Translations under genes and position numbers: made by a program
In this document: positions 1-64,000 of the stretch, piece by piece
Position numbering within the stretch: position 1 is the first letter of the stretch
How the letters are laid out: each line of letters begins with the position of its first letter
Notes under the pieces: generated by a model
What the model was told of the DNA's origin: nothing
The model's database searches: none
Seen by the model: the letters and a program-made list of their open reading frames with translations, nothing else
Assembly: GCA_937625935.1 (NCBI GenBank)
Contig: OW569394.1
Span: forward strand, 124,001 to 188,000
DNA: 64,000 nt
Reading direction: 5' to 3'
DNA from: Tetramitus jugosus
Taxonomy: Eukaryota > Protista > Heterolobosea

Positions 1-232
1 TAGATCTTAGTGTTCCTTGTGCTTCTTGTTTCTGACCAGTGACTCCACCTCTTGCTGATCAGTTGTGGACGATTCTCTAGATCTCTTTCGATCCGAGTGA
101 TTAGTTGTTGTTGGCATGATCCTTGCCCTTGCCTTTGCCATTGTTCATTCCCTTTAGATGGTAAGTTAATATTCTTGACGCGTTCTCACACAACAGCATT
201 CACATACCACAAACAATAAATAAAAAACCAGG

Positions 233-2887
233 TTAACATACATTGGTCATTTGTTCTGCTTCGTCATCCATGTCTAAACTAGCTGCTGCCATCTCCAACA
301 AATCATCAATATCTGTTGTTGAAGAAGTCGTGGCAGCAGTTGCTCTCCTTGTAGCAGCAGGAACAGTTGCCTTGTATGATTGATACATGCGCAACAAGAA
401 ATTCACCAAACTATGTTTCAACACATTTTGATTCATCATAATGGTCGTTGCCATTGCAATATTGTTATTAGCACCACCGCCTTGTTGCTGATTCAATGAA
501 GAAACAAGCACGGAGACTACGTGATCCGAATAGAATTGCAACAATCGTCTCACATTTTCATCACTTGATGATGATGATGATGATACAGATGATACAGATG
601 AAGAAAAGACTCCTTGTTCCTCCATGAACACATCAATCATTTGACCCAACCACACACTCAATTCATTCCTAAACTCTCTATAATACTCTGCTCTTCTACT
701 ACTATTACTACTGCCACCATTATTGTTATTGTTATTTTGAAGAATGAGCAATCTCAATTGATATACATGTGTTTGCACAATCTGTATCAATCGCTCTTGT
801 ATTCTCTCTGTATTGCATCTACCACTATTACTACTACTATTACTACTACTAGATGATGATGATGATGATGAATTGGAGTGCAAATGAGAAATCAATGCTT
901 CCAAATTCAAACATCTCCTCATGTACTTTTCAATCACTTGATTCCATCTCTGTCTCTCTTCCTCACTATTATTAGTAGTAGTAGTATCAGTATCAGATGT
1001 CAAGAGTTGATAGAGTGGAGTACTAATGGAATCAATGACTCCATTCCATTGATCACTCATAAACAATTGAATCCAATCGTTCATTGTGACATGAGAGAAC
1101 ACTGAATGAAACACATTTTGAATTTGTTTCATTTCTTCTTCATCATCTTCACTACTATTACTATTACTACTATTACTACTACCAGTATTAGCAGTAGTAG
1201 TAGTAGTAGTATTGTTATTGTTGTTGAGATTGGTCGTATTCAATTGTTGAAGATTGGTGGCTGCATTGGAGATGACTGTTTGTACCATGGGTGCTACACT
1301 TGAGAACCATTGACTCCATGTTGAAGTTGGATTATTACTATTGGTAGGATTGGTAGTAGTATTACGAGTGTGATTAGCTGTTGTTGTAGTATTGTTAGCA
1401 GTAGAAGGAGTAGTAGTAGTATTTCTAGGTAAGAGTGTAGGAGTAATGGTAATGGAGGAAGAAATGGTTGGTTGTTGTTGTTGTTGAGATTGTGATTGTT
1501 GAGATTGTTGAGCAGCAAGAGATGTCTGTAATCGACTCAATTGACTCGGTATTCTATCAATTTCATCCAAATTGGCATGTAAATGCAATTGAATCGGTGG
1601 AATACTATTATTACTATTGTTGAGTGAGGATTGAGATGATTGTTGTGGAATAGTGCCAACTCCTCTTGCTTGTAAATATCGATTCAAATCCAAAATCATT
1701 CGTTGAACAATGGCTACATCATTATTGTTCGAATTGTTATTACTGGTGAGTGCAGAGAACAAGTGACCTCTATTTCGTTCATAACCTTCAATAAATTGTC
1801 TCAGAATCATTCGACTATTTTGATCAAGAGGAGTAGAAGCAGCAGCAGCAGTATTCGCTGTATTATTTGCAGTATTTGTAGTGTTAGGAACAGCAGTATT
1901 GCGATTAATTACAACTGTTGCTCTTCTCACTGGTTGTTGTTGTTGTGATGGTTGTGATGGTTGTTGTGATGGTTGTTGTTGTGGTAGTGGTGGGCCATTG
2001 GATACCATTCTCACTACTTGATTCACAATTTGACCTACTACATCATTTACATTATTCGTAGCACCAGTACCACCAGTACCAGCACTACCATTTGCACCTG
2101 AATTTTGAAGTTGAGATAAATCAATGGTAAAATTATGTGTAGTGACTGTTGGTACTCCACCTACTGCAGTATTACTATTATTCGCATTCGTAGGATTTGG
2201 CATCATGAATGGAAATGGTAATTGTTGTTGTTGTTGTTGTTGATTTGGTTGCTGATTGAATGGTTGTTGTTGTTGTTGCAGTGAAGATACAGGTAATGTA
2301 ATATTTGATACAATTACATTTCCACCATTGATCATTCTTCTTACTTGTGGAGGTTGTTGTTGTTGTTGATTCATCACACTACCACTACTACTACTACTAC
2401 TAGATGATGACGATGCTGGTAGAGGTGGAGGTGGTGGATTGTTATTGACCAATAAAATCACATTGTGGTCCTGAATACCACACTCATTCAACAATGAGTC
2501 ATCTCTCAGTACCCTACCAGAAAAGATTAATCGTTGTCTGTTGATGGGTACTTGAATCTCACTCTCTATTCTCTTTTTGAGTTCCATGATGGAAATCTAG
2601 TTTTTTTGTATTTGTTCATGATGTGTAAGTTGATGATTTGATTTTTTTTTGGGTTGGAATACAAAAAAAAAGTGTGGGAAGCATACATTGTGTGGAAGGT
2701 TGTTCAATACGATTTCTCTGTGATCGACAGTTCGAACTTTGATTGTACGAAAATTGTTACTGTTATCATTATCATTCTTATTATTGTTGTTGTTGTTTTC
2801 TCCTTCATTGTTAGATGATGCTGGTGCGACGCTATCATTGCTGTTTTCATTAGTGGGGGTATTTGATGATGATGATGATGATGACAT
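233..2887 (-). CDS. Ubiquitin-like domain protein, BAG6/Scythe-like; exons 2887-2687 and 2596-233 (3' end uncertain)
   Basis: Intron 2686-2597 (GTATGC...CTAG) joins IKVRTVDHREIVLNNLPHN to ISIMELKKRIESEIQVPINRQRLIFSGRVLRDD, giving a complete N-terminal Ubl domain. A long Q/N/S low-complexity region and a helical region follow. A GTATGT donor at ~241 may add a further exon. Confidence 0.7.
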
Positions 2888-3013
2888 TGAGAATAATAGT
2901 GAGAATTGGTACAATGGATTTGGTTTTGATTTCGAAGAGCACGAGTGGAATTTGCTCTCCCCGCAGGAATTTGATCAAGAAAGGAGTAATAGGAACGGAA
3001 TATTTTTATGCAT

Positions 3014-3021
3014 TTTGGCGC
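3014..3021 (+). promoter_or_regulatory. E2F-like site TTTGGCGC just upstream of the ORC3 start
   Basis: Matches TTTSSCGC ~37 nt upstream of ATG 3058, in a ~170-bp divergent promoter. The motif is short and also occurs by chance elsewhere in the window. Confidence 0.4.
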
Positions 3022-3057
3022 CTTTACCAAAATGCGAAAGAAAAATCGAACAGAAAA

Positions 3058-5729
3058 ATGAGCGTGACACCCAATAAGAAACGGAGAATCTCTCAAGCAC
3101 TACAACAACCAGAGGAGACACCCACCACGGCTATCACTGCACCCAATCATGTCCCACTTCTCTCTCCCGCTTCCACAACTCAAATTAAAAACCCCGCTGT
3201 CAAGACAAACACAGCCAGTTTCTCCTTCTCCGCCATTCGCGCCAATTTGGCCAGAAAAAAGCGCGTTCAAAAATCGTTGAATACAAACTCGTTAGCTTCT
3301 TCGTCAGCGACTACAATCCTTCAACCCAACTATTGGGACTCTTTTATTGAGGAATCCAATGAACATGCAAGCCAATTCTGTCAAATGAGAAAAGACTGCT
3401 TCGTGCATCACATGGACATTTTGAGTGATGAGATGAATCAGATTCGAAATGTTCACAAGGGTGATGACACTGTCGTAGAAGTGGAAAAGTTTGTGATGCG
3501 AGAGTATGATGCATGGAAGGTGTTACAGCAACAAACTTGTCAAACTAATGAACAATCTTGCTTATGGTGGCTTTCATTGCCGATTGCTGTTGTTCAGTGT
3601 GATTTAGGTTAGCATTTGGTTGTGTTTTTGTATTTGTTTTTTTTGTAAAGTTGGTTTGTTTGTTTTACAATATTTTTATTTCTCCGTCACACTCATAATG
3701 ATGAACAAACAGGTGAATTGAATGAGCCGTTCAAGCTCTTTTATGAAAAGAAGAAACAAGCAAAAGGGGCCTCTGTTGAAGATGAACAAGACACACTTGT
3801 CTTTCACATTCATTCCATGCACTGCAAATCGACCACAACACTGCTAAAGTATCTACTAGAGAACGAGTTGGACCTGAACAAGGTGAAATCTCCGTCTTTT
3901 GATACCATTGTTAAATGGTATTCAGAGAGGAGAGAAGAGAGTGATGGTGCTTCATTTGCACTCGTGTTTGTATGGGATGATATTGATGCGGTGCCTCCTT
4001 CAACGCTGAATCGATGGATTGAACTCTGTCATCAAAAGTACAAGTCTGTTGCAGTGTATAATGTGTTGAGAGTAAGTCGCGTGAAGAGTGCGTCCGTCTT
4101 ACAGTCCATATTCATGTACAATGTATGTTATTTAGTTTGTTTGTAGTTGATTATTTGTAGTAGCTAAACATGTTTCTCATCATCTCATGGTTAGATTGCA
4201 GAAAAGTTGAACATTCAAGTGTTTAAGACTCAATCATCGTCTGCTCTCGTATTCTACAAGACAATCAACCAACTGTTCCTGAAGAAGAATTCAAAGTGTT
4301 ATGTCCGACCAGGCTATCACATGTTAAAGTTCATGTTTGATTACTTTCATCAGAAATCAACATCGAACAAGGATTTTAAGAATCAAATCAAGGTATGAAG
4401 TATTTGTCTTTAGATTTATTGTTCATTATATTTCTTATCATTTTCTTTAACACCTTCTTGTTTCAGTTCATGTTAGAGTTCTTCTATCAACAGGAGCCCT
4501 TGTCTTTCATGCCGGCTGTGTTGTTCCGATTCACACCTGGTCATGCTTCTCACAAAATGGTCCTTGACTCCTTGTTACCATTTCACAAGCGTCGATTGTG
4601 CCAATTCCCTTCAGTGTATGTATTATTGTTGTCTCATTAATTGACCGATCGAAACATGCTATTAACACTGCATACATGCACTGTCATACACTAGTCGAAT
4701 GACTTATGATGAAAAGGTTTTCCATGAGAGCTTCAATGAGATGACAACATCGGCATATCTACACTTTTTGTTTATTCCTCATCTCATCAACTTGATTGAG
4801 AAACTGTATCGCTCGGTCATCATGGGCGAGATTGGTGAATCAATGACTCCACGCACAAGTGAAGATGAAGATGAAGAGATATTATTGCTTCGTATCAATA
4901 TTTACTTGTCTGTCATGGAGAAGAAGGACATTGGAAAGAGTGCATTTGTTGTTCAAGTGTTTAAGACACTAGAGTATGTTATCTGTTCATTTCTTTATTG
5001 TCGTATCTTCTTTAGCTAACAAACTTTGTACTTAGAAATTGTACTGCAATTGACACAATTGTTCACGTCTTGTCCGTTTGTACATCCTTCCTGCATGAAC
5101 TGAATAATGAACCGTTGTTGAAGGGTCAATTGGAAGATGCAGAAGAGGACATGAAGAAGATAAATGATTCGATGATGAACACCTTCTCTGAAATGAATCA
5201 TGATACCGCACAAACTTCCACGAAGAAACAAAAAACTCAAGTCAAGCAACTTGTTGTCTTCCTTTACAAATTCTTTAATGACTACTACACTCATTACAGA
5301 GACTTCCACATGTGGGAACTGTTTTACTTTGATGTGACAGATGTAGAGCAATTTTTCTCTCGTTCTATATGCTCGATGCAGATGGATCTCTTGAAACGAG
5401 TGACTGAGAGCATTGCCGATAGCAGTATGAGTGATGATGAGGAAGAGAGCCAAGACGAGAATGATGACGAAGAAAAGCAGAGCAAGAAGAAGATGAACCT
5501 GACAAAGGATTTGGCAATTGGGTATGCCACGTATAAGAACTGTGGAGAATCGAGCAGACAATTCCACATGCTTGAATGGTTGGATCAATTCGCAAGACAC
5601 ATTGGTGAATCAAAGGACAGCGACGGCGTTCAGGCAAGATTTGCACTGGTTGTTCGATCCATGATGCACACAGGCTACGTCAAAGGAGTCAATAATCAAC
5701 CCTGGGTATTTGAGAAACAACTCTTGTAA
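3058..5729 (+). CDS. ORC3: Origin recognition complex subunit 3 (divergent); exons 3058-3607, 3713-4122, 4195-4392, 4467-4615, 4695-4973, 5036-5729
   Basis: Five GT-AG introns join the ORF fragments in frame. The spliced protein has LPIAVV, LVFVWDDIDAVPPSTLNRWI, LNIQVFKT, LKFMFDYFHQKSTSNKDFKNQIKFMLEFFYQQEPLSF and C-terminal QARFALVVRSMMHTGYVK. These parallel the ORC3 AAA-like and winged-helix motifs (cf. VVILKDMESF...EHFYSQPLS...HARFIRAVSELELLGFIK). Confidence 0.78.
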
Positions 5730-5812
5730 ACATTACACCTGCGAAAAAAAGAAAGTGCAACATTCCCTTGATTGTATTCTACTATTTATCATAATATAAT
5801 ATTATATTCATT

Positions 5813-7309
5813 TTACAATTCGTCGTGAACCAATTCCTTGGCAGCAACAGCGTGCTTCTTCACGAATGCAATCATATCGGCTGCAGTTCTGTCACCTTCG
5901 TAGGCGATTGGAGCCTTCTTGCCAGCTGGGTAGAAGTACAGGGTTGGGAATCCTTGAACTTCAACACCAGCGTTTGGTGTGTCATTCTCAGTAGCATCAA
6001 TCTTGGCAATGATCAATTTGTCTTGAGGGACAGAGCTGAATGCCTTTGCAACTTCTTCGTATTGTGGAGCCAAAGTCTTACAGTGACCACACCATGGAGC
6101 ATAGAACTCAACAAAGACGTCTCTGTCTTCGTTCAAGACAATTTCGTCAAAGTTCTTTCCAACAAGGACGTACACTGGTTCGTCTTGAGTCTCAGGAACT
6201 GGTTGAGATCTGAGGTTTGGTTGAATCTCACCGCTGGCAACACCTTGGATGAAAGCAGAGATTTCATCAGCCTTCCACTCACCAGTGTATGGGAAGTTTG
6301 TTCTCTTTTCAAGGTTCATAATGGCAATACCTGGCAATTGTTCTGGATTTCCACCCATCACCTTGTATTGTTCACCATAAATGTCACCGTCAGAGTAGGT
6401 CAAGGAGACCTTTCCGTCCAACTTTTCATCCTTTGCGACTTCATTCATCAAATCAATAGTCTTCTTCTTCATGTCTTCATCGCTAAACTTGGTGAATGCA
6501 ATGACGATTGGAAGTCCGGCATCTGCGAATCTTGTAAAGGTTTCACCGCTCAATTCATCAACCTTTGGGAATCCCTTGCTAATGACAAAAGAAGCAATGT
6601 GATCAAAGTCAGCAGTGTCAACAGAAGCATCTTCAAAGTATGGATGAACTTCATATTGTTCCTTTTCAATGTTGGAGTCACCAACGACTTCAGCAAACAA
6701 GAAACCGTCAAGCTTTGGCTCATCAGCAGCAGCCAAAAACTTTTGACGATTCTCCGAATCGGCGCTCAAAAATTGACCAATGACAATAGTTGTAGTGGCA
6801 GAAGCAGCGCGCTTTTCAGTGACGAAAGCTTTTGCTTCTTCCAAAGATTTGAGAGAAACGGTGCTTGGTCCAGTCTTCTTGATCAAGAAATTCTTGAAAG
6901 CTTCAGCAGTACGTGGTCCATCATAATCCTTGAACAACTTTCCATTCTTGAGGAGCTTAATTGTTGGGAAACCTTGGACACCAAACTTGGAAGGAACACC
7001 TTGATTCACATCACAATCAATCTTTGCAATGGTCACCTTGTCTTTGAGTTGAGGATCTTCAGAAACTTCCTTTGCCAATTGTTCATATGGAGGAACAAGC
7101 TTCTTGCAATGTGGGCACCATGGAGCATAGAACTCAACAAGTGCGTATTCTGTGTTTGACAATTGTTCGTCAAAAGTGGCCTCTGAGAGGTTGATGACAA
7201 GGGAGCCTTCTGGGGTGAATTCAGCATCGTCAGCTGCAGCGGCAGCAACTGACATGGCAGTGAAGAAAAGGGCGATCAGTGCCAACAGCAAAAATCTAGA
7301 TACCATCAT
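5813..7309 (-). CDS. PDI: Protein disulfide-isomerase (a-b-b'-a')
   Basis: Signal peptide; active sites FYAPWCPHCK and FYAPWCGHCK; GFPT motifs; C-terminal HDEL. Confidence 0.97.
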   Translation of the reverse strand: MMVSRFLLLALIALFFTAMSVAAAAADDAEFTPEGSLVINLSEATFDEQLSNTEYALVEFYAPWCPHCKKLVPPYEQLAKEVSEDPQLKDKVTIAKIDCDVNQGVPSKFGVQGFPTIKLLKNGKLFKDYDGPRTAEAFKNFLIKKTGPSTVSLKSLEEAKAFVTEKRAASATTTIVIGQFLSADSENRQKFLAAADEPKLDGFLFAEVVGDSNIEKEQYEVHPYFEDASVDTADFDHIASFVISKGFPKVDELSGETFTRFADAGLPIVIAFTKFSDEDMKKKTIDLMNEVAKDEKLDGKVSLTYSDGDIYGEQYKVMGGNPEQLPGIAIMNLEKRTNFPYTGEWKADEISAFIQGVASGEIQPNLRSQPVPETQDEPVYVLVGKNFDEIVLNEDRDVFVEFYAPWCGHCKTLAPQYEEVAKAFSSVPQDKLIIAKIDATENDTPNAGVEVQGFPTLYFYPAGKKAPIAYEGDRTAADMIAFVKKHAVAAKELVHDEL

Positions 7310-7552
7310 GGTTTGTTGTGTTTCTTATTGATAATAATAATGTTGGTTTGTTTTGATTGATCGTTTGTTGTTTTTCGAGCTGCTGATGAAGGTTGCAGAG
7401 TGTGTGATGCTCCTGCTTGCTGGGAGGAGTCCTTGCAATGTCGCATGTCAAAAAAAGGCTCATAAAACTCCAAGGTGTTCTGTTGATGGATCACAAGCAA
7501 GAATAGATTTCTGCGCAATGTTGTTACAATGAAATTTCTTTTTCAGCGAAGC

Positions 7553-7654
7553 CACGTGGTCAAATTTGGCGGGCTCACATCGAATACAGAAGGAAAACTC
7601 CCATAAAATGACTTCCCCAGAGGACTTTCGGTGAAGGAAACAACACGTGGTCAA
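7553..7654. promoter_or_regulatory. Two exact copies of CACGTGGTCAA (7553-7563, 7644-7654) upstream of PDI; candidate ER-stress/bZIP element
   Basis: An 11-mer with a CACGTG core is repeated 91 nt apart, about 245-345 nt upstream of the PDI ATG. Confidence 0.4.
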
Positions 7655-7752
7655 CCTTGCCGGACAATGTTCAAGAATCAAAGAACAAGTGTCAGTCGAT
7701 TCGGTCGTAGACCAATTCGTCCTTTTACTGTAAACCTGGTCGGCATCTTCTG

Positions 7753-8459
7753 TCATCCCGATTTCTGGGGAACTGTCGTGTGGTGGGGCACCTTTGTCAC
7801 CGGCAATACAACAGGAGGTGTATTAACGGAGAAATTCGAAGGTTTTAGCTTTCTTTGCAACCAATCAAGCAACAAGGGCTTAAAATTCTGCTGCACAGTC
7901 AATGAATTGACATTATGCTTCATGCGAACCATGAGGAACCGCGTGTGAGCAACCAACTTACCACCTATAGCTCTACAGTGCTCTTCACACAATTGATTCA
8001 TCATCTTTGCAGACAGCATCTGGATGGGTATTTTCTTCAGCGCACAAGCAGCACTCAAAAAAGGCAAAAGTTGTCGGTTGCTATTCGTATCATCGTCGTT
8101 CAACACAAAAACAACGATATAAAAATCTTCTTCTTGCGCTTGCTGAAAAGCTTTTTCAATATGCTTGTTTTTCTGTAGTTGAATGAGATGATGAGAGCTC
8201 ATCGTCATCATGATTGGCATGGATTCCAGTTGTTTCATCACTTGGTTAAAACCAATGATAAAATGGGCATTGGCAACACTAATAATGATTCGATGGAAGT
8301 CAGTGAAAGAAAAAAATGATCATGATTTTAAAAAAGAAGTGTGTACTTTTGAAGAGTGTATTGAATAATTGGTTCAGTTTCATCATCTATCGTGGATGTG
8401 ATGAGATGTTGGTGCTGTACATGATTGAGACTGCTGTTGGTGTGCAAAGAGTATTTCAT
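7753..8459 (-). CDS. L7Ae-fold protein, RNase P/MRP Rpp38/Pop3-like; exons 8459-8347 and 8278-7753
   Basis: Intron 8346-8279 (GTACAC...TTAG) gives ...TLQNVANAHFIIGFNQVMKQLE...IVVFVLND...LLPFLSAACALKKIPIQML, the L7Ae 'IGxNxVxKxLE' pattern. Confidence 0.6.
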
Positions 8460-8568
8460 TTCTGGCCCATAATTTGTATGTTCGATTTTTAGCAAGAACA
8501 AAAACAATGTTAATATTTCTCCGATTTTTTTTAGATGATAAAATCAAAGGGTGATAATACAACAACAA

Positions 8569-8642
8569 GCGGGTTTGGCGCAGCTGGTAGTCGCGTAGGT
8601 CTCATAATCCTAAGGTCGTGAGTTCGATCCTCACAACCCGCA
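8569..8642 (+). tRNA. tRNA-Met(CAT), elongator type
   Basis: Acceptor stem GCGGGTT/AACCCGC; A-box TGGCGCAGCTGG; anticodon arm TAGGT-CTCATAA-TCCTA with U31-U39; T arm GTGAG-TTCGATC-CTCAC; T-runs downstream. G1-C72 and a TTC T-loop argue against initiator. Confidence 0.95.
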
Positions 8643-8730
8643 TGATTATTTTTCGTTTTTGGCAATTTGTTGGCCATGGATCCAAAAAACAATCACAATC
8701 TGAACCAACTCTGTTATCGATCGATATCCA

Positions 8731-10023
8731 ATGGATTTCACTCACTTTTCCTCCAATTATCTCGAAGCACGTGACAAATTCCGTACCGCCTCTCAATCTG
8801 CCAAAATCTATGATTGCCTATTTTTGACTTGTATTGAAAATGGCGCCAATGAAATTTACGACAAGGGTGTGCACCATGAGCCAAAAGAAGTGAAACGAAG
8901 GGGAATTCAAGGTGAAGAGCTCACAATAGATATCGCAGTGTTCGGCAATGTACAAAACCCAAGATTTATTCAAATTCACTCCAGTGGCCTCCATGGAGTC
9001 GAAGGTTATGCAGGCTCTGCCATTCAACTGCACTTGTTAAAGGAGAAGCTGCATGAGCTGAACCAAGGATCAAGTAAAAAGCAAGGTCCAGTTGACGGTG
9101 AGCAACATGATGGTGTCAATAGTGAAGGAAACGATGGTGACACATGCATCATCTTTGTTCACGGTCTCAATCCCTATGGCATGTCCTATCACAGGAGATG
9201 GAATGAGAACAATGTGGATCTCAATCGAAACTTTTTCTACTCTGAGTTGCACAACACTCGTCAATGCTTAAATGTGCAGTCACCATATGAGAAGAGAGGC
9301 ACTTCGACTGGTTATGATCAGTTGGATTCCATTATTAATGTGAAATTGAGCAATATGGGCATGTTTGATGGTGTTTCGTTTTATACGAAGGCGGCTGCCG
9401 TCACCTACCGCGCTGGTTTCTCCAATGTGAAACAAGCATTGGCAGAAGGACAAAACAAGTATCCTTGTGGCCTGTTTTATGGTGGTAACCGGTTGGAACA
9501 AGGCCCAAGACTCTTCATGGAGTGGCTCGAGAGATTTTTGTCGAATAGCGATATGAAGTCTGTTGAAAAGTGCATTCATATTGATATTCACACTGGTTTG
9601 GGAACATTCGGTGAAGACACATTGCTGTTTGGATCGAATCACGCATCAGAAGTTCCCCTGCTCAACCAAGCATTCGGTTCAGATCGTGTCTCCATTTCAC
9701 AAAAGGAAAATTTGGCATATGAAATTGTTGGTGGTATAGAGCATGGATTGGGCGACTTGTTTGCTGCCAGAAACATAAAGTATTATGGCATTTGTCAAGA
9801 ATATGGCACTTACAATGGAGTGTCCGTTGTCAAGGCACTGAGATGGGAGAATGCTGCTTGGCAAGAGTTGGGAGAGCGCATGAGTGTGGATCATGAAGCA
9901 AAGAAAAATGTATTGAAAACATTTTATGTTATGGATGACCTGCAGTGGAAGACCAAAGTGTTGACTCGCGGTCAAATCGTATTTATTCAGTCACTTCGGA
10001 TGCTCACAACACCAAATAATTAG
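8731..10023 (+). CDS. DUF2817 / M14-like zinc carboxypeptidase-family protein
   Basis: FSSNYLEARDKF, SSGLHGVEGYAGSAIQ, VHGLNPYG, NENNVDLNRNF, GLFYGG and HIDIHTGLG motifs; intronless. Confidence 0.85.
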   Translation: MDFTHFSSNYLEARDKFRTASQSAKIYDCLFLTCIENGANEIYDKGVHHEPKEVKRRGIQGEELTIDIAVFGNVQNPRFIQIHSSGLHGVEGYAGSAIQLHLLKEKLHELNQGSSKKQGPVDGEQHDGVNSEGNDGDTCIIFVHGLNPYGMSYHRRWNENNVDLNRNFFYSELHNTRQCLNVQSPYEKRGTSTGYDQLDSIINVKLSNMGMFDGVSFYTKAAAVTYRAGFSNVKQALAEGQNKYPCGLFYGGNRLEQGPRLFMEWLERFLSNSDMKSVEKCIHIDIHTGLGTFGEDTLLFGSNHASEVPLLNQAFGSDRVSISQKENLAYEIVGGIEHGLGDLFAARNIKYYGICQEYGTYNGVSVVKALRWENAAWQELGERMSVDHEAKKNVLKTFYVMDDLQWKTKVLTRGQIVFIQSLRMLTTPNN

Positions 10024-10128
10024 CTGACTGGCGATCTATATATTTTCACGGAATCGATTACAACAATTTTTGCTCGAATACAACAACATTTATATCTTAC
10101 AATAAACTTTTAATTTTTACATGAGGTT

Positions 10129-10737
10129 TTATTGTGCTTCAACTGTTTCCTTGATCGAATCTTGATGATTGATAAAGGAAGAGAGACGAGGATTACTCGT
10201 CGTGTTCTGATCCCACTTGCTCAAAATGGCTTCCACATGCTCTCTGTCATCGAAGAAGATTTCTCTCAGAGCTTCATGCATATCCACCGTCTTCTTGGTC
10301 TTTGGATTGAACATGGCCAATCTAGCATAACCTCTGCCAACAAATCTTCCCTTTACGTAGCATGTATGTTCAAAGTGCATCCACTTTGGATCAACGCCCA
10401 TGATTCTCGTCCTTGTTTCAATTGTTTGGAACAGAGCGACTTCCCTTCTGTATTGGAAGCTAACGCCCGCCAAAACAAAACCGTAGTTTTTCTTGAGCGC
10501 GTACTGATTAATTCCGCATTCCATTCCATAGCGATTTCTGGAAAATTCAAGCACCGTAAAGTACACACTGTTGTTCATGTGCAGATTCATATCTAGGTTA
10601 CTGAACAGACATGTGTAGTAGCCCTTGTGCTCATAATCTGGAGATATGAGCTTTCTTCTCTCTTCGAGGTCTATTTGCTTGTTATAGTAGAGGAAATAGA
10701 CAATCCATTCCCAGACGACTCTTATCCAGTAGTTCAT
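10129..10737 (-). CDS. Hotdog-fold thioesterase, THEM6/4HBT-like
   Basis: LDMNLHMNNSVYF and FQYRREVALFQ...TRIMGVDPKWMHFEH motifs. Confidence 0.85.
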   Translation of the reverse strand: MNYWIRVVWEWIVYFLYYNKQIDLEERRKLISPDYEHKGYYTCLFSNLDMNLHMNNSVYFTVLEFSRNRYGMECGINQYALKKNYGFVLAGVSFQYRREVALFQTIETRTRIMGVDPKWMHFEHTCYVKGRFVGRGYARLAMFNPKTKKTVDMHEALREIFFDDREHVEAILSKWDQNTTSNPRLSSFINHQDSIKETVEAQ

Positions 10738-11012
10738 TATGATTCAAGTTGTTAAATTTGGTACCAATGTGCTTTGGTTCTTCTTGCTTTGTTTTGGCTA
10801 CTTCATGTCATGAAAGAACCAGAATTTAAGCTCTTGGAGGGGAAAATTCCTCTTGGCGCAAATTCGTGGAGAATTTCAGGAGAATAGAGAATGACGCAGA
10901 CAGCGTTTTGTTCCATTGTTCCGCGCAAGCAATGACGTCAGTTTCGGGAGCGAATACACTTAGGTTGGTGAGGTGGAATTTCGATTGGGTGTTGGAATAC
11001 ATTTTCTAATAC

Positions 11013-11520
11013 AGGGAAGATTGCGTTCGGTTGTTTCACCAACAGAAAGGACGGTGTGCGGTTAGCAATGTTGTCATGACCTTCCAACGAACTGCACCGA
11101 ACGTTACACCAAACTTGAAGAGAGATGGCGGCACAATTGTCTGCAAAGCGCCATGAATCACCTGAGGCCTTCATTCTCTCGCTTTGCAATGTAAGTCTTG
11201 TCAAATCAGATGAACAAAGGACTCAGCGGAAACGACCTAAGTTTATTCAACACTGCATCGACCTCTACCATCAACAAAACGGTCGTTGTAGCATCAGTGG
11301 GGTGCCAATGAAGCATGTCGCCGAGAAGGCTGTTCCTTATCAAATCTCCATCAGTCGAATTGACAAACAACAAGGTTGCCCGGTAACGTTCGCTTGGTGT
11401 GTCACTATGCTTCGAACGCCATTGGAGACAGTGGTCTGGATGCCTTCTACTACTTTGCCAAGCAGATTTGTTTGGCTGCCAACATTCCACAAGACACTAG
11501 AATGGAGAAGACGATGAGAA
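11013..11520 (+). pseudogene. Frameshifted relic of a repeated HNH/endonuclease-VII-like nuclease of phage/giant-virus type
   Basis: Repeat 1 is CVRLFHQQKGRCAVSNVVMTF (from 11013). Repeat 2 is CIDLYHQQNGRCSISGVPM...QISISRIDKQQG, then a frameshift at ~11375 into PGNVRLVCHYASNAIG. Confidence 0.65.
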
Positions 11521-11992
11521 AAGCCAATGGACGACATCAAGAGCAAACAAATAAACAACAAAATGGATGCACGGCAAGGTTTTTTGGTTTTAATCGATTC
11601 TGTGCGTTGTAACTCAAAAAAAAGAGATGACAATGAATGACCACCAGCGTTACCGTTGGTCAGCAATCAACAAACAAACAAAGCGTGCCACGTTTGAGAC
11701 AAGCACCAGCTTATTTGGCTGATTATGAGTTATCAATGGACTTCAGAAGACGTGAACACAGAAGTGGTACAGTGTCTGAAGGAGGAAGGAAGAGTGCGTA
11801 CGTCAATGCCCATGAAGGAAGACTGAGCAAATCGAGGAAGGCAATGATCCAGGACACGGTGTTGCAGGCAATTAGAAAGCGTATGACTGCAAAGAAACCA
11901 ATTGGATGGCATCTGCCAAAAAGGCCAACACGCTTCAACACCGGTTGAACAACAAAACACACGAAGCTTCACACTTAACCCAACAAACAAAA

Positions 11993-13424
11993 ATGAATGA
12001 CACATATGACGTTGTAGTTCTAGGCACTGGTTTGACCGAATGTATCCTTTCTGGCCTCTTGAGCATCTCTGGCAAGAAGGTTCTTCACTTGGACAGAAAC
12101 CCATACTATGGTAGTGAGTCTGCATCATTGAACCTTGAACAAATGTACCAAAAGTTCAGAGGTCCTGATGCCAAGCCACCTGCAAATTTGGGCAGATCAA
12201 GAGACTACAATATTGATTTGATTCCAAAGTACTTGATGGCTACCGGTATGTTTTCCTCTTTTTTTTTCAGTCTCTCTCACTCTTTTTGTTTTTGGCCAAC
12301 AAGTGTATACTGACTGCTCTCTCTCTCGCCTCATAATGACAACGACAGGTCAATTGAAAAAGATTTTGATTGCTACTGGTGTCACTCGCTACGGCATGCA
12401 ATTCAGATTGATTGATAGTTCCTTTGTGTTGAGCAGCAACAAGAAGATTTACAAGGTTCCTTGCACTGCTATGGAAGTTGACACCTCTCCATTGTTGGAA
12501 TTCTTTGAGAAGGACGGAGCAAAGAAGCTCTTGACCTATGTTTACGGATATGAACAATCCAACCCACAGACCCATCAGGGATTGGACCTCGCTCGTGCTC
12601 CAATGAGCGATGTGTACAAGAAGTTTGGTGTTGATCAGAACACTATTGACTTTTTGGGTCACTCTGTTGCTTTGTGGACCAGTGATGACTATTTGAACAG
12701 ACCTGCATTGGAGACTGTTGAAAAGTTGAAGCTGTATGCTGAATCATTGGCCATGTTTGGTGGTTCTCCATACTTGTACCCTCTGTATGGTCTTGGTGTG
12801 TTGCCTCAAGTGTGTGCCGTCTTTGGTGGTACATTTATGCTCAACAAGCCTGTTGACAAGATTATCTATGATGAGAATGGACAGGTGTCTGGTGTTGAGT
12901 CAGAAGGTGAATTGGCCAAGACCAAGTTTATCATTGGTGATCCATCTTACTTCCCAGAGAAGGTCAAGAAGACTGGAAAGGTGATTCGTGTCATTTGCTT
13001 GATGAATCATCCAATTCCAGGAACCAACGATGTTCAATCTGCTCAAATCATTCTTCCACAGAAGCAAGTCAACAGACAACACGATATTTACATTAACTGT
13101 ACCTCCAACAAGCACGAAGTTGCACCTCAAGGCATGTATGTTGCTATTGTCTCCACTGAAGTTGAGACCAACAACCCAGAAGCTGAAATTAAGCCTGCCA
13201 TGGACATCTTGGGACCAATCATGGAGAAGTTTGTCTACATTTTGGACTCTAATGAGCCATTGGCTGACGGAAAGGCTGATGGTGTCTTCATCTCCCAATC
13301 CTATGACCCAACTGCTCACTTTGAAAGTTGCTGCAAGGACGTCATCTCCCTATATGAGAGATTCACTGGTGAAACCTTCAACTTGGAAGAGATTGAGAAG
13401 AGAGCCAAGGCAAGAGCAAGCTGA
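11993..13424 (+). CDS. GDI: Rab GDP-dissociation inhibitor, apparently damaged copy; exons 11993-12245 and 12349-13424
   Basis: [70 protein letters not shown] and IGDPSYFP motifs; intron 12246-12348 (GTATG...CAG). Confidence 0.9.
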
Positions 13425-13767
13425 ATTGGGCGAGTAAATGAATGATAGGAACCACCAAACTTTGAGTGCCACACAACAAAGATGGTTCAGGATCAACTTT
13501 AGCATCACACATGTTTTCAAACCAATCTTGTAGATCAACAAACATAGGTAGTTCACGAACCAATAGTTCCAGAGCAGTTTTCACCAATCGACAGACATGA
13601 ATCAGAATTCGATTGGCAGTGACGTAGCACCAATGAACAAACTGTGGTGTTTTGAAGACCAGATAATGGGAGGTCTTATAGTCAAGGTACACTGGACCAA
13701 CCAATGCTGACGCGACCATCTGGACAGGCGTCAAACAGGTTGTTTCATTCTTGATGCTGATAATCCA

Positions 13768-15207
13768 TTGTATTTCACTAAATTGTTCCTTCAGGTAAGA
13801 AAACCATTTTCCCCGATGTTCAACGATCAAGAACTTTCAACAAACAAAACCAAAAGCAAAGTGTCAACAGTTATGAGCGACAACGGTAGTAGTGACCTGG
13901 GTAGCACAACAACATCAGTAGAAGAGAATGACATGATCCATCGTCATGTTCTCGTGCCATGTACCAATCTGGAAAAACAGTTGGATTCTGATAGTGATGC
14001 CCAAGTTGCCTTCTTGCAGCCTATTGCTTCTGAGTCGATAAACAAGTTGTTGTTGGTCCCTAATGATGCCATTGGACACGAACTTGTTCATCAAGTGGTT
14101 TGTCGTCTTCAAGCTGCATTCATCGTCACAGAGCCAGGTCACGTGTACAGTGTTGACCTCGGTTGTACATTCAATCGACCCATTCTGGCCACTGGTAAAA
14201 CAGTAGATTATGAGACTGGAAATAGGGATTTATACCGTATTCATCGAATTGATTTTTCAATCTTCTCTCCTCGTCCTCGCATTGTTCAGGTCAGTGCTGG
14301 CTATTCCTGTGTTTTCTTCCTGTGTGAGACTGGTCGATTGTTTTATGCTGGTTCCAACACGACTCACTGTATCGGTTCAATGAACACTTCAAGTGTGGCG
14401 AATCAACCAACACAGTTTGACACACAGATGATCAACCATGAGAGAATTGTTACTGTTTGTTGCGCTGCCTATACGACATGCTTTGTCACAGAGGACCCAA
14501 CCACTGGTTTTCATAACTTGTATTACGGCGGCAGTAATCAGTTTGGTGAGTGCTCAACAGGTACTCAAGATCAGATTACGACGGGACCACAGAGACTTGA
14601 TCCCCAACTCTTTTCAGGTCATCTTGTGAAAAAGATTGTGGCCGGTGATCATTCGTTTCAAATATTGACACAAACAGGCCGCTTGTTTGGCAATGGATAC
14701 AATTCTTCGAACCAGTTGTTGTTGACAGGAGCAGCGTCCAATCAACTTGTGACTCGATTGACAGAATCGCACCCAAGCAAAAATTCAATTGTTGATTGTG
14801 CTTCTCAGTTTTATGCCTCGGTTGTTTTAGATTCTAATGGATGCTTGATAAGCTCTGCCACGTTTCAAGATCCCTCAGACAGAGAGATGACACTTGAAGG
14901 AATTCATTCACATGACATTAGATCTATCGAGGCGGGTGATAGGTCATTCGCAGCCATAACGCACCGGAATACCATCTATTGGATGGCGCAACCGAATTTT
15001 TTCAATACGATCACCCACAAACATATCTTTCCTCATCTGTGGAATGCACAATCCATGGTGGGCAAAGAAATTCGTGCAAGTTGTGACTCGATAACAGCTT
15101 TTTACTTGTGGTCTCCTACTGTGTCTGTGTCTAGGCATTTCCCGAGGTTGAATAGGTTGCGTTTACAAGGATCATTAGCTGATGTTGAGTTTATTCACTC
15201 TTCTTGA
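13768..15207 (+). CDS. RCC1/BLIP-II repeat protein (likely start 13873)
   Basis: IVQVSAGYSCVFFLCETGRLFYAGSN, YYGGSNQFGEC and VKKIVAGDHSFQILTQTGRLFGNGYN repeats; ends in an 'SLADVEF' stub. Confidence 0.75.
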   Translation: MYFTKLFLQVRKPFSPMFNDQELSTNKTKSKVSTVMSDNGSSDLGSTTTSVEENDMIHRHVLVPCTNLEKQLDSDSDAQVAFLQPIASESINKLLLVPNDAIGHELVHQVVCRLQAAFIVTEPGHVYSVDLGCTFNRPILATGKTVDYETGNRDLYRIHRIDFSIFSPRPRIVQVSAGYSCVFFLCETGRLFYAGSNTTHCIGSMNTSSVANQPTQFDTQMINHERIVTVCCAAYTTCFVTEDPTTGFHNLYYGGSNQFGECSTGTQDQITTGPQRLDPQLFSGHLVKKIVAGDHSFQILTQTGRLFGNGYNSSNQLLLTGAASNQLVTRLTESHPSKNSIVDCASQFYASVVLDSNGCLISSATFQDPSDREMTLEGIHSHDIRSIEAGDRSFAAITHRNTIYWMAQPNFFNTITHKHIFPHLWNAQSMVGKEIRASCDSITAFYLWSPTVSVSRHFPRLNRLRLQGSLADVEFIHSS

Positions 15208-16069
15208 TACCTGGAAAGGCCGAATTACACTTGATTCGAATGAATATGCCAAGTGAGGATAGGAAATGGACGTAGGAAAGCATGAGATTAAGAGAGTGTC
15301 GAAGTATGACCAAAGACTATTGGAGATTGGTAGCCATCAAACAATAAAAACTGTACACTCCAAACACATTTGGGAAGAGGAACAAGGCGAGGGATTGATA
15401 CAAATACCATTACCATCAGCAGACTAAAACCCTTTCCAATCGTTCGCGGCAACTAACTCTACTTCGAGAATTTGATTGACACATGTAGACAACAACGCAC
15501 GCGGCTGAACGGAGAATACCTTCCAGTTCAACCACCTTAACATCATAACTACAATTCCTTTAGATTCACCCACAGTTGCATTCGGCTGAGTTTTCTGGTT
15601 CAAGAGGGTGAAATTACTTTAAACAAATGAAACACAAGGAGGAAGTTTGGATCTCGTTCAACGTGTTGACGAATCAACTGGTTCAAGGTTTAGTCACACT
15701 CGTTGACACCATTGTGTTTTTCAAGTAAGAGAAGGCTGCGTGGATTTGTTGCCCTGGTATGGAGTATTGTTGCGCTAGTATGAGTGGTACCACTAGTTGT
15801 CGGAGAAGAGGCCATATGAGAGACCTCAAAGGCCACTTACCTTGTAAATGTTCGATAAAAGAAAAATTGATACTACCTTGGTTTGTTGTTATACGCATAA
15901 CATTGCTGTATTCGTAGTTAGAAAACTTCATACATTAACTTTTCAATTTTCAACAGTAGACTTCGAAGAAAACTAAACACTAATGTCCTTCATATTGAGG
16001 GGTCGACTTTTTTAAAGTCATATGGAGCTCCAAACAAGCGTAAAAGTTGCCGCCAAAAGTTGTATTCGA

Positions 16070-16447
16070 TCTATGGAACTTGCAACAAACAAAAAACCAA
16101 AAGCAGATTCTTCAGAACAAAAATGGTGGTAGTAGTGACCTGGGTAGCACAGAGAATGACAATATCCATTGCCATGCTCTCGTGTCCTGTACCGATCTAG
16201 AAAACAGTTGGATTCTGATAGTGATACCCAAGTAGCCTTCTTGCAGCCTATTGCTTCTCAGTCGATAAACAAGTTGTTGTTGATGTCATTGAACACGAAC
16301 CTGTTCATCAAGTGGTTTGTCCTCTTAAAGCTGGAATCATCGTCACAGAGTCAGGTCACTTATTCCGTGTTGACCTCGGTTGTACATTCAATCGACCCAT
16401 TCTGGCCACTGGCAAAACAAAGAGTGTTTAGGGATTTGTACCGAATT
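16070..16447 (+). pseudogene. Decayed partial duplicate of the 5' part of the RCC1 gene (~13830-14240)
   Basis: Shared nucleotide blocks ggtagtagtgacctgggtagcaca, gaaaacagttggattctgatagtgat, gccttcttgcagcctattgcttct and gtgttgacctcggttgtacattcaatcgacccattctggccactgg, with deletions and frameshifts. Confidence 0.9.
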
Positions 16448-16890
16448 GCACTTGGACAGCTCAAGATACTGGAGGGAAGCCTGGTGGGTAGTTAGAGGAA
16501 GAGTATGTCCAATTGATTCAATGAAATCCCAGTCAAAATGAAATGAAGCGAGCGAACTGTTCGACTAAGACTGTCCAGAACAACTAGTTTTCCGTACAAC
16601 ATGACTTGAAAACTTAGTGGAGACATTGGATACCCCAAGTTACGAGCCTGAAGGTGAAATGATGCATATGACCTATTCCAAACAAGTGAACAAAAACTGT
16701 AAACACTCACAGAACACCTAACGAAGACCCCGAGGAGGAAAAAGGGGAACAAATTCCATCGGAGAAACTGGTCCAGACAGATGACATTCCCCATCGAAAA
16801 GTTCCCTTCATAGGAAAACAAGAAAGAAGAAAAAAGAGAGCCCACAAAACATCGATCTTCCAAGCTTCGTTTGTACTCGAAGAGGAGAGA

Positions 16891-19800
16891 ATGATCACAC
16901 TTAGAGATAAAATTCAATGCCCTGTCATTGCCTTATTGCTTGTTCTGTTGTTCGTCTTTTTGCTCGGACAATCGGAGAACATTTTTGTGAATGCAGCGAG
17001 TGAATGGGACGTGAGTCACGGAACATCGTCCCGTTGCTTTGCAGAGGTCGAACAAGAAGTAGAGTACAAGTCCCCTGTCTCTCTGCGCGTTGTTGGTAAA
17101 ATTCAGACGGATATTTTGCTCAGGCACCCCTACAGCGCCAACGCTTCCCAGCCGGAGTTAATTGCCATTGTAAGCGGATACACTGCACACGTGAATCCTG
17201 TGGGACCATCGATTGTTCGATTCGCAACCAGTCAGAGGACAACAGAGGAGTTGATTGATCTGGTTCGGTATACGATGCACAGTCCCATTGATCGTTTGTA
17301 TCTCAATACTCTGGATATAAACTTGAGTGGCAACATTTTGAGAGCGGATTTGGTTCAGGCTGACACGGACGAATACTACTTGTTTATTCAGAGGGTTGTA
17401 GAAGATGGAAATCTTGATTTTTCGCGCATTCAAGTATCGAATGAAGTCTTGGTCTTGAAGGACAGAGTAGTGCTACAAGGCTCTGATACAACTGCACTGA
17501 CGGCTGAACCAGGTGAATTGAACCGCGCAGGATCCATTGTTCACTATATTCAGGTTGTTCGGTGCGATGATACGACTGATGCAGGCCTATGCACGACCAA
17601 TCGAATTCATGTACGGACAATGAAATGGCGCACGAACACTTGGATACCACTCCACGGTTTCTCCAGCCACAAATCAGGTCTCGATATCATCGTGTTTGAC
17701 ATGTTCGCTTCACCCAAGAACAATCACCCTGACTACCAAATGGAGTACTTTGTCATTTACAATGCGACACATATCATGTCCTTCAATCGGAACACCGGTT
17801 CTCTCAGTTGCTCCATTTTCTATCACTCTGATCTTTATGATAGTCTTCGTCCGTCGAACACTTATCCACGTGTGCACATGCACCCGCAAAGCTCCACATT
17901 TGTCATTGTGAGCAATTGTTTGCTTCATTATTATTTTAATGGATCGAATGGAAACATAACATTTCTCAAGGAGTCATGCTCTTCACTCTATAACAAGACT
18001 GATACTGAGAACTTCGTTGGCTCCATGGACGCAACCATAGGCTCTATCACGCCGGACAATAAGGCTATTCTTTTTACAGTCTCACCTGCTGATATTGATT
18101 GTTTCGTCATGGTGTATGACTTGTATACAATGGTATTGAGTGAAAGCTCTTTGCCATGCTCCAACAGTTTCTCTCAGTCCAATTATCACTTGTTAAGTGG
18201 GCATTTCAATGCAATGGTGAGCTTGGGCAACAATAGCTACTTTGCGATTCATTCAACGGGAACCATGGTAGATTTGAGTGCTGATTCACAATACAATAAG
18301 CTAGCAGAAAACCGACGCTTTCCAACAAGAGCCACAGTGCTCCACTACATTACGGAACCGTTCTCAGAGTACATGAGAGACTATGTGACCTCACTGCTTG
18401 TTTATGATGTAGAAATGGACAAAGTAACACTGTTGATTCAATCTCACAAGTATCGATCGAGTCGATTGTGGTTCTTGGACCTAACAGTAAACGCTCAAAG
18501 GTCAGAGATTGAAAAGTTGAACTTTGGACATGAGTTATCCATTCAGCCCATTCTCGCCGACCATAGTATTTATCAAGTGCCATTGATTGCACATGCACCT
18601 TTCCGCTTTAAGAGCACACCCAAGATGGCTCATGTGATGTATGTGGCATCATCCTCCGAATATGAAAGAAACAATGCTGTTGCTGCTCTCTATACATATA
18701 ATCCAGACAAGCGAGAGTTAGCATGGTCCAAGGATTTCCTGTTTACTGAAATTATTGGATATAGGCCACCGAGTCTTGACTTTATATACTTCGTATCTCA
18801 TGCCCACGAAATGATTTTTGCTATATCGGAAATGATTGATTCCACAGCTGTCATTTGGGGAACGACTGTGGAGGATGCACCTGTCGAGTCACAGAGAATT
18901 ATCTTTGATGCAAACTCTACCGTCTATTTGGATGAACTAACATTGATTTCCTTCCGATGCTTTTCGGATGCTGATGAAACACTTGCAGTCTTTTCTGCAA
19001 CATCATCCAGTTCAAAGACACTTTTGCTCGTGCGAATCGATGTATTCACGGGTGAAATCAAGGGTATTATTGAAACAGGTGTCAGTAAGTATCGTACAAT
19101 AACCGCTGTACCCCACAAGGGAGTCATATATGTTGTTGGTTACAGACCTGTTGTTCCCACCGTTTATGATAAGAGTGTATTGGATACATCTATCAAAATT
19201 ATCATGATTCCACTCTCCTTTAATGAAAACGAGAAAAAAGTGGTCGATCTAAGGTATGAGAAGAGGGTGAATATTGTGCTTACAGGTTGTTTCTTTGATT
19301 CAGATACCACTATTTATGTTTCGGCTGAATCAACAGGAGGAAAGACTGCCCTATTCCAGATTTTTATCGGTGGTAGCGATCCCTACTTAAAGCAAATGTT
19401 CTTCATTGGTGACAGAACAGGTGCCTTAACAAGAGCTTTGTTTTCAAAGCAAAAGAAGATGATCTTTTTCTTTACTGAGGGCACAGGAGATTATCTCATG
19501 GAAGCACCAGTGATTCATGTGATGAAAATACCGTTTAGAAGACAGTTTAAAAACAAATGCCTCAGAGCAATTCTGGGAAGTGTTGTGACCTTTATTTCGC
19601 TCATCTTTGTTCTGGGCATTGTGTTAGTGTTAGTCACTCGTTATAAGCTTGCAAAGGTGAGTCACATGTACAAGAAAATGGAGGAAAAGTGGATTGATCA
19701 TAACTCTCTGGAATATTCAACAAAGAAATGGTTGATCGAATATAACGATCTTAAACTAGAAAGAGTGTTAGGAAAGGGTATTTCTGGGAAGGTGTTTGAA

Positions 19801-20637
19801 GGTCGATGGGGCAGAAGCAAAGTGGCGATCAAGCTGATGCATGATGTTGAGTCTGACTCACAGTTCATCGAAGAGGCTCACACACTTATTCAATTGAGAC
19901 ATATGAACGTTTTACTCTTCTTAGGTATTTGCATTCATGATGATAACAGATATTTAGTGACAGAGCTCATGGAGAGAGGATCTCTTGACTCTATCTTGAA
20001 TTTACAGTATGAGGTAGACCTTTCATCCAAGCTCGCAATTTTGAGGGACATAAGCGAGGGAATGGTATATCTGCACAGCAAAAAACCTCCCATCATTCAT
20101 CGTGACTTAAAACCTCAGAACATTCTGCTAGATCAATACATGAGACCTAAGATTGGAGACTTCGGTGTGTCAAAGTGCGGAGAGAGTGTCTCTGGATTTG
20201 CTGGCACTCCACAGTACTGTGCACCAGAAATCTTATCAGGCCAAAATGGATATACCACGAGTTGTGACGTGTATTCCTTTGGAATTCTAATGTATCATCT
20301 TTTAACAGAGAGTGTGCCTTATGGTGCGTATACTATCTGGAATGGTATTCCACAACAAAGAGTCATCAATGGTGAAAGGCCTCAATTAGATTTCCTCATT
20401 GATAATATTGAGTTACCTGACCTTGATAGTCAATCCCAGAAGCCACTCATAAAATTCATGATCGATGAACAGAAATTGCACAGATGGTGCAAGAAGGTGG
20501 GATATCAGAGCTCTTTTGCAGTTCAAAGATACACAGAATTAATGGTAGAATGTTGGCAGAATCATCCAATGGATCGACCAGAGTTTATTGACATTCATGG
20601 ACAACTTCAAGAGATTTTGCGCGAACTCACCTTTTGA
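16891..20637 (+). CDS. Single-pass receptor kinase, tyrosine-kinase-like (TKL) group
   Basis: Signal peptide; ~860-aa beta-rich ectodomain; TM (AILGSVVTFISLIFVLGIVLVLV); then GKGISGKV, VAIK, HRDLKPQN, DFG and GTPQYCAPE. Intronless. Confidence 0.92.
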   Translation: MITLRDKIQCPVIALLLVLLFVFLLGQSENIFVNAASEWDVSHGTSSRCFAEVEQEVEYKSPVSLRVVGKIQTDILLRHPYSANASQPELIAIVSGYTAHVNPVGPSIVRFATSQRTTEELIDLVRYTMHSPIDRLYLNTLDINLSGNILRADLVQADTDEYYLFIQRVVEDGNLDFSRIQVSNEVLVLKDRVVLQGSDTTALTAEPGELNRAGSIVHYIQVVRCDDTTDAGLCTTNRIHVRTMKWRTNTWIPLHGFSSHKSGLDIIVFDMFASPKNNHPDYQMEYFVIYNATHIMSFNRNTGSLSCSIFYHSDLYDSLRPSNTYPRVHMHPQSSTFVIVSNCLLHYYFNGSNGNITFLKESCSSLYNKTDTENFVGSMDATIGSITPDNKAILFTVSPADIDCFVMVYDLYTMVLSESSLPCSNSFSQSNYHLLSGHFNAMVSLGNNSYFAIHSTGTMVDLSADSQYNKLAENRRFPTRATVLHYITEPFSEYMRDYVTSLLVYDVEMDKVTLLIQSHKYRSSRLWFLDLTVNAQRSEIEKLNFGHELSIQPILADHSIYQVPLIAHAPFRFKSTPKMAHVMYVASSSEYERNNAVAALYTYNPDKRELAWSKDFLFTEIIGYRPPSLDFIYFVSHAHEMIFAISEMIDSTAVIWGTTVEDAPVESQRIIFDANSTVYLDELTLISFRCFSDADETLAVFSATSSSSKTLLLVRIDVFTGEIKGIIETGVSKYRTITAVPHKGVIYVVGYRPVVPTVYDKSVLDTSIKIIMIPLSFNENEKKVVDLRYEKRVNIVLTGCFFDSDTTIYVSAESTGGKTALFQIFIGGSDPYLKQMFFIGDRTGALTRALFSKQKKMIFFFTEGTGDYLMEAPVIHVMKIPFRRQFKNKCLRAILGSVVTFISLIFVLGIVLVLVTRYKLAKVSHMYKKMEEKWIDHNSLEYSTKKWLIEYNDLKLERVLGKGISGKVFEGRWGRSKVAIKLMHDVESDSQFIEEAHTLIQLRHMNVLLFLGICIHDDNRYLVTELMERGSLDSILNLQYEVDLSSKLAILRDISEGMVYLHSKKPPIIHRDLKPQNILLDQYMRPKIGDFGVSKCGESVSGFAGTPQYCAPEILSGQNGYTTSCDVYSFGILMYHLLTESVPYGAYTIWNGIPQQRVINGERPQLDFLIDNIELPDLDSQSQKPLIKFMIDEQKLHRWCKKVGYQSSFAVQRYTELMVECWQNHPMDRPEFIDIHGQLQEILRELTF

Positions 20638-20759
20638 TTGAAAAATGACGCAGTTGTTTTGGCAGCTCACGTCAACTGCACAAAAACTACGGGTTCTCTG
20701 TTTTGTCTAAACCACGGACGACCACAATATATCAGTCTCAGATTGCACAAGGTCTCTGA

Positions 20760-21269
20760 ATGAGCTCAATGGACAAGAAAATGAATCGTCACCTGGTCTC
20801 TTCTGGTGTTTACCAGAAATCTTCCAACTCATTATCCAGGCTCTTAACAATCACATGTGTGCTCTTGTTATCCTTGTACTTTAATCTCTGTAATGCCTAT
20901 GATGCTGAAATCACCTGTCCCAAGACTCTTTGCCTTAAAAAGTATTCCTATTGGAGAGGATTTGCCAGGGAAGCTCTAGGTGTGATTCCTCCATGTATCT
21001 CGTGCACATATACTTACTCGTCCAGCCTTACACCTCAAGAACAATGGTCTGGTTCGAGCGTCGGTATCATTCACAGTGCTCCAAGCTCTTGGAACTATTT
21101 AAATATGACGCTTACTTTGAACGATATTCTACCAGATTCCCGTGTCATTACAATCATTGGAAAAGAGACAAGAAACAACGTCCTATCAAAGTACATCGAG
21201 AAGACGATCCTCGTTCGTTTTGATACTAACAAAATGACACCAAACGAAATCGAGTGTGCCAACTTTTGA
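20760..21269 (+). CDS. Small secreted Cys-containing protein of unknown function
   Basis: 169-aa ORF with a hydrophobic signal (LLTITCVLLLSLYFNLCNA-Y), five Cys in the mature part, and AATAAA at 21301. Confidence 0.6.
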   Translation: MSSMDKKMNRHLVSSGVYQKSSNSLSRLLTITCVLLLSLYFNLCNAYDAEITCPKTLCLKKYSYWRGFAREALGVIPPCISCTYTYSSSLTPQEQWSGSSVGIIHSAPSSWNYLNMTLTLNDILPDSRVITIIGKETRNNVLSKYIEKTILVRFDTNKMTPNEIECANF

Positions 21270-21796
21270 GTGAATACATTCATTGATGTTTGAAGGTCTG
21301 AATAAAACACAAATGCTGTCTCCCATCTTTATTCCAACCGAAAGGTTAGTACCTTGAATTTTTTATGTTAGATGATTTCTTGTGGCACAGATGATAGTCA
21401 CATCGCATAGCAGTTGTTTCAGGCGGAATGAATTGATGTTGGGTCGTTCTGCACAACCGCCTGATGGAAGAGGTACCTGTCAATTTAATAAATGTAGATT
21501 CATTTAATCAACATCGTCTTCAAACTGTACTTGTTCTGGCGTAATGCTATTGTTTGGGGTTCACTGCCATCTTGTACACTGCTTTGTTCGAACGATCGTA
21601 CATCAAACCATTTCCAGAACCGTTTTGATTTACTAACCCTTAAGAGAATAAGACAGAATCGATTTTCTTGCATTGAAAATCGATGGGATGGCCTCTCTAG
21701 TGACACATCTTGCCTCAGCAGACAAATGCAAGATGTCGATTGACATTCAACTGTTGCTCTTACTTATTCAAGTCCACATTGTGGTTTATTCGTGCA

Positions 21797-22309
21797 TCAC
21801 GTACAGCTAGCCTTGAGTTTCTCAAGCACATACTCTACATTGACCATGCATTGCTTGTCTGCTGGTGATGCATTGGACGAAGTAGCCGATGAAGCTCCAG
21901 TCTCACTTGCCTTGGCCTTGCTAGAAGATGAAGATGAAGAAACATCAGACTCGAAATCTACTAAAACTACCTTGTTTCTGGCCTTGTGACCAGAGTGTAA
22001 CGATACTTGTCTCTTCTTTAACGCAAGTACGCTTGACACATAGTCAACCACTTCTTCATTGGCCTCGCCGTCTCTGGGTGGAGCAGCAATCTGAACACCC
22101 ACTTCATCGCACGTCATCAACTGATCCGGTGCAGTGGTGATATTGTTCTGCTTGGCACCTGGTTTCACCAGTAACTTGATCAATAGATTAGTTCCTTGTT
22201 GCTGGGGATATCGTGTCAAAAAGGGAGGTAATTGGACGACTCCAGTGGTGCTTGCATTGTTCGAAGAAGCTTTGACGTTACTTGCTTGTTTTTTCTTTGA
22301 ATTTTTCAT
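21797..22309 (-). CDS. DUF167 / UPF0235 (YggU-like) protein
   Basis: [26 protein letters not shown] and GHKARNKVV motifs; likely start MKNSKKK at 22309. Confidence 0.9.
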
Positions 22310-22623
22310 TTCTTGATCTTGTTGTTGTAATTGTGCAGGAGACCTTGGTGTATTGTTTTTCAACTCGCTCTTGTGAAAGGAACGGAAATATTTGGGTTGA
22401 CCAATGACAATAGGAAGGGAGTGAAGTATCAAGGGACGAAATGACGTGAAAGAGAAACACAACAACTGACAAGTAACCAAACAACAAAAACTGCGTGATC
22501 TTCCAATGATCATCGATCGAGTGTTGTGTGCGAGCTTTTCGGAACAAAAAAAATCTCCTCCAAAACCTTCGAAAAACTCCTCCTTTTGGACTTGTTTTGA
22601 TTTATTGAGATTTACACTGAGAA

Positions 22624-23418
22624 TTACATGCGATATTCTTCAAATGCTCTCTTGAGTGCCAACACATCATCTTCCTGAGCAATCTGATTGCTATAGCTTG
22701 ACTTTAATGATGTGTTTCGAATGGCATTGTCCAAACTTGAATCAACCAGTGATTTTGCAACAGTCTTATGACTCGTTGCCTGTTGAAGATCATATTGATC
22801 CTTCATTTGAGCCAACCTCTTTTGTAGAGCAATTGCCGTGAGAGCTTGTTGTTCTTGGAGTGCATTTGCTTCTGTTAGCTCTTGCTCATCTTGTTCTTGG
22901 TCCATGAGACCCATGGTCCTTGAAGCTATCTCTGCTGCAGCTCTTGATTGTTCATTGGAAAGTGTTAGTGGTGCTTGTTTTTTTTGTTGATTGTTGTGTG
23001 TTTTAGATGATGTTGATGTTGATGTGGTTGGTGGTGGTATTCTGTGCTGTTGTTGTTGTTGTTGAAGCTTAATGAGTTGAGCTCTTGAAGCAATTGAAGA
23101 GCTTGCTAATGATGGCGATAATAGCTGTTGTTGTATTTGTAGTGGTGATGATGATGAATAATTGGATGTTTGCTTGAGAACTTGGTTGTCTAGGATGTGA
23201 GACACGAGAAGCTCACAATCCTTTTCTACTCTGTTGACAAGGGAACACAGCTCATAACCGAATGAAATACCTTGCTCAAACGAAGGGGGGCCTTGCTGCG
23301 TCGGCACACCATTGCACGACCGGCGAATAAAATTTTGTACAGTTTCGGTTTTGGCGCGCTGCAGATGATCGCTGGACGGCGCTAAAAAAAGATTGTTTTG
23401 AAGCAGATGAGAGTGCAT
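22624..23418 (-). CDS. Hypothetical helical/coiled-coil protein
   Basis: Long ORF with a poly-Q/T linker between two helical segments; start taken at MHSHLL. No family recognised. Confidence 0.6.
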
Positions 23419-23861
23419 GAGGGTGAAAGATTGTGTAATGGTGGGAAGATGTGAAGAAGTGTTTTGGTGTGATCTCGATGAAGCTCTTTGATGGTTTCTG
23501 TGATCGCAAAGTGGGTCTTCTCTCAACAAGAATTCTTATTTTTTGTGGCTGCTTGAAGGGATTTCTGAGCTGTTTTTAGATTAGCGGAGATTAGCTTTGG
23601 TTGAAGTTCAATTTCATTCAATGTGCCGAAACGTTATGTTATGGAAGCGGTACTTGGAGTGGCTGATAATGGGTGACCAACAGGTTTAAGGCAACCTCAG
23701 TCGTCATAACAACAAATGGTGTGTGAAATGAAAGAATCGTGAAAATATCACCGGAAAAATCAAAGAATATAACCGCCATTTTTTCTTTTCAGCCGGTTCA
23801 ACAAAGAAACAAACAAAGCTTCAACAACCACCACGATCGTACAACCAATCAACTGAATTCA

Positions 23862-25865
23862 ATGAGCGCTCATGAACAAACAGTGACGGAGGACGAACAA
23901 CAAGTCCATCAACAACATGAAGAAGAACATGAATCATCATCATCACCACATGAACATCACCACCATCATCATCGAACAACAGAAGAAGTCGAAGAAGCAA
24001 TCATAGCTCTCGAACAAGAAATTTCCAATCATCAACAAAATAATCATCATCATCATCACACATCAGAAGAAGAAGAAGAACAAGAAGAAGAATCAGCAGT
24101 CGACCAACAACAACAAGAAGAAGAAGAAGAAATTCATGATCAACCAACAAACACAACAACAACAACACATGAATCATCACCAACAGATGAAATTCATTCA
24201 CATGTTGTTTCACTGTCTTCACTGAATCCATTGGAGCCTGATGACCCCACTCCTAATCAACTCACTGCCATGAATGAATTTTTACAGAGACAAGAACTTC
24301 AACAATCATTTACTCATAATGATGGTGAAGAAGAAGAAGAGGATGATGATGATGATTCGACTGCTATTCATCATCATCTCCAACAACAACAACAACAACA
24401 TCATCATCAAATGGTGGTCAATCAAGTGGCTCCTCCACCACCACCTTTATCACTATCATCCTCCTCTTCATCGTCACCAAATACTGTTGTTTCTGCTCCT
24501 GCTGGCATGATTCATCACTCACAATTTCAACATCATCATCATCATCATATGACTCAACATCAACCACCAGATGGTGTTGAAGAACAATCAACAATCAACA
24601 ATACTCCTACTACTGGTGCTATGAATAGTAGTGGCAGTAGTAGTGCCAATGGTAGAGAATGGACAGTCGAGTACACCAACTCTGATAAAATTACAGTATC
24701 AGGTGTTCAATTCTCGATTCGAACAAGAACGGATCCACCTACGTGTATCCTACCAGACAAACTCTACAGTTCACTAAAGTACAAGTTTAAACAAACAGTG
24801 AATTGTATGATTCATGGTGGTGGTGGTGACTCCATGCTCATTTCCAAGATGCAAGTCTTTAATGCACAAAACAATATTGAAGTGTTGAAGAATAAGAAAC
24901 CGATATTGTCCAGTACGCATGATCAAGCAGGTGGAACACTTCAAGCAGCCAACACCACGACCACTGCAAACACGACAACAACAACGAGTGGTTCTTCTTC
25001 AAATGGTGTAAAGAGTGAGGGAAATTCAATGTCACCACTCATGATGATTCATAATAATAACAACATGAGAGATTTGACGTGTGAAACATCCTTCCGATTC
25101 AATGATGTCAGTTATCATCATTCAAAGGCGGATTTTCGATTGAAATTGAGTTTTTATTTACCATCGGATTTGATTCATCCGGTGCATGTTGTTGTGTCTG
25201 CACCGTTTCAAGTGTACGCCCGTAGAAGTGCCATTCAAAAGAAGCAAAATTCAAAAGTGACTTCAAACAGCACGACCAATAGCAGTAGTGGCAATGCAAG
25301 TGCTGATGATGAAGATGAGGATGACAATCATGCTTCCTCTGCAAAGAAGAGAAGAAGAATATCGAGTCATCACTCTGATGGAAACACTTCTGATGATGCA
25401 AATAACAACAATAACACTGGTGGAAATCAAGAAGATGATGATGAAGAGGGAGACAATCATGCAAGAGGAACAAGTGCGGACAGTGGTAGTGGAGATGATG
25501 AATCATCGTCACCCATGATGAAAAAGATGAAATCATCGTCGTCATCATCATCCTCATCCTCTTCTTCGCTTGAACCCAACTTGAACAATTATTTGGTCTT
25601 GTTGGAGGAAGTGTTGGCATGCAAGGATCGCATCGTGAACCAAAATGAGCGAAAGCTGGCGTGTGGCATGTTGGCCACACGATTGAACATTTTGTCCACT
25701 CATCCAGCACCAGCGCACCATCATCCTCATGCACACCATCACCCACATCATCATCACATGATGCCTCCACCTGGCTCCTATCACCAGTTTTTGATGCCTC
25801 CAGTGTTCCACACCATGCCACAACCCATGCATCCAATGACTCCTCCACAAGTTCAGAGAAAATAA
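23862..25865 (+). CDS. Putative Ig-fold (p53/NDT80/CudA-like) transcription factor with low-complexity tails
   Basis: Globular beta-rich core ...LYSSLKYKF...FRFNDVSYHHSKADFRLKLSF...VVSAPFQVYARR; NLS AKKRRR; poly-H/Q/E/S/P flanks. Confidence 0.6.
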   Translation: MSAHEQTVTEDEQQVHQQHEEEHESSSSPHEHHHHHHRTTEEVEEAIIALEQEISNHQQNNHHHHHTSEEEEEQEEESAVDQQQQEEEEEIHDQPTNTTTTTHESSPTDEIHSHVVSLSSLNPLEPDDPTPNQLTAMNEFLQRQELQQSFTHNDGEEEEEDDDDDSTAIHHHLQQQQQQHHHQMVVNQVAPPPPPLSLSSSSSSSPNTVVSAPAGMIHHSQFQHHHHHHMTQHQPPDGVEEQSTINNTPTTGAMNSSGSSSANGREWTVEYTNSDKITVSGVQFSIRTRTDPPTCILPDKLYSSLKYKFKQTVNCMIHGGGGDSMLISKMQVFNAQNNIEVLKNKKPILSSTHDQAGGTLQAANTTTTANTTTTTSGSSSNGVKSEGNSMSPLMMIHNNNNMRDLTCETSFRFNDVSYHHSKADFRLKLSFYLPSDLIHPVHVVVSAPFQVYARRSAIQKKQNSKVTSNSTTNSSSGNASADDEDEDDNHASSAKKRRRISSHHSDGNTSDDANNNNNTGGNQEDDDEEGDNHARGTSADSGSGDDESSSPMMKKMKSSSSSSSSSSSSLEPNLNNYLVLLEEVLACKDRIVNQNERKLACGMLATRLNILSTHPAPAHHHPHAHHHPHHHHMMPPPGSYHQFLMPPVFHTMPQPMHPMTPPQVQRK

Positions 25866-26025
25866 ACTCAACAGCTCACAAGCCAAACCAAAAAATTCAC
25901 TTCCAGAAAACGGTGGAACAAAAACTCGAATCCCCAAAAAAAAACGGATCAGAAAAAAACAACAACACAGAGCTAAACCGCCATCATACTTTGTCATCAT
26001 CTATAAACTTATAAACATCAACAAA

Positions 26026-27460
26026 ATGAAGAGATCAACAACGAGCACTGCAGGTGACAATGGATATCATCATACGAATGAAGAAGAATCTCAAACAAAA
26101 AAATTTAAGCAAAGTCCACTTTCTTCTCATGTACTATCCTTGTTGTTGATGCCACATTCATCATCATCATCAATTGAGAAGAATAATGATCTAGTAGAAA
26201 TGGACACACCAGAGCTACAATGTACCAACAAATCACTATCACAACTCATGAATCATTGTCCTCGTGCAATGAGATTGATTTTTGAGTTTTTGAGCTTTGA
26301 TGAGTTGATACAGTCTGTGAGTTTGGTTTGTAAAACAGTGTGCGTTCATGTCTATCACAGCATTCATAAGCTGTTTCTTGTGAGTGACTCTGTTCGCTTT
26401 GATAGTCAAGAACACATGTTATCAGTGATCAAGAGGTAGGTTGATTGATACATCACAAAAAGAAATTGAATTTTTTTTCATGCTTGTTCGTTTGTGTGGT
26501 TGACTGACAAATTGTCATTGTGTTTTCCTTGTTATTGTGCTTGTTGTTTTTTTGTTGTTGTTGTTGTTTATTGTTGTGTTTATTGTCTGTTGTTGTGGTG
26601 ATAGGTTTCCTCATGTACAACATGTGATCATGGATGGATTGGATGTGGAGAATGAACAGCAATTTGAGCTCTCACCCAATGTTTTACAATTGTTGATGCG
26701 CAATGCAAAGACCTTTAACAAGCATTTGAATGAAATTACGATCCAGCAGTGTAATTTGCCCAGTATTTCCATTGTGGACGACAATCAGCTACAAGTTTTG
26801 CGATTGGATCATTTGCAGCTGAGTCAGGGAATTCATCTTGAGGCGTCAAGATTGCGCGTCATTGAATTCTATGATTGTAGCTTTGTGGTGCAGAATCAGC
26901 CGATTCAACTCCAAAAGTGCTTCCAAGTAGAGCAACTGCTGTTTTGCAAGTGCGCTCATTTTACAGATTTGTTGCTGCACTCGTTTTTGACAAGTTTTTT
27001 GTCGGAGGGAATCAAGAACAGGATCGAATTGGCCAGAACGAGTCGTCATCAGAGCACCATTATCGACAAGAGCAGTACTGTGAGTGGTGACAAGAGTGGT
27101 AGTGATGATGGTGAAGATCGTCCATCTCAGGAAAACTTTTTCCAAACGCCATACAAGCTCAAAAAGCTTACACTCATTGAATGTGAGCCATTGACCAACC
27201 CTATTATACAATCAGAGACATTGGAAGAACTTCGACTTGTTCGTTGTAAACACTTGTCGGCGCCACTCATCTCCTGCTATCGATTGAGTCGGTTACAATT
27301 GAATTGGTGTGATCAATTACAGAATTTGACCATGGCCGCACCAAAATTGAAGTTCTTGGATTTGACTGGCGTAGGCAGGAGAGACAACAATGAAAACACA
27401 CGAAACAACATTATCTCTGCCGTCAAGCAATTCAGTCCAGACATTCAAATCTCCTACTAG
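26026..27460 (+). CDS. F-box/leucine-rich-repeat protein; exons 26026-26435 and 26605-27460
   Basis: F-box CPRAMRLIFEFLSFDELIQSVSLVCK; intron 26436-26604 (GTAGG...ATAG); Cys-containing LRRs (LEELRLVRC, LSRLQLNWC, LKFLDLTG). Confidence 0.85.
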
Positions 27461-27530
27461 CCAATCGGAAAATTACACAAGAATAAATTTCTCCTCCATC
27501 AGAAAAAAAACAAAGCACGAAACATTGATC

Positions 27531-28226
27531 ATGAAGACATTTTCATTTACATTGACATTATTGTGTCTCTTCTTCCTATTCGTGTCAACAGTTGTGGTTG
27601 GAGATTCAACAACATATCCGCTCATTTACACCACATCGAGCGGCGCTTCATTGACGAGATTGAACATGGAATTGGCGCGATCAGGTTTACAAAATGTTCA
27701 ATTGGTCGTTTCCGGTGTCAACAAGGATGAAACACTGCCAAAGGACGAACTCGTCAGAGTGTCCATCGGAAATACAAACATTTTTACGACCGCGGTCAAC
27801 CTTACAAAATGCGAAAAATTTTTGATCGACGTGAATAAGGTGACTTTGGAACCAATTCATATCGAACAAGTGAACTGTAAGCTTTTGGGTCCAAATTCAC
27901 TTCAGCTCGCAGGAGCTACTACTGGTGGAGCGAGAGCTATCCCTAGGAGCTCTCCATCCTCTTCCACTGGTGGTGCAACTAAGGCAAAGCAAAGCAGCCA
28001 AAACTCCATTGTTTATCTGAGAAGTTCTCTCAGAGAGGCATCAGACTATTTGGTAAAGTCTGGTAGAGTGAGCTTCGAGGGTGTTGCTACACCAAAGAAC
28101 GAAAAGGAAACTGAAGAGAACAATCAGAGCTTCTTTAGAAAGTATTGGTACTTTATTGTGCCTGCTGTTTTGATGCTTGTCATTAGCTCCATTGGCGGTG
28201 ATGATCAAGGAGGTGCTGCTCAATAA
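27531..28226 (+). CDS. EMC10: ER membrane protein complex subunit 10-like
   Basis: Signal peptide and the C-terminal signature QSFFRKYWYFIVPAVLMLVI followed by a short G/Q tail. Confidence 0.75.
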   Translation: MKTFSFTLTLLCLFFLFVSTVVVGDSTTYPLIYTTSSGASLTRLNMELARSGLQNVQLVVSGVNKDETLPKDELVRVSIGNTNIFTTAVNLTKCEKFLIDVNKVTLEPIHIEQVNCKLLGPNSLQLAGATTGGARAIPRSSPSSSTGGATKAKQSSQNSIVYLRSSLREASDYLVKSGRVSFEGVATPKNEKETEENNQSFFRKYWYFIVPAVLMLVISSIGGDDQGGAAQ

Positions 28227-28293
28227 AAAATTTCATGCCATTCATTCTGCATACAACCAATGTGAACGTTCAACAAGATCGGAAAAATATTTG

Positions 28294-28385
28294 TTTCGCG
28301 CCACAAATTGACCGTTATTGCCATTCGAACTTTTGCTGGAAACTCCTCTTGTGAATTTTTAATTGTGTGCCCGTACGCGTTTGAA
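28294..28385 (+). promoter_or_regulatory. Cluster of cell-cycle-type motifs: E2F TTTCGCGC (28294), MCB ACGCGT (28375), CHR TTTGAA (28380)
   Basis: Three consensus matches within ~90 nt, 75-165 nt upstream of ATG 28460. Confidence 0.35.
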
Positions 28386-28459
28386 TTTCTACCATCACAA
28401 CAAAGCCAATAACAACAACACCAGTCTGTCACTATCTGTACCAATTCCCATTTACAACA

Positions 28460-29440
28460 ATGCCAAAGAAGTCAACCAAGAAGGTAGAGCAATCCAAGAA
28501 GCCTGAGAAGGAAATCAAGTCAGACTATCACTGGAGCAAACTCAGAAGTAAGGAAAAGGATACTTCCAAGAGAGTCCTGCCCGACACGGTTTTGCCAGGT
28601 ACCCGCCAAAGAACCAACTACAATTACAATTTGAGTGCCATGGCTAAAAATAATGTCGATGACGAAAAGGTTGTCAAGCGCAGACCAAGTAACTCTGTGA
28701 ATTCATTGGAGCAGAGAGAAAAGCTTGCAAAGGTTGCCAAGAAAAAGTCTGGTTCTAGCAATAGCAAGGACACTGTCGAACAACGTCGCAGAAGAAAGCC
28801 TACAAAGAAGGATCAAAAGCAAGAAGAGGAAGAAGAGGAAGAAGAGCCTACTACTGTTGTTGCCAAGGCCAACAAGACCAACAACAAGAAGGCTCCTGCA
28901 AACAACAAGAGAAGCAGACAAGAGAGAGAACAGGATGATGAAGAAGAAGAAGAGCATGTCAGTGGTACCGAAGAAGATGAACAACCAAAAGCAAAGAAGG
29001 CTGCTGTTTCCAAGAAGCAAGGAGAACCATTATCCAAAAAGGTGCTTGATTTGGCTGAAAAGTTGGGCGCCAAGGCCAGTACAAAGAACAATATTCGCTT
29101 GTACGCCAACAAGTATGAAGAGCCTCTTGCCATTAGTACCTTTAACAATTTGAAGTGGCCAAAGGTTTGTTTTGCTTGTGACAAGCACAATTTTGGTGGT
29201 ATGGAGTTGATGGAGTTGGATCTCGCAGAGAGAAACGAATACAAGTTTTTGAGAGATCCAAAGACTATCATTATTGGATCTGGAGATGTCATCTTGGCAG
29301 CCAAGTTGGATGACTTGTCTAGCGACTTTAACGTTTATATTTTGGATGATGAGCAGAAGGAGAAGTTTGAAGGACCTGTTAAAATCTCTGAACTTTTGAA
29401 GGAAATGACTGTTGATGAGGAAGTTGACGGTGCAGAATAA
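28460..29440 (+). CDS. Lys/Glu-rich protein with a C-terminal SMI1/KNR4 (SUKH)-like domain
   Basis: Strongly biased codons; disordered basic/acidic N-terminal half; C-terminal PLAISTF...IIIGSGDVILAAKLDDLSSDFNVYILDDE...KISELLK. The domain call is by pattern only. Confidence 0.65.
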   Translation: MPKKSTKKVEQSKKPEKEIKSDYHWSKLRSKEKDTSKRVLPDTVLPGTRQRTNYNYNLSAMAKNNVDDEKVVKRRPSNSVNSLEQREKLAKVAKKKSGSSNSKDTVEQRRRRKPTKKDQKQEEEEEEEEPTTVVAKANKTNNKKAPANNKRSRQEREQDDEEEEEHVSGTEEDEQPKAKKAAVSKKQGEPLSKKVLDLAEKLGAKASTKNNIRLYANKYEEPLAISTFNNLKWPKVCFACDKHNFGGMELMELDLAERNEYKFLRDPKTIIIGSGDVILAAKLDDLSSDFNVYILDDEQKEKFEGPVKISELLKEMTVDEEVDGAE

Positions 29441-29527
29441 GTTTGATTGTTAATGTTTGGCGACATAGGACGTCGCTCGAGCTGAATACAACTTCAAATT
29501 AGTAAAACCTTAAATCACCACTTTTAT

Positions 29528-32500
29528 TTAGATGAAGTGTCTTGCTTTCTTTGCAGCTCGCAGAGCATTCAAAGCTGAAGTGGACGGAGATCCAATTAAC
29601 TCCATTTCACTATTCGAATCAGATGTGGTAAATTCTGTTACGTCAGACATTTCAATTTCAGCCTGTCTTGCATACTTTCTTGAAAACATTGCCTTAATTC
29701 TGTTGTCCTCACCGTCGTCCACCTTGTACATCTTTCTGGCGACACTCGCAAATTGATCATCCTCCAGAGAGGTCACATTCTTGTCCAGAACAAATTCAAA
29801 TTTCCAAGCGTCCAACTTTGCTTGCATTTCTTTCTTTCTCTTGGCAGATAACAATCTCCAGAGAATGAAAATGATCACTGGAATGAGGAGAGCAAAGAAT
29901 AAAAGGAAGAACAAACTTCCTGCGATGGAAGAAACCGCAACTACTACACCCTTTGTGTATTGTTTGACTTGATCAACAGGAGTAGGTGGTAGGGGTGCCA
30001 TATTCTTGGGAATGTTGGTGATATTGCATTCAAAATATTGACAAGTAACCCATACTCTATCTATTGAAGCAGTTAGGGTCATAGTGTTTTGTTGTAAGTG
30101 TCTCGAATCTTGTTGGATCAAGCTCTGAGCGATAGCTAAGTGACCCGTAGACAACATCTTTTTGAAAATTTCTACTTGGGGCCTCTCTGTGTTGGCTGAT
30201 ACTTGACATATTTGAGAGTACCCTTGCTTGACACTGGCATCAATTCTCCATGGTTCGTCTGGTAGAGGACTGGAAGCATTTGAAGACACATTTTGAATTG
30301 AAAGCCATTCATAAAACAATGTTTCGTTCATATTCAGCATTTCAACCTCGGGTCTGACCAATTTCAATGTTAAACTATGAGGTACCCCCATTGTAAAAGA
30401 TGGACATCTTACTCTCGAAGTGAACACACGATCCCCAAGTTGATATGAGGAGGATATGGTTTGAGATCCTGCTGCATCAACAGTGATACTGGCGAAAGCG
30501 TTATAGGTATGATCCAGCTCCGATGTATACCATAACTCCAAAAGGTTTCCAGTTTGTCCTGGATCAATTATGAACTCTACCACTAGTTGTTGATCCAAAG
30601 TCTTGACTAGAGGCGATTTAGAGCGGAACATCGCTCTCGTATGAGAATCAGAAAGATAGGAAGTTAATCTGGAAATGGAACGACTTGATACTTCATCAAA
30701 TGGTATCCATTCCGTGGTGATGTCATCTTGAGAAGGGAGTATTGACTCAAATGTATCATAGAACGAATTGTGATCGAATGAGTCATAGAAAGCTAATAAA
30801 CTCGTATCAATGTAATAGAAGAATGCAGGTGTATCTTGGGACGAGAATTCTCTATTCATCATTGTGACAGTTACTTGAACAACGTTATTATTGGCACCTT
30901 CAAATAGAGGAACAGGACACTCAACATGTCTCTTATCGATGTTAGTTGACATCACATCTATTGCTTCCTCCTCACCATTGAGTTTTTTCCAGAGGAATGT
31001 GCATGTAATATTCTTTTCCTGTGAGAACCAAGGTGCGTATAACGAGATAATGTCTCCCTGTTTCGCTGTCGTAGGACTGATACTAATGATACTTGGTTGG
31101 AAGTACACGAGAGAGAGGCCTTTCTGAGGAACACCTGTGGAGTTTGAGACTGAGTATATTAGAAGATCGGTAAATTCAACACTTCCCCTGTCTGACGGCC
31201 ACTTGAAGGATGGTTTGAAGCATGCGTCTCCTGTGAGACCTATAGAGCTACACGCCACAAGATTTGTGGTAACTTTTACATCAGAGATAGGATCAATCAA
31301 AGAAATTTTCGATTGGCCATCTAAAGTCAAATGTTGACCTCCTAGTCTTATCCATGAACTGAGCATCGAATCGGCAGGGATACCAGATGGTGATAAACTA
31401 TCAATGAGAGGTTCCCAATTTCCGATGATAGTGAAGAATTTATCATTCAGGTCTCTGGGGTACACTGATGGCGAGGCATCGAATGCTTTGTTCTTTGGAA
31501 CAATCATTATAAGTCGCTTCTTCAGGTCATTCAGGTACACGTGGGAGTTTGACTCGTATTTCACATCTGCAAAAAATCCACCCGCCAAGTCAGTAACAAG
31601 AGATAATTTATCCCCACTTATTCTCGATAAATAGGTTCTTCGTAGAAGATGAACGGATCCATCCACATACATTAGCGCTTGAACATCAACTATGGAGGGG
31701 AATGATTTAAAAACAATCAATTCTGAAAGTACTCCTGACGAGGTAACTTGTAAGATGACCACTTTTTCTGTTGTTCTCTTTCGAGCAAGTAAGTAAATAT
31801 TTCCGGTTGTAGTGTCAATAGTGGTGAACCTGTTGTTACTACCTCCTGTGAGAGGAGTGTATAGAGTTGTCGAGAACACTTTGTCACCACTCTTACCAAA
31901 CAAGCTCACAGAGTGAATCCTTATTTCACTCTCAAGGGAAACTACAATCATTGAATTAGCGTTGACAAAAACAGCTGACATGTTCATATTTTCGATCTTC
32001 TGGTCGGGTAATGGTCTTAGCAGTGTCAATGCTTCGGAGTTAACGGTATAGATTCCATCATCTCTCAACAAATAGAAAGATTTTGAGAACTTGCTATAGA
32101 AGGTCCCAGAAGAATTCAGTGTTCGGAAGGAGTACATGGCTCTACCACAATTGAGATCCACTAATGAAATATTTTGTGACGGACCATCTGGGAGAGAAAC
32201 CAGTAAAAATTCACTGCTGGTGTCACATTGACTCCGCACAATCTCACAATCAGATCCAGCGAAGCCTGCTAGACATAAACACTTCTCGGGAGCTATGCAA
32301 CTGCCTCTACCACTACACACATTTGTGTTGTTTCCAAATATTTGATTACAAATTGGAATGTTGCAGATATCGGATACATAACCATCTACACACCTGCATG
32401 TATTTGGTTGTATACAAGATCCGAACCCAGAGCACACATTTGACTCATTTGAGAGTCGTCCATAGCACTGTACAAGTTGACAGCGATCACCATTATAACC

Positions 32501-35500
32501 ATTATTACACGAGCAACGGTTTGGATCTACGCATGATCCGGCCCCGTTACAAACAGAGTCATTTGATGCAGGGATACCAAAGCAGATAGGGATTGAGCAA
32601 TTTGTGCCAGAATACTCAGGAACACACGAGCATGTGCTTGTAGTGTGTTCTTTTTCTGGAAAACAAACACAAGTGTCAGGTGCGATACAGTGCCCATTCC
32701 CACTACATACTAATGGATCAGACTCATTCTTCGAGTAACAAATATTGAGTTGACACTCATGACCTGTGCGACCTTCGGAGCATTTGCATTTATCAACACC
32801 AACACAAGTACCATTTGAGGAGCACACAGACGAATCAGTTTCGTTAATTCCATAGCACATTGATAATTGACACTCTATACCTGTTCTTCCGAATGTTCTG
32901 CTACAGTTACACGTATCAGCTGACACACATGTTCCAACACCAGAGCATGTATCCCGATGATCATATGGAATTCCGAAACATATTGGATCAGAACAATCAC
33001 TTCCTTTCCATCCATAAGAACAATTACACCTATCAACAGAATAACAACTACCATGACCACTACAAACCATAGGATCTGTTTGATTCTTCCCGAAACAAAT
33101 ATTCCACTTGCATTCGGTTCCCGTTCGCCCAAAGTCACATTGACAAGTGTCAGTGAATATGCATGAGCCCCTTCCAGAACATACTTCTTGATTATTTGAT
33201 GCAGGAGTTCCAAAACAAATCGGAATATTGCAATCAAATCCTGTCCATTGATTAAAGGAACAATTACACTTGTGCGGTCCAATGCATTTACCATGACTAT
33301 TGCACACAAGTTCATCAGTTTCATTGAAACCGAAACAATAATTCAACTCACAATTAAGTCCTATTCTACCCTCACTACACAAACAGATGTCAGGTTCATA
33401 GCAGAATCCATACTTCGAGCATACGGATCTATTTGTGCCCCAAACATCATAACACAAAGGAACACTGCAGTCTCTGCTGACCCAACCATCAGTACAATTA
33501 CACTTATCTGGTTTATAGCATGAACCATGAGTAGAGCACACCTCTGGAGCCGTAGTATTAACTTCAAAACAACTAGGGTAGTAGCATTCCAAACCAGAGT
33601 ATCCATAGCTACATTCACAATTATCTGGAGATGTACATTTACCATGATTTGAGCAAACATTTACTGTATCGTTGGATAGTTTTCCATAGCAGATAGGGTA
33701 CTGGCACTCATTTCCCGCAAATCCACTATCACAGACACATTCATTCGGTGAGTGACACACACCATGTCCTGAACAAACATAGTGATCAACATCTAGTCGT
33801 CCATAACAATCAATATACTGACAATCAGTTCCATTGTAGCCTCGTTGACACAAACATTGATCTGGCTGCTGACAGTAGCCTCGCCCATGGCAAACATTTG
33901 TGTGGTTATACTCCAGGATACCATTGCAGACGTTTTGTTCGCATTCCAATCCACCATAACCGCGAGTACATACGCAAAAGTCGATATTGATACAGTTTCC
34001 ATGTCCTAGATGAGAATTACATGATGGGGGGACAGTTGTTAGGTTTTTCCCGTAACAAGTCAATGGGACACAGAAGCCATCCGCATCAAACTTGGTGAGA
34101 CATGTGCAATTGTTAGGTGACACACACGTTCCATTCTTTCCATAGTTACAAGACGCTGGATTGGTGGCATTCAACCCAAAACAGATCGGAGTGCTACAAT
34201 AAGGATCAGTGTATCCAGTCGTACAGTTACACTTACTGGGAGTGAGACATCGACCATGTCCAGAACAGTCCTTGCTGGTGGACAATACTAAATCAACAGA
34301 AGTAGCTGGGGCTTGATAGATGGTTTCAATTCCAGTAATTCTATCAAAATATCTGCTGTAGCAAACAGGATAACTGCAGTTACCTCCTGTATATCCAGGA
34401 ATAGGAATAGAGTAGCACATACACACATCTGGATCAATACACACTCCCTTTCCACTACAAACCAATGAATCATTAGTGTTTCGACTGTGGCATATTGTGA
34501 ATTGGCAGTTGTTGCCATTGTATCCTCTCGTGCAGTTACACACTCCTGGTCCGATACATTGACCATGAGAGGAGCACACAGCAGGATCATTTGATGGGCG
34601 ACCGAAACAATTAATATATTGACAACGATCACCGGACCACTTATTGGGATCACAAATACATGTGTTCAAGTATTTGCACTCTCCTCTTCCTGAACAAACA
34701 TTCGCTGTATCAGTCATATTGAATCCAAAACAAGAAGTGAATTCACAATTAGTACCAGAGAAGCCAGATTTACACACACACGTATCCCAATCAGTACATG
34801 TTCCATTTCCAGAGCAAACATCAGGATCATCTTGAAGAACATTGAAACAAGTTTTTCCATTGAATAGAGCCAGAGAATGAGTAAATCCCAATGAGAAGAA
34901 CTCTGTGTATCTCTGTGTAAAATTAGACGCAGTGATCTCTGGGACAAGTTTGTTTGTTTTTGAGTAATCACCTAGTTGGCCAATGTAATTGCTGCCCCAA
35001 GCCAATACCTTTCCAGTGTCAGTCAGCGCAAATGAAGAGCCGTACCCACTAGATGCAATCTCAACAATAGTATAACTAGAAAGGAATGTGAGTAGATTCG
35101 GTAGGCATTGAGCATCTGTCGTGTTGATACCTAGTTGCCCTTTGTCATTAGCGCCCCAGCACCACACTTGTTTCTTGCTTGTCAACGCGCAACTAAAGTC
35201 TTCACCACCAGACATTTTCTCAATCGACTCTGACTCCAAACCTTTCACTTTAACAGGAACAGAGGAGAGAGAAGTGGAAACACCTTGGCCCAATTGACAT
35301 TTCGAGTCATCCCCCCAACCGTATAATACTCCGTCAACAGTTGTTGCGAGCGAATGATAAGCACCCACAAATACACAGACCGCTTTTTTGATACTGAAAA
35401 TGCTCATGACACGAATAGGCATTAATTTTGACTTAATATTGTCAAGTGTTCCATCTCCCAACTGCCCAAACAGGTTCCCTCCCCAAGAGTACACCTCTCC

Positions 35501-38500
35501 GTGAGCAGTGAGAGCCAAACAATGGGTGCTTCCGCACGATGCAAACGACACTCTCGTTGTGTTTAGGGAAGAGATGATTACAGGAGAGTTTTGTGATGTG
35601 CTCTGGTATCCAAGACCGAGCTGACCTTGCTGGTTGTTTCCCCAAGTATACAATGACCCATTCTTTGTTGAGACTACGACCGATGAATAACCAACAGCAA
35701 CATTTGAAACGGTTAAATTTTGTTGAGAGTACAATGAAAGTACAGGAGAAGACTTGCCACTCAGTGTTCCATCGCCCAACTGACCTTGGGTATTAATTCC
35801 AACAGAATACAATTTTCCATCAACGGTTAGCGCCACTGAAAATAAGTTTCCAGCACCGACAAATTGAATCGGTATTGTGTTCAATGATGCTGCTTTGATA
35901 AAGAAATTAGTGCTAGAAACTCCTCCATTTCCCAGTTGCCCGCTTGTGCCATCTCCTGTTCCATACAAGTATCCAAATCTTGTCTCATTACAGTTCTGAC
36001 CTCTGAAATTTGGGTGACAAACACAAGTATTGTTGGGAATGCACACGCCATTTCCGGAACACACCATTAAATCAGTGTTACTCACTCCATTACAAAATAA
36101 TTCACTGCAATCCTCTGCTGAAAATTGTTCCTCGCATGCACATACATCATCGTTTGTGCACAAACCTCTACTGGCGCAAGTATTCTCATCATCTGCTAAA
36201 AATCCAAAACATGATGTTCCATTGTACAGGAACACTGTGTGTTGGAGAGAAGGTGCGATATGAACAATGGAACGAATGGGATATTCATTCACCACGGGAA
36301 CGGGACTTGAGGAAGAAACAGTTCCACCATTTCCCTGTTGACCTTGAAGATTAAATCCCCAAGAATAAGCTGTGCCATTCATTGTCAACGCAAACACATA
36401 ATTTCTCCCTGCAAAGATGGATGTTGTTTTCTTGTCGACTCGAGGATCCAAGATTGGTACTGGAAGTCTTCTTCCTAGAATATTCGTTACCCCATCCCCT
36501 ATTTGGCCCTGTGACGCCCCTCCCCAAGCAAAGATTGACCCATCAGAGAAAACTACATATGTATTTTCTTCTGAGCCTTCAACAGAAATTGCTGTCTTTC
36601 CTTTAAATTGAGAATTGAGGACAGGAATGGGGGAGTAACGATTAAAGATTGCCCCATCTCCCAATTGACCGAATGAATTCGAGCCCCAGATGTAAATTAC
36701 ACCAAAAGATCCGATTCCCATCATGTGATTCCAACCTGATGCAATCTTTGAGATTGGTATCTGATCTAAAATTCCAAGACCAACTTGTGTGGGAGTAGAC
36801 AATGGCCAGTTATCTCCATTTCCAAGCTGTCCGTTTGAGTTCGATCCCCAAGCAAAGATACTGCCATCATCAATGAGAACTGCAGTATGCGCTTCTCCAC
36901 AAACAGCTTGGACAACCTTTCGTCCTGCAATTTCACCTGCAACTTGAATGGGTGAGTGATTATCATTTGAATCTCCATTTCCTAATTGTCCACGATTGTT
37001 CCTTCCCCAGGTAAACACTCTTCCATCAGAGTCCACAATCACTGTGTGAGAATATCCAGTGCATCCTGTCATAGCATTCACACTGCTCATTCCGAGAGGC
37101 GAAACGGGAGTGAATCTTGTTGCCGTGGTACCATCACCCAACTGGCCATAATTATTCAACCCCCAACCAAACACTTGACCAGATGGTGTGATTGCAATTG
37201 AGAAATCCTTGCCTGAATCAACATGCGAAACAACGCGGCCAAACAAGTCTCCAGTGACCGGAACAGGCAATTTATGAGAGAAAGTGTATCCATCACCCAT
37301 TTGACCGGAGGATCCTTCTCCCAAAGCGAAGGCAAATCCATTGACAACTCTTTCACATTTTGTTCCAATATATCCAGGACGGCAAACACAAGCATCAGCA
37401 GCAAGACAACTTCCCCTGCCGGAGCACGTTAAAGTATCATTCGGATAATATCCAAAGCAATGGAATGAGCTACAATCTGGAGCATTATATGGGAAATCGC
37501 AAATACACTTATCCTGATCAATACAACTTCCTTTGGTGGAACAAACTGTTGGATCATCTGCAAACTTTCCAAAGCAAGTGGTGCCATTGAACAAGTAAAT
37601 CGAAAAATTATCACCAGCAACTGATGCTGTGGGATAGATACTTTGATATTGTTTTTGGACTTGAACAGCTGACATTGTTGTTGAATTGTAACTTCCATCG
37701 CCCAATTGACCGTACATGTTGTCGCCCCAAGCTATGCTTGTTTGATTGTCCAATAGAGCATGAACAAATGATCCACCTGCACTAATGGTCAAAACTCTGA
37801 TATCATCTGGTATGACTGTCACTCGTGTTGGAATTTGCTTGCCAACGGTTGTACCATCTCCCAGCTGACCTGCGTTATTTGCGCCCCATGAATACAAAGA
37901 TCCATCAAACGCCATAACCATTGAAAATGAGTCACCGGCAGTAATCTGAGAAACTGGTTTTCCATACAATAGTCCAGGAACTTGCACAGGCAAAAATTTG
38001 TTTGTTTTTGTGCTGTCTCCCAACTGTCCTTTGTCATTTTTACCCCACGCGTAAACAGTTCCATCTGATCCCAATGCCATCGAGTGATACTTTCCTGCAG
38101 TAATCTGAACAATTCTCTTGTTTTTCAACAAGGCAGCAACTTTGATTGGTGTGTATTTGAGAATGAAGGAGTTGTCTCCCAATTCTCCATCAAGGTTGAA
38201 ACCCCAAGTGTACACGGATCCATTGAAAGAAAGTGCCATGCTGTGATAACCTCCACAGGCGATTGCAACAATATCTTCTGTCAATAATTCACCTGTGACC
38301 CGAGTTGGAGTCAATTGCAAATCTTGAGGAGAGTTAATACCGATCTGACCGTATTGATTGGAACCCCAAGCAAACACTTGACCATTCGCTTCTAGTGCCA
38401 TAGCATGAGACACACCACCACACAATCCAATAATATTTGATCCGCCAAGAATATGTTGCTGAATTCCTTTGGAAAAGGTGGAATTATCTCCAAGTTGACC

Positions 38501-41500
38501 TCTATCGTTCCTTCCCCAACTGTAAATTTCGCCACTTACTGTCTTCAGAAGGGAGTATTCATATGATGGCGCAATCAAGTTGATCAAAACTGTCGAAAAA
38601 AGTGTTGCTCGGTCGACAGTTGGTCGAAAACCAACACCTCTACTACCTAACTGAGAATATGAATCTTGACCAGAAGAGTACAAGTAACCAAATGATTCTA
38701 CTTCACATCGTCTTCCAGAATACCCTTGATAACAGACGCAAGTATCCAATGAAACACATCTTCCTCCACCAGAGCAAACATTTGATTCGGTTGCATTAAT
38801 TCCAAAGCATTGAGCCACACTACAGTCCCTTCCTCCATAACTCGGAGGACACTCACAGTGATCCAGTGCAGTACAATTACCTCTCCACGAACACACTGTA
38901 GGATCATCAAACACAATACCAAAGCATGAAATTCCAGAGAAAAGAAACAGAGAGTGCTTCTTTCCTGCTGACATACTCGTGATATATCTCTGAGGCTTCG
39001 TGTTTCCAACAGCAGATGAAAAGTTTCGACTGACAAAGGTATAATCTCCCAATTGACCATCATTATTGACACCCCAACCATAAGCTGTTCCATTCGATGC
39101 GAGAGCAAGAACATAATTGGAGTTCTTTCCAATGGCAATTGAAGTGATTGGATAATCAGTTTCAAAGGGAATCTGAGCGGGATACTTTCGATTGATTACT
39201 ATTGAATTATCGCCGAGCTGCCTATTGGGAATGTTTGATCCCCAAGAATATGCTGTTCCATTCTTCAATAAAGCATAAGAACTATCAATTCCTGCACCAA
39301 TCGATATGACCGGTTCAGGACCAAAATCATTGCGTTTGACTGCGAAGGGCACGATTCTGGAGTAAGTGTATCCATCCCCCAATTGCCCCATTGTATTTTT
39401 GCCCCAAGAGTAAACTGTTCCATCTTGATTCAGAGCAAGTGAATGATAAATACCTGCCGCAATGGCAATAATATTCTTGTTATTCAATGATCCCTGAATC
39501 AACGATGGTGCAGTTTCGAATGCACTTGTAAATCCTCTTCCAAGTTCTCCATCACCATTTCTTCCCCAAGAGAATACTTTGCCCTTTGATGAAAGAGCAA
39601 GCGTATGTGCCTGACCACATGCAATATCAATGATTACTTCTGATCCAAAATATTGAGTTATGTTCACTGGAGAAATATATTGTTGGGTGTTTCCTGTTCC
39701 AAGCTGACCGAATGTATTAATTCCCCAAGCATACACATTGTTATCAAAATCAATTGCTAGTGAGTATCCAACGCATGCAACAAGATTGATAATCGATTTT
39801 CCTTCAAGAATAGACACAGGAAAATATCTTGTAAAAGTTGTGTTGTCTCCCAGTTGACCATAATCATTGTTACCAAAAGCAAAAACACCTTCAGTCAAAC
39901 TGACAGCAAATGAACTTCCATCTCCTGCAGAAATATAGTTGATATCTGTGAGAGCCAACAAACTGGCTTGTCTTGGATAGTTTTGAGAAACAAAGAATCC
40001 ATCTCCCAATTGAGAACTGGAATCATCACCAGATGCATACAGAAATTGTCTATCATTATTGTTGCACATTGCACCAAAATAACCAGCGTCGCAAAGACAC
40101 ACGTCGTTGAAGATACATCTACCATGACCTGAACAGACAAGTGCATTATCTGACCATGTACCATAACACTGAGCAATCGAACAATTAGACCCAGTGTAAT
40201 GATTGTCGCAAACACAAAAGTTGTCTGAGACACAAATACCTCTGAACGAGCAAACACTTGGATCATCAGCCAACACACCGTCACAATATGTTCCATTGTA
40301 AATCATCAGTGTGTGAGCATTACCAACGCCAAATGACACCACGAAACTCGTTTGATCTTGGAATCGAACAAGATGATGAGGAGAATACGCAGTAACTACA
40401 CTCATGTCTAATCCTAAATGTTTTCTTGTATTATCACCCCAGGCGAAGCTTACACCATCTTGTGTTGTTGCTTCAACAGAGTTTGACCATATGCTTGATG
40501 AAATAAATGAAACATTGACCAAACCATTCACTTGCATTGGGATTGTGAAAAGATCAACTGTTGAGTTAATACCAAGCTGACCGTTTGAATTATCACCCCA
40601 TGAAAACAATTTTCCGTCTTCTGTTGTTGCATACGCAGATTGTTTGCCTGATGCAATTTTGGTCACTGCAATCTTGCTGAACACTCCTTTGATCAACCTT
40701 GCATGAAAAGTGTTTGCAATGTTGGTTGTGCCATCAGCCACTTGTCCTCGAGAATTATCACCCCAGACAAACACTTTGCCTCGATCAGTCAAGACCATGG
40801 AGAATTTATCCCCTGCAGCAATTGAGATCACTTTCTTATCACCAAGTGGTTCTCCTATTGCTGTATTGACCTGTAACAGCTTTGGAGAGTTGAGATAAGA
40901 GCCATAGAATGATTTATCTCCCAATTGAGCATTGTTATTTTGACCCCAACCATAAGCAAATCCATTGGATGTTCGCGCAAGTGTGTGCTGGGAGCCACAT
41001 GCGAGCTCAACAACTTTACCACCAGAGTAATTGTCTGCTGGAGGGGTCACCATCACTGGATTGTTGCTCCAATAAAATGCACTATTTCCGAGAACTCCTG
41101 ATCTTGTTGGACATGCACCTGGACTGATGCATGGACATATTGTTTTTCCCAACGGAAGCACAACAGTTTTTGATCCCGTTGTATTTGTGCAACTCAAGAC
41201 TCCAAAAGTGTTCACACCCCAAGTGTAAATCACATTGTTATCATCAACCGCAGCGACATGATAAGTGCTGACACACATGTGAATGATATTGGAAAGAATT
41301 TTTTCTGGTCGATTCCTGTTCATCAATATTCCATCACCCAATAAACCAACTGTCACGTTTGAATAACTCCAGACAGCTCCCTTCCCCCAAGAAAAGAGTT
41401 CGCCATCCACTGACAGACCAAGCGAGATATCCACTCCAGATGTTGCATGCTTCACATATTTCCAATAAGTTAATGGAGCTGCCGTTGGTGCTGCAATCAA

Positions 41501-44500
41501 CTTGGCATCATAGTAATCATCTCCCAATTGGCCCTTTGAGTTATCACCGACTGAATAAAGAAGGCCATAAATGGATATCTCACATTCTCGACCAGTAAAA
41601 TAAATCTGGCATGCACAAGTATCGCGTGCAACACATGATCCATGGCCAGAGCAGACATTGCTATTGGATTGATTCAAACCAAAGCATACATTGATACTGC
41701 AATCAGCTCCAAGGTATTCTTCCTCACAAATACAATGGTCAGTTGAGACACAAGTTCCTCTTGTTGAACAAACACTTTCATCATCAGATAAGATCCCAAA
41801 ACAAAATGTTCCATTCAGAAGAAACATGGAATGAGAAGATGATGCTTCTGCTGCCACGAAAAAACTTGATTCATATGGATTCAACACTTGTGAAGGAGAT
41901 AATCTGCTGATACTCGTGCCATCACCAATCTTGTTAAAAGTGTTATCTCCAAACCCGAATGCTGTGCCGTTTCGTGTGACCACCAACGCATACTTGCTCC
42001 ATGTGCCAGCTGATATGCTCATGACTTCCTCCACTCCTTGCACAACAGTGGGAATATTTTGGTTGATTGAGGAGTTGATTCCCAACTGACCTGCGTCATT
42101 TTCTCCCCATGAGAACAGAGTTCCATCAGAAGCGATGGCATAGGAGGATCTTGTTCCTGCAGCAATCTGAATCACGCTCTTGCCAAACAATTGATTCATC
42201 ACTTGTCTTGGGTGTCGATTATTAAGTGTTGAAGCATCTCCCAATTGACCTTTGCTGTTATCGCCCCAAGTGTACACTTCACCTCTGCTTCCAAGTGCCA
42301 TGCTGTGATACTCACCTGCTGCAATGGCAACAATTTTGACTTCTGAAAGAATGCCTTTGATTGGACTGCTTGCACCAACTCGAACAGGTATCGTTTCCTT
42401 TCGTACCAAACCATAACCAACTGCTCCATAGGTTTCATCATCACCAAAACCGAACATATATCCTTCTTTTGTCAAAACTAATGTGTGCACGTGACCACAT
42501 GCCACTGTAATTGGTGTTCCCAATAATTCCGATACTATTGTTGGTGAAGAACTGTACTGTTTGGAAGCACCAATTCCCAATTGACCTGCAATTATTGAAG
42601 CAGTATTTGTTGTTCCATCCATTGTATTCACTCCCCAAGAATACACTTCACCAGAGCTTGTCACTGCTGCACTATGATAGGATCCCCTACAAACACTTAC
42701 AACTTGCTTTGATGAGAGTATTCTACTTGGAAAGAGTTTTGAAGTACCATAACCCCATGAAAATAGTTCTCCAGTAACAGTGATTCCAAATGATGCATCA
42801 ACGCCTGAGCTGATTTGTTGAACAAGAGTCCTATCGGCCAATGATTGATACGTTTTCGTCAACTCCGTCCTTGCAATTGTGTAATCATCTCCCAATTGGC
42901 CATAATTATTGTTTCCAATTGTTCGAAGTGAACCAAACACTGGCTGATCGCAGGCTTTTCCAGTGAAACCAACTGAGCACTTACAAGTATCATGATCAAT
43001 ACATGACCCATGACCAGAACAAACATCCAAGTTTGTGTTGTTCAATCCAAAACAAGTTGTGAATTGACATGCATTTCCAAAGTAATTGTTGGCACATACA
43101 CATATATCTGTCTCTGTGCAGTTTCCTCGAGTTGAACAAGCCATCACATCATCCATCGGATATCCAAAGCAATAAGTGGTGTTCAAAACCAAAACACTGA
43201 AAATATTTCCCGTTGTTGCAGCAACAATCTTCCTCGTTGGATAAGGATTCACAACAAGTGTTGGTGCTCTCTTTGATGTGATTGATCCATCATTTGCCTG
43301 AGAATTAGTATTGAGTCCCCATGAATAAGCTGTTCCATTTGATGCAATGGCAATCACTGTTCTTGAACTTGTCGCAATAGAAACGATACTCGCACCAGCT
43401 AAACTTGATACATGTGTTGGAATGGAGACAAACGAAACGGTACTGTCAATACCCAGTTGGCCAACTGAATTGTCACCCCATGAATAAATTTGACCATCTG
43501 ATGTCAACACGTAGGATGAATAATCTCCTGCGACAACTTGAATGACTGGCAGACCGAGTACTGTTGTAAACACTTGAATAGGGTGTCGACTGTCTGTTGT
43601 TGTTCCATGACCCAATTGCCCTTTGCTGTTGTCACCCCAAGTGTAAACATCACCTTTGCTTCCCAGAGCAATGCTATGATAGAGACCGGTGGAAACTTGA
43701 ACGACTCTGACATTGGAGAAGATGTCTCGAATTGGACTGCTGGCTGCAACCACAACTGGAGAAAGTGAATTCGCCCAATTTCCAATTCCCAATTGACCAT
43801 TTGAACCTTCTCCCCAAGCATATAACTTTCCTGATGAAGATAGTGCTATTGTATGTGAAGCTCCACAACTTACTGAAACAATTTGAGCACTGAGTGAAAC
43901 TTGTCTTGGAGTTGCGGAAAAGTAGTAAGAGCCTCCCAATCCCAGATATCCTATTATTGGTGGATAGGTGTAAGGATTACATGAGCAACTTGTGTCAGAG
44001 CAATAGGAAGTATTGGCAGGAGTACCAAGTGGACATGTCACTCGTCCATCTTGAGTGTTGCTTCCCCAAGAGAATACATTTCCGAGAGAATCAACAGCAA
44101 CACCATGATACTTTCCTGCGCAAGCACTGACAATGCTGCGATCAGAGAGAAGTTGAAAAGGTCTCAATGAATCTGTGGTCGTTCCTGTTCCCAAGTTGTA
44201 AAAACTGTTCTTTCCCCAAACAAACAACTTGTTCGTTCTGGAAACTGCAACAGTGAAATCCACACCAGCATCAATCAATTGGACATGTTCACCATATGAA
44301 AGTGGATATGATGTTCTTGTGAGAGTTGATTGATCAAGATAGTAATCATCTCCCAATTGACCATCTGAATTGGCACCAATTGAATAGCTTTCACCAAACA
44401 ACCAAACACTGCAATTTTTACCAGTGTATCCAGAGGCACATGAGCATGAATCATGCGAAACACATTCACCAAAACCAGAACAGACAGTTGGATCAGTGGA

Positions 44501-47500
44501 ATTGACTCCAAAACAAGTGGTCAAGCCACAATCGCTACCAAAGTAATCAGATTGACAAGTGCATGTGTCAGTTGCAACACATTCACCTCTCCATGAACAG
44601 ACAAAAGGATCATCCGAGAATAAACCAAAACAGAATGTTCCATTGAGCAGGAAAAGAGAGTGTTGAGTGCCAGCAGCCACTGCAACAATCGATCTGTTCG
44701 TGTATGTTTGTGTCACTGGATTGGCATAAAGTTTCAGTGTGGGTTGTGGTGTAATGATTTTGTCAGTCACTCCATTCAACAATTGATAATTGCTTCCCAA
44801 TCCCCAACCAAATCCATCTCCATTCAAATCTCCTGCAATCACAAAATCACTTCCAAATCTGCTCGATGACATTGTATTGATGGGCATTTGATTGTTCAAG
44901 GCAACTGGATTTGCTGTCTGTGCGACTGTTGAATTGATACCCAACTGATAATTTGTGTTGCTTCCCCATGCAAACACACTATTATTTGAACCAATCACAA
45001 AAGAAGAAAATGTTCCAGCACTGATGGATTTGATTGGAATTCTGTACAATGGAGAACTCACAATCTTCTTTGGGAATCGACTCAAGTTGGGACTTCGGAC
45101 AAGGTCATCTCCAATTTGACCATTTGCATTGCTACCCCACACGAATACTTCACCCATAGAGTTGAGGGCCATGCTGTGGTAGGAGCCAGCAGAAATTGCA
45201 ATGATTTTCACATCACTCAGAGTTCCACCTGATGCTAATGAGGGTGCCACTCGTACTGGAATAAAAGATCTGACATTTGTGCCAAAACCACCATTTCCCA
45301 ACTGACCATAAGTGTTGTCACCCCATGCCCATACTGCTCCACTCGACATCAACGCTAAGCAATGATACAATCCACATGATACCGAAACTGCTGTTCCAGT
45401 CATGCCAGTGACTTCTCGAGGTGTAGCACTGAAGAAATATGATGAACCTAACCCCAAATATCCAAGTATTGTTGGATTTGAAGTACAACTGACTGATGCA
45501 GAGTTCACACAACATTGTGTTTCTGTGCATTTTGCTGTTTCAGAAGTCCAATAGTCGTTACCATAAATATTTATCCTTCTTTGTTGGTAGTCATAGTCAG
45601 TGTCACATGAAAGAGTGTTGCAACCCCAAGAATAAACTTTTCCATCATCAGTCACTGCAACAGCGTGGTATTGTGCAGCTGAACCAGAAACAAACTTCAG
45701 GTTAGATTTCAAAATTGGGCGGATTCTTTGGATTCTCCCAAAGCCATTGACGGAACCGTAATAATAAAAATCTGAACCCCAAGTGTACAACTCTCCCTCT
45801 CGCGTGATAGCAAGCGAAAAATCCAATCCTGCAGACAAAAACTTCACATACTTGTCAGTGGAAAGTGGCAACGAAGTTGTCACAAGAATTGAACGATCAA
45901 TCTGCAAATCATCTCCAAGCTGTCCATCACTATTCTTTCCTGCCCCATAAATATATCCCATCACTGGTTTATCACAATTACTGCCAGCGAAAGAATCAAT
46001 GCAAGAACAAATGTCAAGTGCAACGCACGTTCCACTTCCAGAACAAACAGTTGAGCTATTGGAAGGAATATCGAAGCATGTTGTCAGCTCACATTCATTT
46101 CCATAATAACCAGAATCACAAGCACATCGATCCTCATCAACACATGTTCCTCTCCAATTGCACACCAATTCATCATCTGCCAATATGCCATAGCAAATTG
46201 TTCCGTTCAACAAGAGAAGTGAATGTGTACTACCTGCTCCAACACCTACCAAATATGTGGAGGGATAGTTTTCATTCACCACTTGCTTCACTGGTTGCAG
46301 TCTTGTTGTTGTGCTCTTATCTCCCAATTGAGAGAATGTGTTGATTCCCCACGAGTATCCAGCACCCGTTTCATTGATGCCAGTGACCCAAGAAGTGATC
46401 CTGCTGGGATACAATGCTTTAAAGTGGACATCATTGATGTTCTGAACAAATCCAGGCAATGATCTGGATGTACCTGCTGAAGAGTCACCCAATATTCCAT
46501 TCGTGTTACTTCCCCATGAATAAACTTGACCCTTGTTCGTCACTGCAAAAGAACTCTGGACAGACGCAGAGATATGCACAATTAATTCTGTGGTGATAGC
46601 TCCTGTTGCCAGAACGGGGACATTTTTATCCGTTAAGGTGGTATCGGCTAATTGGCCCATATTATTTCTTCCCCAAGAATACACTTCTCCATACTCTCCC
46701 AAAGCAAGTGAGTGATAATCACCCGCGGCAACTTGCGCAATATTAGTTAGTCCTAATACTTCCTGAGCAATTGCGAGGTTTGATGTCGATCCCACTCCTA
46801 ATTGACCAGCTGCGCCATACCCAAAAGAGTAGACTGTTCCAATATTGGTCAGAATTAATGTATGATATGCTCCACATGCGACCGACTTTGGAATTTCACC
46901 AGTATCAAACAACGGAGACGTGGTGAGCCCATATGAACCCCAAGTTTGAACAGTGCCATCCTTCTTGATGGCAACCACTCGGCCAACACCAGCACAACAA
47001 TCAAGAACATTGCTTGATATCTTTTGAGGTCTATCATTGTCATTGATAGATCCCCATGAATACAAATCACCAACTTGAGAGAGTGCAATTGAAAAATAGT
47101 TTCCTCCATCAACTTTGGTCACGATAACCTTTGTCAAAAGTCCACCAACCAACAGAGGAATCTGTGAATAACCCACGGAAGGAACATCATCATTCGCCAA
47201 GACACCATTGGATTGTTGACCAATTGAATAAGTGATTCCGCGCACTTCTTTCTCGCAATTCAAACCAGAGTATCCTGGATTGCACAAGCACACATCCACT
47301 CCTGCGCACACTCCTCTCCCAGAACAAACAGAAGAATTATCTCTTGCAATTCCGTGGCACTCAAAATAATCGCAGTTCAACCCACTGTATCCCTCTTCGC
47401 ATAAACATTGATCAAATGTGCTACAATTTCCATGATAAGAGCAAACAGATGGTTCATCCGCTAACACTCCATAGCAAGATTTGGCAAGATCATACACAAT

Positions 47501-50346
47501 CAATGTATGAACACATCCCACTGCCATGCTTAAAACTTGTCGATCAGGAAAATAAATGTGATAGTTAACTGGAGATATTCGTTGAATGCTTGTTCCATCT
47601 CCCAATTGACCAAAATTGTTATTTCCCCAAACATAGGCAAGAGAATCAGAGATTGCACTGACATGAGTCTGAGAATTACAAACTCCAGCAAATATCTTGG
47701 ATACAATTTTGTTCGAAAGAGGAACAGCCACTTTCTGGAAACTTAATGCGTTTGTTGTCGAGCCAATTCCAAGTTGACCATTTAAATTATTTCCAGATGA
47801 GTAGAGAAGACCATCAGCGATTACATGTGATGAATAACTGCTGGCAGCAATTCCAGTCACTTTTTTTGATGCCAGTACTCCTGTGTTTAACGCAATGGCA
47901 CGTGTTGCTGTGTTTAGTGTGCCATCACCCAGTTGGCCAACAGAGTTTTCACCCCAACGATACAGCGTTCCATCGTCTGCAATCACCATCGTGAATGATC
48001 CTCCTGCTGCAATTGCTGCCACTCTTCTTTTGTAAAATAATCCAGTCAATAAAACAGTCTGAGGAAGTGTCTTCTGCGCAGTTGTGCCATCTCCCAACTG
48101 CCCGAAGTGATTTCTCCCCCATGCAAGAACAGTTCCATTACTGAGAAGAGCAACGCTATGATATGAGCCACATGCCATAGAAACAACTCGTTCACCCGTG
48201 AGAGCACCTCCTATTTTAACTGGCGTGGATGTTTGAGCAGTGTTGCCAGTGCCCAATTGACCATAACTATTGTCTCCAAACGACCAAACACTTCCTGTTT
48301 CATCAACAACCAATGAATGAGTTAACCCTGCACACATAGTCACAGTGGGTCCGTTGAATGATCCTTCAACTTTCACTGGACTGCTTCTTGGTGTGGTCGA
48401 ACCATCTCCCAACTGACCATAATCATTCTTTCCAACTGAAAAGAGTGTGCCATTGACCAATAATATCAAAGAGTAAGACATGCCAGATGCAACAGAGTTG
48501 ATGTGTACTCCAGCAAATGCAGAAGAACTAACAGGAATCATTCTGGACACACCATTCCTTCCCAAGTTATCTGCCAATTGTCCAAAACTATTATCGCCGG
48601 AAGCATAGAGGAAACCTTCATCTTTCTTTTCACAATTCTGACCTGAATAACCTTGATGACACAAACAAGTATCAATTGTTAAGCATTGTCCATGTCCAGA
48701 GCAAACCATGTTATCTGATGCATTCTTGCCAAAGCAATAGGGCAAACTACAATCTTCACCTGTGTATCCTGTGTCACACTCACATTTATCAGTGCCCACA
48801 CAATCTCCATGACTGGAGCATACTAATGGATCCATCTTGAAGATTGAAAAACAAATATCGGAATCAATCAAGTACATAGAATGAGCGGATCCAGGACTAA
48901 CTTTGGAAACAGTGCTCAAAGCATAAGGTGTCCCAATCATCCTTGGAGAAGCGTAATCACTTCCTGTCGAACCTATTCCAAACTGGCCATTCATGTTATT
49001 TCCCCAAGAAGCAACGGAAGTATTCGTCACAACAGCATTTACATTTTCGGCAGCAAATCCTGAGAACACTAACCTTATGGGCACATCTGCCAAGATAGTG
49101 ACCAATACTGGGGATAATGATTTCGTACCTATCCCAGGATTTCCGAGCTCTCCATATCCATTGTGTCCCCAAGAATAAATTCTTCCATCACTCAAGACAG
49201 CGAATGTTGATATCTTTGATGCCGTGACGGATACAACCGAATTTAACAGTGTAAGAAGAAAAGGCTTGCCCTGACTAATTACTGAAGAATCACCGTTGCC
49301 TGATTGCCCCGATTCTGTCCCACCCCAAGTCCAAACATGACCTGCACTATCTAATGCAACATTGTGCCTCTCTCCTGCGGCAACGTCAACCCATCCTACG
49401 TCATTGGAAACAATAGTAGGAGCAAAGTTACCAGAACCTGTGGTTCCTTGAGCTAATTGACCGTCGACATTTCCACCCCAAGCAAATATTGTACCTGCTG
49501 AGCTGAGTGATATGGAATGAAACTTTCCACACATTACTTTGATTACGTTTGTAAATGCTGCAGGGCCACTCACCTTCTTTGGAGAGTAATAATTGGTTCC
49601 AGAAGGAAAACCAAGCCATCCAGCAGTAGCTTTCCCACTATTTGTTGCATCATTTGTTCCCCACGCGTATACATTTCCATCAACATCAGCTGCCAATGCA
49701 TGATAAAAACAAGCAGAAATCGAAACAATTCTCTTGTTTTGCAAATCACCTCTAAGAATGGAGGGAATGGCTTCAGAAGCAGAAGTAAATCCGAGTCCCA
49801 ACTGACCATAATTATTCGCACCCCATGCAAACACTTCGCCCTTTGTTGTGAGCGCAAGGGAGAACCCATCACCAGATGAGATGACTTCCACTCTCATTAA
49901 ACCAAAATAATCTCCCACTCGAATCATTGTGGAAGTGGTTAAACTCGTAAACAGTGGATCTCCCAACTGTCTATAGGCGTTATTGCCCGATGAAAACACA
50001 TGACCTGATCCTCTCGTGGCACAATTTGGCAAATCATATCCATCATGACACAAGCAAGTATCAGTTGCGATACAGAAACCATGAGCCGAACAAACAGAGG
50101 CATGACTTGCTAAAACACCGTTACAAGAAGGTACCTGAGCTAAGATAAAGAACGCACAATCACATGATGAAAAATGTTAAAGCACGAATCACAAACACAC
50201 CACAAGCAAACCACAACAAACATACCATATGTTACATTGCAACTCCATAACAACAACAGTAAAAATATCGTTGAACTCAGAAATGATATAGTTTTTGAGA
50301 CCTTAAGCATCATCCTTGGGTCTCGTTTTTTCTTCTTCTTCTTCAT
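29528..50346 (-). CDS. Giant (~6,910 aa) type-I membrane protein: 11 RCC1 propellers, ~42 tenascin-type EGF repeats, IPT/TIG-like region, TM; exons 50346-50226 and 50139-29528
   Basis: One uninterrupted 20.6-kb exon. Intron 50225-50140 (GTATG...TTAG) attaches a signal-peptide exon (FLLLLLWSCNVTYA-QVPSC). RCC1 blades (WGxNxxGQLG), EGF units (CSGxGxC...CxC...GxxC), IPT-like PSIISISPT, TM at ~29860-29945. Confidence 0.93.
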
Positions 50347-51075
50347 GTTGGAACTGAGGAGAGCATTCATTATGAGAGATGAGTTTTTTGGACGTCAATG
50401 ACGATACTGATATTATTGGTTGATTTTTTCTCTGCGAGGACAATTTTCGAGCACAGAGCCCAGCGACCCACACCAGCTCGTTTGCCACGCAAGCGATCCC
50501 CGAGCGAGATACAACTGTAGATCTCCTATCGGAAAAAATTGAGCCGGCCGCCGCTTCGCCTGTTGTAGTTTCTCAACGGGCCAGAAATGGGAAATGGTTG
50601 GTCCCTGCGACCGATTACAGACATTCCATTGGTAATACTGTATGCAGGTTCACAAAAGAATGTTCTTTCCGAAAAATGCCTGGAGAGGACGTCATGCCAA
50701 GAATATGGTGCTCTGTTGTTGCTTTTTTTTCATCGCAACTTTCATGTCGCAAACGCAAGCAAAAACAAACATAACAACAAACGTGTGTGAAAAATGAGAA
50801 AACTGCTCACACAACGACGAAGATGAACAAAGGTATGTTTTTCACGGGAGAAGATTAACAAGCTTTTTGGATGTGAAGAAACAAAAATCACCAACAATAA
50901 AATTTGCTCTCCCATCCACCATTTGCAGCACTGTCAACTTGCGCAAAAAAACAACATCTACCCCCAAAAAACAGATTTCTTTGTGTGGGCTGTTTGTGAA
51001 AGTTTTTTATTGGCTTATTTCTAAGAATTTTTTTCTGGCTTCAGTTAGTTGTGATGTGTGCAATTATCGTGTCAG

Positions 51076-54000
51076 TTAGTTGTACATGGAATCGAACCGT
51101 TGTTCAATTTCGTCAGTTGGAGCTCTAACTTGTTTCTTTGGCTCAAATTTTGACTTGTTCGTGCTCAATAGCTTGAAAAAGATGATGGCAGCAGTTCCAA
51201 CCGCAAGTAATGTGATGATGACCACTACGGTAAAACAAGCCAGCACAATGAGAACAATTGCATATGTTTTCAAGCCTTGATTTCTTCTCTGGATGGAACA
51301 TCCACAAGGATTGGAACAAATGTCGCCACTTTCTGTGATCACAGACTCCGAAGATTGAATATAGTCCAATGAAACAGTGTGACTCACTGGCTGAGAACAA
51401 ATGCATTGAACCAATGTGTCATTGCTGTTCTTTGATGTTGTTTGTGTTCGACACACTTTTGCATCTTGCAACCATTGTTTGTTGTTGGTATTCAAATACT
51501 TGCATGCATACTGATAGTCTTTGGTATGATTGCGAAGAGAAGATGCGAGGCTGGGAAGACTGAGAGATGATTGAGTCAATGTTGGCGAGTCTACCGACTG
51601 AATTAGTTGTTGGTTTTCTGTGAACAACTTGGTTGAGACTGTAGGAGACACTCCACTGGTGTTACACTTGTTTGAATACTGATCCGGAGGATTTGCAATC
51701 GCTTGTCCTTGCACAAATGAGACATTTCCATTCGCCAGAGTGTCACGATTGAGTACGATTTGAACATATCCAGTATTTGTGTTCGTGTTGCTTGAAGACG
51801 GATGTCTCACAAGGATTGTTGTTGTTGTGTTGGTTCCAATAGAGGTCGAATTCAACTTTGAGATCACAGTTTCAAGATTGGGGAATGAAATCTCTTGTGT
51901 TTGACCTTCAGTCATGTTCTTACGAACCTTGTCAGTCAACACAACAACCATCGATGAGAAGGATTCTCTTTGAACATTTGAACTGTTTGTTGAAATCATC
52001 ACATTGGCCAAGTTGTGAGCAACATCGATAGAGTCGATAATTTTTGAATCGTTTCTTTGAATCGAGTTGATCAAGATCAATGAAGTCTGAATGGTTGATA
52101 CCTCAGAGAGATAGTTGAATTGTTGGGAGATTGTCTTAATTGTTCCAATTTGGATGGTCGTACTCAGTTCATCACCCTTTGATTGAATAATATTGATCAA
52201 GTTGTTCAACAATTGAGAGGTTTGGTTCGATGTTAGGGCTTGAATCGATGTGACCAAAGAGTTGGTGTACGTTGTAAGTAGAGATTCAAACTCTGTTCCA
52301 TTTCTATGAGAAAGATCATTGGCTTTCTCAGTCAAAGCATTGGTCACCTTTGATGATTCTCCTTGATACACTGTGACAATGGTTGTTGATTCGGAAGTTT
52401 CACCATTCTGGAATAAGGCTTGAGCGAACAGAGTTACATTTCCAAGAACCGAGAGTGTGGTATTAAGAGTGGGATTCCTTGTGTTACTAACGAGAAATAC
52501 TCGATTGTTACTTCTATTGATATAACCAAAGCTAAACAATACATCTCCAGGATAACTAATGTTTGAATTCAGCAAAAAGTGGTCATAGAGCATGGCACCA
52601 GAGTTAGGTACGACCGCAACGTTCATTTGTGGGGTTTTTGGGATCAGCATGGAGAGTACTTTGGATGAGATGATATTTGTTGTGGTGGCAATCTGGATCG
52701 ATACGCTAGCAGTGTATTGATGATTCCTTGCTAAGTCGGCGAAAATATTTTGAATTGATTGAATAGGAGAATGGAGGGTGTAGACGCTACTATAAGTTCG
52801 TTCATCAGTTGAATTAAGATCCCTGACAGCCCAATTAACATTAGCAGTTACAAGAAGATTTCCTGAAAACGCGATTGTTACGTTCAATGCCCAATTATTT
52901 TCAAAGAGAAGGCCTTCAATTGCATTGGATTCGAACCACAGAGTCGCATTAGACTGCTCACAATACTTTCCTAAATATCCTAGATTGCAAAAACAAGTAT
53001 CATTCAGTCCACAGGAACCTCTTTGTCTACAAACAGTTCTGTCATTCGAGGAGATTCCATCGCATAGTGTATACTGACAATTGAAACCGGTGTACCCCTC
53101 ATTACAAGTGCATGTATTATTTTCCACACAACTTCCCCTGCCACTGCAAACGCTCGAGTTAGAGGAATCAAATTCAAAACACGTGATAGGAGGTAGATCC
53201 ATTACCTCCGCGATAAAGTTAAATGTGGAGTTACTGGAGAGGTTTCGATTAGAAGGAAAGATAAATGCAAGAGGCGATTCACTTCGCCCTAGCACAGAAA
53301 CGTAACCATCCTTTCCAATGGATACTTCCAAACCATTTGTAGCAAAATTGTTGTACACCATGATTACAGCATAACTTGAGTCAATTTTGTTCAGCTTCGC
53401 AACGTAGGCAGTAGACTCAGAGTTCTGACCGAATGATTGCAATGAACCTGTCAAATATATTGATTCATTCATGCCATATGCTATTCTAGGAATTCCACTT
53501 TCCATATCAAACAGAACTGCCCTATGTGAGTTGAAAATGAGGTTTGTTTTGTTGAAGTCATACCTCTCCAAAGAGCGGGCAACAGGAGATGAAACGATAG
53601 AGATATGCAATGATCCAAAATATTCTGCATCGCTTAATGATATACCGATTGGAATAGCATCATTAGAGTATGCAGTAGTGCCCAATTGAGAAAAGGTGCC
53701 GTTATTTGTTCTCAAGCTTGCAACGAAAAGAGAAGGGTCAGGTACTATTGATGGAATTGAACCAAAACCTGCATGTCCAATATCTTGACGACCTGCAACA
53801 TAAACGAGATCAGAACGGCATTTCACTGATGTAATAGTTGCATTTGAAATGGCTGAGGCCCACACACATGATCCAGAGTAATCGAATTGTGAGATGAAAC
53901 TGTTAGCACCGGGGGATGGATTCACTCGTGCACAACCAAATGGAATGGTTTGATTTATGGAACCAGCGAGATAAATAATATCTTCATTTTCAGCTGGATC

Positions 54001-54528
54001 GCAACAACTACGAGCTTCAGTTACAACAACAGAGTTAAGCAGAGGAGAATTAAGCACCTTACTCCAAAGAACGCTTCCAAATTTATCCACTTTGATAATA
54101 AGGACAAAAGGGCTCTCATCACCGCTCGTTCTACGATGAAACAGTGGAAAATCATTGGTACAGTTTGGAAACACCACAATGACACCCTTCTGATCACAAC
54201 CAGGCAAGAAAATGGGAACAAAATGAACATTTCCAGTGTCAATCTCCATCATCCAGTCATACTTTGATTGAATGGCATCATACTGGGCCAGAATGGTTTT
54301 CTTTGTGAAATTTCCAGTTGGTTCATCCTTGTTCTTGAAGGATCGATAGATGACAGATTGGCGGTCAACTTTTATTCCAGTGATTTGATAGTGGTCAGTG
54401 ACATCATCAATAATCGAAATGGTTCCAAAAGTAATGGAACCACGGGCGAAAGTAGGTGAACAAAGAGCTAGCACTAGTGCAGCTAGAACGATAAAACTCA
54501 GCTTGAGAATACCGTGAATGTGTGACAT
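51076..54528 (-). CDS. Surface protein copy A: signal, beta-propeller-like region, 2 EGF, REJ/PKD-like, GAIN/GPS-like, single TM
   Basis: REJ-like VVPNSG...FSFGY...TLNTTL; GPS-like YACKYLN...W...C...VQCICS; TM YAIVLIVLAC...; likely start MSHIHG at 54528. Confidence 0.85.
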   Translation of the reverse strand: MSHIHGILKLSFIVLAALVLALCSPTFARGSITFGTISIIDDVTDHYQITGIKVDRQSVIYRSFKNKDEPTGNFTKKTILAQYDAIQSKYDWMMEIDTGNVHFVPIFLPGCDQKGVIVVFPNCTNDFPLFHRRTSGDESPFVLIIKVDKFGSVLWSKVLNSPLLNSVVVTEARSCCDPAENEDIIYLAGSINQTIPFGCARVNPSPGANSFISQFDYSGSCVWASAISNATITSVKCRSDLVYVAGRQDIGHAGFGSIPSIVPDPSLFVASLRTNNGTFSQLGTTAYSNDAIPIGISLSDAEYFGSLHISIVSSPVARSLERYDFNKTNLIFNSHRAVLFDMESGIPRIAYGMNESIYLTGSLQSFGQNSESTAYVAKLNKIDSSYAVIMVYNNFATNGLEVSIGKDGYVSVLGRSESPLAFIFPSNRNLSSNSTFNFIAEVMDLPPITCFEFDSSNSSVCSGRGSCVENNTCTCNEGYTGFNCQYTLCDGISSNDRTVCRQRGSCGLNDTCFCNLGYLGKYCEQSNATLWFESNAIEGLLFENNWALNVTIAFSGNLLVTANVNWAVRDLNSTDERTYSSVYTLHSPIQSIQNIFADLARNHQYTASVSIQIATTTNIISSKVLSMLIPKTPQMNVAVVPNSGAMLYDHFLLNSNISYPGDVLFSFGYINRSNNRVFLVSNTRNPTLNTTLSVLGNVTLFAQALFQNGETSESTTIVTVYQGESSKVTNALTEKANDLSHRNGTEFESLLTTYTNSLVTSIQALTSNQTSQLLNNLINIIQSKGDELSTTIQIGTIKTISQQFNYLSEVSTIQTSLILINSIQRNDSKIIDSIDVAHNLANVMISTNSSNVQRESFSSMVVVLTDKVRKNMTEGQTQEISFPNLETVISKLNSTSIGTNTTTTILVRHPSSSNTNTNTGYVQIVLNRDTLANGNVSFVQGQAIANPPDQYSNKCNTSGVSPTVSTKLFTENQQLIQSVDSPTLTQSSLSLPSLASSLRNHTKDYQYACKYLNTNNKQWLQDAKVCRTQTTSKNSNDTLVQCICSQPVSHTVSLDYIQSSESVITESGDICSNPCGCSIQRRNQGLKTYAIVLIVLACFTVVVIITLLAVGTAAIIFFKLLSTNKSKFEPKKQVRAPTDEIEQRFDSMYN

Positions 54529-55431
54529 GTTTTTTGTGAGTTTGCTGCCACTTGGTGGGTGCTGCTCTGTCAACTGGTTGAAATAGTTGGGTGACCCACT
54601 CTTCAATGTCAATTCAACAGCAAAAAGGTATTTTCAAGCGCACGGATTTTCTCTATCCCTCCTCTGAAATTTGATTTCGTGGTCCCGCGGACAACTGTTG
54701 AGAACTTGATGTTGATACCCTAGAAACTGCACCCAGAACGACTCTTCCCATGGAAGTACAGTTTTGTTGAAGGTGGCCCCATAGCGTCCAAATGTAACTG
54801 ACTTCAAAAAATTGTTGAGGTTTTGGCCGACAACTGAATTCGCAACAAAGTCCGGACTTCGGAAACAGATAAGGTATTTGTTTGTCGCAGTGGTTGTTCT
54901 TGGGATGACGAACATGTCAAGCACATATGGTTGCACTTGGATAAAACGAAACGGTCACGACCATGGTAGACGACCATGCTGACTGCACTTTTCACACTCG
55001 AGCTTTGACCAGTGCTGATGGAACCACAACGGAATCTCCATTCAGTACTACGTCCATCGAGTTCGTTTTTGTCGCAGTAATAAATGAATGGCAATCTCCA
55101 CCCAAAATCGAAAATCCCCATTATCTTCATTCTCGCTAAGCAATTCCACAATGATTCCTCACCGACTTGGTCGACCGATAGAACAGATTAAAATTTATGT
55201 GTCACACAAAATCAATATTCTTGTGTCCCATTGTGAATCATCATGCCGTGGTGCAAGAACTAATCCATACAATGATCGATTGCATAGTCCCATTGAATAG
55301 GATGAATTCCTAGATGTTGTTCAATGTTCGGACCGTCATGTTCCTGAGGTAAGGTGAAAATTCGTTATTTTATATGTAAAGGAACCCAACCTTAGGTTTT
55401 CCCATGTTTCTTGTGTTGAATACTTCGTCGG

Positions 55432-58400
55432 TTAGTTGTACATGGAATCAAATCGTTGTTCAATTTCGTCAGTTGGAGCTCTGATTGAGTCCTTCAGCTC
55501 GAACTTTGAATCTTTGTTCTTCAACGTCTTGAAAATGATGATTCCAACAACAGCAACAACAAGGACAGTCGCGATGCCAACCACTGTAAAACAAGCCAAT
55601 GCAATGAGAACAATCGCATATGTTTTCAATCCATTTCTTTTGATGGAACATCCACAAGGATTGGAACAAATGTCGCCACTTTCTGTGACCACAGACTCCG
55701 AAGATTGAATATAGTCTAATGAAACAGTGTGACTCACTGGCTGAGAACAAATGCATTGAACCAATGTGTCATTGCTGTTCTTCGATGTTGTTTGTGTTCG
55801 ACACACTTTTGCATCTTGCAACCATTGTTTGCTATTGGTATTCAAATACTTGCATGCATACTGATAGTCTTTGGTATGATTGCGAAGAGAAGATGCGAGG
55901 CTGGGAAGTGTGAGAGATGATTGAGTCAATGTGGGAGAACCCACTGACTGAATTAGTTGTTGGTTTTCTGTGAACAACTTGGTTGAGACTGTAGGAGACA
56001 CTCCACTGGTGTTACACTTGTTTGAATACTGATCTGGAGGATTTGCAATCGCTTGTCCTTGCACAAATGAGACATTTCCATCCGCCAGAGTGTCACGATT
56101 GAGTACGATTTGAACATATCCAGTATTTGTGTTCGTGTTGCTTGAAGATGGATGTCTCACAAGGATTGTTGTTGTTGTGTTGGTACCAATAGAGGTCGAA
56201 TTCAACTTTGAGATCACAGTTTCAAGATTGGGGAGTGAAATCTCTTGTGTTTGACCTTCAGTCATGTTCTTGCGAACCTTGTTAGTCAATACAACAACCA
56301 TCGATGAGAAGGATTCTCTTTGAACATTTGAACTGTTTGTTGAAATCATCACATTGGCCAAGTTGTGAGCAACATCGATAGAGTCGATAATTTTTGAATC
56401 GTTTCTTTGAATCGAGTTGATCAAGATCAATGAAGTCTGAATGGTTGATGCCTCAGAGAGATAGTTGAATTGTTGGGAGATTGTCTTAATTGTTCCAATT
56501 TGCACAGCTGTACTCAGTTCACCTTGTTTCGATAGAATAATGTTGATCAAGTTGTTCAATAATTGAGAGGTTTGGTTCGATGTTAGGGCTTGAATCGATG
56601 TGACCAAAGAGTTGGTGTACGTTGTGAGTAGAGATTCAAACTCTGTTCCATTTCTATGAGAAAGATCATTGGCTCTCTCAGTCAAAGCATTGGTCACCTT
56701 TGATGATTCTCCTTGATACACTGTGACAATGGTTGTTGATTCGGAAGTTTCACCATTCTGGAATAAGGCTTGAGCGAACAGAGTTACATTTCCAAGAACC
56801 GAGAGTGTGGTATTGAGAGTGGGATTCATTGAGCTCCTAATGAGAAACACTTGATTATCGTTGTCGAAATAACCAAAGCTAAACAGCGTTCCGGGATACT
56901 CAATGTTTGAATTCAACAAAAAGTGGCCATAGATCATGGCACCCGAGTTCGGTATGACCACAAGATTCACATCTGGTGTTGTTGGGACCGACATGGAGAG
57001 TACTTTGGATGAGATGATATTTGTTGTGGCGGCAATCTGGATCGATACGCTAGCAGTGTAATGATGACTCTGTACAAAGTCGTCAACAAGCTTTTGAATT
57101 GATTGAATAGGAGAATGGAGAGTGTAGACGCTACTATAAGTGCGTTCATCAGTTGAATTAAGATCCTCGACATGCCAGTTAACAGCAACATCCACAGGAA
57201 GACTTCCAGCAAAAGCGATCGTTACGTTCAATATCCATGCATCATAAACTTGACCTTCAATGGCATTGGAGTCGAGCCAGATAATTGCATTTGACTCATC
57301 ACAAAACTGTCCCATGTATCCTTGGTTACAATACGATACTTCTGCGACGTAGTTAAATGTGAAGTTACTGGAGAGGGTTCGATTCGAAGGAAAAGTAAAT
57401 GCAAGAGGCGATTCACTTCGACCCAGCGCACAAACATAACCATCTTTTCCAATAGATATTTCCAAACCAGTTGTAGAAACATTGTTGTAAACCATGATTA
57501 TATCATGACTTGAGTCAGTTGTATTCAATTTCGCAACATAGGCAATAGATTCAGAACCCTGACCGAGTGTTAGCAATGAGCCTGTCAAGTAAATTGATTC
57601 ATTGACACCGTACGCTATTTTTTGCATTCCACTTTCTTTATCAAACAGAACTGCCCTATTCGAGTTGAAAATGAGGTTTGTTTTGTTGAAGTCGTAGCTC
57701 TCCACAGAGCGAGCAACAGGAGACGACAACATGGAGATATGCAATGACCCAAAGTAGTCTGCATCACGTAGTGATATACCGATTGGAATCGCATCATTAG
57801 AGTATGCAGTAGTGCCCAGTTGAGTAAAATTGCCATTATTTGCATTCAATGTGGCAACGAAAAGAGCAGGATCAGCTACTATCGATGGAGTTGAACCAAA
57901 GGTTGCATGTCCAACATCCTGACGACCGGCGACATAAACGAGATCAGGACGGCATTGAAGTGCTGTCACCGTGGCACTTGATATGGCTGACATCCACATA
58001 CAAGATCCGTAACTACTAGTGAATTGTGAAACAAAATTAGTGGCACCAGAGGACGGATACGCCCATTCACAAGCAGTAAGGATGGTTTGATTCGCTGAGC
58101 CAGTGAGGTAAATCAGATCTTCATTTTCATTCGGATCGCAACAACTACTGGCATCAGTTACTATTAAACCTCCAGAGTTTGGCACTGGAGAACTCACATC
58201 TCTGTTCCAACCAACTACACCGAACTCATCCACTATGAACATCAGAATAAAAGGGCTCTCATCACCGTTCGCTCTAGAATGAAACGGTGGAATATCGTTG
58301 GTACAATTTGGAAACACCACAATGACACTCTTCTGATCACAACCAGGCAAGAAAATGGGAACAAAATGAACATTTCCAGTGTCAATCTCCATCATCCAGT

Positions 58401-58674
58401 CATACTTTGATTGAATGGCATTGTACTTGGCTAGAATGGTTTTCTTTGTGAAATTTCCAGTTGGTTCATCCTTGTTCTTGAAGGATCGATAGACGGCAGA
58501 TCGGTGTCCAACTTTTATTCCAGTGATTTGATAGTGGTCAGTGACATCATCAATGATCGAAATGGTTCCAAAGGTAATGGATCCATGGGCAAAAGAGGGA
58601 AAGCAATAAACAGCTATCACAAGTGACACAAGACCGATAAAACACAGTCTGAGAATACCGTGTATGTTTGACAT
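55432..58674 (-). CDS. Surface protein copy B: tandem paralogue of copy A with an in-frame loss of most of both EGF repeats
   Basis: Collinear with copy A; AEVSYCNQGY replaces AEVMDLPPITC...CFCNLGY; likely start MSNIHG at 58674. Confidence 0.85.
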   Translation of the reverse strand: MSNIHGILRLCFIGLVSLVIAVYCFPSFAHGSITFGTISIIDDVTDHYQITGIKVGHRSAVYRSFKNKDEPTGNFTKKTILAKYNAIQSKYDWMMEIDTGNVHFVPIFLPGCDQKSVIVVFPNCTNDIPPFHSRANGDESPFILMFIVDEFGVVGWNRDVSSPVPNSGGLIVTDASSCCDPNENEDLIYLTGSANQTILTACEWAYPSSGATNFVSQFTSSYGSCMWMSAISSATVTALQCRPDLVYVAGRQDVGHATFGSTPSIVADPALFVATLNANNGNFTQLGTTAYSNDAIPIGISLRDADYFGSLHISMLSSPVARSVESYDFNKTNLIFNSNRAVLFDKESGMQKIAYGVNESIYLTGSLLTLGQGSESIAYVAKLNTTDSSHDIIMVYNNVSTTGLEISIGKDGYVCALGRSESPLAFTFPSNRTLSSNFTFNYVAEVSYCNQGYMGQFCDESNAIIWLDSNAIEGQVYDAWILNVTIAFAGSLPVDVAVNWHVEDLNSTDERTYSSVYTLHSPIQSIQKLVDDFVQSHHYTASVSIQIAATTNIISSKVLSMSVPTTPDVNLVVIPNSGAMIYGHFLLNSNIEYPGTLFSFGYFDNDNQVFLIRSSMNPTLNTTLSVLGNVTLFAQALFQNGETSESTTIVTVYQGESSKVTNALTERANDLSHRNGTEFESLLTTYTNSLVTSIQALTSNQTSQLLNNLINIILSKQGELSTAVQIGTIKTISQQFNYLSEASTIQTSLILINSIQRNDSKIIDSIDVAHNLANVMISTNSSNVQRESFSSMVVVLTNKVRKNMTEGQTQEISLPNLETVISKLNSTSIGTNTTTTILVRHPSSSNTNTNTGYVQIVLNRDTLADGNVSFVQGQAIANPPDQYSNKCNTSGVSPTVSTKLFTENQQLIQSVGSPTLTQSSLTLPSLASSLRNHTKDYQYACKYLNTNSKQWLQDAKVCRTQTTSKNSNDTLVQCICSQPVSHTVSLDYIQSSESVVTESGDICSNPCGCSIKRNGLKTYAIVLIALACFTVVGIATVLVVAVVGIIIFKTLKNKDSKFELKDSIRAPTDEIEQRFDSMYN

Positions 58675-59631
58675 GTTTTGTTCTTTGATGCTGCTTGGAG
58701 AGTGTGCAGCAGTCAACTTGAAATGTGAGTGACCTACCGTCATCCGTCACGCCACAGCGAAAAAGGTCAAAACTATCCTTGGAAAATCCGGATCCGTATG
58801 GGCCCTTTGATTCCGCGCAAGGGCAGCACCAATCGTCTGCACAACCGCATGGTTTTGTCGACGGTCAACATTGGAATTGCCAATATATCAGCATTGCATC
58901 GGATACGTATGTTGTATTTGTGGAAAACGATATGCAAGCGCAGATTGACAGAACATACGAACAAACATAAACCTCCATTGTGTCCTTGTAATTTGAAAAA
59001 AATGGCCACCACCCGAACTGCAGACGACTTCACGCCAATTTTTTGACTCAGAAACGTACTAACAATTGGCCACAGGACGTAGATGTCCACAACCAAATTC
59101 ATAGCGAAATGAATTTGCGCCAATATGTATTTACAGCTTGATAAATCAAAAGAGTGGCGATTAACGATTACTTTCGATCGAAATACAATCATTTATTCAT
59201 AAAAACACATTTTCTCAAAGATTATTTGTTGACTATGGTATCGTACACCCAATAATTTATGATTAAAACGATACACACATTCAGGGTGCAACCAGAACAG
59301 CATGTTCACCAAAAATAGCGTGTACTCGATCACACAGGCAGGAAGTTTTCCCTCTGTATCATCCTCGATTTACCTTTTTCTAACTTAAATAGAAGATATG
59401 AATTGATCATTTACTTGAGGATACATCTTACAACTGCAGAATCGATCAAACATGTCCACTCACTGCATCCCAAACTTGTAATGATGGACCATTGAGGGAA
59501 CGGCCCTCTTACTACTTTCCACACATTGGAGACGAAGTTACAAATTGGCTTGTCAAAAAATTCGTGGGATCAACCAATAATTTGAATTCTTTCCCTCTGA
59601 GCCCTTTGTGGAATCGGTTCTTATGGATGAA

Positions 59632-59672
59632 TAATAAGCCATTGGTCGCAGGTTCGATCCCTGCAACGACCA
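59632..59672 (+). pseudogene. Isolated 3' half of a tRNA gene (probably Ile-AAT)
   Basis: TAATAA-GCCAT-TGGTC-GCAGG-TTCGATC-CCTGC-AACGACC-A followed by GTTTT. The T arm is perfect. There is no D arm or GGTCGTT acceptor strand upstream. Confidence 0.75.
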
Positions 59673-59699
59673 GTTTTCTTTGTCAGTTTGTTTTTTTCT

Positions 59700-60300
59700 T
59701 CGCGCCATATATGGTGGTCAAATTACTTTTGTGATATTTGCAGATCAAGTAATAGATAAATCAGATCTGTCCTCTAATCTCGTCCTACAAATGTACGATC
59801 ATAAGAAAACTTCTGATGAAGAACAGACAAGTGGGACACTGCCTCCTTTGTATCTTCAGTTTGATAGGGAACAAAGAGGTGTGAAGAGTAGTCCAATACA
59901 TAATCAACGATCTGATGTGCTTGTATTTGGGTAGAATCCGGGCTATTCTCTAAATTTCGAATCAAGTTGTACAACACAAAATAAGTGTTAACAATGAAAG
60001 TGGGCCAAGTAATTTCTTTGCTTGTGCCCTCTGTGGAAGCGGAAAAGTTAAGTTTGGATTGAGAATCCTGTTGCACCTTCAGGTATTTGTGTCAGGGAGG
60101 AACTGGATGCTATACAAAAATATTGAGTGTGGTGAACGGAGGTATGAAGTTTATTGTTGTGGAATTTGATGGAATGTTCAAGCAAATGAAGTTAAGTGAA
60201 AGATATCCTGGTTGTGTGGATCCCATCAAGCGAATATGAAATCACCGGGATAAAAGGGCATTCCTTTCAATTACTTTACAAGGTGGGTTGGAAGAACTCA
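59700..60300 (+). mobile_element. Decayed DDE transposase-like relic (Sola/DUF7869-like) followed by a chromodomain fragment
   Basis: GTLPPLYLQFD, then after a shift LMCLYL-VESGLFSKFRIK (cf. family pattern LPxxLYLQLDN...LVExGxF). At 60204-60300: GCVDP/SSEYEITGIKGHSFQLLYKVGWKN. Confidence 0.45.
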
Positions 60301-60779
60301 GACAAACCTTTACTTTCTTTTTCTCTTATATCTTGTGGTTTTTGAGTTGAAGAAAAGAAGAGTTGGCAAAACGCTCCATCTTTAGTTTTTACATTGTCAA
60401 GGAGGTACCCACAGTGCTTTTGGGAATGTTCCGTTGATTTACAATACCACATAGATTCTTCTTCATCTTCTCCTCTCCGAATGGAGGAGGCCTATGTTGT
60501 GATTGATGATGATACATAAGATGTCATAGGGTGTTGATATCAACTGAGGGAATGGAGGTGCTGGAGATGATACTGGTGGCGGTGAATAAAAGAAGCTTGC
60601 GCCAGTGTCTCACGGTTTTGGTGGAACCCATTTTTTCAATTTTTTGTAAGGAAGACCGTTTTTCGAATAAAAACAACCTCGTCGACATGACACAAACATT
60701 TTCATCTCACGGTATGAAACAAAAATGGAGCTATGAATCGTACAACACCAACTTTGATTATGACAGGAGGAAGTTAAAC

Positions 60780-62715
60780 ATGAACAAGCATTTTTAGACC
60801 GACGACACGACCTTCATTTCATTTATTATGAGCATCGATAGTAATGCACATGTGTTTGTTGATAGTTGCACAATACATAAATTCACAGATTTAGAGATCA
60901 TCAGAACAGAAAGACTGCGCACGAGGTTATCTGAAGATTCCTTTTTATATTGTTCTGAGTCAGTGATATGTGATGATCCATGTCCTACTCTCAATGAAAC
61001 TACGAGCCAGTTCGATAATTATGAAGAGAGTGTCATTGAGTCGCTGAGCACACCTGATCGAGCGGAAGAGTTTCGGTTGGACATTGATAGTACCAGTGTA
61101 GTTCAACACACAGAACCACCGATAATGGCATACCCAGAGGCCACTTTTGGTACTTGTTGTAGTATTCAGGCCTTATTTTTTATCCAATGGACACTCCGAA
61201 GTTTCTTAAGTGTGATACATGCCAATGAGATATTGAATTTCATTCAGATCTACTCACCATCACTCCACTCTTCTTCCCAATTCCTTCCACGAGATACAAA
61301 GAATATTAGATGAATTGAAGTATGAACTTCCTGATCACATTGTCGATCACGGACCATGTTACAGTCTGGATACAGCAAGGGTAGTGATTTTGAAATGGCA
61401 AAAATTTCATTGCAAAGAATTGATAATCTAAGTTGAAAACTCTGACAACTCCAGTAGAAGTCACAAAAATGGCTCTGGAAATCAAAAAGAACACAGGTTA
61501 TGTCTTGATAAACACAGCAAAGAGTACAAAACCAAATCAAAGAAAGATACTCAATCGAACAGTGACTATTAAAGAAAATTAGCCATTGGAGATACTCGAA
61601 TCTCCTTACTGGGTAGTGGAAAAGTACGATTTTAATTTATACAAGGACAGTGGGGATATTTATCATCTAATAATTCTTGGACTCGTCCCCCTTAGATTTA
61701 AGTTCTACATTGAGTAAATTGCAACTTTGAATCGAAGATTAGATTTACTACCCTGATATGTTAAATATGTCAACGAACTCAAGACGAAATGGATGATGAA
61801 TTCAATAGAATAGGTGGTTGTATGTTTGTGATGGAGTTGTCTCCCTTGGATGCGAAACCAGCTGGAAGAAAACATGTTTTATCATCATATGGAAAGTGGA
61901 TATCTGTATTTGGATATCAAACAAGTGTTTAGTAGACAATGTTTGGAAGGAAATGTTCTGAATTTGGGATATGAACTGTTGCTGTAGATCTACAACTGAA
62001 GGAGAGCGAACCACAAAAAACTAGAGAAGTGTAGAGTGGTAGTTCCAAAACAGCTCTACTTCATAAGAACTCATCAAACAATAGCAATGTTAGTTTTATA
62101 ATATTGAATCCTCTCTGACCTGTGGCAAACAATGCTGATAGCATTGCTCGCACAAATACTGGGATTTTCGACAAGGGTTCATTACCAACAAGAGTCCCAT
62201 AGAAGCCTCTTCGTCTACTAGCACCACATAAAGCTTGTACTTGTATCGCATTGGTTGAAATGATATACATTTGTTGTATCCACTACCGACATTCTTTTTG
62301 TTTTTGTCAATTGAAAACGGTCGTTTTTTTGCGGAAAATTTGTGCATGCGATCAGTTTATTTTTGGCGACTGATTTACAATACAATGAATCATGACACCA
62401 AAGCACAAAATTCCAAAACAAGAAGATATTACGGTCATCCTAAATACCCAAAAGATGATCTTGAAGGGGTAGTCAATCTTGAAGAGAAGTCCTTACAAGA
62501 AGCCAATGTTCGAGTTCATCAAATCCCCGCCAGTGGGTGTGTGGATCTTTTGGCTGATATACAGGTTCTTAAAAATTCAAGGTCATTGTTATTTTTTTTA
62601 CTTCAAGGTTCTGTGGTTGGATGGATCCTATTCATGGGAACCTTTGCCCAACATTGATCAAGAGAGTGTAAAGGAGTACATGAGAGAAAAGAATCTCTCT
62701 GATGAGGAAGAATAA
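60780..62715 (+). mobile_element. Decayed CACTA/Plavaka-like transposase relic with a C-terminal chromodomain
   Basis: Broken frames in order: NEILNFIQ...FLPRDTKN; ESPYW...FNLYKDSGDIYHLIILG (61583-61717); LNRRLDLLP; then FKVLWLDGSYSWEPLPNID..VKEY (to 62715). Many stops and frameshifts. Confidence 0.5.
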
Positions 62716-63099
62716 TTTTGTAAATAAAAAATTGTGTATTTATAATTTGCTTTTGTCGGTTTGTTTTGTCGGTTGGTTTCCATCATTCACAATTTTTGTT
62801 GCAAAACAAAGAAAACAAATCAATTCATCCCTCCGAACATACTAGCGCTCCTCAATCATCAATTGTTCTTTTCCCATCCTCAACAGTTTAAAAGTGAGTA
62901 GTTCTTTCGTGTTACTTCCTCACAACTAACTAATTTTGTCATACGTATCAATATAGGTGGTAGATGATTCTTTTCATATTATGGGGAGTCAATCAATTGT
63001 TTGGAAAAGAAATCATGGTCTTTTACTTCACAATCTTCATTATCCCTACTATCTTGATCAATTGCTGTGAGAGTACTTCTACAAAGGTATGAAGCGGTT

Positions 63100-64000
63100 C
63101 CAGGAATAGGAAAGTCGTCCAATTGGTCATCGTTGGAGTTGAAAGGCCCTTATTATTGTTACTACTACTCACTTCTCTTTTATCAAGTTACTTCCAACTG
63201 GGGCTGTAAGATACCAAAAGACAATTCAACAGCAACGAAACAACAACCAGGCTGTTGTCGTAGATGGACAAAGTGCTTCAAAGTTCGAAGCTAGAGTGTC
63301 AATACTGTTGTTGAAGTATGCCATTATGAAGACTGAATGAATAGACAATATACTTTCACTGGTTCGTGGAGCGATCCCACTAGAACCGCATACAGTGTAC
63401 AGAGCATGTTTGATCCTGAGATTATGGCACATACACACATTAACAGTAAACCGACTGGGGTCAACGATGTGGATATGGTGATCGAGGGTGACGACTAGAA
63501 ACTGTTTGAACTTTTGTGACCCTCTGTGGGGTGCGTGTGTGCATGACTTCCACTTGTCATCAGGTTGTTCTGGACTACCAGTCTACTTTCCTGTATCTAG
63601 CACAATACACCGAACGAAGATCGGATGACCAACATCAATTGTGGCACAAAAGTCATACCTGCGCCAATCTGATCCAATGCATAATATCAACACTATTGAA
63701 TAAAGACACAACACAAGCAGCTTGGCGCTACGGCACTCCTACTCTAGTCTCGCGCCTTTGTACGTCTTACCCCCAGTACAGAGTCAAAGTCGTCTAAAGT
63801 CTGTTGCAGTTTTAACACTGTTGCCGATAAAAATCTGTTAAATACAGCACAGATATATCGGCTCTACGAGCCGATAAAGCTCAAATCGAGTTGAAAACCA
63901 CGCTTATCTCTTCATCTCATCATGGAAGATGTGCCGATCTACTCCAACTCATTAGTGAATCAATCCAGAATCAATCGCTTGCTTCAAACATAGCAATTGA
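63100..64000 (+). pseudogene. Possible heavily decayed surface-protein gene fragments
   Basis: Short protein-like pieces (FSFIKLLPTGAVRYQKTI; GACVHD..SGCSG, EGF-like) between stops; weak. Confidence 0.2.

What the first reader, a model, noticed from the sequence alone, without database searches (positions are those of the whole stretch)
29528..50346. ~6,900-aa surface protein: 11 RCC1 propellers strung on EGF pairs above a 21-EGF stalk
Seen: a strictly modular chain of signal, EGF, [RCC1 propeller, 2 EGF] x10, an 11th propeller, 21 tandem EGFs (~34850-32240), a beta-rich/IPT-like region, TM and a ~110-aa tail, almost all in one 20.6-kb exon. Known: eukaryotic RCC1 propellers are mostly intracellular (Ran GEF, HERC, UVR8), while the related BLIP-II fold is a secreted binder. 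Inference: a very long multivalent adhesion or prey-recognition receptor. The modules are highly diverged yet the ORF is intact, which suggests long-term selection. RCC1+EGF proteins are plausible in Naegleria-like amoebae, so the family may be annotated but uncharacterised.
Basis: partly seen in the sequence, partly recalled or inferred. Interest (0 to 1): 0.8.

Follow-up and report, generated by a model that had tools for sequence, protein, structure and literature searches.

The report
Giant amoeba surface protein, eleven propellers
A soil amoeba makes a single 6,910-residue membrane protein that carries eleven different RCC1-type propellers (a fold that in eukaryotes is otherwise mostly intracellular) on a rod of EGF domains outside the cell. 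It belongs to a small, apparently undescribed receptor family that most likely grips prey or surfaces at many points.

Summary
One open frame (29531-50140, minus strand, 6,870 aa) joins in frame to a 121-nt signal-peptide exon (50226-50346). The layout is an N-terminal EGF, ten [seven-bladed RCC1 propeller + EGF pair] units, an 11th propeller and 21 stalk EGFs. A roughly 765-aa module follows that Pfam does not recognise in this copy, then one membrane helix and a 109-aa tail with a conserved motif. The unrecognised module models as a propeller-like domain, two IPT/Ig-like sandwiches and a ConA-like lectin jelly roll. The propellers are only 25-43% identical to each other, yet each matches the propeller at the same position in paralogues (56-79%) and in a metagenomic co-orthologue (45-62%). 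The array is therefore old, and position is conserved. This 26-Mb genome has at least seven such genes, with 5 to 16 propellers each. The scan had already found this family on other DNA of the same genome (s1-553195). Outside it I found four giant metagenomic relatives and a Naegleria fowleri hypothetical protein that has the membrane-proximal part but no propellers. I found no paper on it. The function (multivalent adhesion or particle capture) is inferred, not tested.

The parts
50226..50346 (-). Exon 1: start codon and signal peptide (40 codons + 1 base). An alternative start is the ATG pair at 50313-50308.
   Evidence: In-frame join. RNA contigs cover 50226-50341. A 69-nt gap in the soil strain at 50341|50411 would remove the first ATG.
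50140..50225 (-). 86-nt spliceosomal intron (GT..AG)
   Evidence: Joint 50139|50226 in RNA contigs of X1, X2 and X3, with 103-116 letters on the shorter side. An unspliced contig is present in run X12 of the organism itself.
29531..50139 (-). Exon 2: 6,870 codons without a stop; stop codon at 29528-29530
50021..50125 (-). N-terminal EGF (aa 6-40)
   Evidence: six-Cys pattern
48854..50020 (-). Propeller 1, membrane-distal tip, seven RCC1 blades. It is the least conserved position (56% to the closest paralogue).
48754..49514 (-). Segment replaced by 780 other letters in the soil strain (about aa 209-463: blades 4-7 of propeller 1 plus the first EGF of pair 1)
   Evidence: unexplained
47477..48631 (-). 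Propeller 2
46196..47254 (-). Propeller 3 (blade 2 degenerate)
44633..45973 (-). Propeller 4 (447 aa), with a Cys-rich insertion in blade 3
   Evidence: The EGF-P4-EGF model has pLDDT 93.1 and pTM 0.92. Its best structural matches are RCC1, UVR8, RPGR and HERC2.
45350..45643 (-). Blade 3 of propeller 4 with its 'knob' insertion (aa 1500-1597). It is more variable than the rest of the propeller, and 9 amino-acid changes against the soil strain cluster at aa 1529-1551.
43172..44410 (-). Propeller 5 (knob in blade 3, window 43841-44083)
41804..42949 (-). Propeller 6
40286..41581 (-). Propeller 7 (knob in blade 3, window 40976-41230)
38927..40063 (-). Propeller 8
37577..38704 (-). Propeller 9, the most conserved position (79% to C22, 52-53% to distant paralogues)
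   Evidence: Sequence match to UVR8 at 2.8e-61, HERC2 at 7e-50 and BLIP-II at 2.4e-13.
36212..37354 (-). Propeller 10
34850..35989 (-). Propeller 11
32246..34849 (-). Stalk of 21 tandem EGFs, rich in sequons (32 N-x-S/T per 1000 aa). The fifth EGF has a long first loop, a landmark present in all the giant (RCC1-bearing) family members mapped here.
31493..32209 (-). Membrane-proximal module, part 1: small beta-propeller-like domain (aa 5978-6216; modest model confidence)
   Evidence: About 24 strands in 4-strand groups. Weak propeller-type matches.
30803..31411 (-). Membrane-proximal module, part 2: two IPT/Ig-like sandwiches (aa 6244-6446)
   Evidence: Model. Plexin and ROS1 matches. TIG hit in 2 of 8 paralogues.
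30008..30802 (-). Membrane-proximal module, part 3: ConA-like lectin/glucanase jelly roll (aa 6447-6711)
   Evidence: Z 13-15.6 at rmsd 2.9-4 A over 180-215 residues to galectin-like, legume-lectin-like, ERGIC-53, GH16 and thrombospondin C-terminal domains
29858..29947 (-). Single transmembrane helix (aa 6732-6761)
   Evidence: hydropathy maximum; helix in the model
29531..29857 (-). 109-aa cytoplasmic tail. A conserved motif (KLDAW...ARKMYKV) lies at 29720-29818.
   Evidence: alignment A1 of 8 paralogues

Best explanation
This is one expressed gene for a type I membrane glycoprotein of about 733 kDa before glycosylation. It belongs to a lineage-specific family of giant amoebal surface receptors. 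Shown: a signal peptide is followed by an N-terminal EGF, ten [seven-bladed RCC1-like propeller + EGF pair] units and an 11th propeller. These sit on a 21-EGF stalk, followed by a module of a propeller-like domain, IPT-like domains and a ConA-like lectin domain next to the membrane. One helix and a short tail with a conserved motif complete it. The eleven propellers are not interchangeable, because each position has its own conserved identity across paralogues and species. Inferred: the propellers are ligand-binding beads held apart by stiff disulphide-bonded EGF spacers. One molecule, perhaps 100-200 nm long if extended, can then make many weak and different contacts with a particle, prey cell or substratum. 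Blade-3 'knob' insertions and the distal tip supply variable contact surfaces. The lectin-like domain and the conserved tail couple binding to the membrane and to the cortex or uptake machinery. In design it resembles LRP/megalin-type receptors (propeller + EGF arrays), built with RCC1 propellers in place of YWTD ones.
For: Gene model. Domains. RCC1 fold. Outside orientation follows from the signal peptide, 42 six-Cys EGFs, 93 sequons in the ectodomain and a single helix. Non-equivalence of the propellers: 25-43% identity within the protein against position-for-position best hits of 56-79% to paralogue C22 and 45-62% to P0002. The last four positions are kept in all family members. Family: seven giant genes in G000 with 5-16 propellers and the same stalk landmark and C-terminal module. 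Expression in soil: spliced contigs in three studies and a 9.1-kb RNA contig. Variable surfaces: the knob of propeller 4 is less conserved than its scaffold (54 vs 68%) and holds 9 clustered amino-acid changes against the soil strain. The tip segment 48754-49514 is replaced in the soil strain. Lectin-like juxtamembrane domain. Conserved tail motif. Multi-RCC1 giant proteins predicted to be extracellular are reported in bacteria (bioRxiv 10.1101/2023.11.21.568195).
Against: No ligand, localisation or phenotype is known. The binding role of the propellers is inferred from architecture alone. I could not read model coordinates, so I do not know on which face the knobs lie. The RNA evidence comes from contigs of a strain 1-5% different and covers only 44800-50341 directly, plus a contig that runs on to about 37.6 kb. 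The 3' third was not checked. The count of 22 nonsynonymous against 14 synonymous codons rests on 40 of 175 listed differences and is not a selection test. The knobs of propellers 5 and 7 are no more variable than their scaffolds.
Confidence: 0.55

Rival explanations
1. It is a self/non-self (kin, mating or aggregation) recognition receptor. The polymorphic distal tip and knob loops would mediate homotypic or allele-specific binding between amoebae, as polymorphic Tgr receptors do in Dictyostelium.
For: The tip segment 48754-49514 differs wholesale between this genome and the soil strain, and the alternative junction also appears in two contigs of the organism's own run X12. Amino-acid changes cluster in the propeller-4 knob. 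Earlier notes of the scan place the organism near Acrasis and Naegleria, and Acrasis aggregates (s1-532670, unchecked).
Against: Only one variable segment and one knob are documented, and from contigs. Seven paralogues with strongly conserved position-specific propellers fit conserved ligands better than allele matching. No paired ligand gene was seen next to it.
Confidence: 0.15
2. It is mainly a structural coat protein: a long glycosylated spacer that forms a glycocalyx or pericellular matrix and protects or lubricates the cell, without specific ligands.
For: Very large size, a heavily sequon-bearing EGF stalk (32 per 1000 aa), several paralogues of different length, and steady presence in soil metatranscriptomes.
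Against: A passive spacer would not need eleven propellers that each keep a position-specific sequence over long times, nor a conserved cytoplasmic motif.
Confidence: 0.2
3. The long frame is not one functional gene. It would be several genes or a decaying repeat array read through by chance, or foreign (bacterial) DNA in the assembly.
For: Giant multi-RCC1 proteins are otherwise mostly bacterial in the databases.
Against: 20.6 kb without a stop. A spliceosomal intron is confirmed by RNA. EGF modules and a eukaryotic-type signal peptide, membrane helix and tail are present. Collinear paralogues lie on six other contig positions of the same genome. RNA contigs tile the part examined.
Confidence: 0.02

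Closest known systems
LDL-receptor-related proteins (LRP1, LRP2/megalin, LRP4/5/6) and the Sevenless/ROS1 ectodomains
   Same: Very long type I receptors in which beta-propellers alternate with EGF modules along the ectodomain. They bind many ligands. The C-terminal module's model drew megalin, LRP4/6, ROS1 and Sevenless among its multi-domain Foldseek matches.
   Different: Those propellers are six-bladed YWTD propellers, and here they are seven-bladed RCC1-like. There are no LDL-A repeats and no YWTD Pfam hit, and no NPxY in the tail. The resemblance is one of design, not of descent.
Bacterial giant multi-RCC1 surface proteins (Verrucomicrobiota 'cadherin-like beta sandwich' proteins; the Oscillospiraceae RCC1-type giant genes of bioRxiv 10.1101/2023.11.21.568195)
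   Same: Several to many RCC1 propellers in one protein of 4,000-8,000 aa that is predicted to be extracellular.
   Different: They have no EGF spacers. Their partners are FN3, Big_2, dockerin, cadherin-like and peptidase M23 domains. The paper reports no membrane anchor. Identity to single propellers here is 25-42%.
RCC1, UVR8, HERC2 RLD and RPGR (intracellular eukaryotic RCC1-like domains) and BLIP-II (secreted bacterial inhibitor)
   Same: The same seven-bladed fold. Sequence E-values run from 2.8e-61 (UVR8) to 2.4e-13 (BLIP-II) for propeller 9. TM by target is 0.82-0.88 for the propeller-4 model.
   Different: The eukaryotic ones work inside the cell as single domains or in sets of up to three. 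Here eleven lie outside the cell, flanked by EGFs, and some carry Cys-rich blade-3 insertions.
Naegleria fowleri hypothetical protein XP_044560383.1 / KAF0975670.1 ('EGF-like domain-containing protein', 1,197 aa)
   Same: Signal peptide, six EGFs, the same membrane-proximal module (profile E 8.6e-19 over positions 208-778) and one membrane helix.
   Different: It has no RCC1 propeller, is far shorter and is only distantly related. It shows that the membrane-proximal part is older than the propeller head.
Teneurins and tenascins
   Same: The EGF modules score best on teneurin and tenascin-type EGF models. They are tightly packed 35-aa EGFs with 4-aa linkers, which suggests a rod.
   Different: There is no YD shell, NHL, FN3 or fibrinogen domain. 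Only the EGF type is shared.

Membership tests
RCC1-like domain superfamily (Pfam PF00415 / PF25390) | Sequence match above the curated cut-off | tested here: met
   WD40_RLD scores 1564 and 995 bits (cut-off 150); RCC1 scores 1048 and 807 bits (cut-off 21.7)
RCC1-like domain superfamily (Pfam PF00415 / PF25390) | Seven blades of about 50 aa per domain | tested here: met
   Seven blade matches in each of the 11 units. Blade 3 is split by insertions in P7, and blade 2 is degenerate in P3.
RCC1-like domain superfamily (Pfam PF00415 / PF25390) | Seven-bladed propeller fold like solved RLDs | tested here: met
   Model pLDDT 93.1. Best PDB matches are RCC1 1i2m_B (E 7.9e-33, TM by target 0.85), UVR8, RPGR and HERC2.
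RCC1-like domain superfamily (Pfam PF00415 / PF25390) | Guanine-nucleotide exchange on Ran (RCC1 proper) | not testable with these tools
EGF-like domains, non-calcium-binding (teneurin/tenascin type) | Six cysteines in the C-C-C-CxC-C spacing | tested here: met
   41 regular units plus one with a long first loop. EGF_Teneurin, EGF_2 and EGF_TEN score above cut-off.
Calcium-binding EGF (PF07645) | cbEGF consensus or Pfam hit | tested here: not met
   EGF_CA is absent from the hits at E <= 0.01.
LDL receptor family (LRP) | LDL-A repeats, YWTD (LDL-B) propellers and an NPxY tail motif | tested here: not met
   No PF00057 or PF00058 hit; no NPxY in the tail. It is an analogue in design only.
Amoebal RCC1-propeller/EGF giant receptors (family defined within this scan) | N-terminal EGF, repeated [propeller + EGF pair] units, a stalk whose fifth EGF has a long first loop, a C-terminal module of about 890 aa, one membrane helix, and the tail motif | tested here: met
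   The six giant G000 genes and P0002, P0004, P0091 and P0092 share the head and stalk layout. The C-terminal module is 30-59% identical to those of the six giant G000 paralogues (23% to the 1,020-aa chassis-only copy on C15). P0091 and P0092 end in shorter C-terminal regions (437-462 aa) that I did not compare.
IPT/TIG domain (PF01833) | Pfam match in the membrane-proximal module | tested here: inconclusive
   There is no hit in the window's copy at E <= 1. Two of 8 paralogous modules hit at up to 9.7e-07. The model shows two Ig-like sandwiches with plexin matches.
ConA-like lectin/glucanase fold | Jelly-roll fold match covering the domain | tested here: met
   Z 13-15.6 at rmsd 2.9-4 A over 176-215 aligned residues of model residues 480-745. 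Sugar binding itself was not tested.

The most novel reading that the evidence does not exclude
The family is an RCC1-based recognition repertoire. A fixed, position-coded set of propellers would read conserved ligands. The membrane-distal tip and the Cys-rich blade-3 knobs would be hypervariable between strains under diversifying selection. Amoebae would then have a non-immunoglobulin, non-LRR variable receptor system for prey, pathogen or kin discrimination.
Probability: 0.15. Interest if true: 0.85.

Novelty: new variant of a known kind. Interest (0 to 1): 0.6.

Why it matters
In eukaryotes RCC1-like propellers are mostly known as intracellular modules (Ran exchange, HERC ligases, UVR8, RPGR). 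Here at least 75 of them, in seven genes of a 26-Mb genome, are displayed outside the cell on EGF rods. That is an independent invention of the 'propeller + EGF' receptor design of LRP/megalin, using a different propeller. Each position keeps its own sequence, so the family offers a ready-made set of natural binding scaffolds whose ligands could be identified one propeller at a time. It also gives a concrete molecular handle on how free-living heterolobosean-type amoebae, relatives of Naegleria fowleri, grip prey and surfaces, which is little understood. The strain-variable tip and knob make the question of recognition diversity testable.

Tried and rejected
1. The word-index protein search with the C-terminal module, restricted to giant proteins, found nothing. 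The exhaustive profile search later found P0002 and P0004, so that blank reflects a limit of the index, not absence.
2. The ESM Atlas search by features gave no usable hit. The Atlas search by shape gave only weak rows with TM <= 0.5.
P0001 and P0024 come from unnamed metagenome assemblies, and 20 cluster look-ups gave only one named organism.
4. I tried to place the organism with S-adenosylhomocysteine hydrolase. The best solved relatives are 5v96 (822 bits) and 6uk3 (811 bits), nearly tied, and the tool names no organisms, so this is not decisive.
5. I asked whether the replaced tip segment is a mis-join to an assembled paralogue. The 30-letter loose end has no close copy in G000; the only hit is a 3-mismatch EGF-motif match at C51:198311. 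I rejected that explanation, and the segment stays unexplained.
6. I asked whether knobs in general are hypervariable. This holds for propeller 4 only, not for propellers 5 and 7.
7. Six literature searches found no paper that describes RCC1 + EGF surface proteins in amoebae.
8. The joined two-exon protein was never sent to a search or fold tool. The exons were joined only in a local script to check the frame, and every search used exon 2 or parts of it by reference. Exon 1 (40 codons) was not searched.


Full report
**Observation.** The mechanical ORF list shows one frame of 6,841 aa at 29528..50053 on the minus strand. The frame is in fact open up to 50140 (6,870 codons, no stop). A 121-nt upstream exon (50346..50226) joins it in frame across an 86-nt GT..AG intron, giving 6,910 aa. 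The product starts with a basic stretch, a hydrophobic core and a small-residue cleavage site, which is a typical signal peptide. I joined the exons only in a local script to check the frame.

**Domain map.**
- Pfam scores the protein at E=0 on the RCC1-like domain and RCC1 repeat models. It also scores strongly on teneurin and tenascin-type EGF models.
- The six-cysteine EGF pattern gives one N-terminal EGF, then ten pairs of 35-aa EGFs joined by 4-aa linkers. Eleven gaps of 353-447 aa separate these.
- A run of 20 regular EGFs follows, plus one with a long first loop. These are the 21 stalk EGFs at aa 5098-5965, window 32246-34849.
- An iterated blade profile finds seven blades in each of the eleven gaps.
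- Propeller 9 matches solved RCC1-like domains by sequence: UVR8 at 2.8e-61, HERC2 at 7e-50, RCC1 at about 2e-34 and BLIP-II at 2.4e-13.
- A model of EGF-propeller 4-EGF, built on 99 family units, is very confident (pLDDT 93.1, pTM 0.92). Its best PDB matches are RCC1, UVR8, RPGR and HERC2, with TM by target of 0.82-0.88.

**C-terminal part.** The last 904 aa have no Pfam match in this copy. A model built on eight paralogues (mean pLDDT 69; 80-90 over most of residues 280-750) shows four parts:
- A small propeller-like domain of about 24 strands.
- Two Ig/IPT-like sandwiches.
- A 265-aa jelly roll.
- A long helix that is the membrane span.

The jelly roll matches ConA-like lectin and glucanase folds at Z 13-15.6. 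The matches include galectin-like, legume-lectin-like, ERGIC-53, GH16 and the thrombospondin C-terminal domain. Whole-model Foldseek matches are propeller-plus-sandwich ectodomains such as plexins, ROS1/Sevenless, megalin and LRP4/6. TIG reaches 9.7e-07 in 2 of 8 paralogous modules. So 'IPT-like' is supported at family level, and I add the lectin-like domain. The helix is aa 6732-6761. The 109-aa tail carries a motif (KLDAW...ARKMYKV) that the paralogues conserve. The ectodomain holds 93 of the 94 N-x-S/T sequons, densest in the stalk.

**Transcription.** Near-identical sequence occurs in soil metatranscriptomes of several studies. I laid contigs on 44800-50700.
- RNA contigs of three runs from three studies follow the gene at 95-99% identity.
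- A contig of the organism's own run X12 crosses the exon/intron border unspliced.
- One RNA contig of 9.1 kb covers 44800-46723 and runs about 7.2 kb further into the gene.

Because these are contigs, they show neither strand nor transcript ends, and the 3' third of the gene was not examined.

**Evolution of the array.**
- The eleven propellers are only 25-43% identical to each other (mean 32%). The EGF pairs are 39-55% identical.
- The genome (26.35 Mb, 56 contigs) holds six more giant genes with the same C-terminal module. I fetched and mapped them:

| Gene | Propellers |
|---|---|
| C22 | 11 |
| C51a | 14 |
| C40 | 16 |
| C24 | at least 10 |
| C43 | 8 |
| C38 | at least 5 |

- Together with this gene, that makes at least 75 propellers.
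- All six share the stalk landmark of a long-loop fifth EGF. Likely signal-peptide exons lie before short introns in four of them, though these models have no RNA support.
- Best-hit analysis is strictly positional. Propellers 1-11 here match propellers 1-11 of C22 at 56-79%, and propellers 1-11 of the 7,087-aa metagenomic protein P0002 at 45-62%.
- C51a and C40 carry three and five extra propellers between positions 6 and 7.
- The last four positions are kept in every member, including the metagenomic P0004, P0091 and P0092.
- The array is therefore old and not homogenised, and each position is under its own constraint. This is the strongest argument that the propellers do different jobs.

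**Variable spots.**
- The propeller-4 knob is less conserved than its scaffold: 54 vs 68% to C22 and 42 vs 53% to P0002. The knobs of propellers 5 and 7 are not.
- Forty of the 175 differences from the soil strain were listed, and they fall in 36 codons. Of these, 22 change the amino acid and 14 do not. Nine changes cluster at aa 1529-1551 inside that knob. This is a partial list and no test of selection.
- In all three RNA runs the sequence leaves the window at 48754. In one long contig it returns at 49514 after 780 other letters. This replaces blades 4-7 of the distal propeller 1 and the next EGF.
- Two contigs of the organism's own run show the same departure. The alternative is not an assembled paralogue. 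This remains unexplained.

**Distribution.**
- A profile of the C-terminal module, scored against 1.84 billion representatives, finds only 84 proteins at E <= 0.001 and 22 at <= 1e-30.
- The only named one is a Naegleria fowleri hypothetical protein with six EGFs plus the module and no propeller.
- Among proteins of 3,800-10,000 aa in 5.8 billion clusters, the listed best 120 of 732 hits held four with RCC1 plus EGF: P0002, P0091, P0004 and P0092. All are metagenomic, with automatic names at most.
- The other listed hits carry no EGF. Their domain sets (FN3, Big_2, dockerin, cadherin-like, peptidase M23) and every named one point to bacteria. One such class is described in a preprint as predicted to be extracellular.
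- I found no paper on RCC1 + EGF proteins in amoebae.
- Earlier notes of this scan call the organism a probable heterolobosean. My own checks (the Naegleria relative, and a marker with two nearly tied best hits) are compatible with that but not decisive.

**Mechanism.**
- Shown: the protein is a secretory-pathway type I membrane protein with eleven non-equivalent RCC1 propellers outside the cell. It has a rod-like EGF stalk, a lectin-like domain at the membrane and a conserved short tail. It is transcribed in nature.
- Inferred: it acts as a multivalent binding receptor for particles, prey or substratum, working like LRP/megalin-type arrays. The tip and knob would be variable contact sites, and the tail would link to the cortex or to uptake.
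- Rivals are kin or mating recognition (favoured by the variable tip), a passive coat, and an artefact (practically excluded).

**Novelty.** The scan had already found and followed up this family on other DNA of the same genome (s1-553195, the 16-propeller gene, which my census places on C40). So this is a further member, not a first sighting. Against the literature and databases I could search, the architecture appears undescribed. I rate it a new variant of a known kind: giant propeller/EGF adhesion receptors, and extracellular multi-RCC1 proteins of bacteria.

Noticed in passing
window 51076-54612 (-): The next gene upstream is a 1,178-aa ORF with teneurin-type EGF hits (E 1.3e-05).
   Followed up: partly
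window 27390-28226 (+): A 278-aa ORF matches ER membrane protein complex subunit 10 (ECM10, E 5.7e-08). The 326-aa ORF at 28460-29440 (+), which ends 88 bases from this gene's stop codon and converges on it, has no Pfam match.
   Followed up: partly
G000:C15:176949-179096 (L008): A 1,020-aa ORF carries only the membrane-proximal module, a membrane helix and a related tail motif (23% identity). The metagenomic P0003 (955 aa) looks like its counterpart. These are propeller-free members, like the Naegleria fowleri protein.
   Followed up: partly
G000:C50:244466-244609 (L009); G000:C30:6688-7004 (L010, L011): Short isolated matches to pieces of the C-terminal module lie in ORFs of 74-171 aa. They may be relics of dead family members.
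   Followed up: no
window 50341-50434: RNA contigs of two soil runs skip 69 nt (50342-50410, non-canonical ends) and then diverge beyond 50434. The first ATG (50346) may not be used or conserved. The 5' UTR may differ between strains or hold another intron.
   Followed up: partly
G000:C40:409152-436895: The 16-propeller paralogue (9,248-aa ORF) ends about 6 kb from the end of its 443-kb contig.
   Followed up: no
window 47031-47035: The soil strains carry a 9-nt in-frame insertion in propeller 3, and a 3-nt deletion at 49932 in propeller 1. Length changes between strains keep the frame.
   Followed up: no
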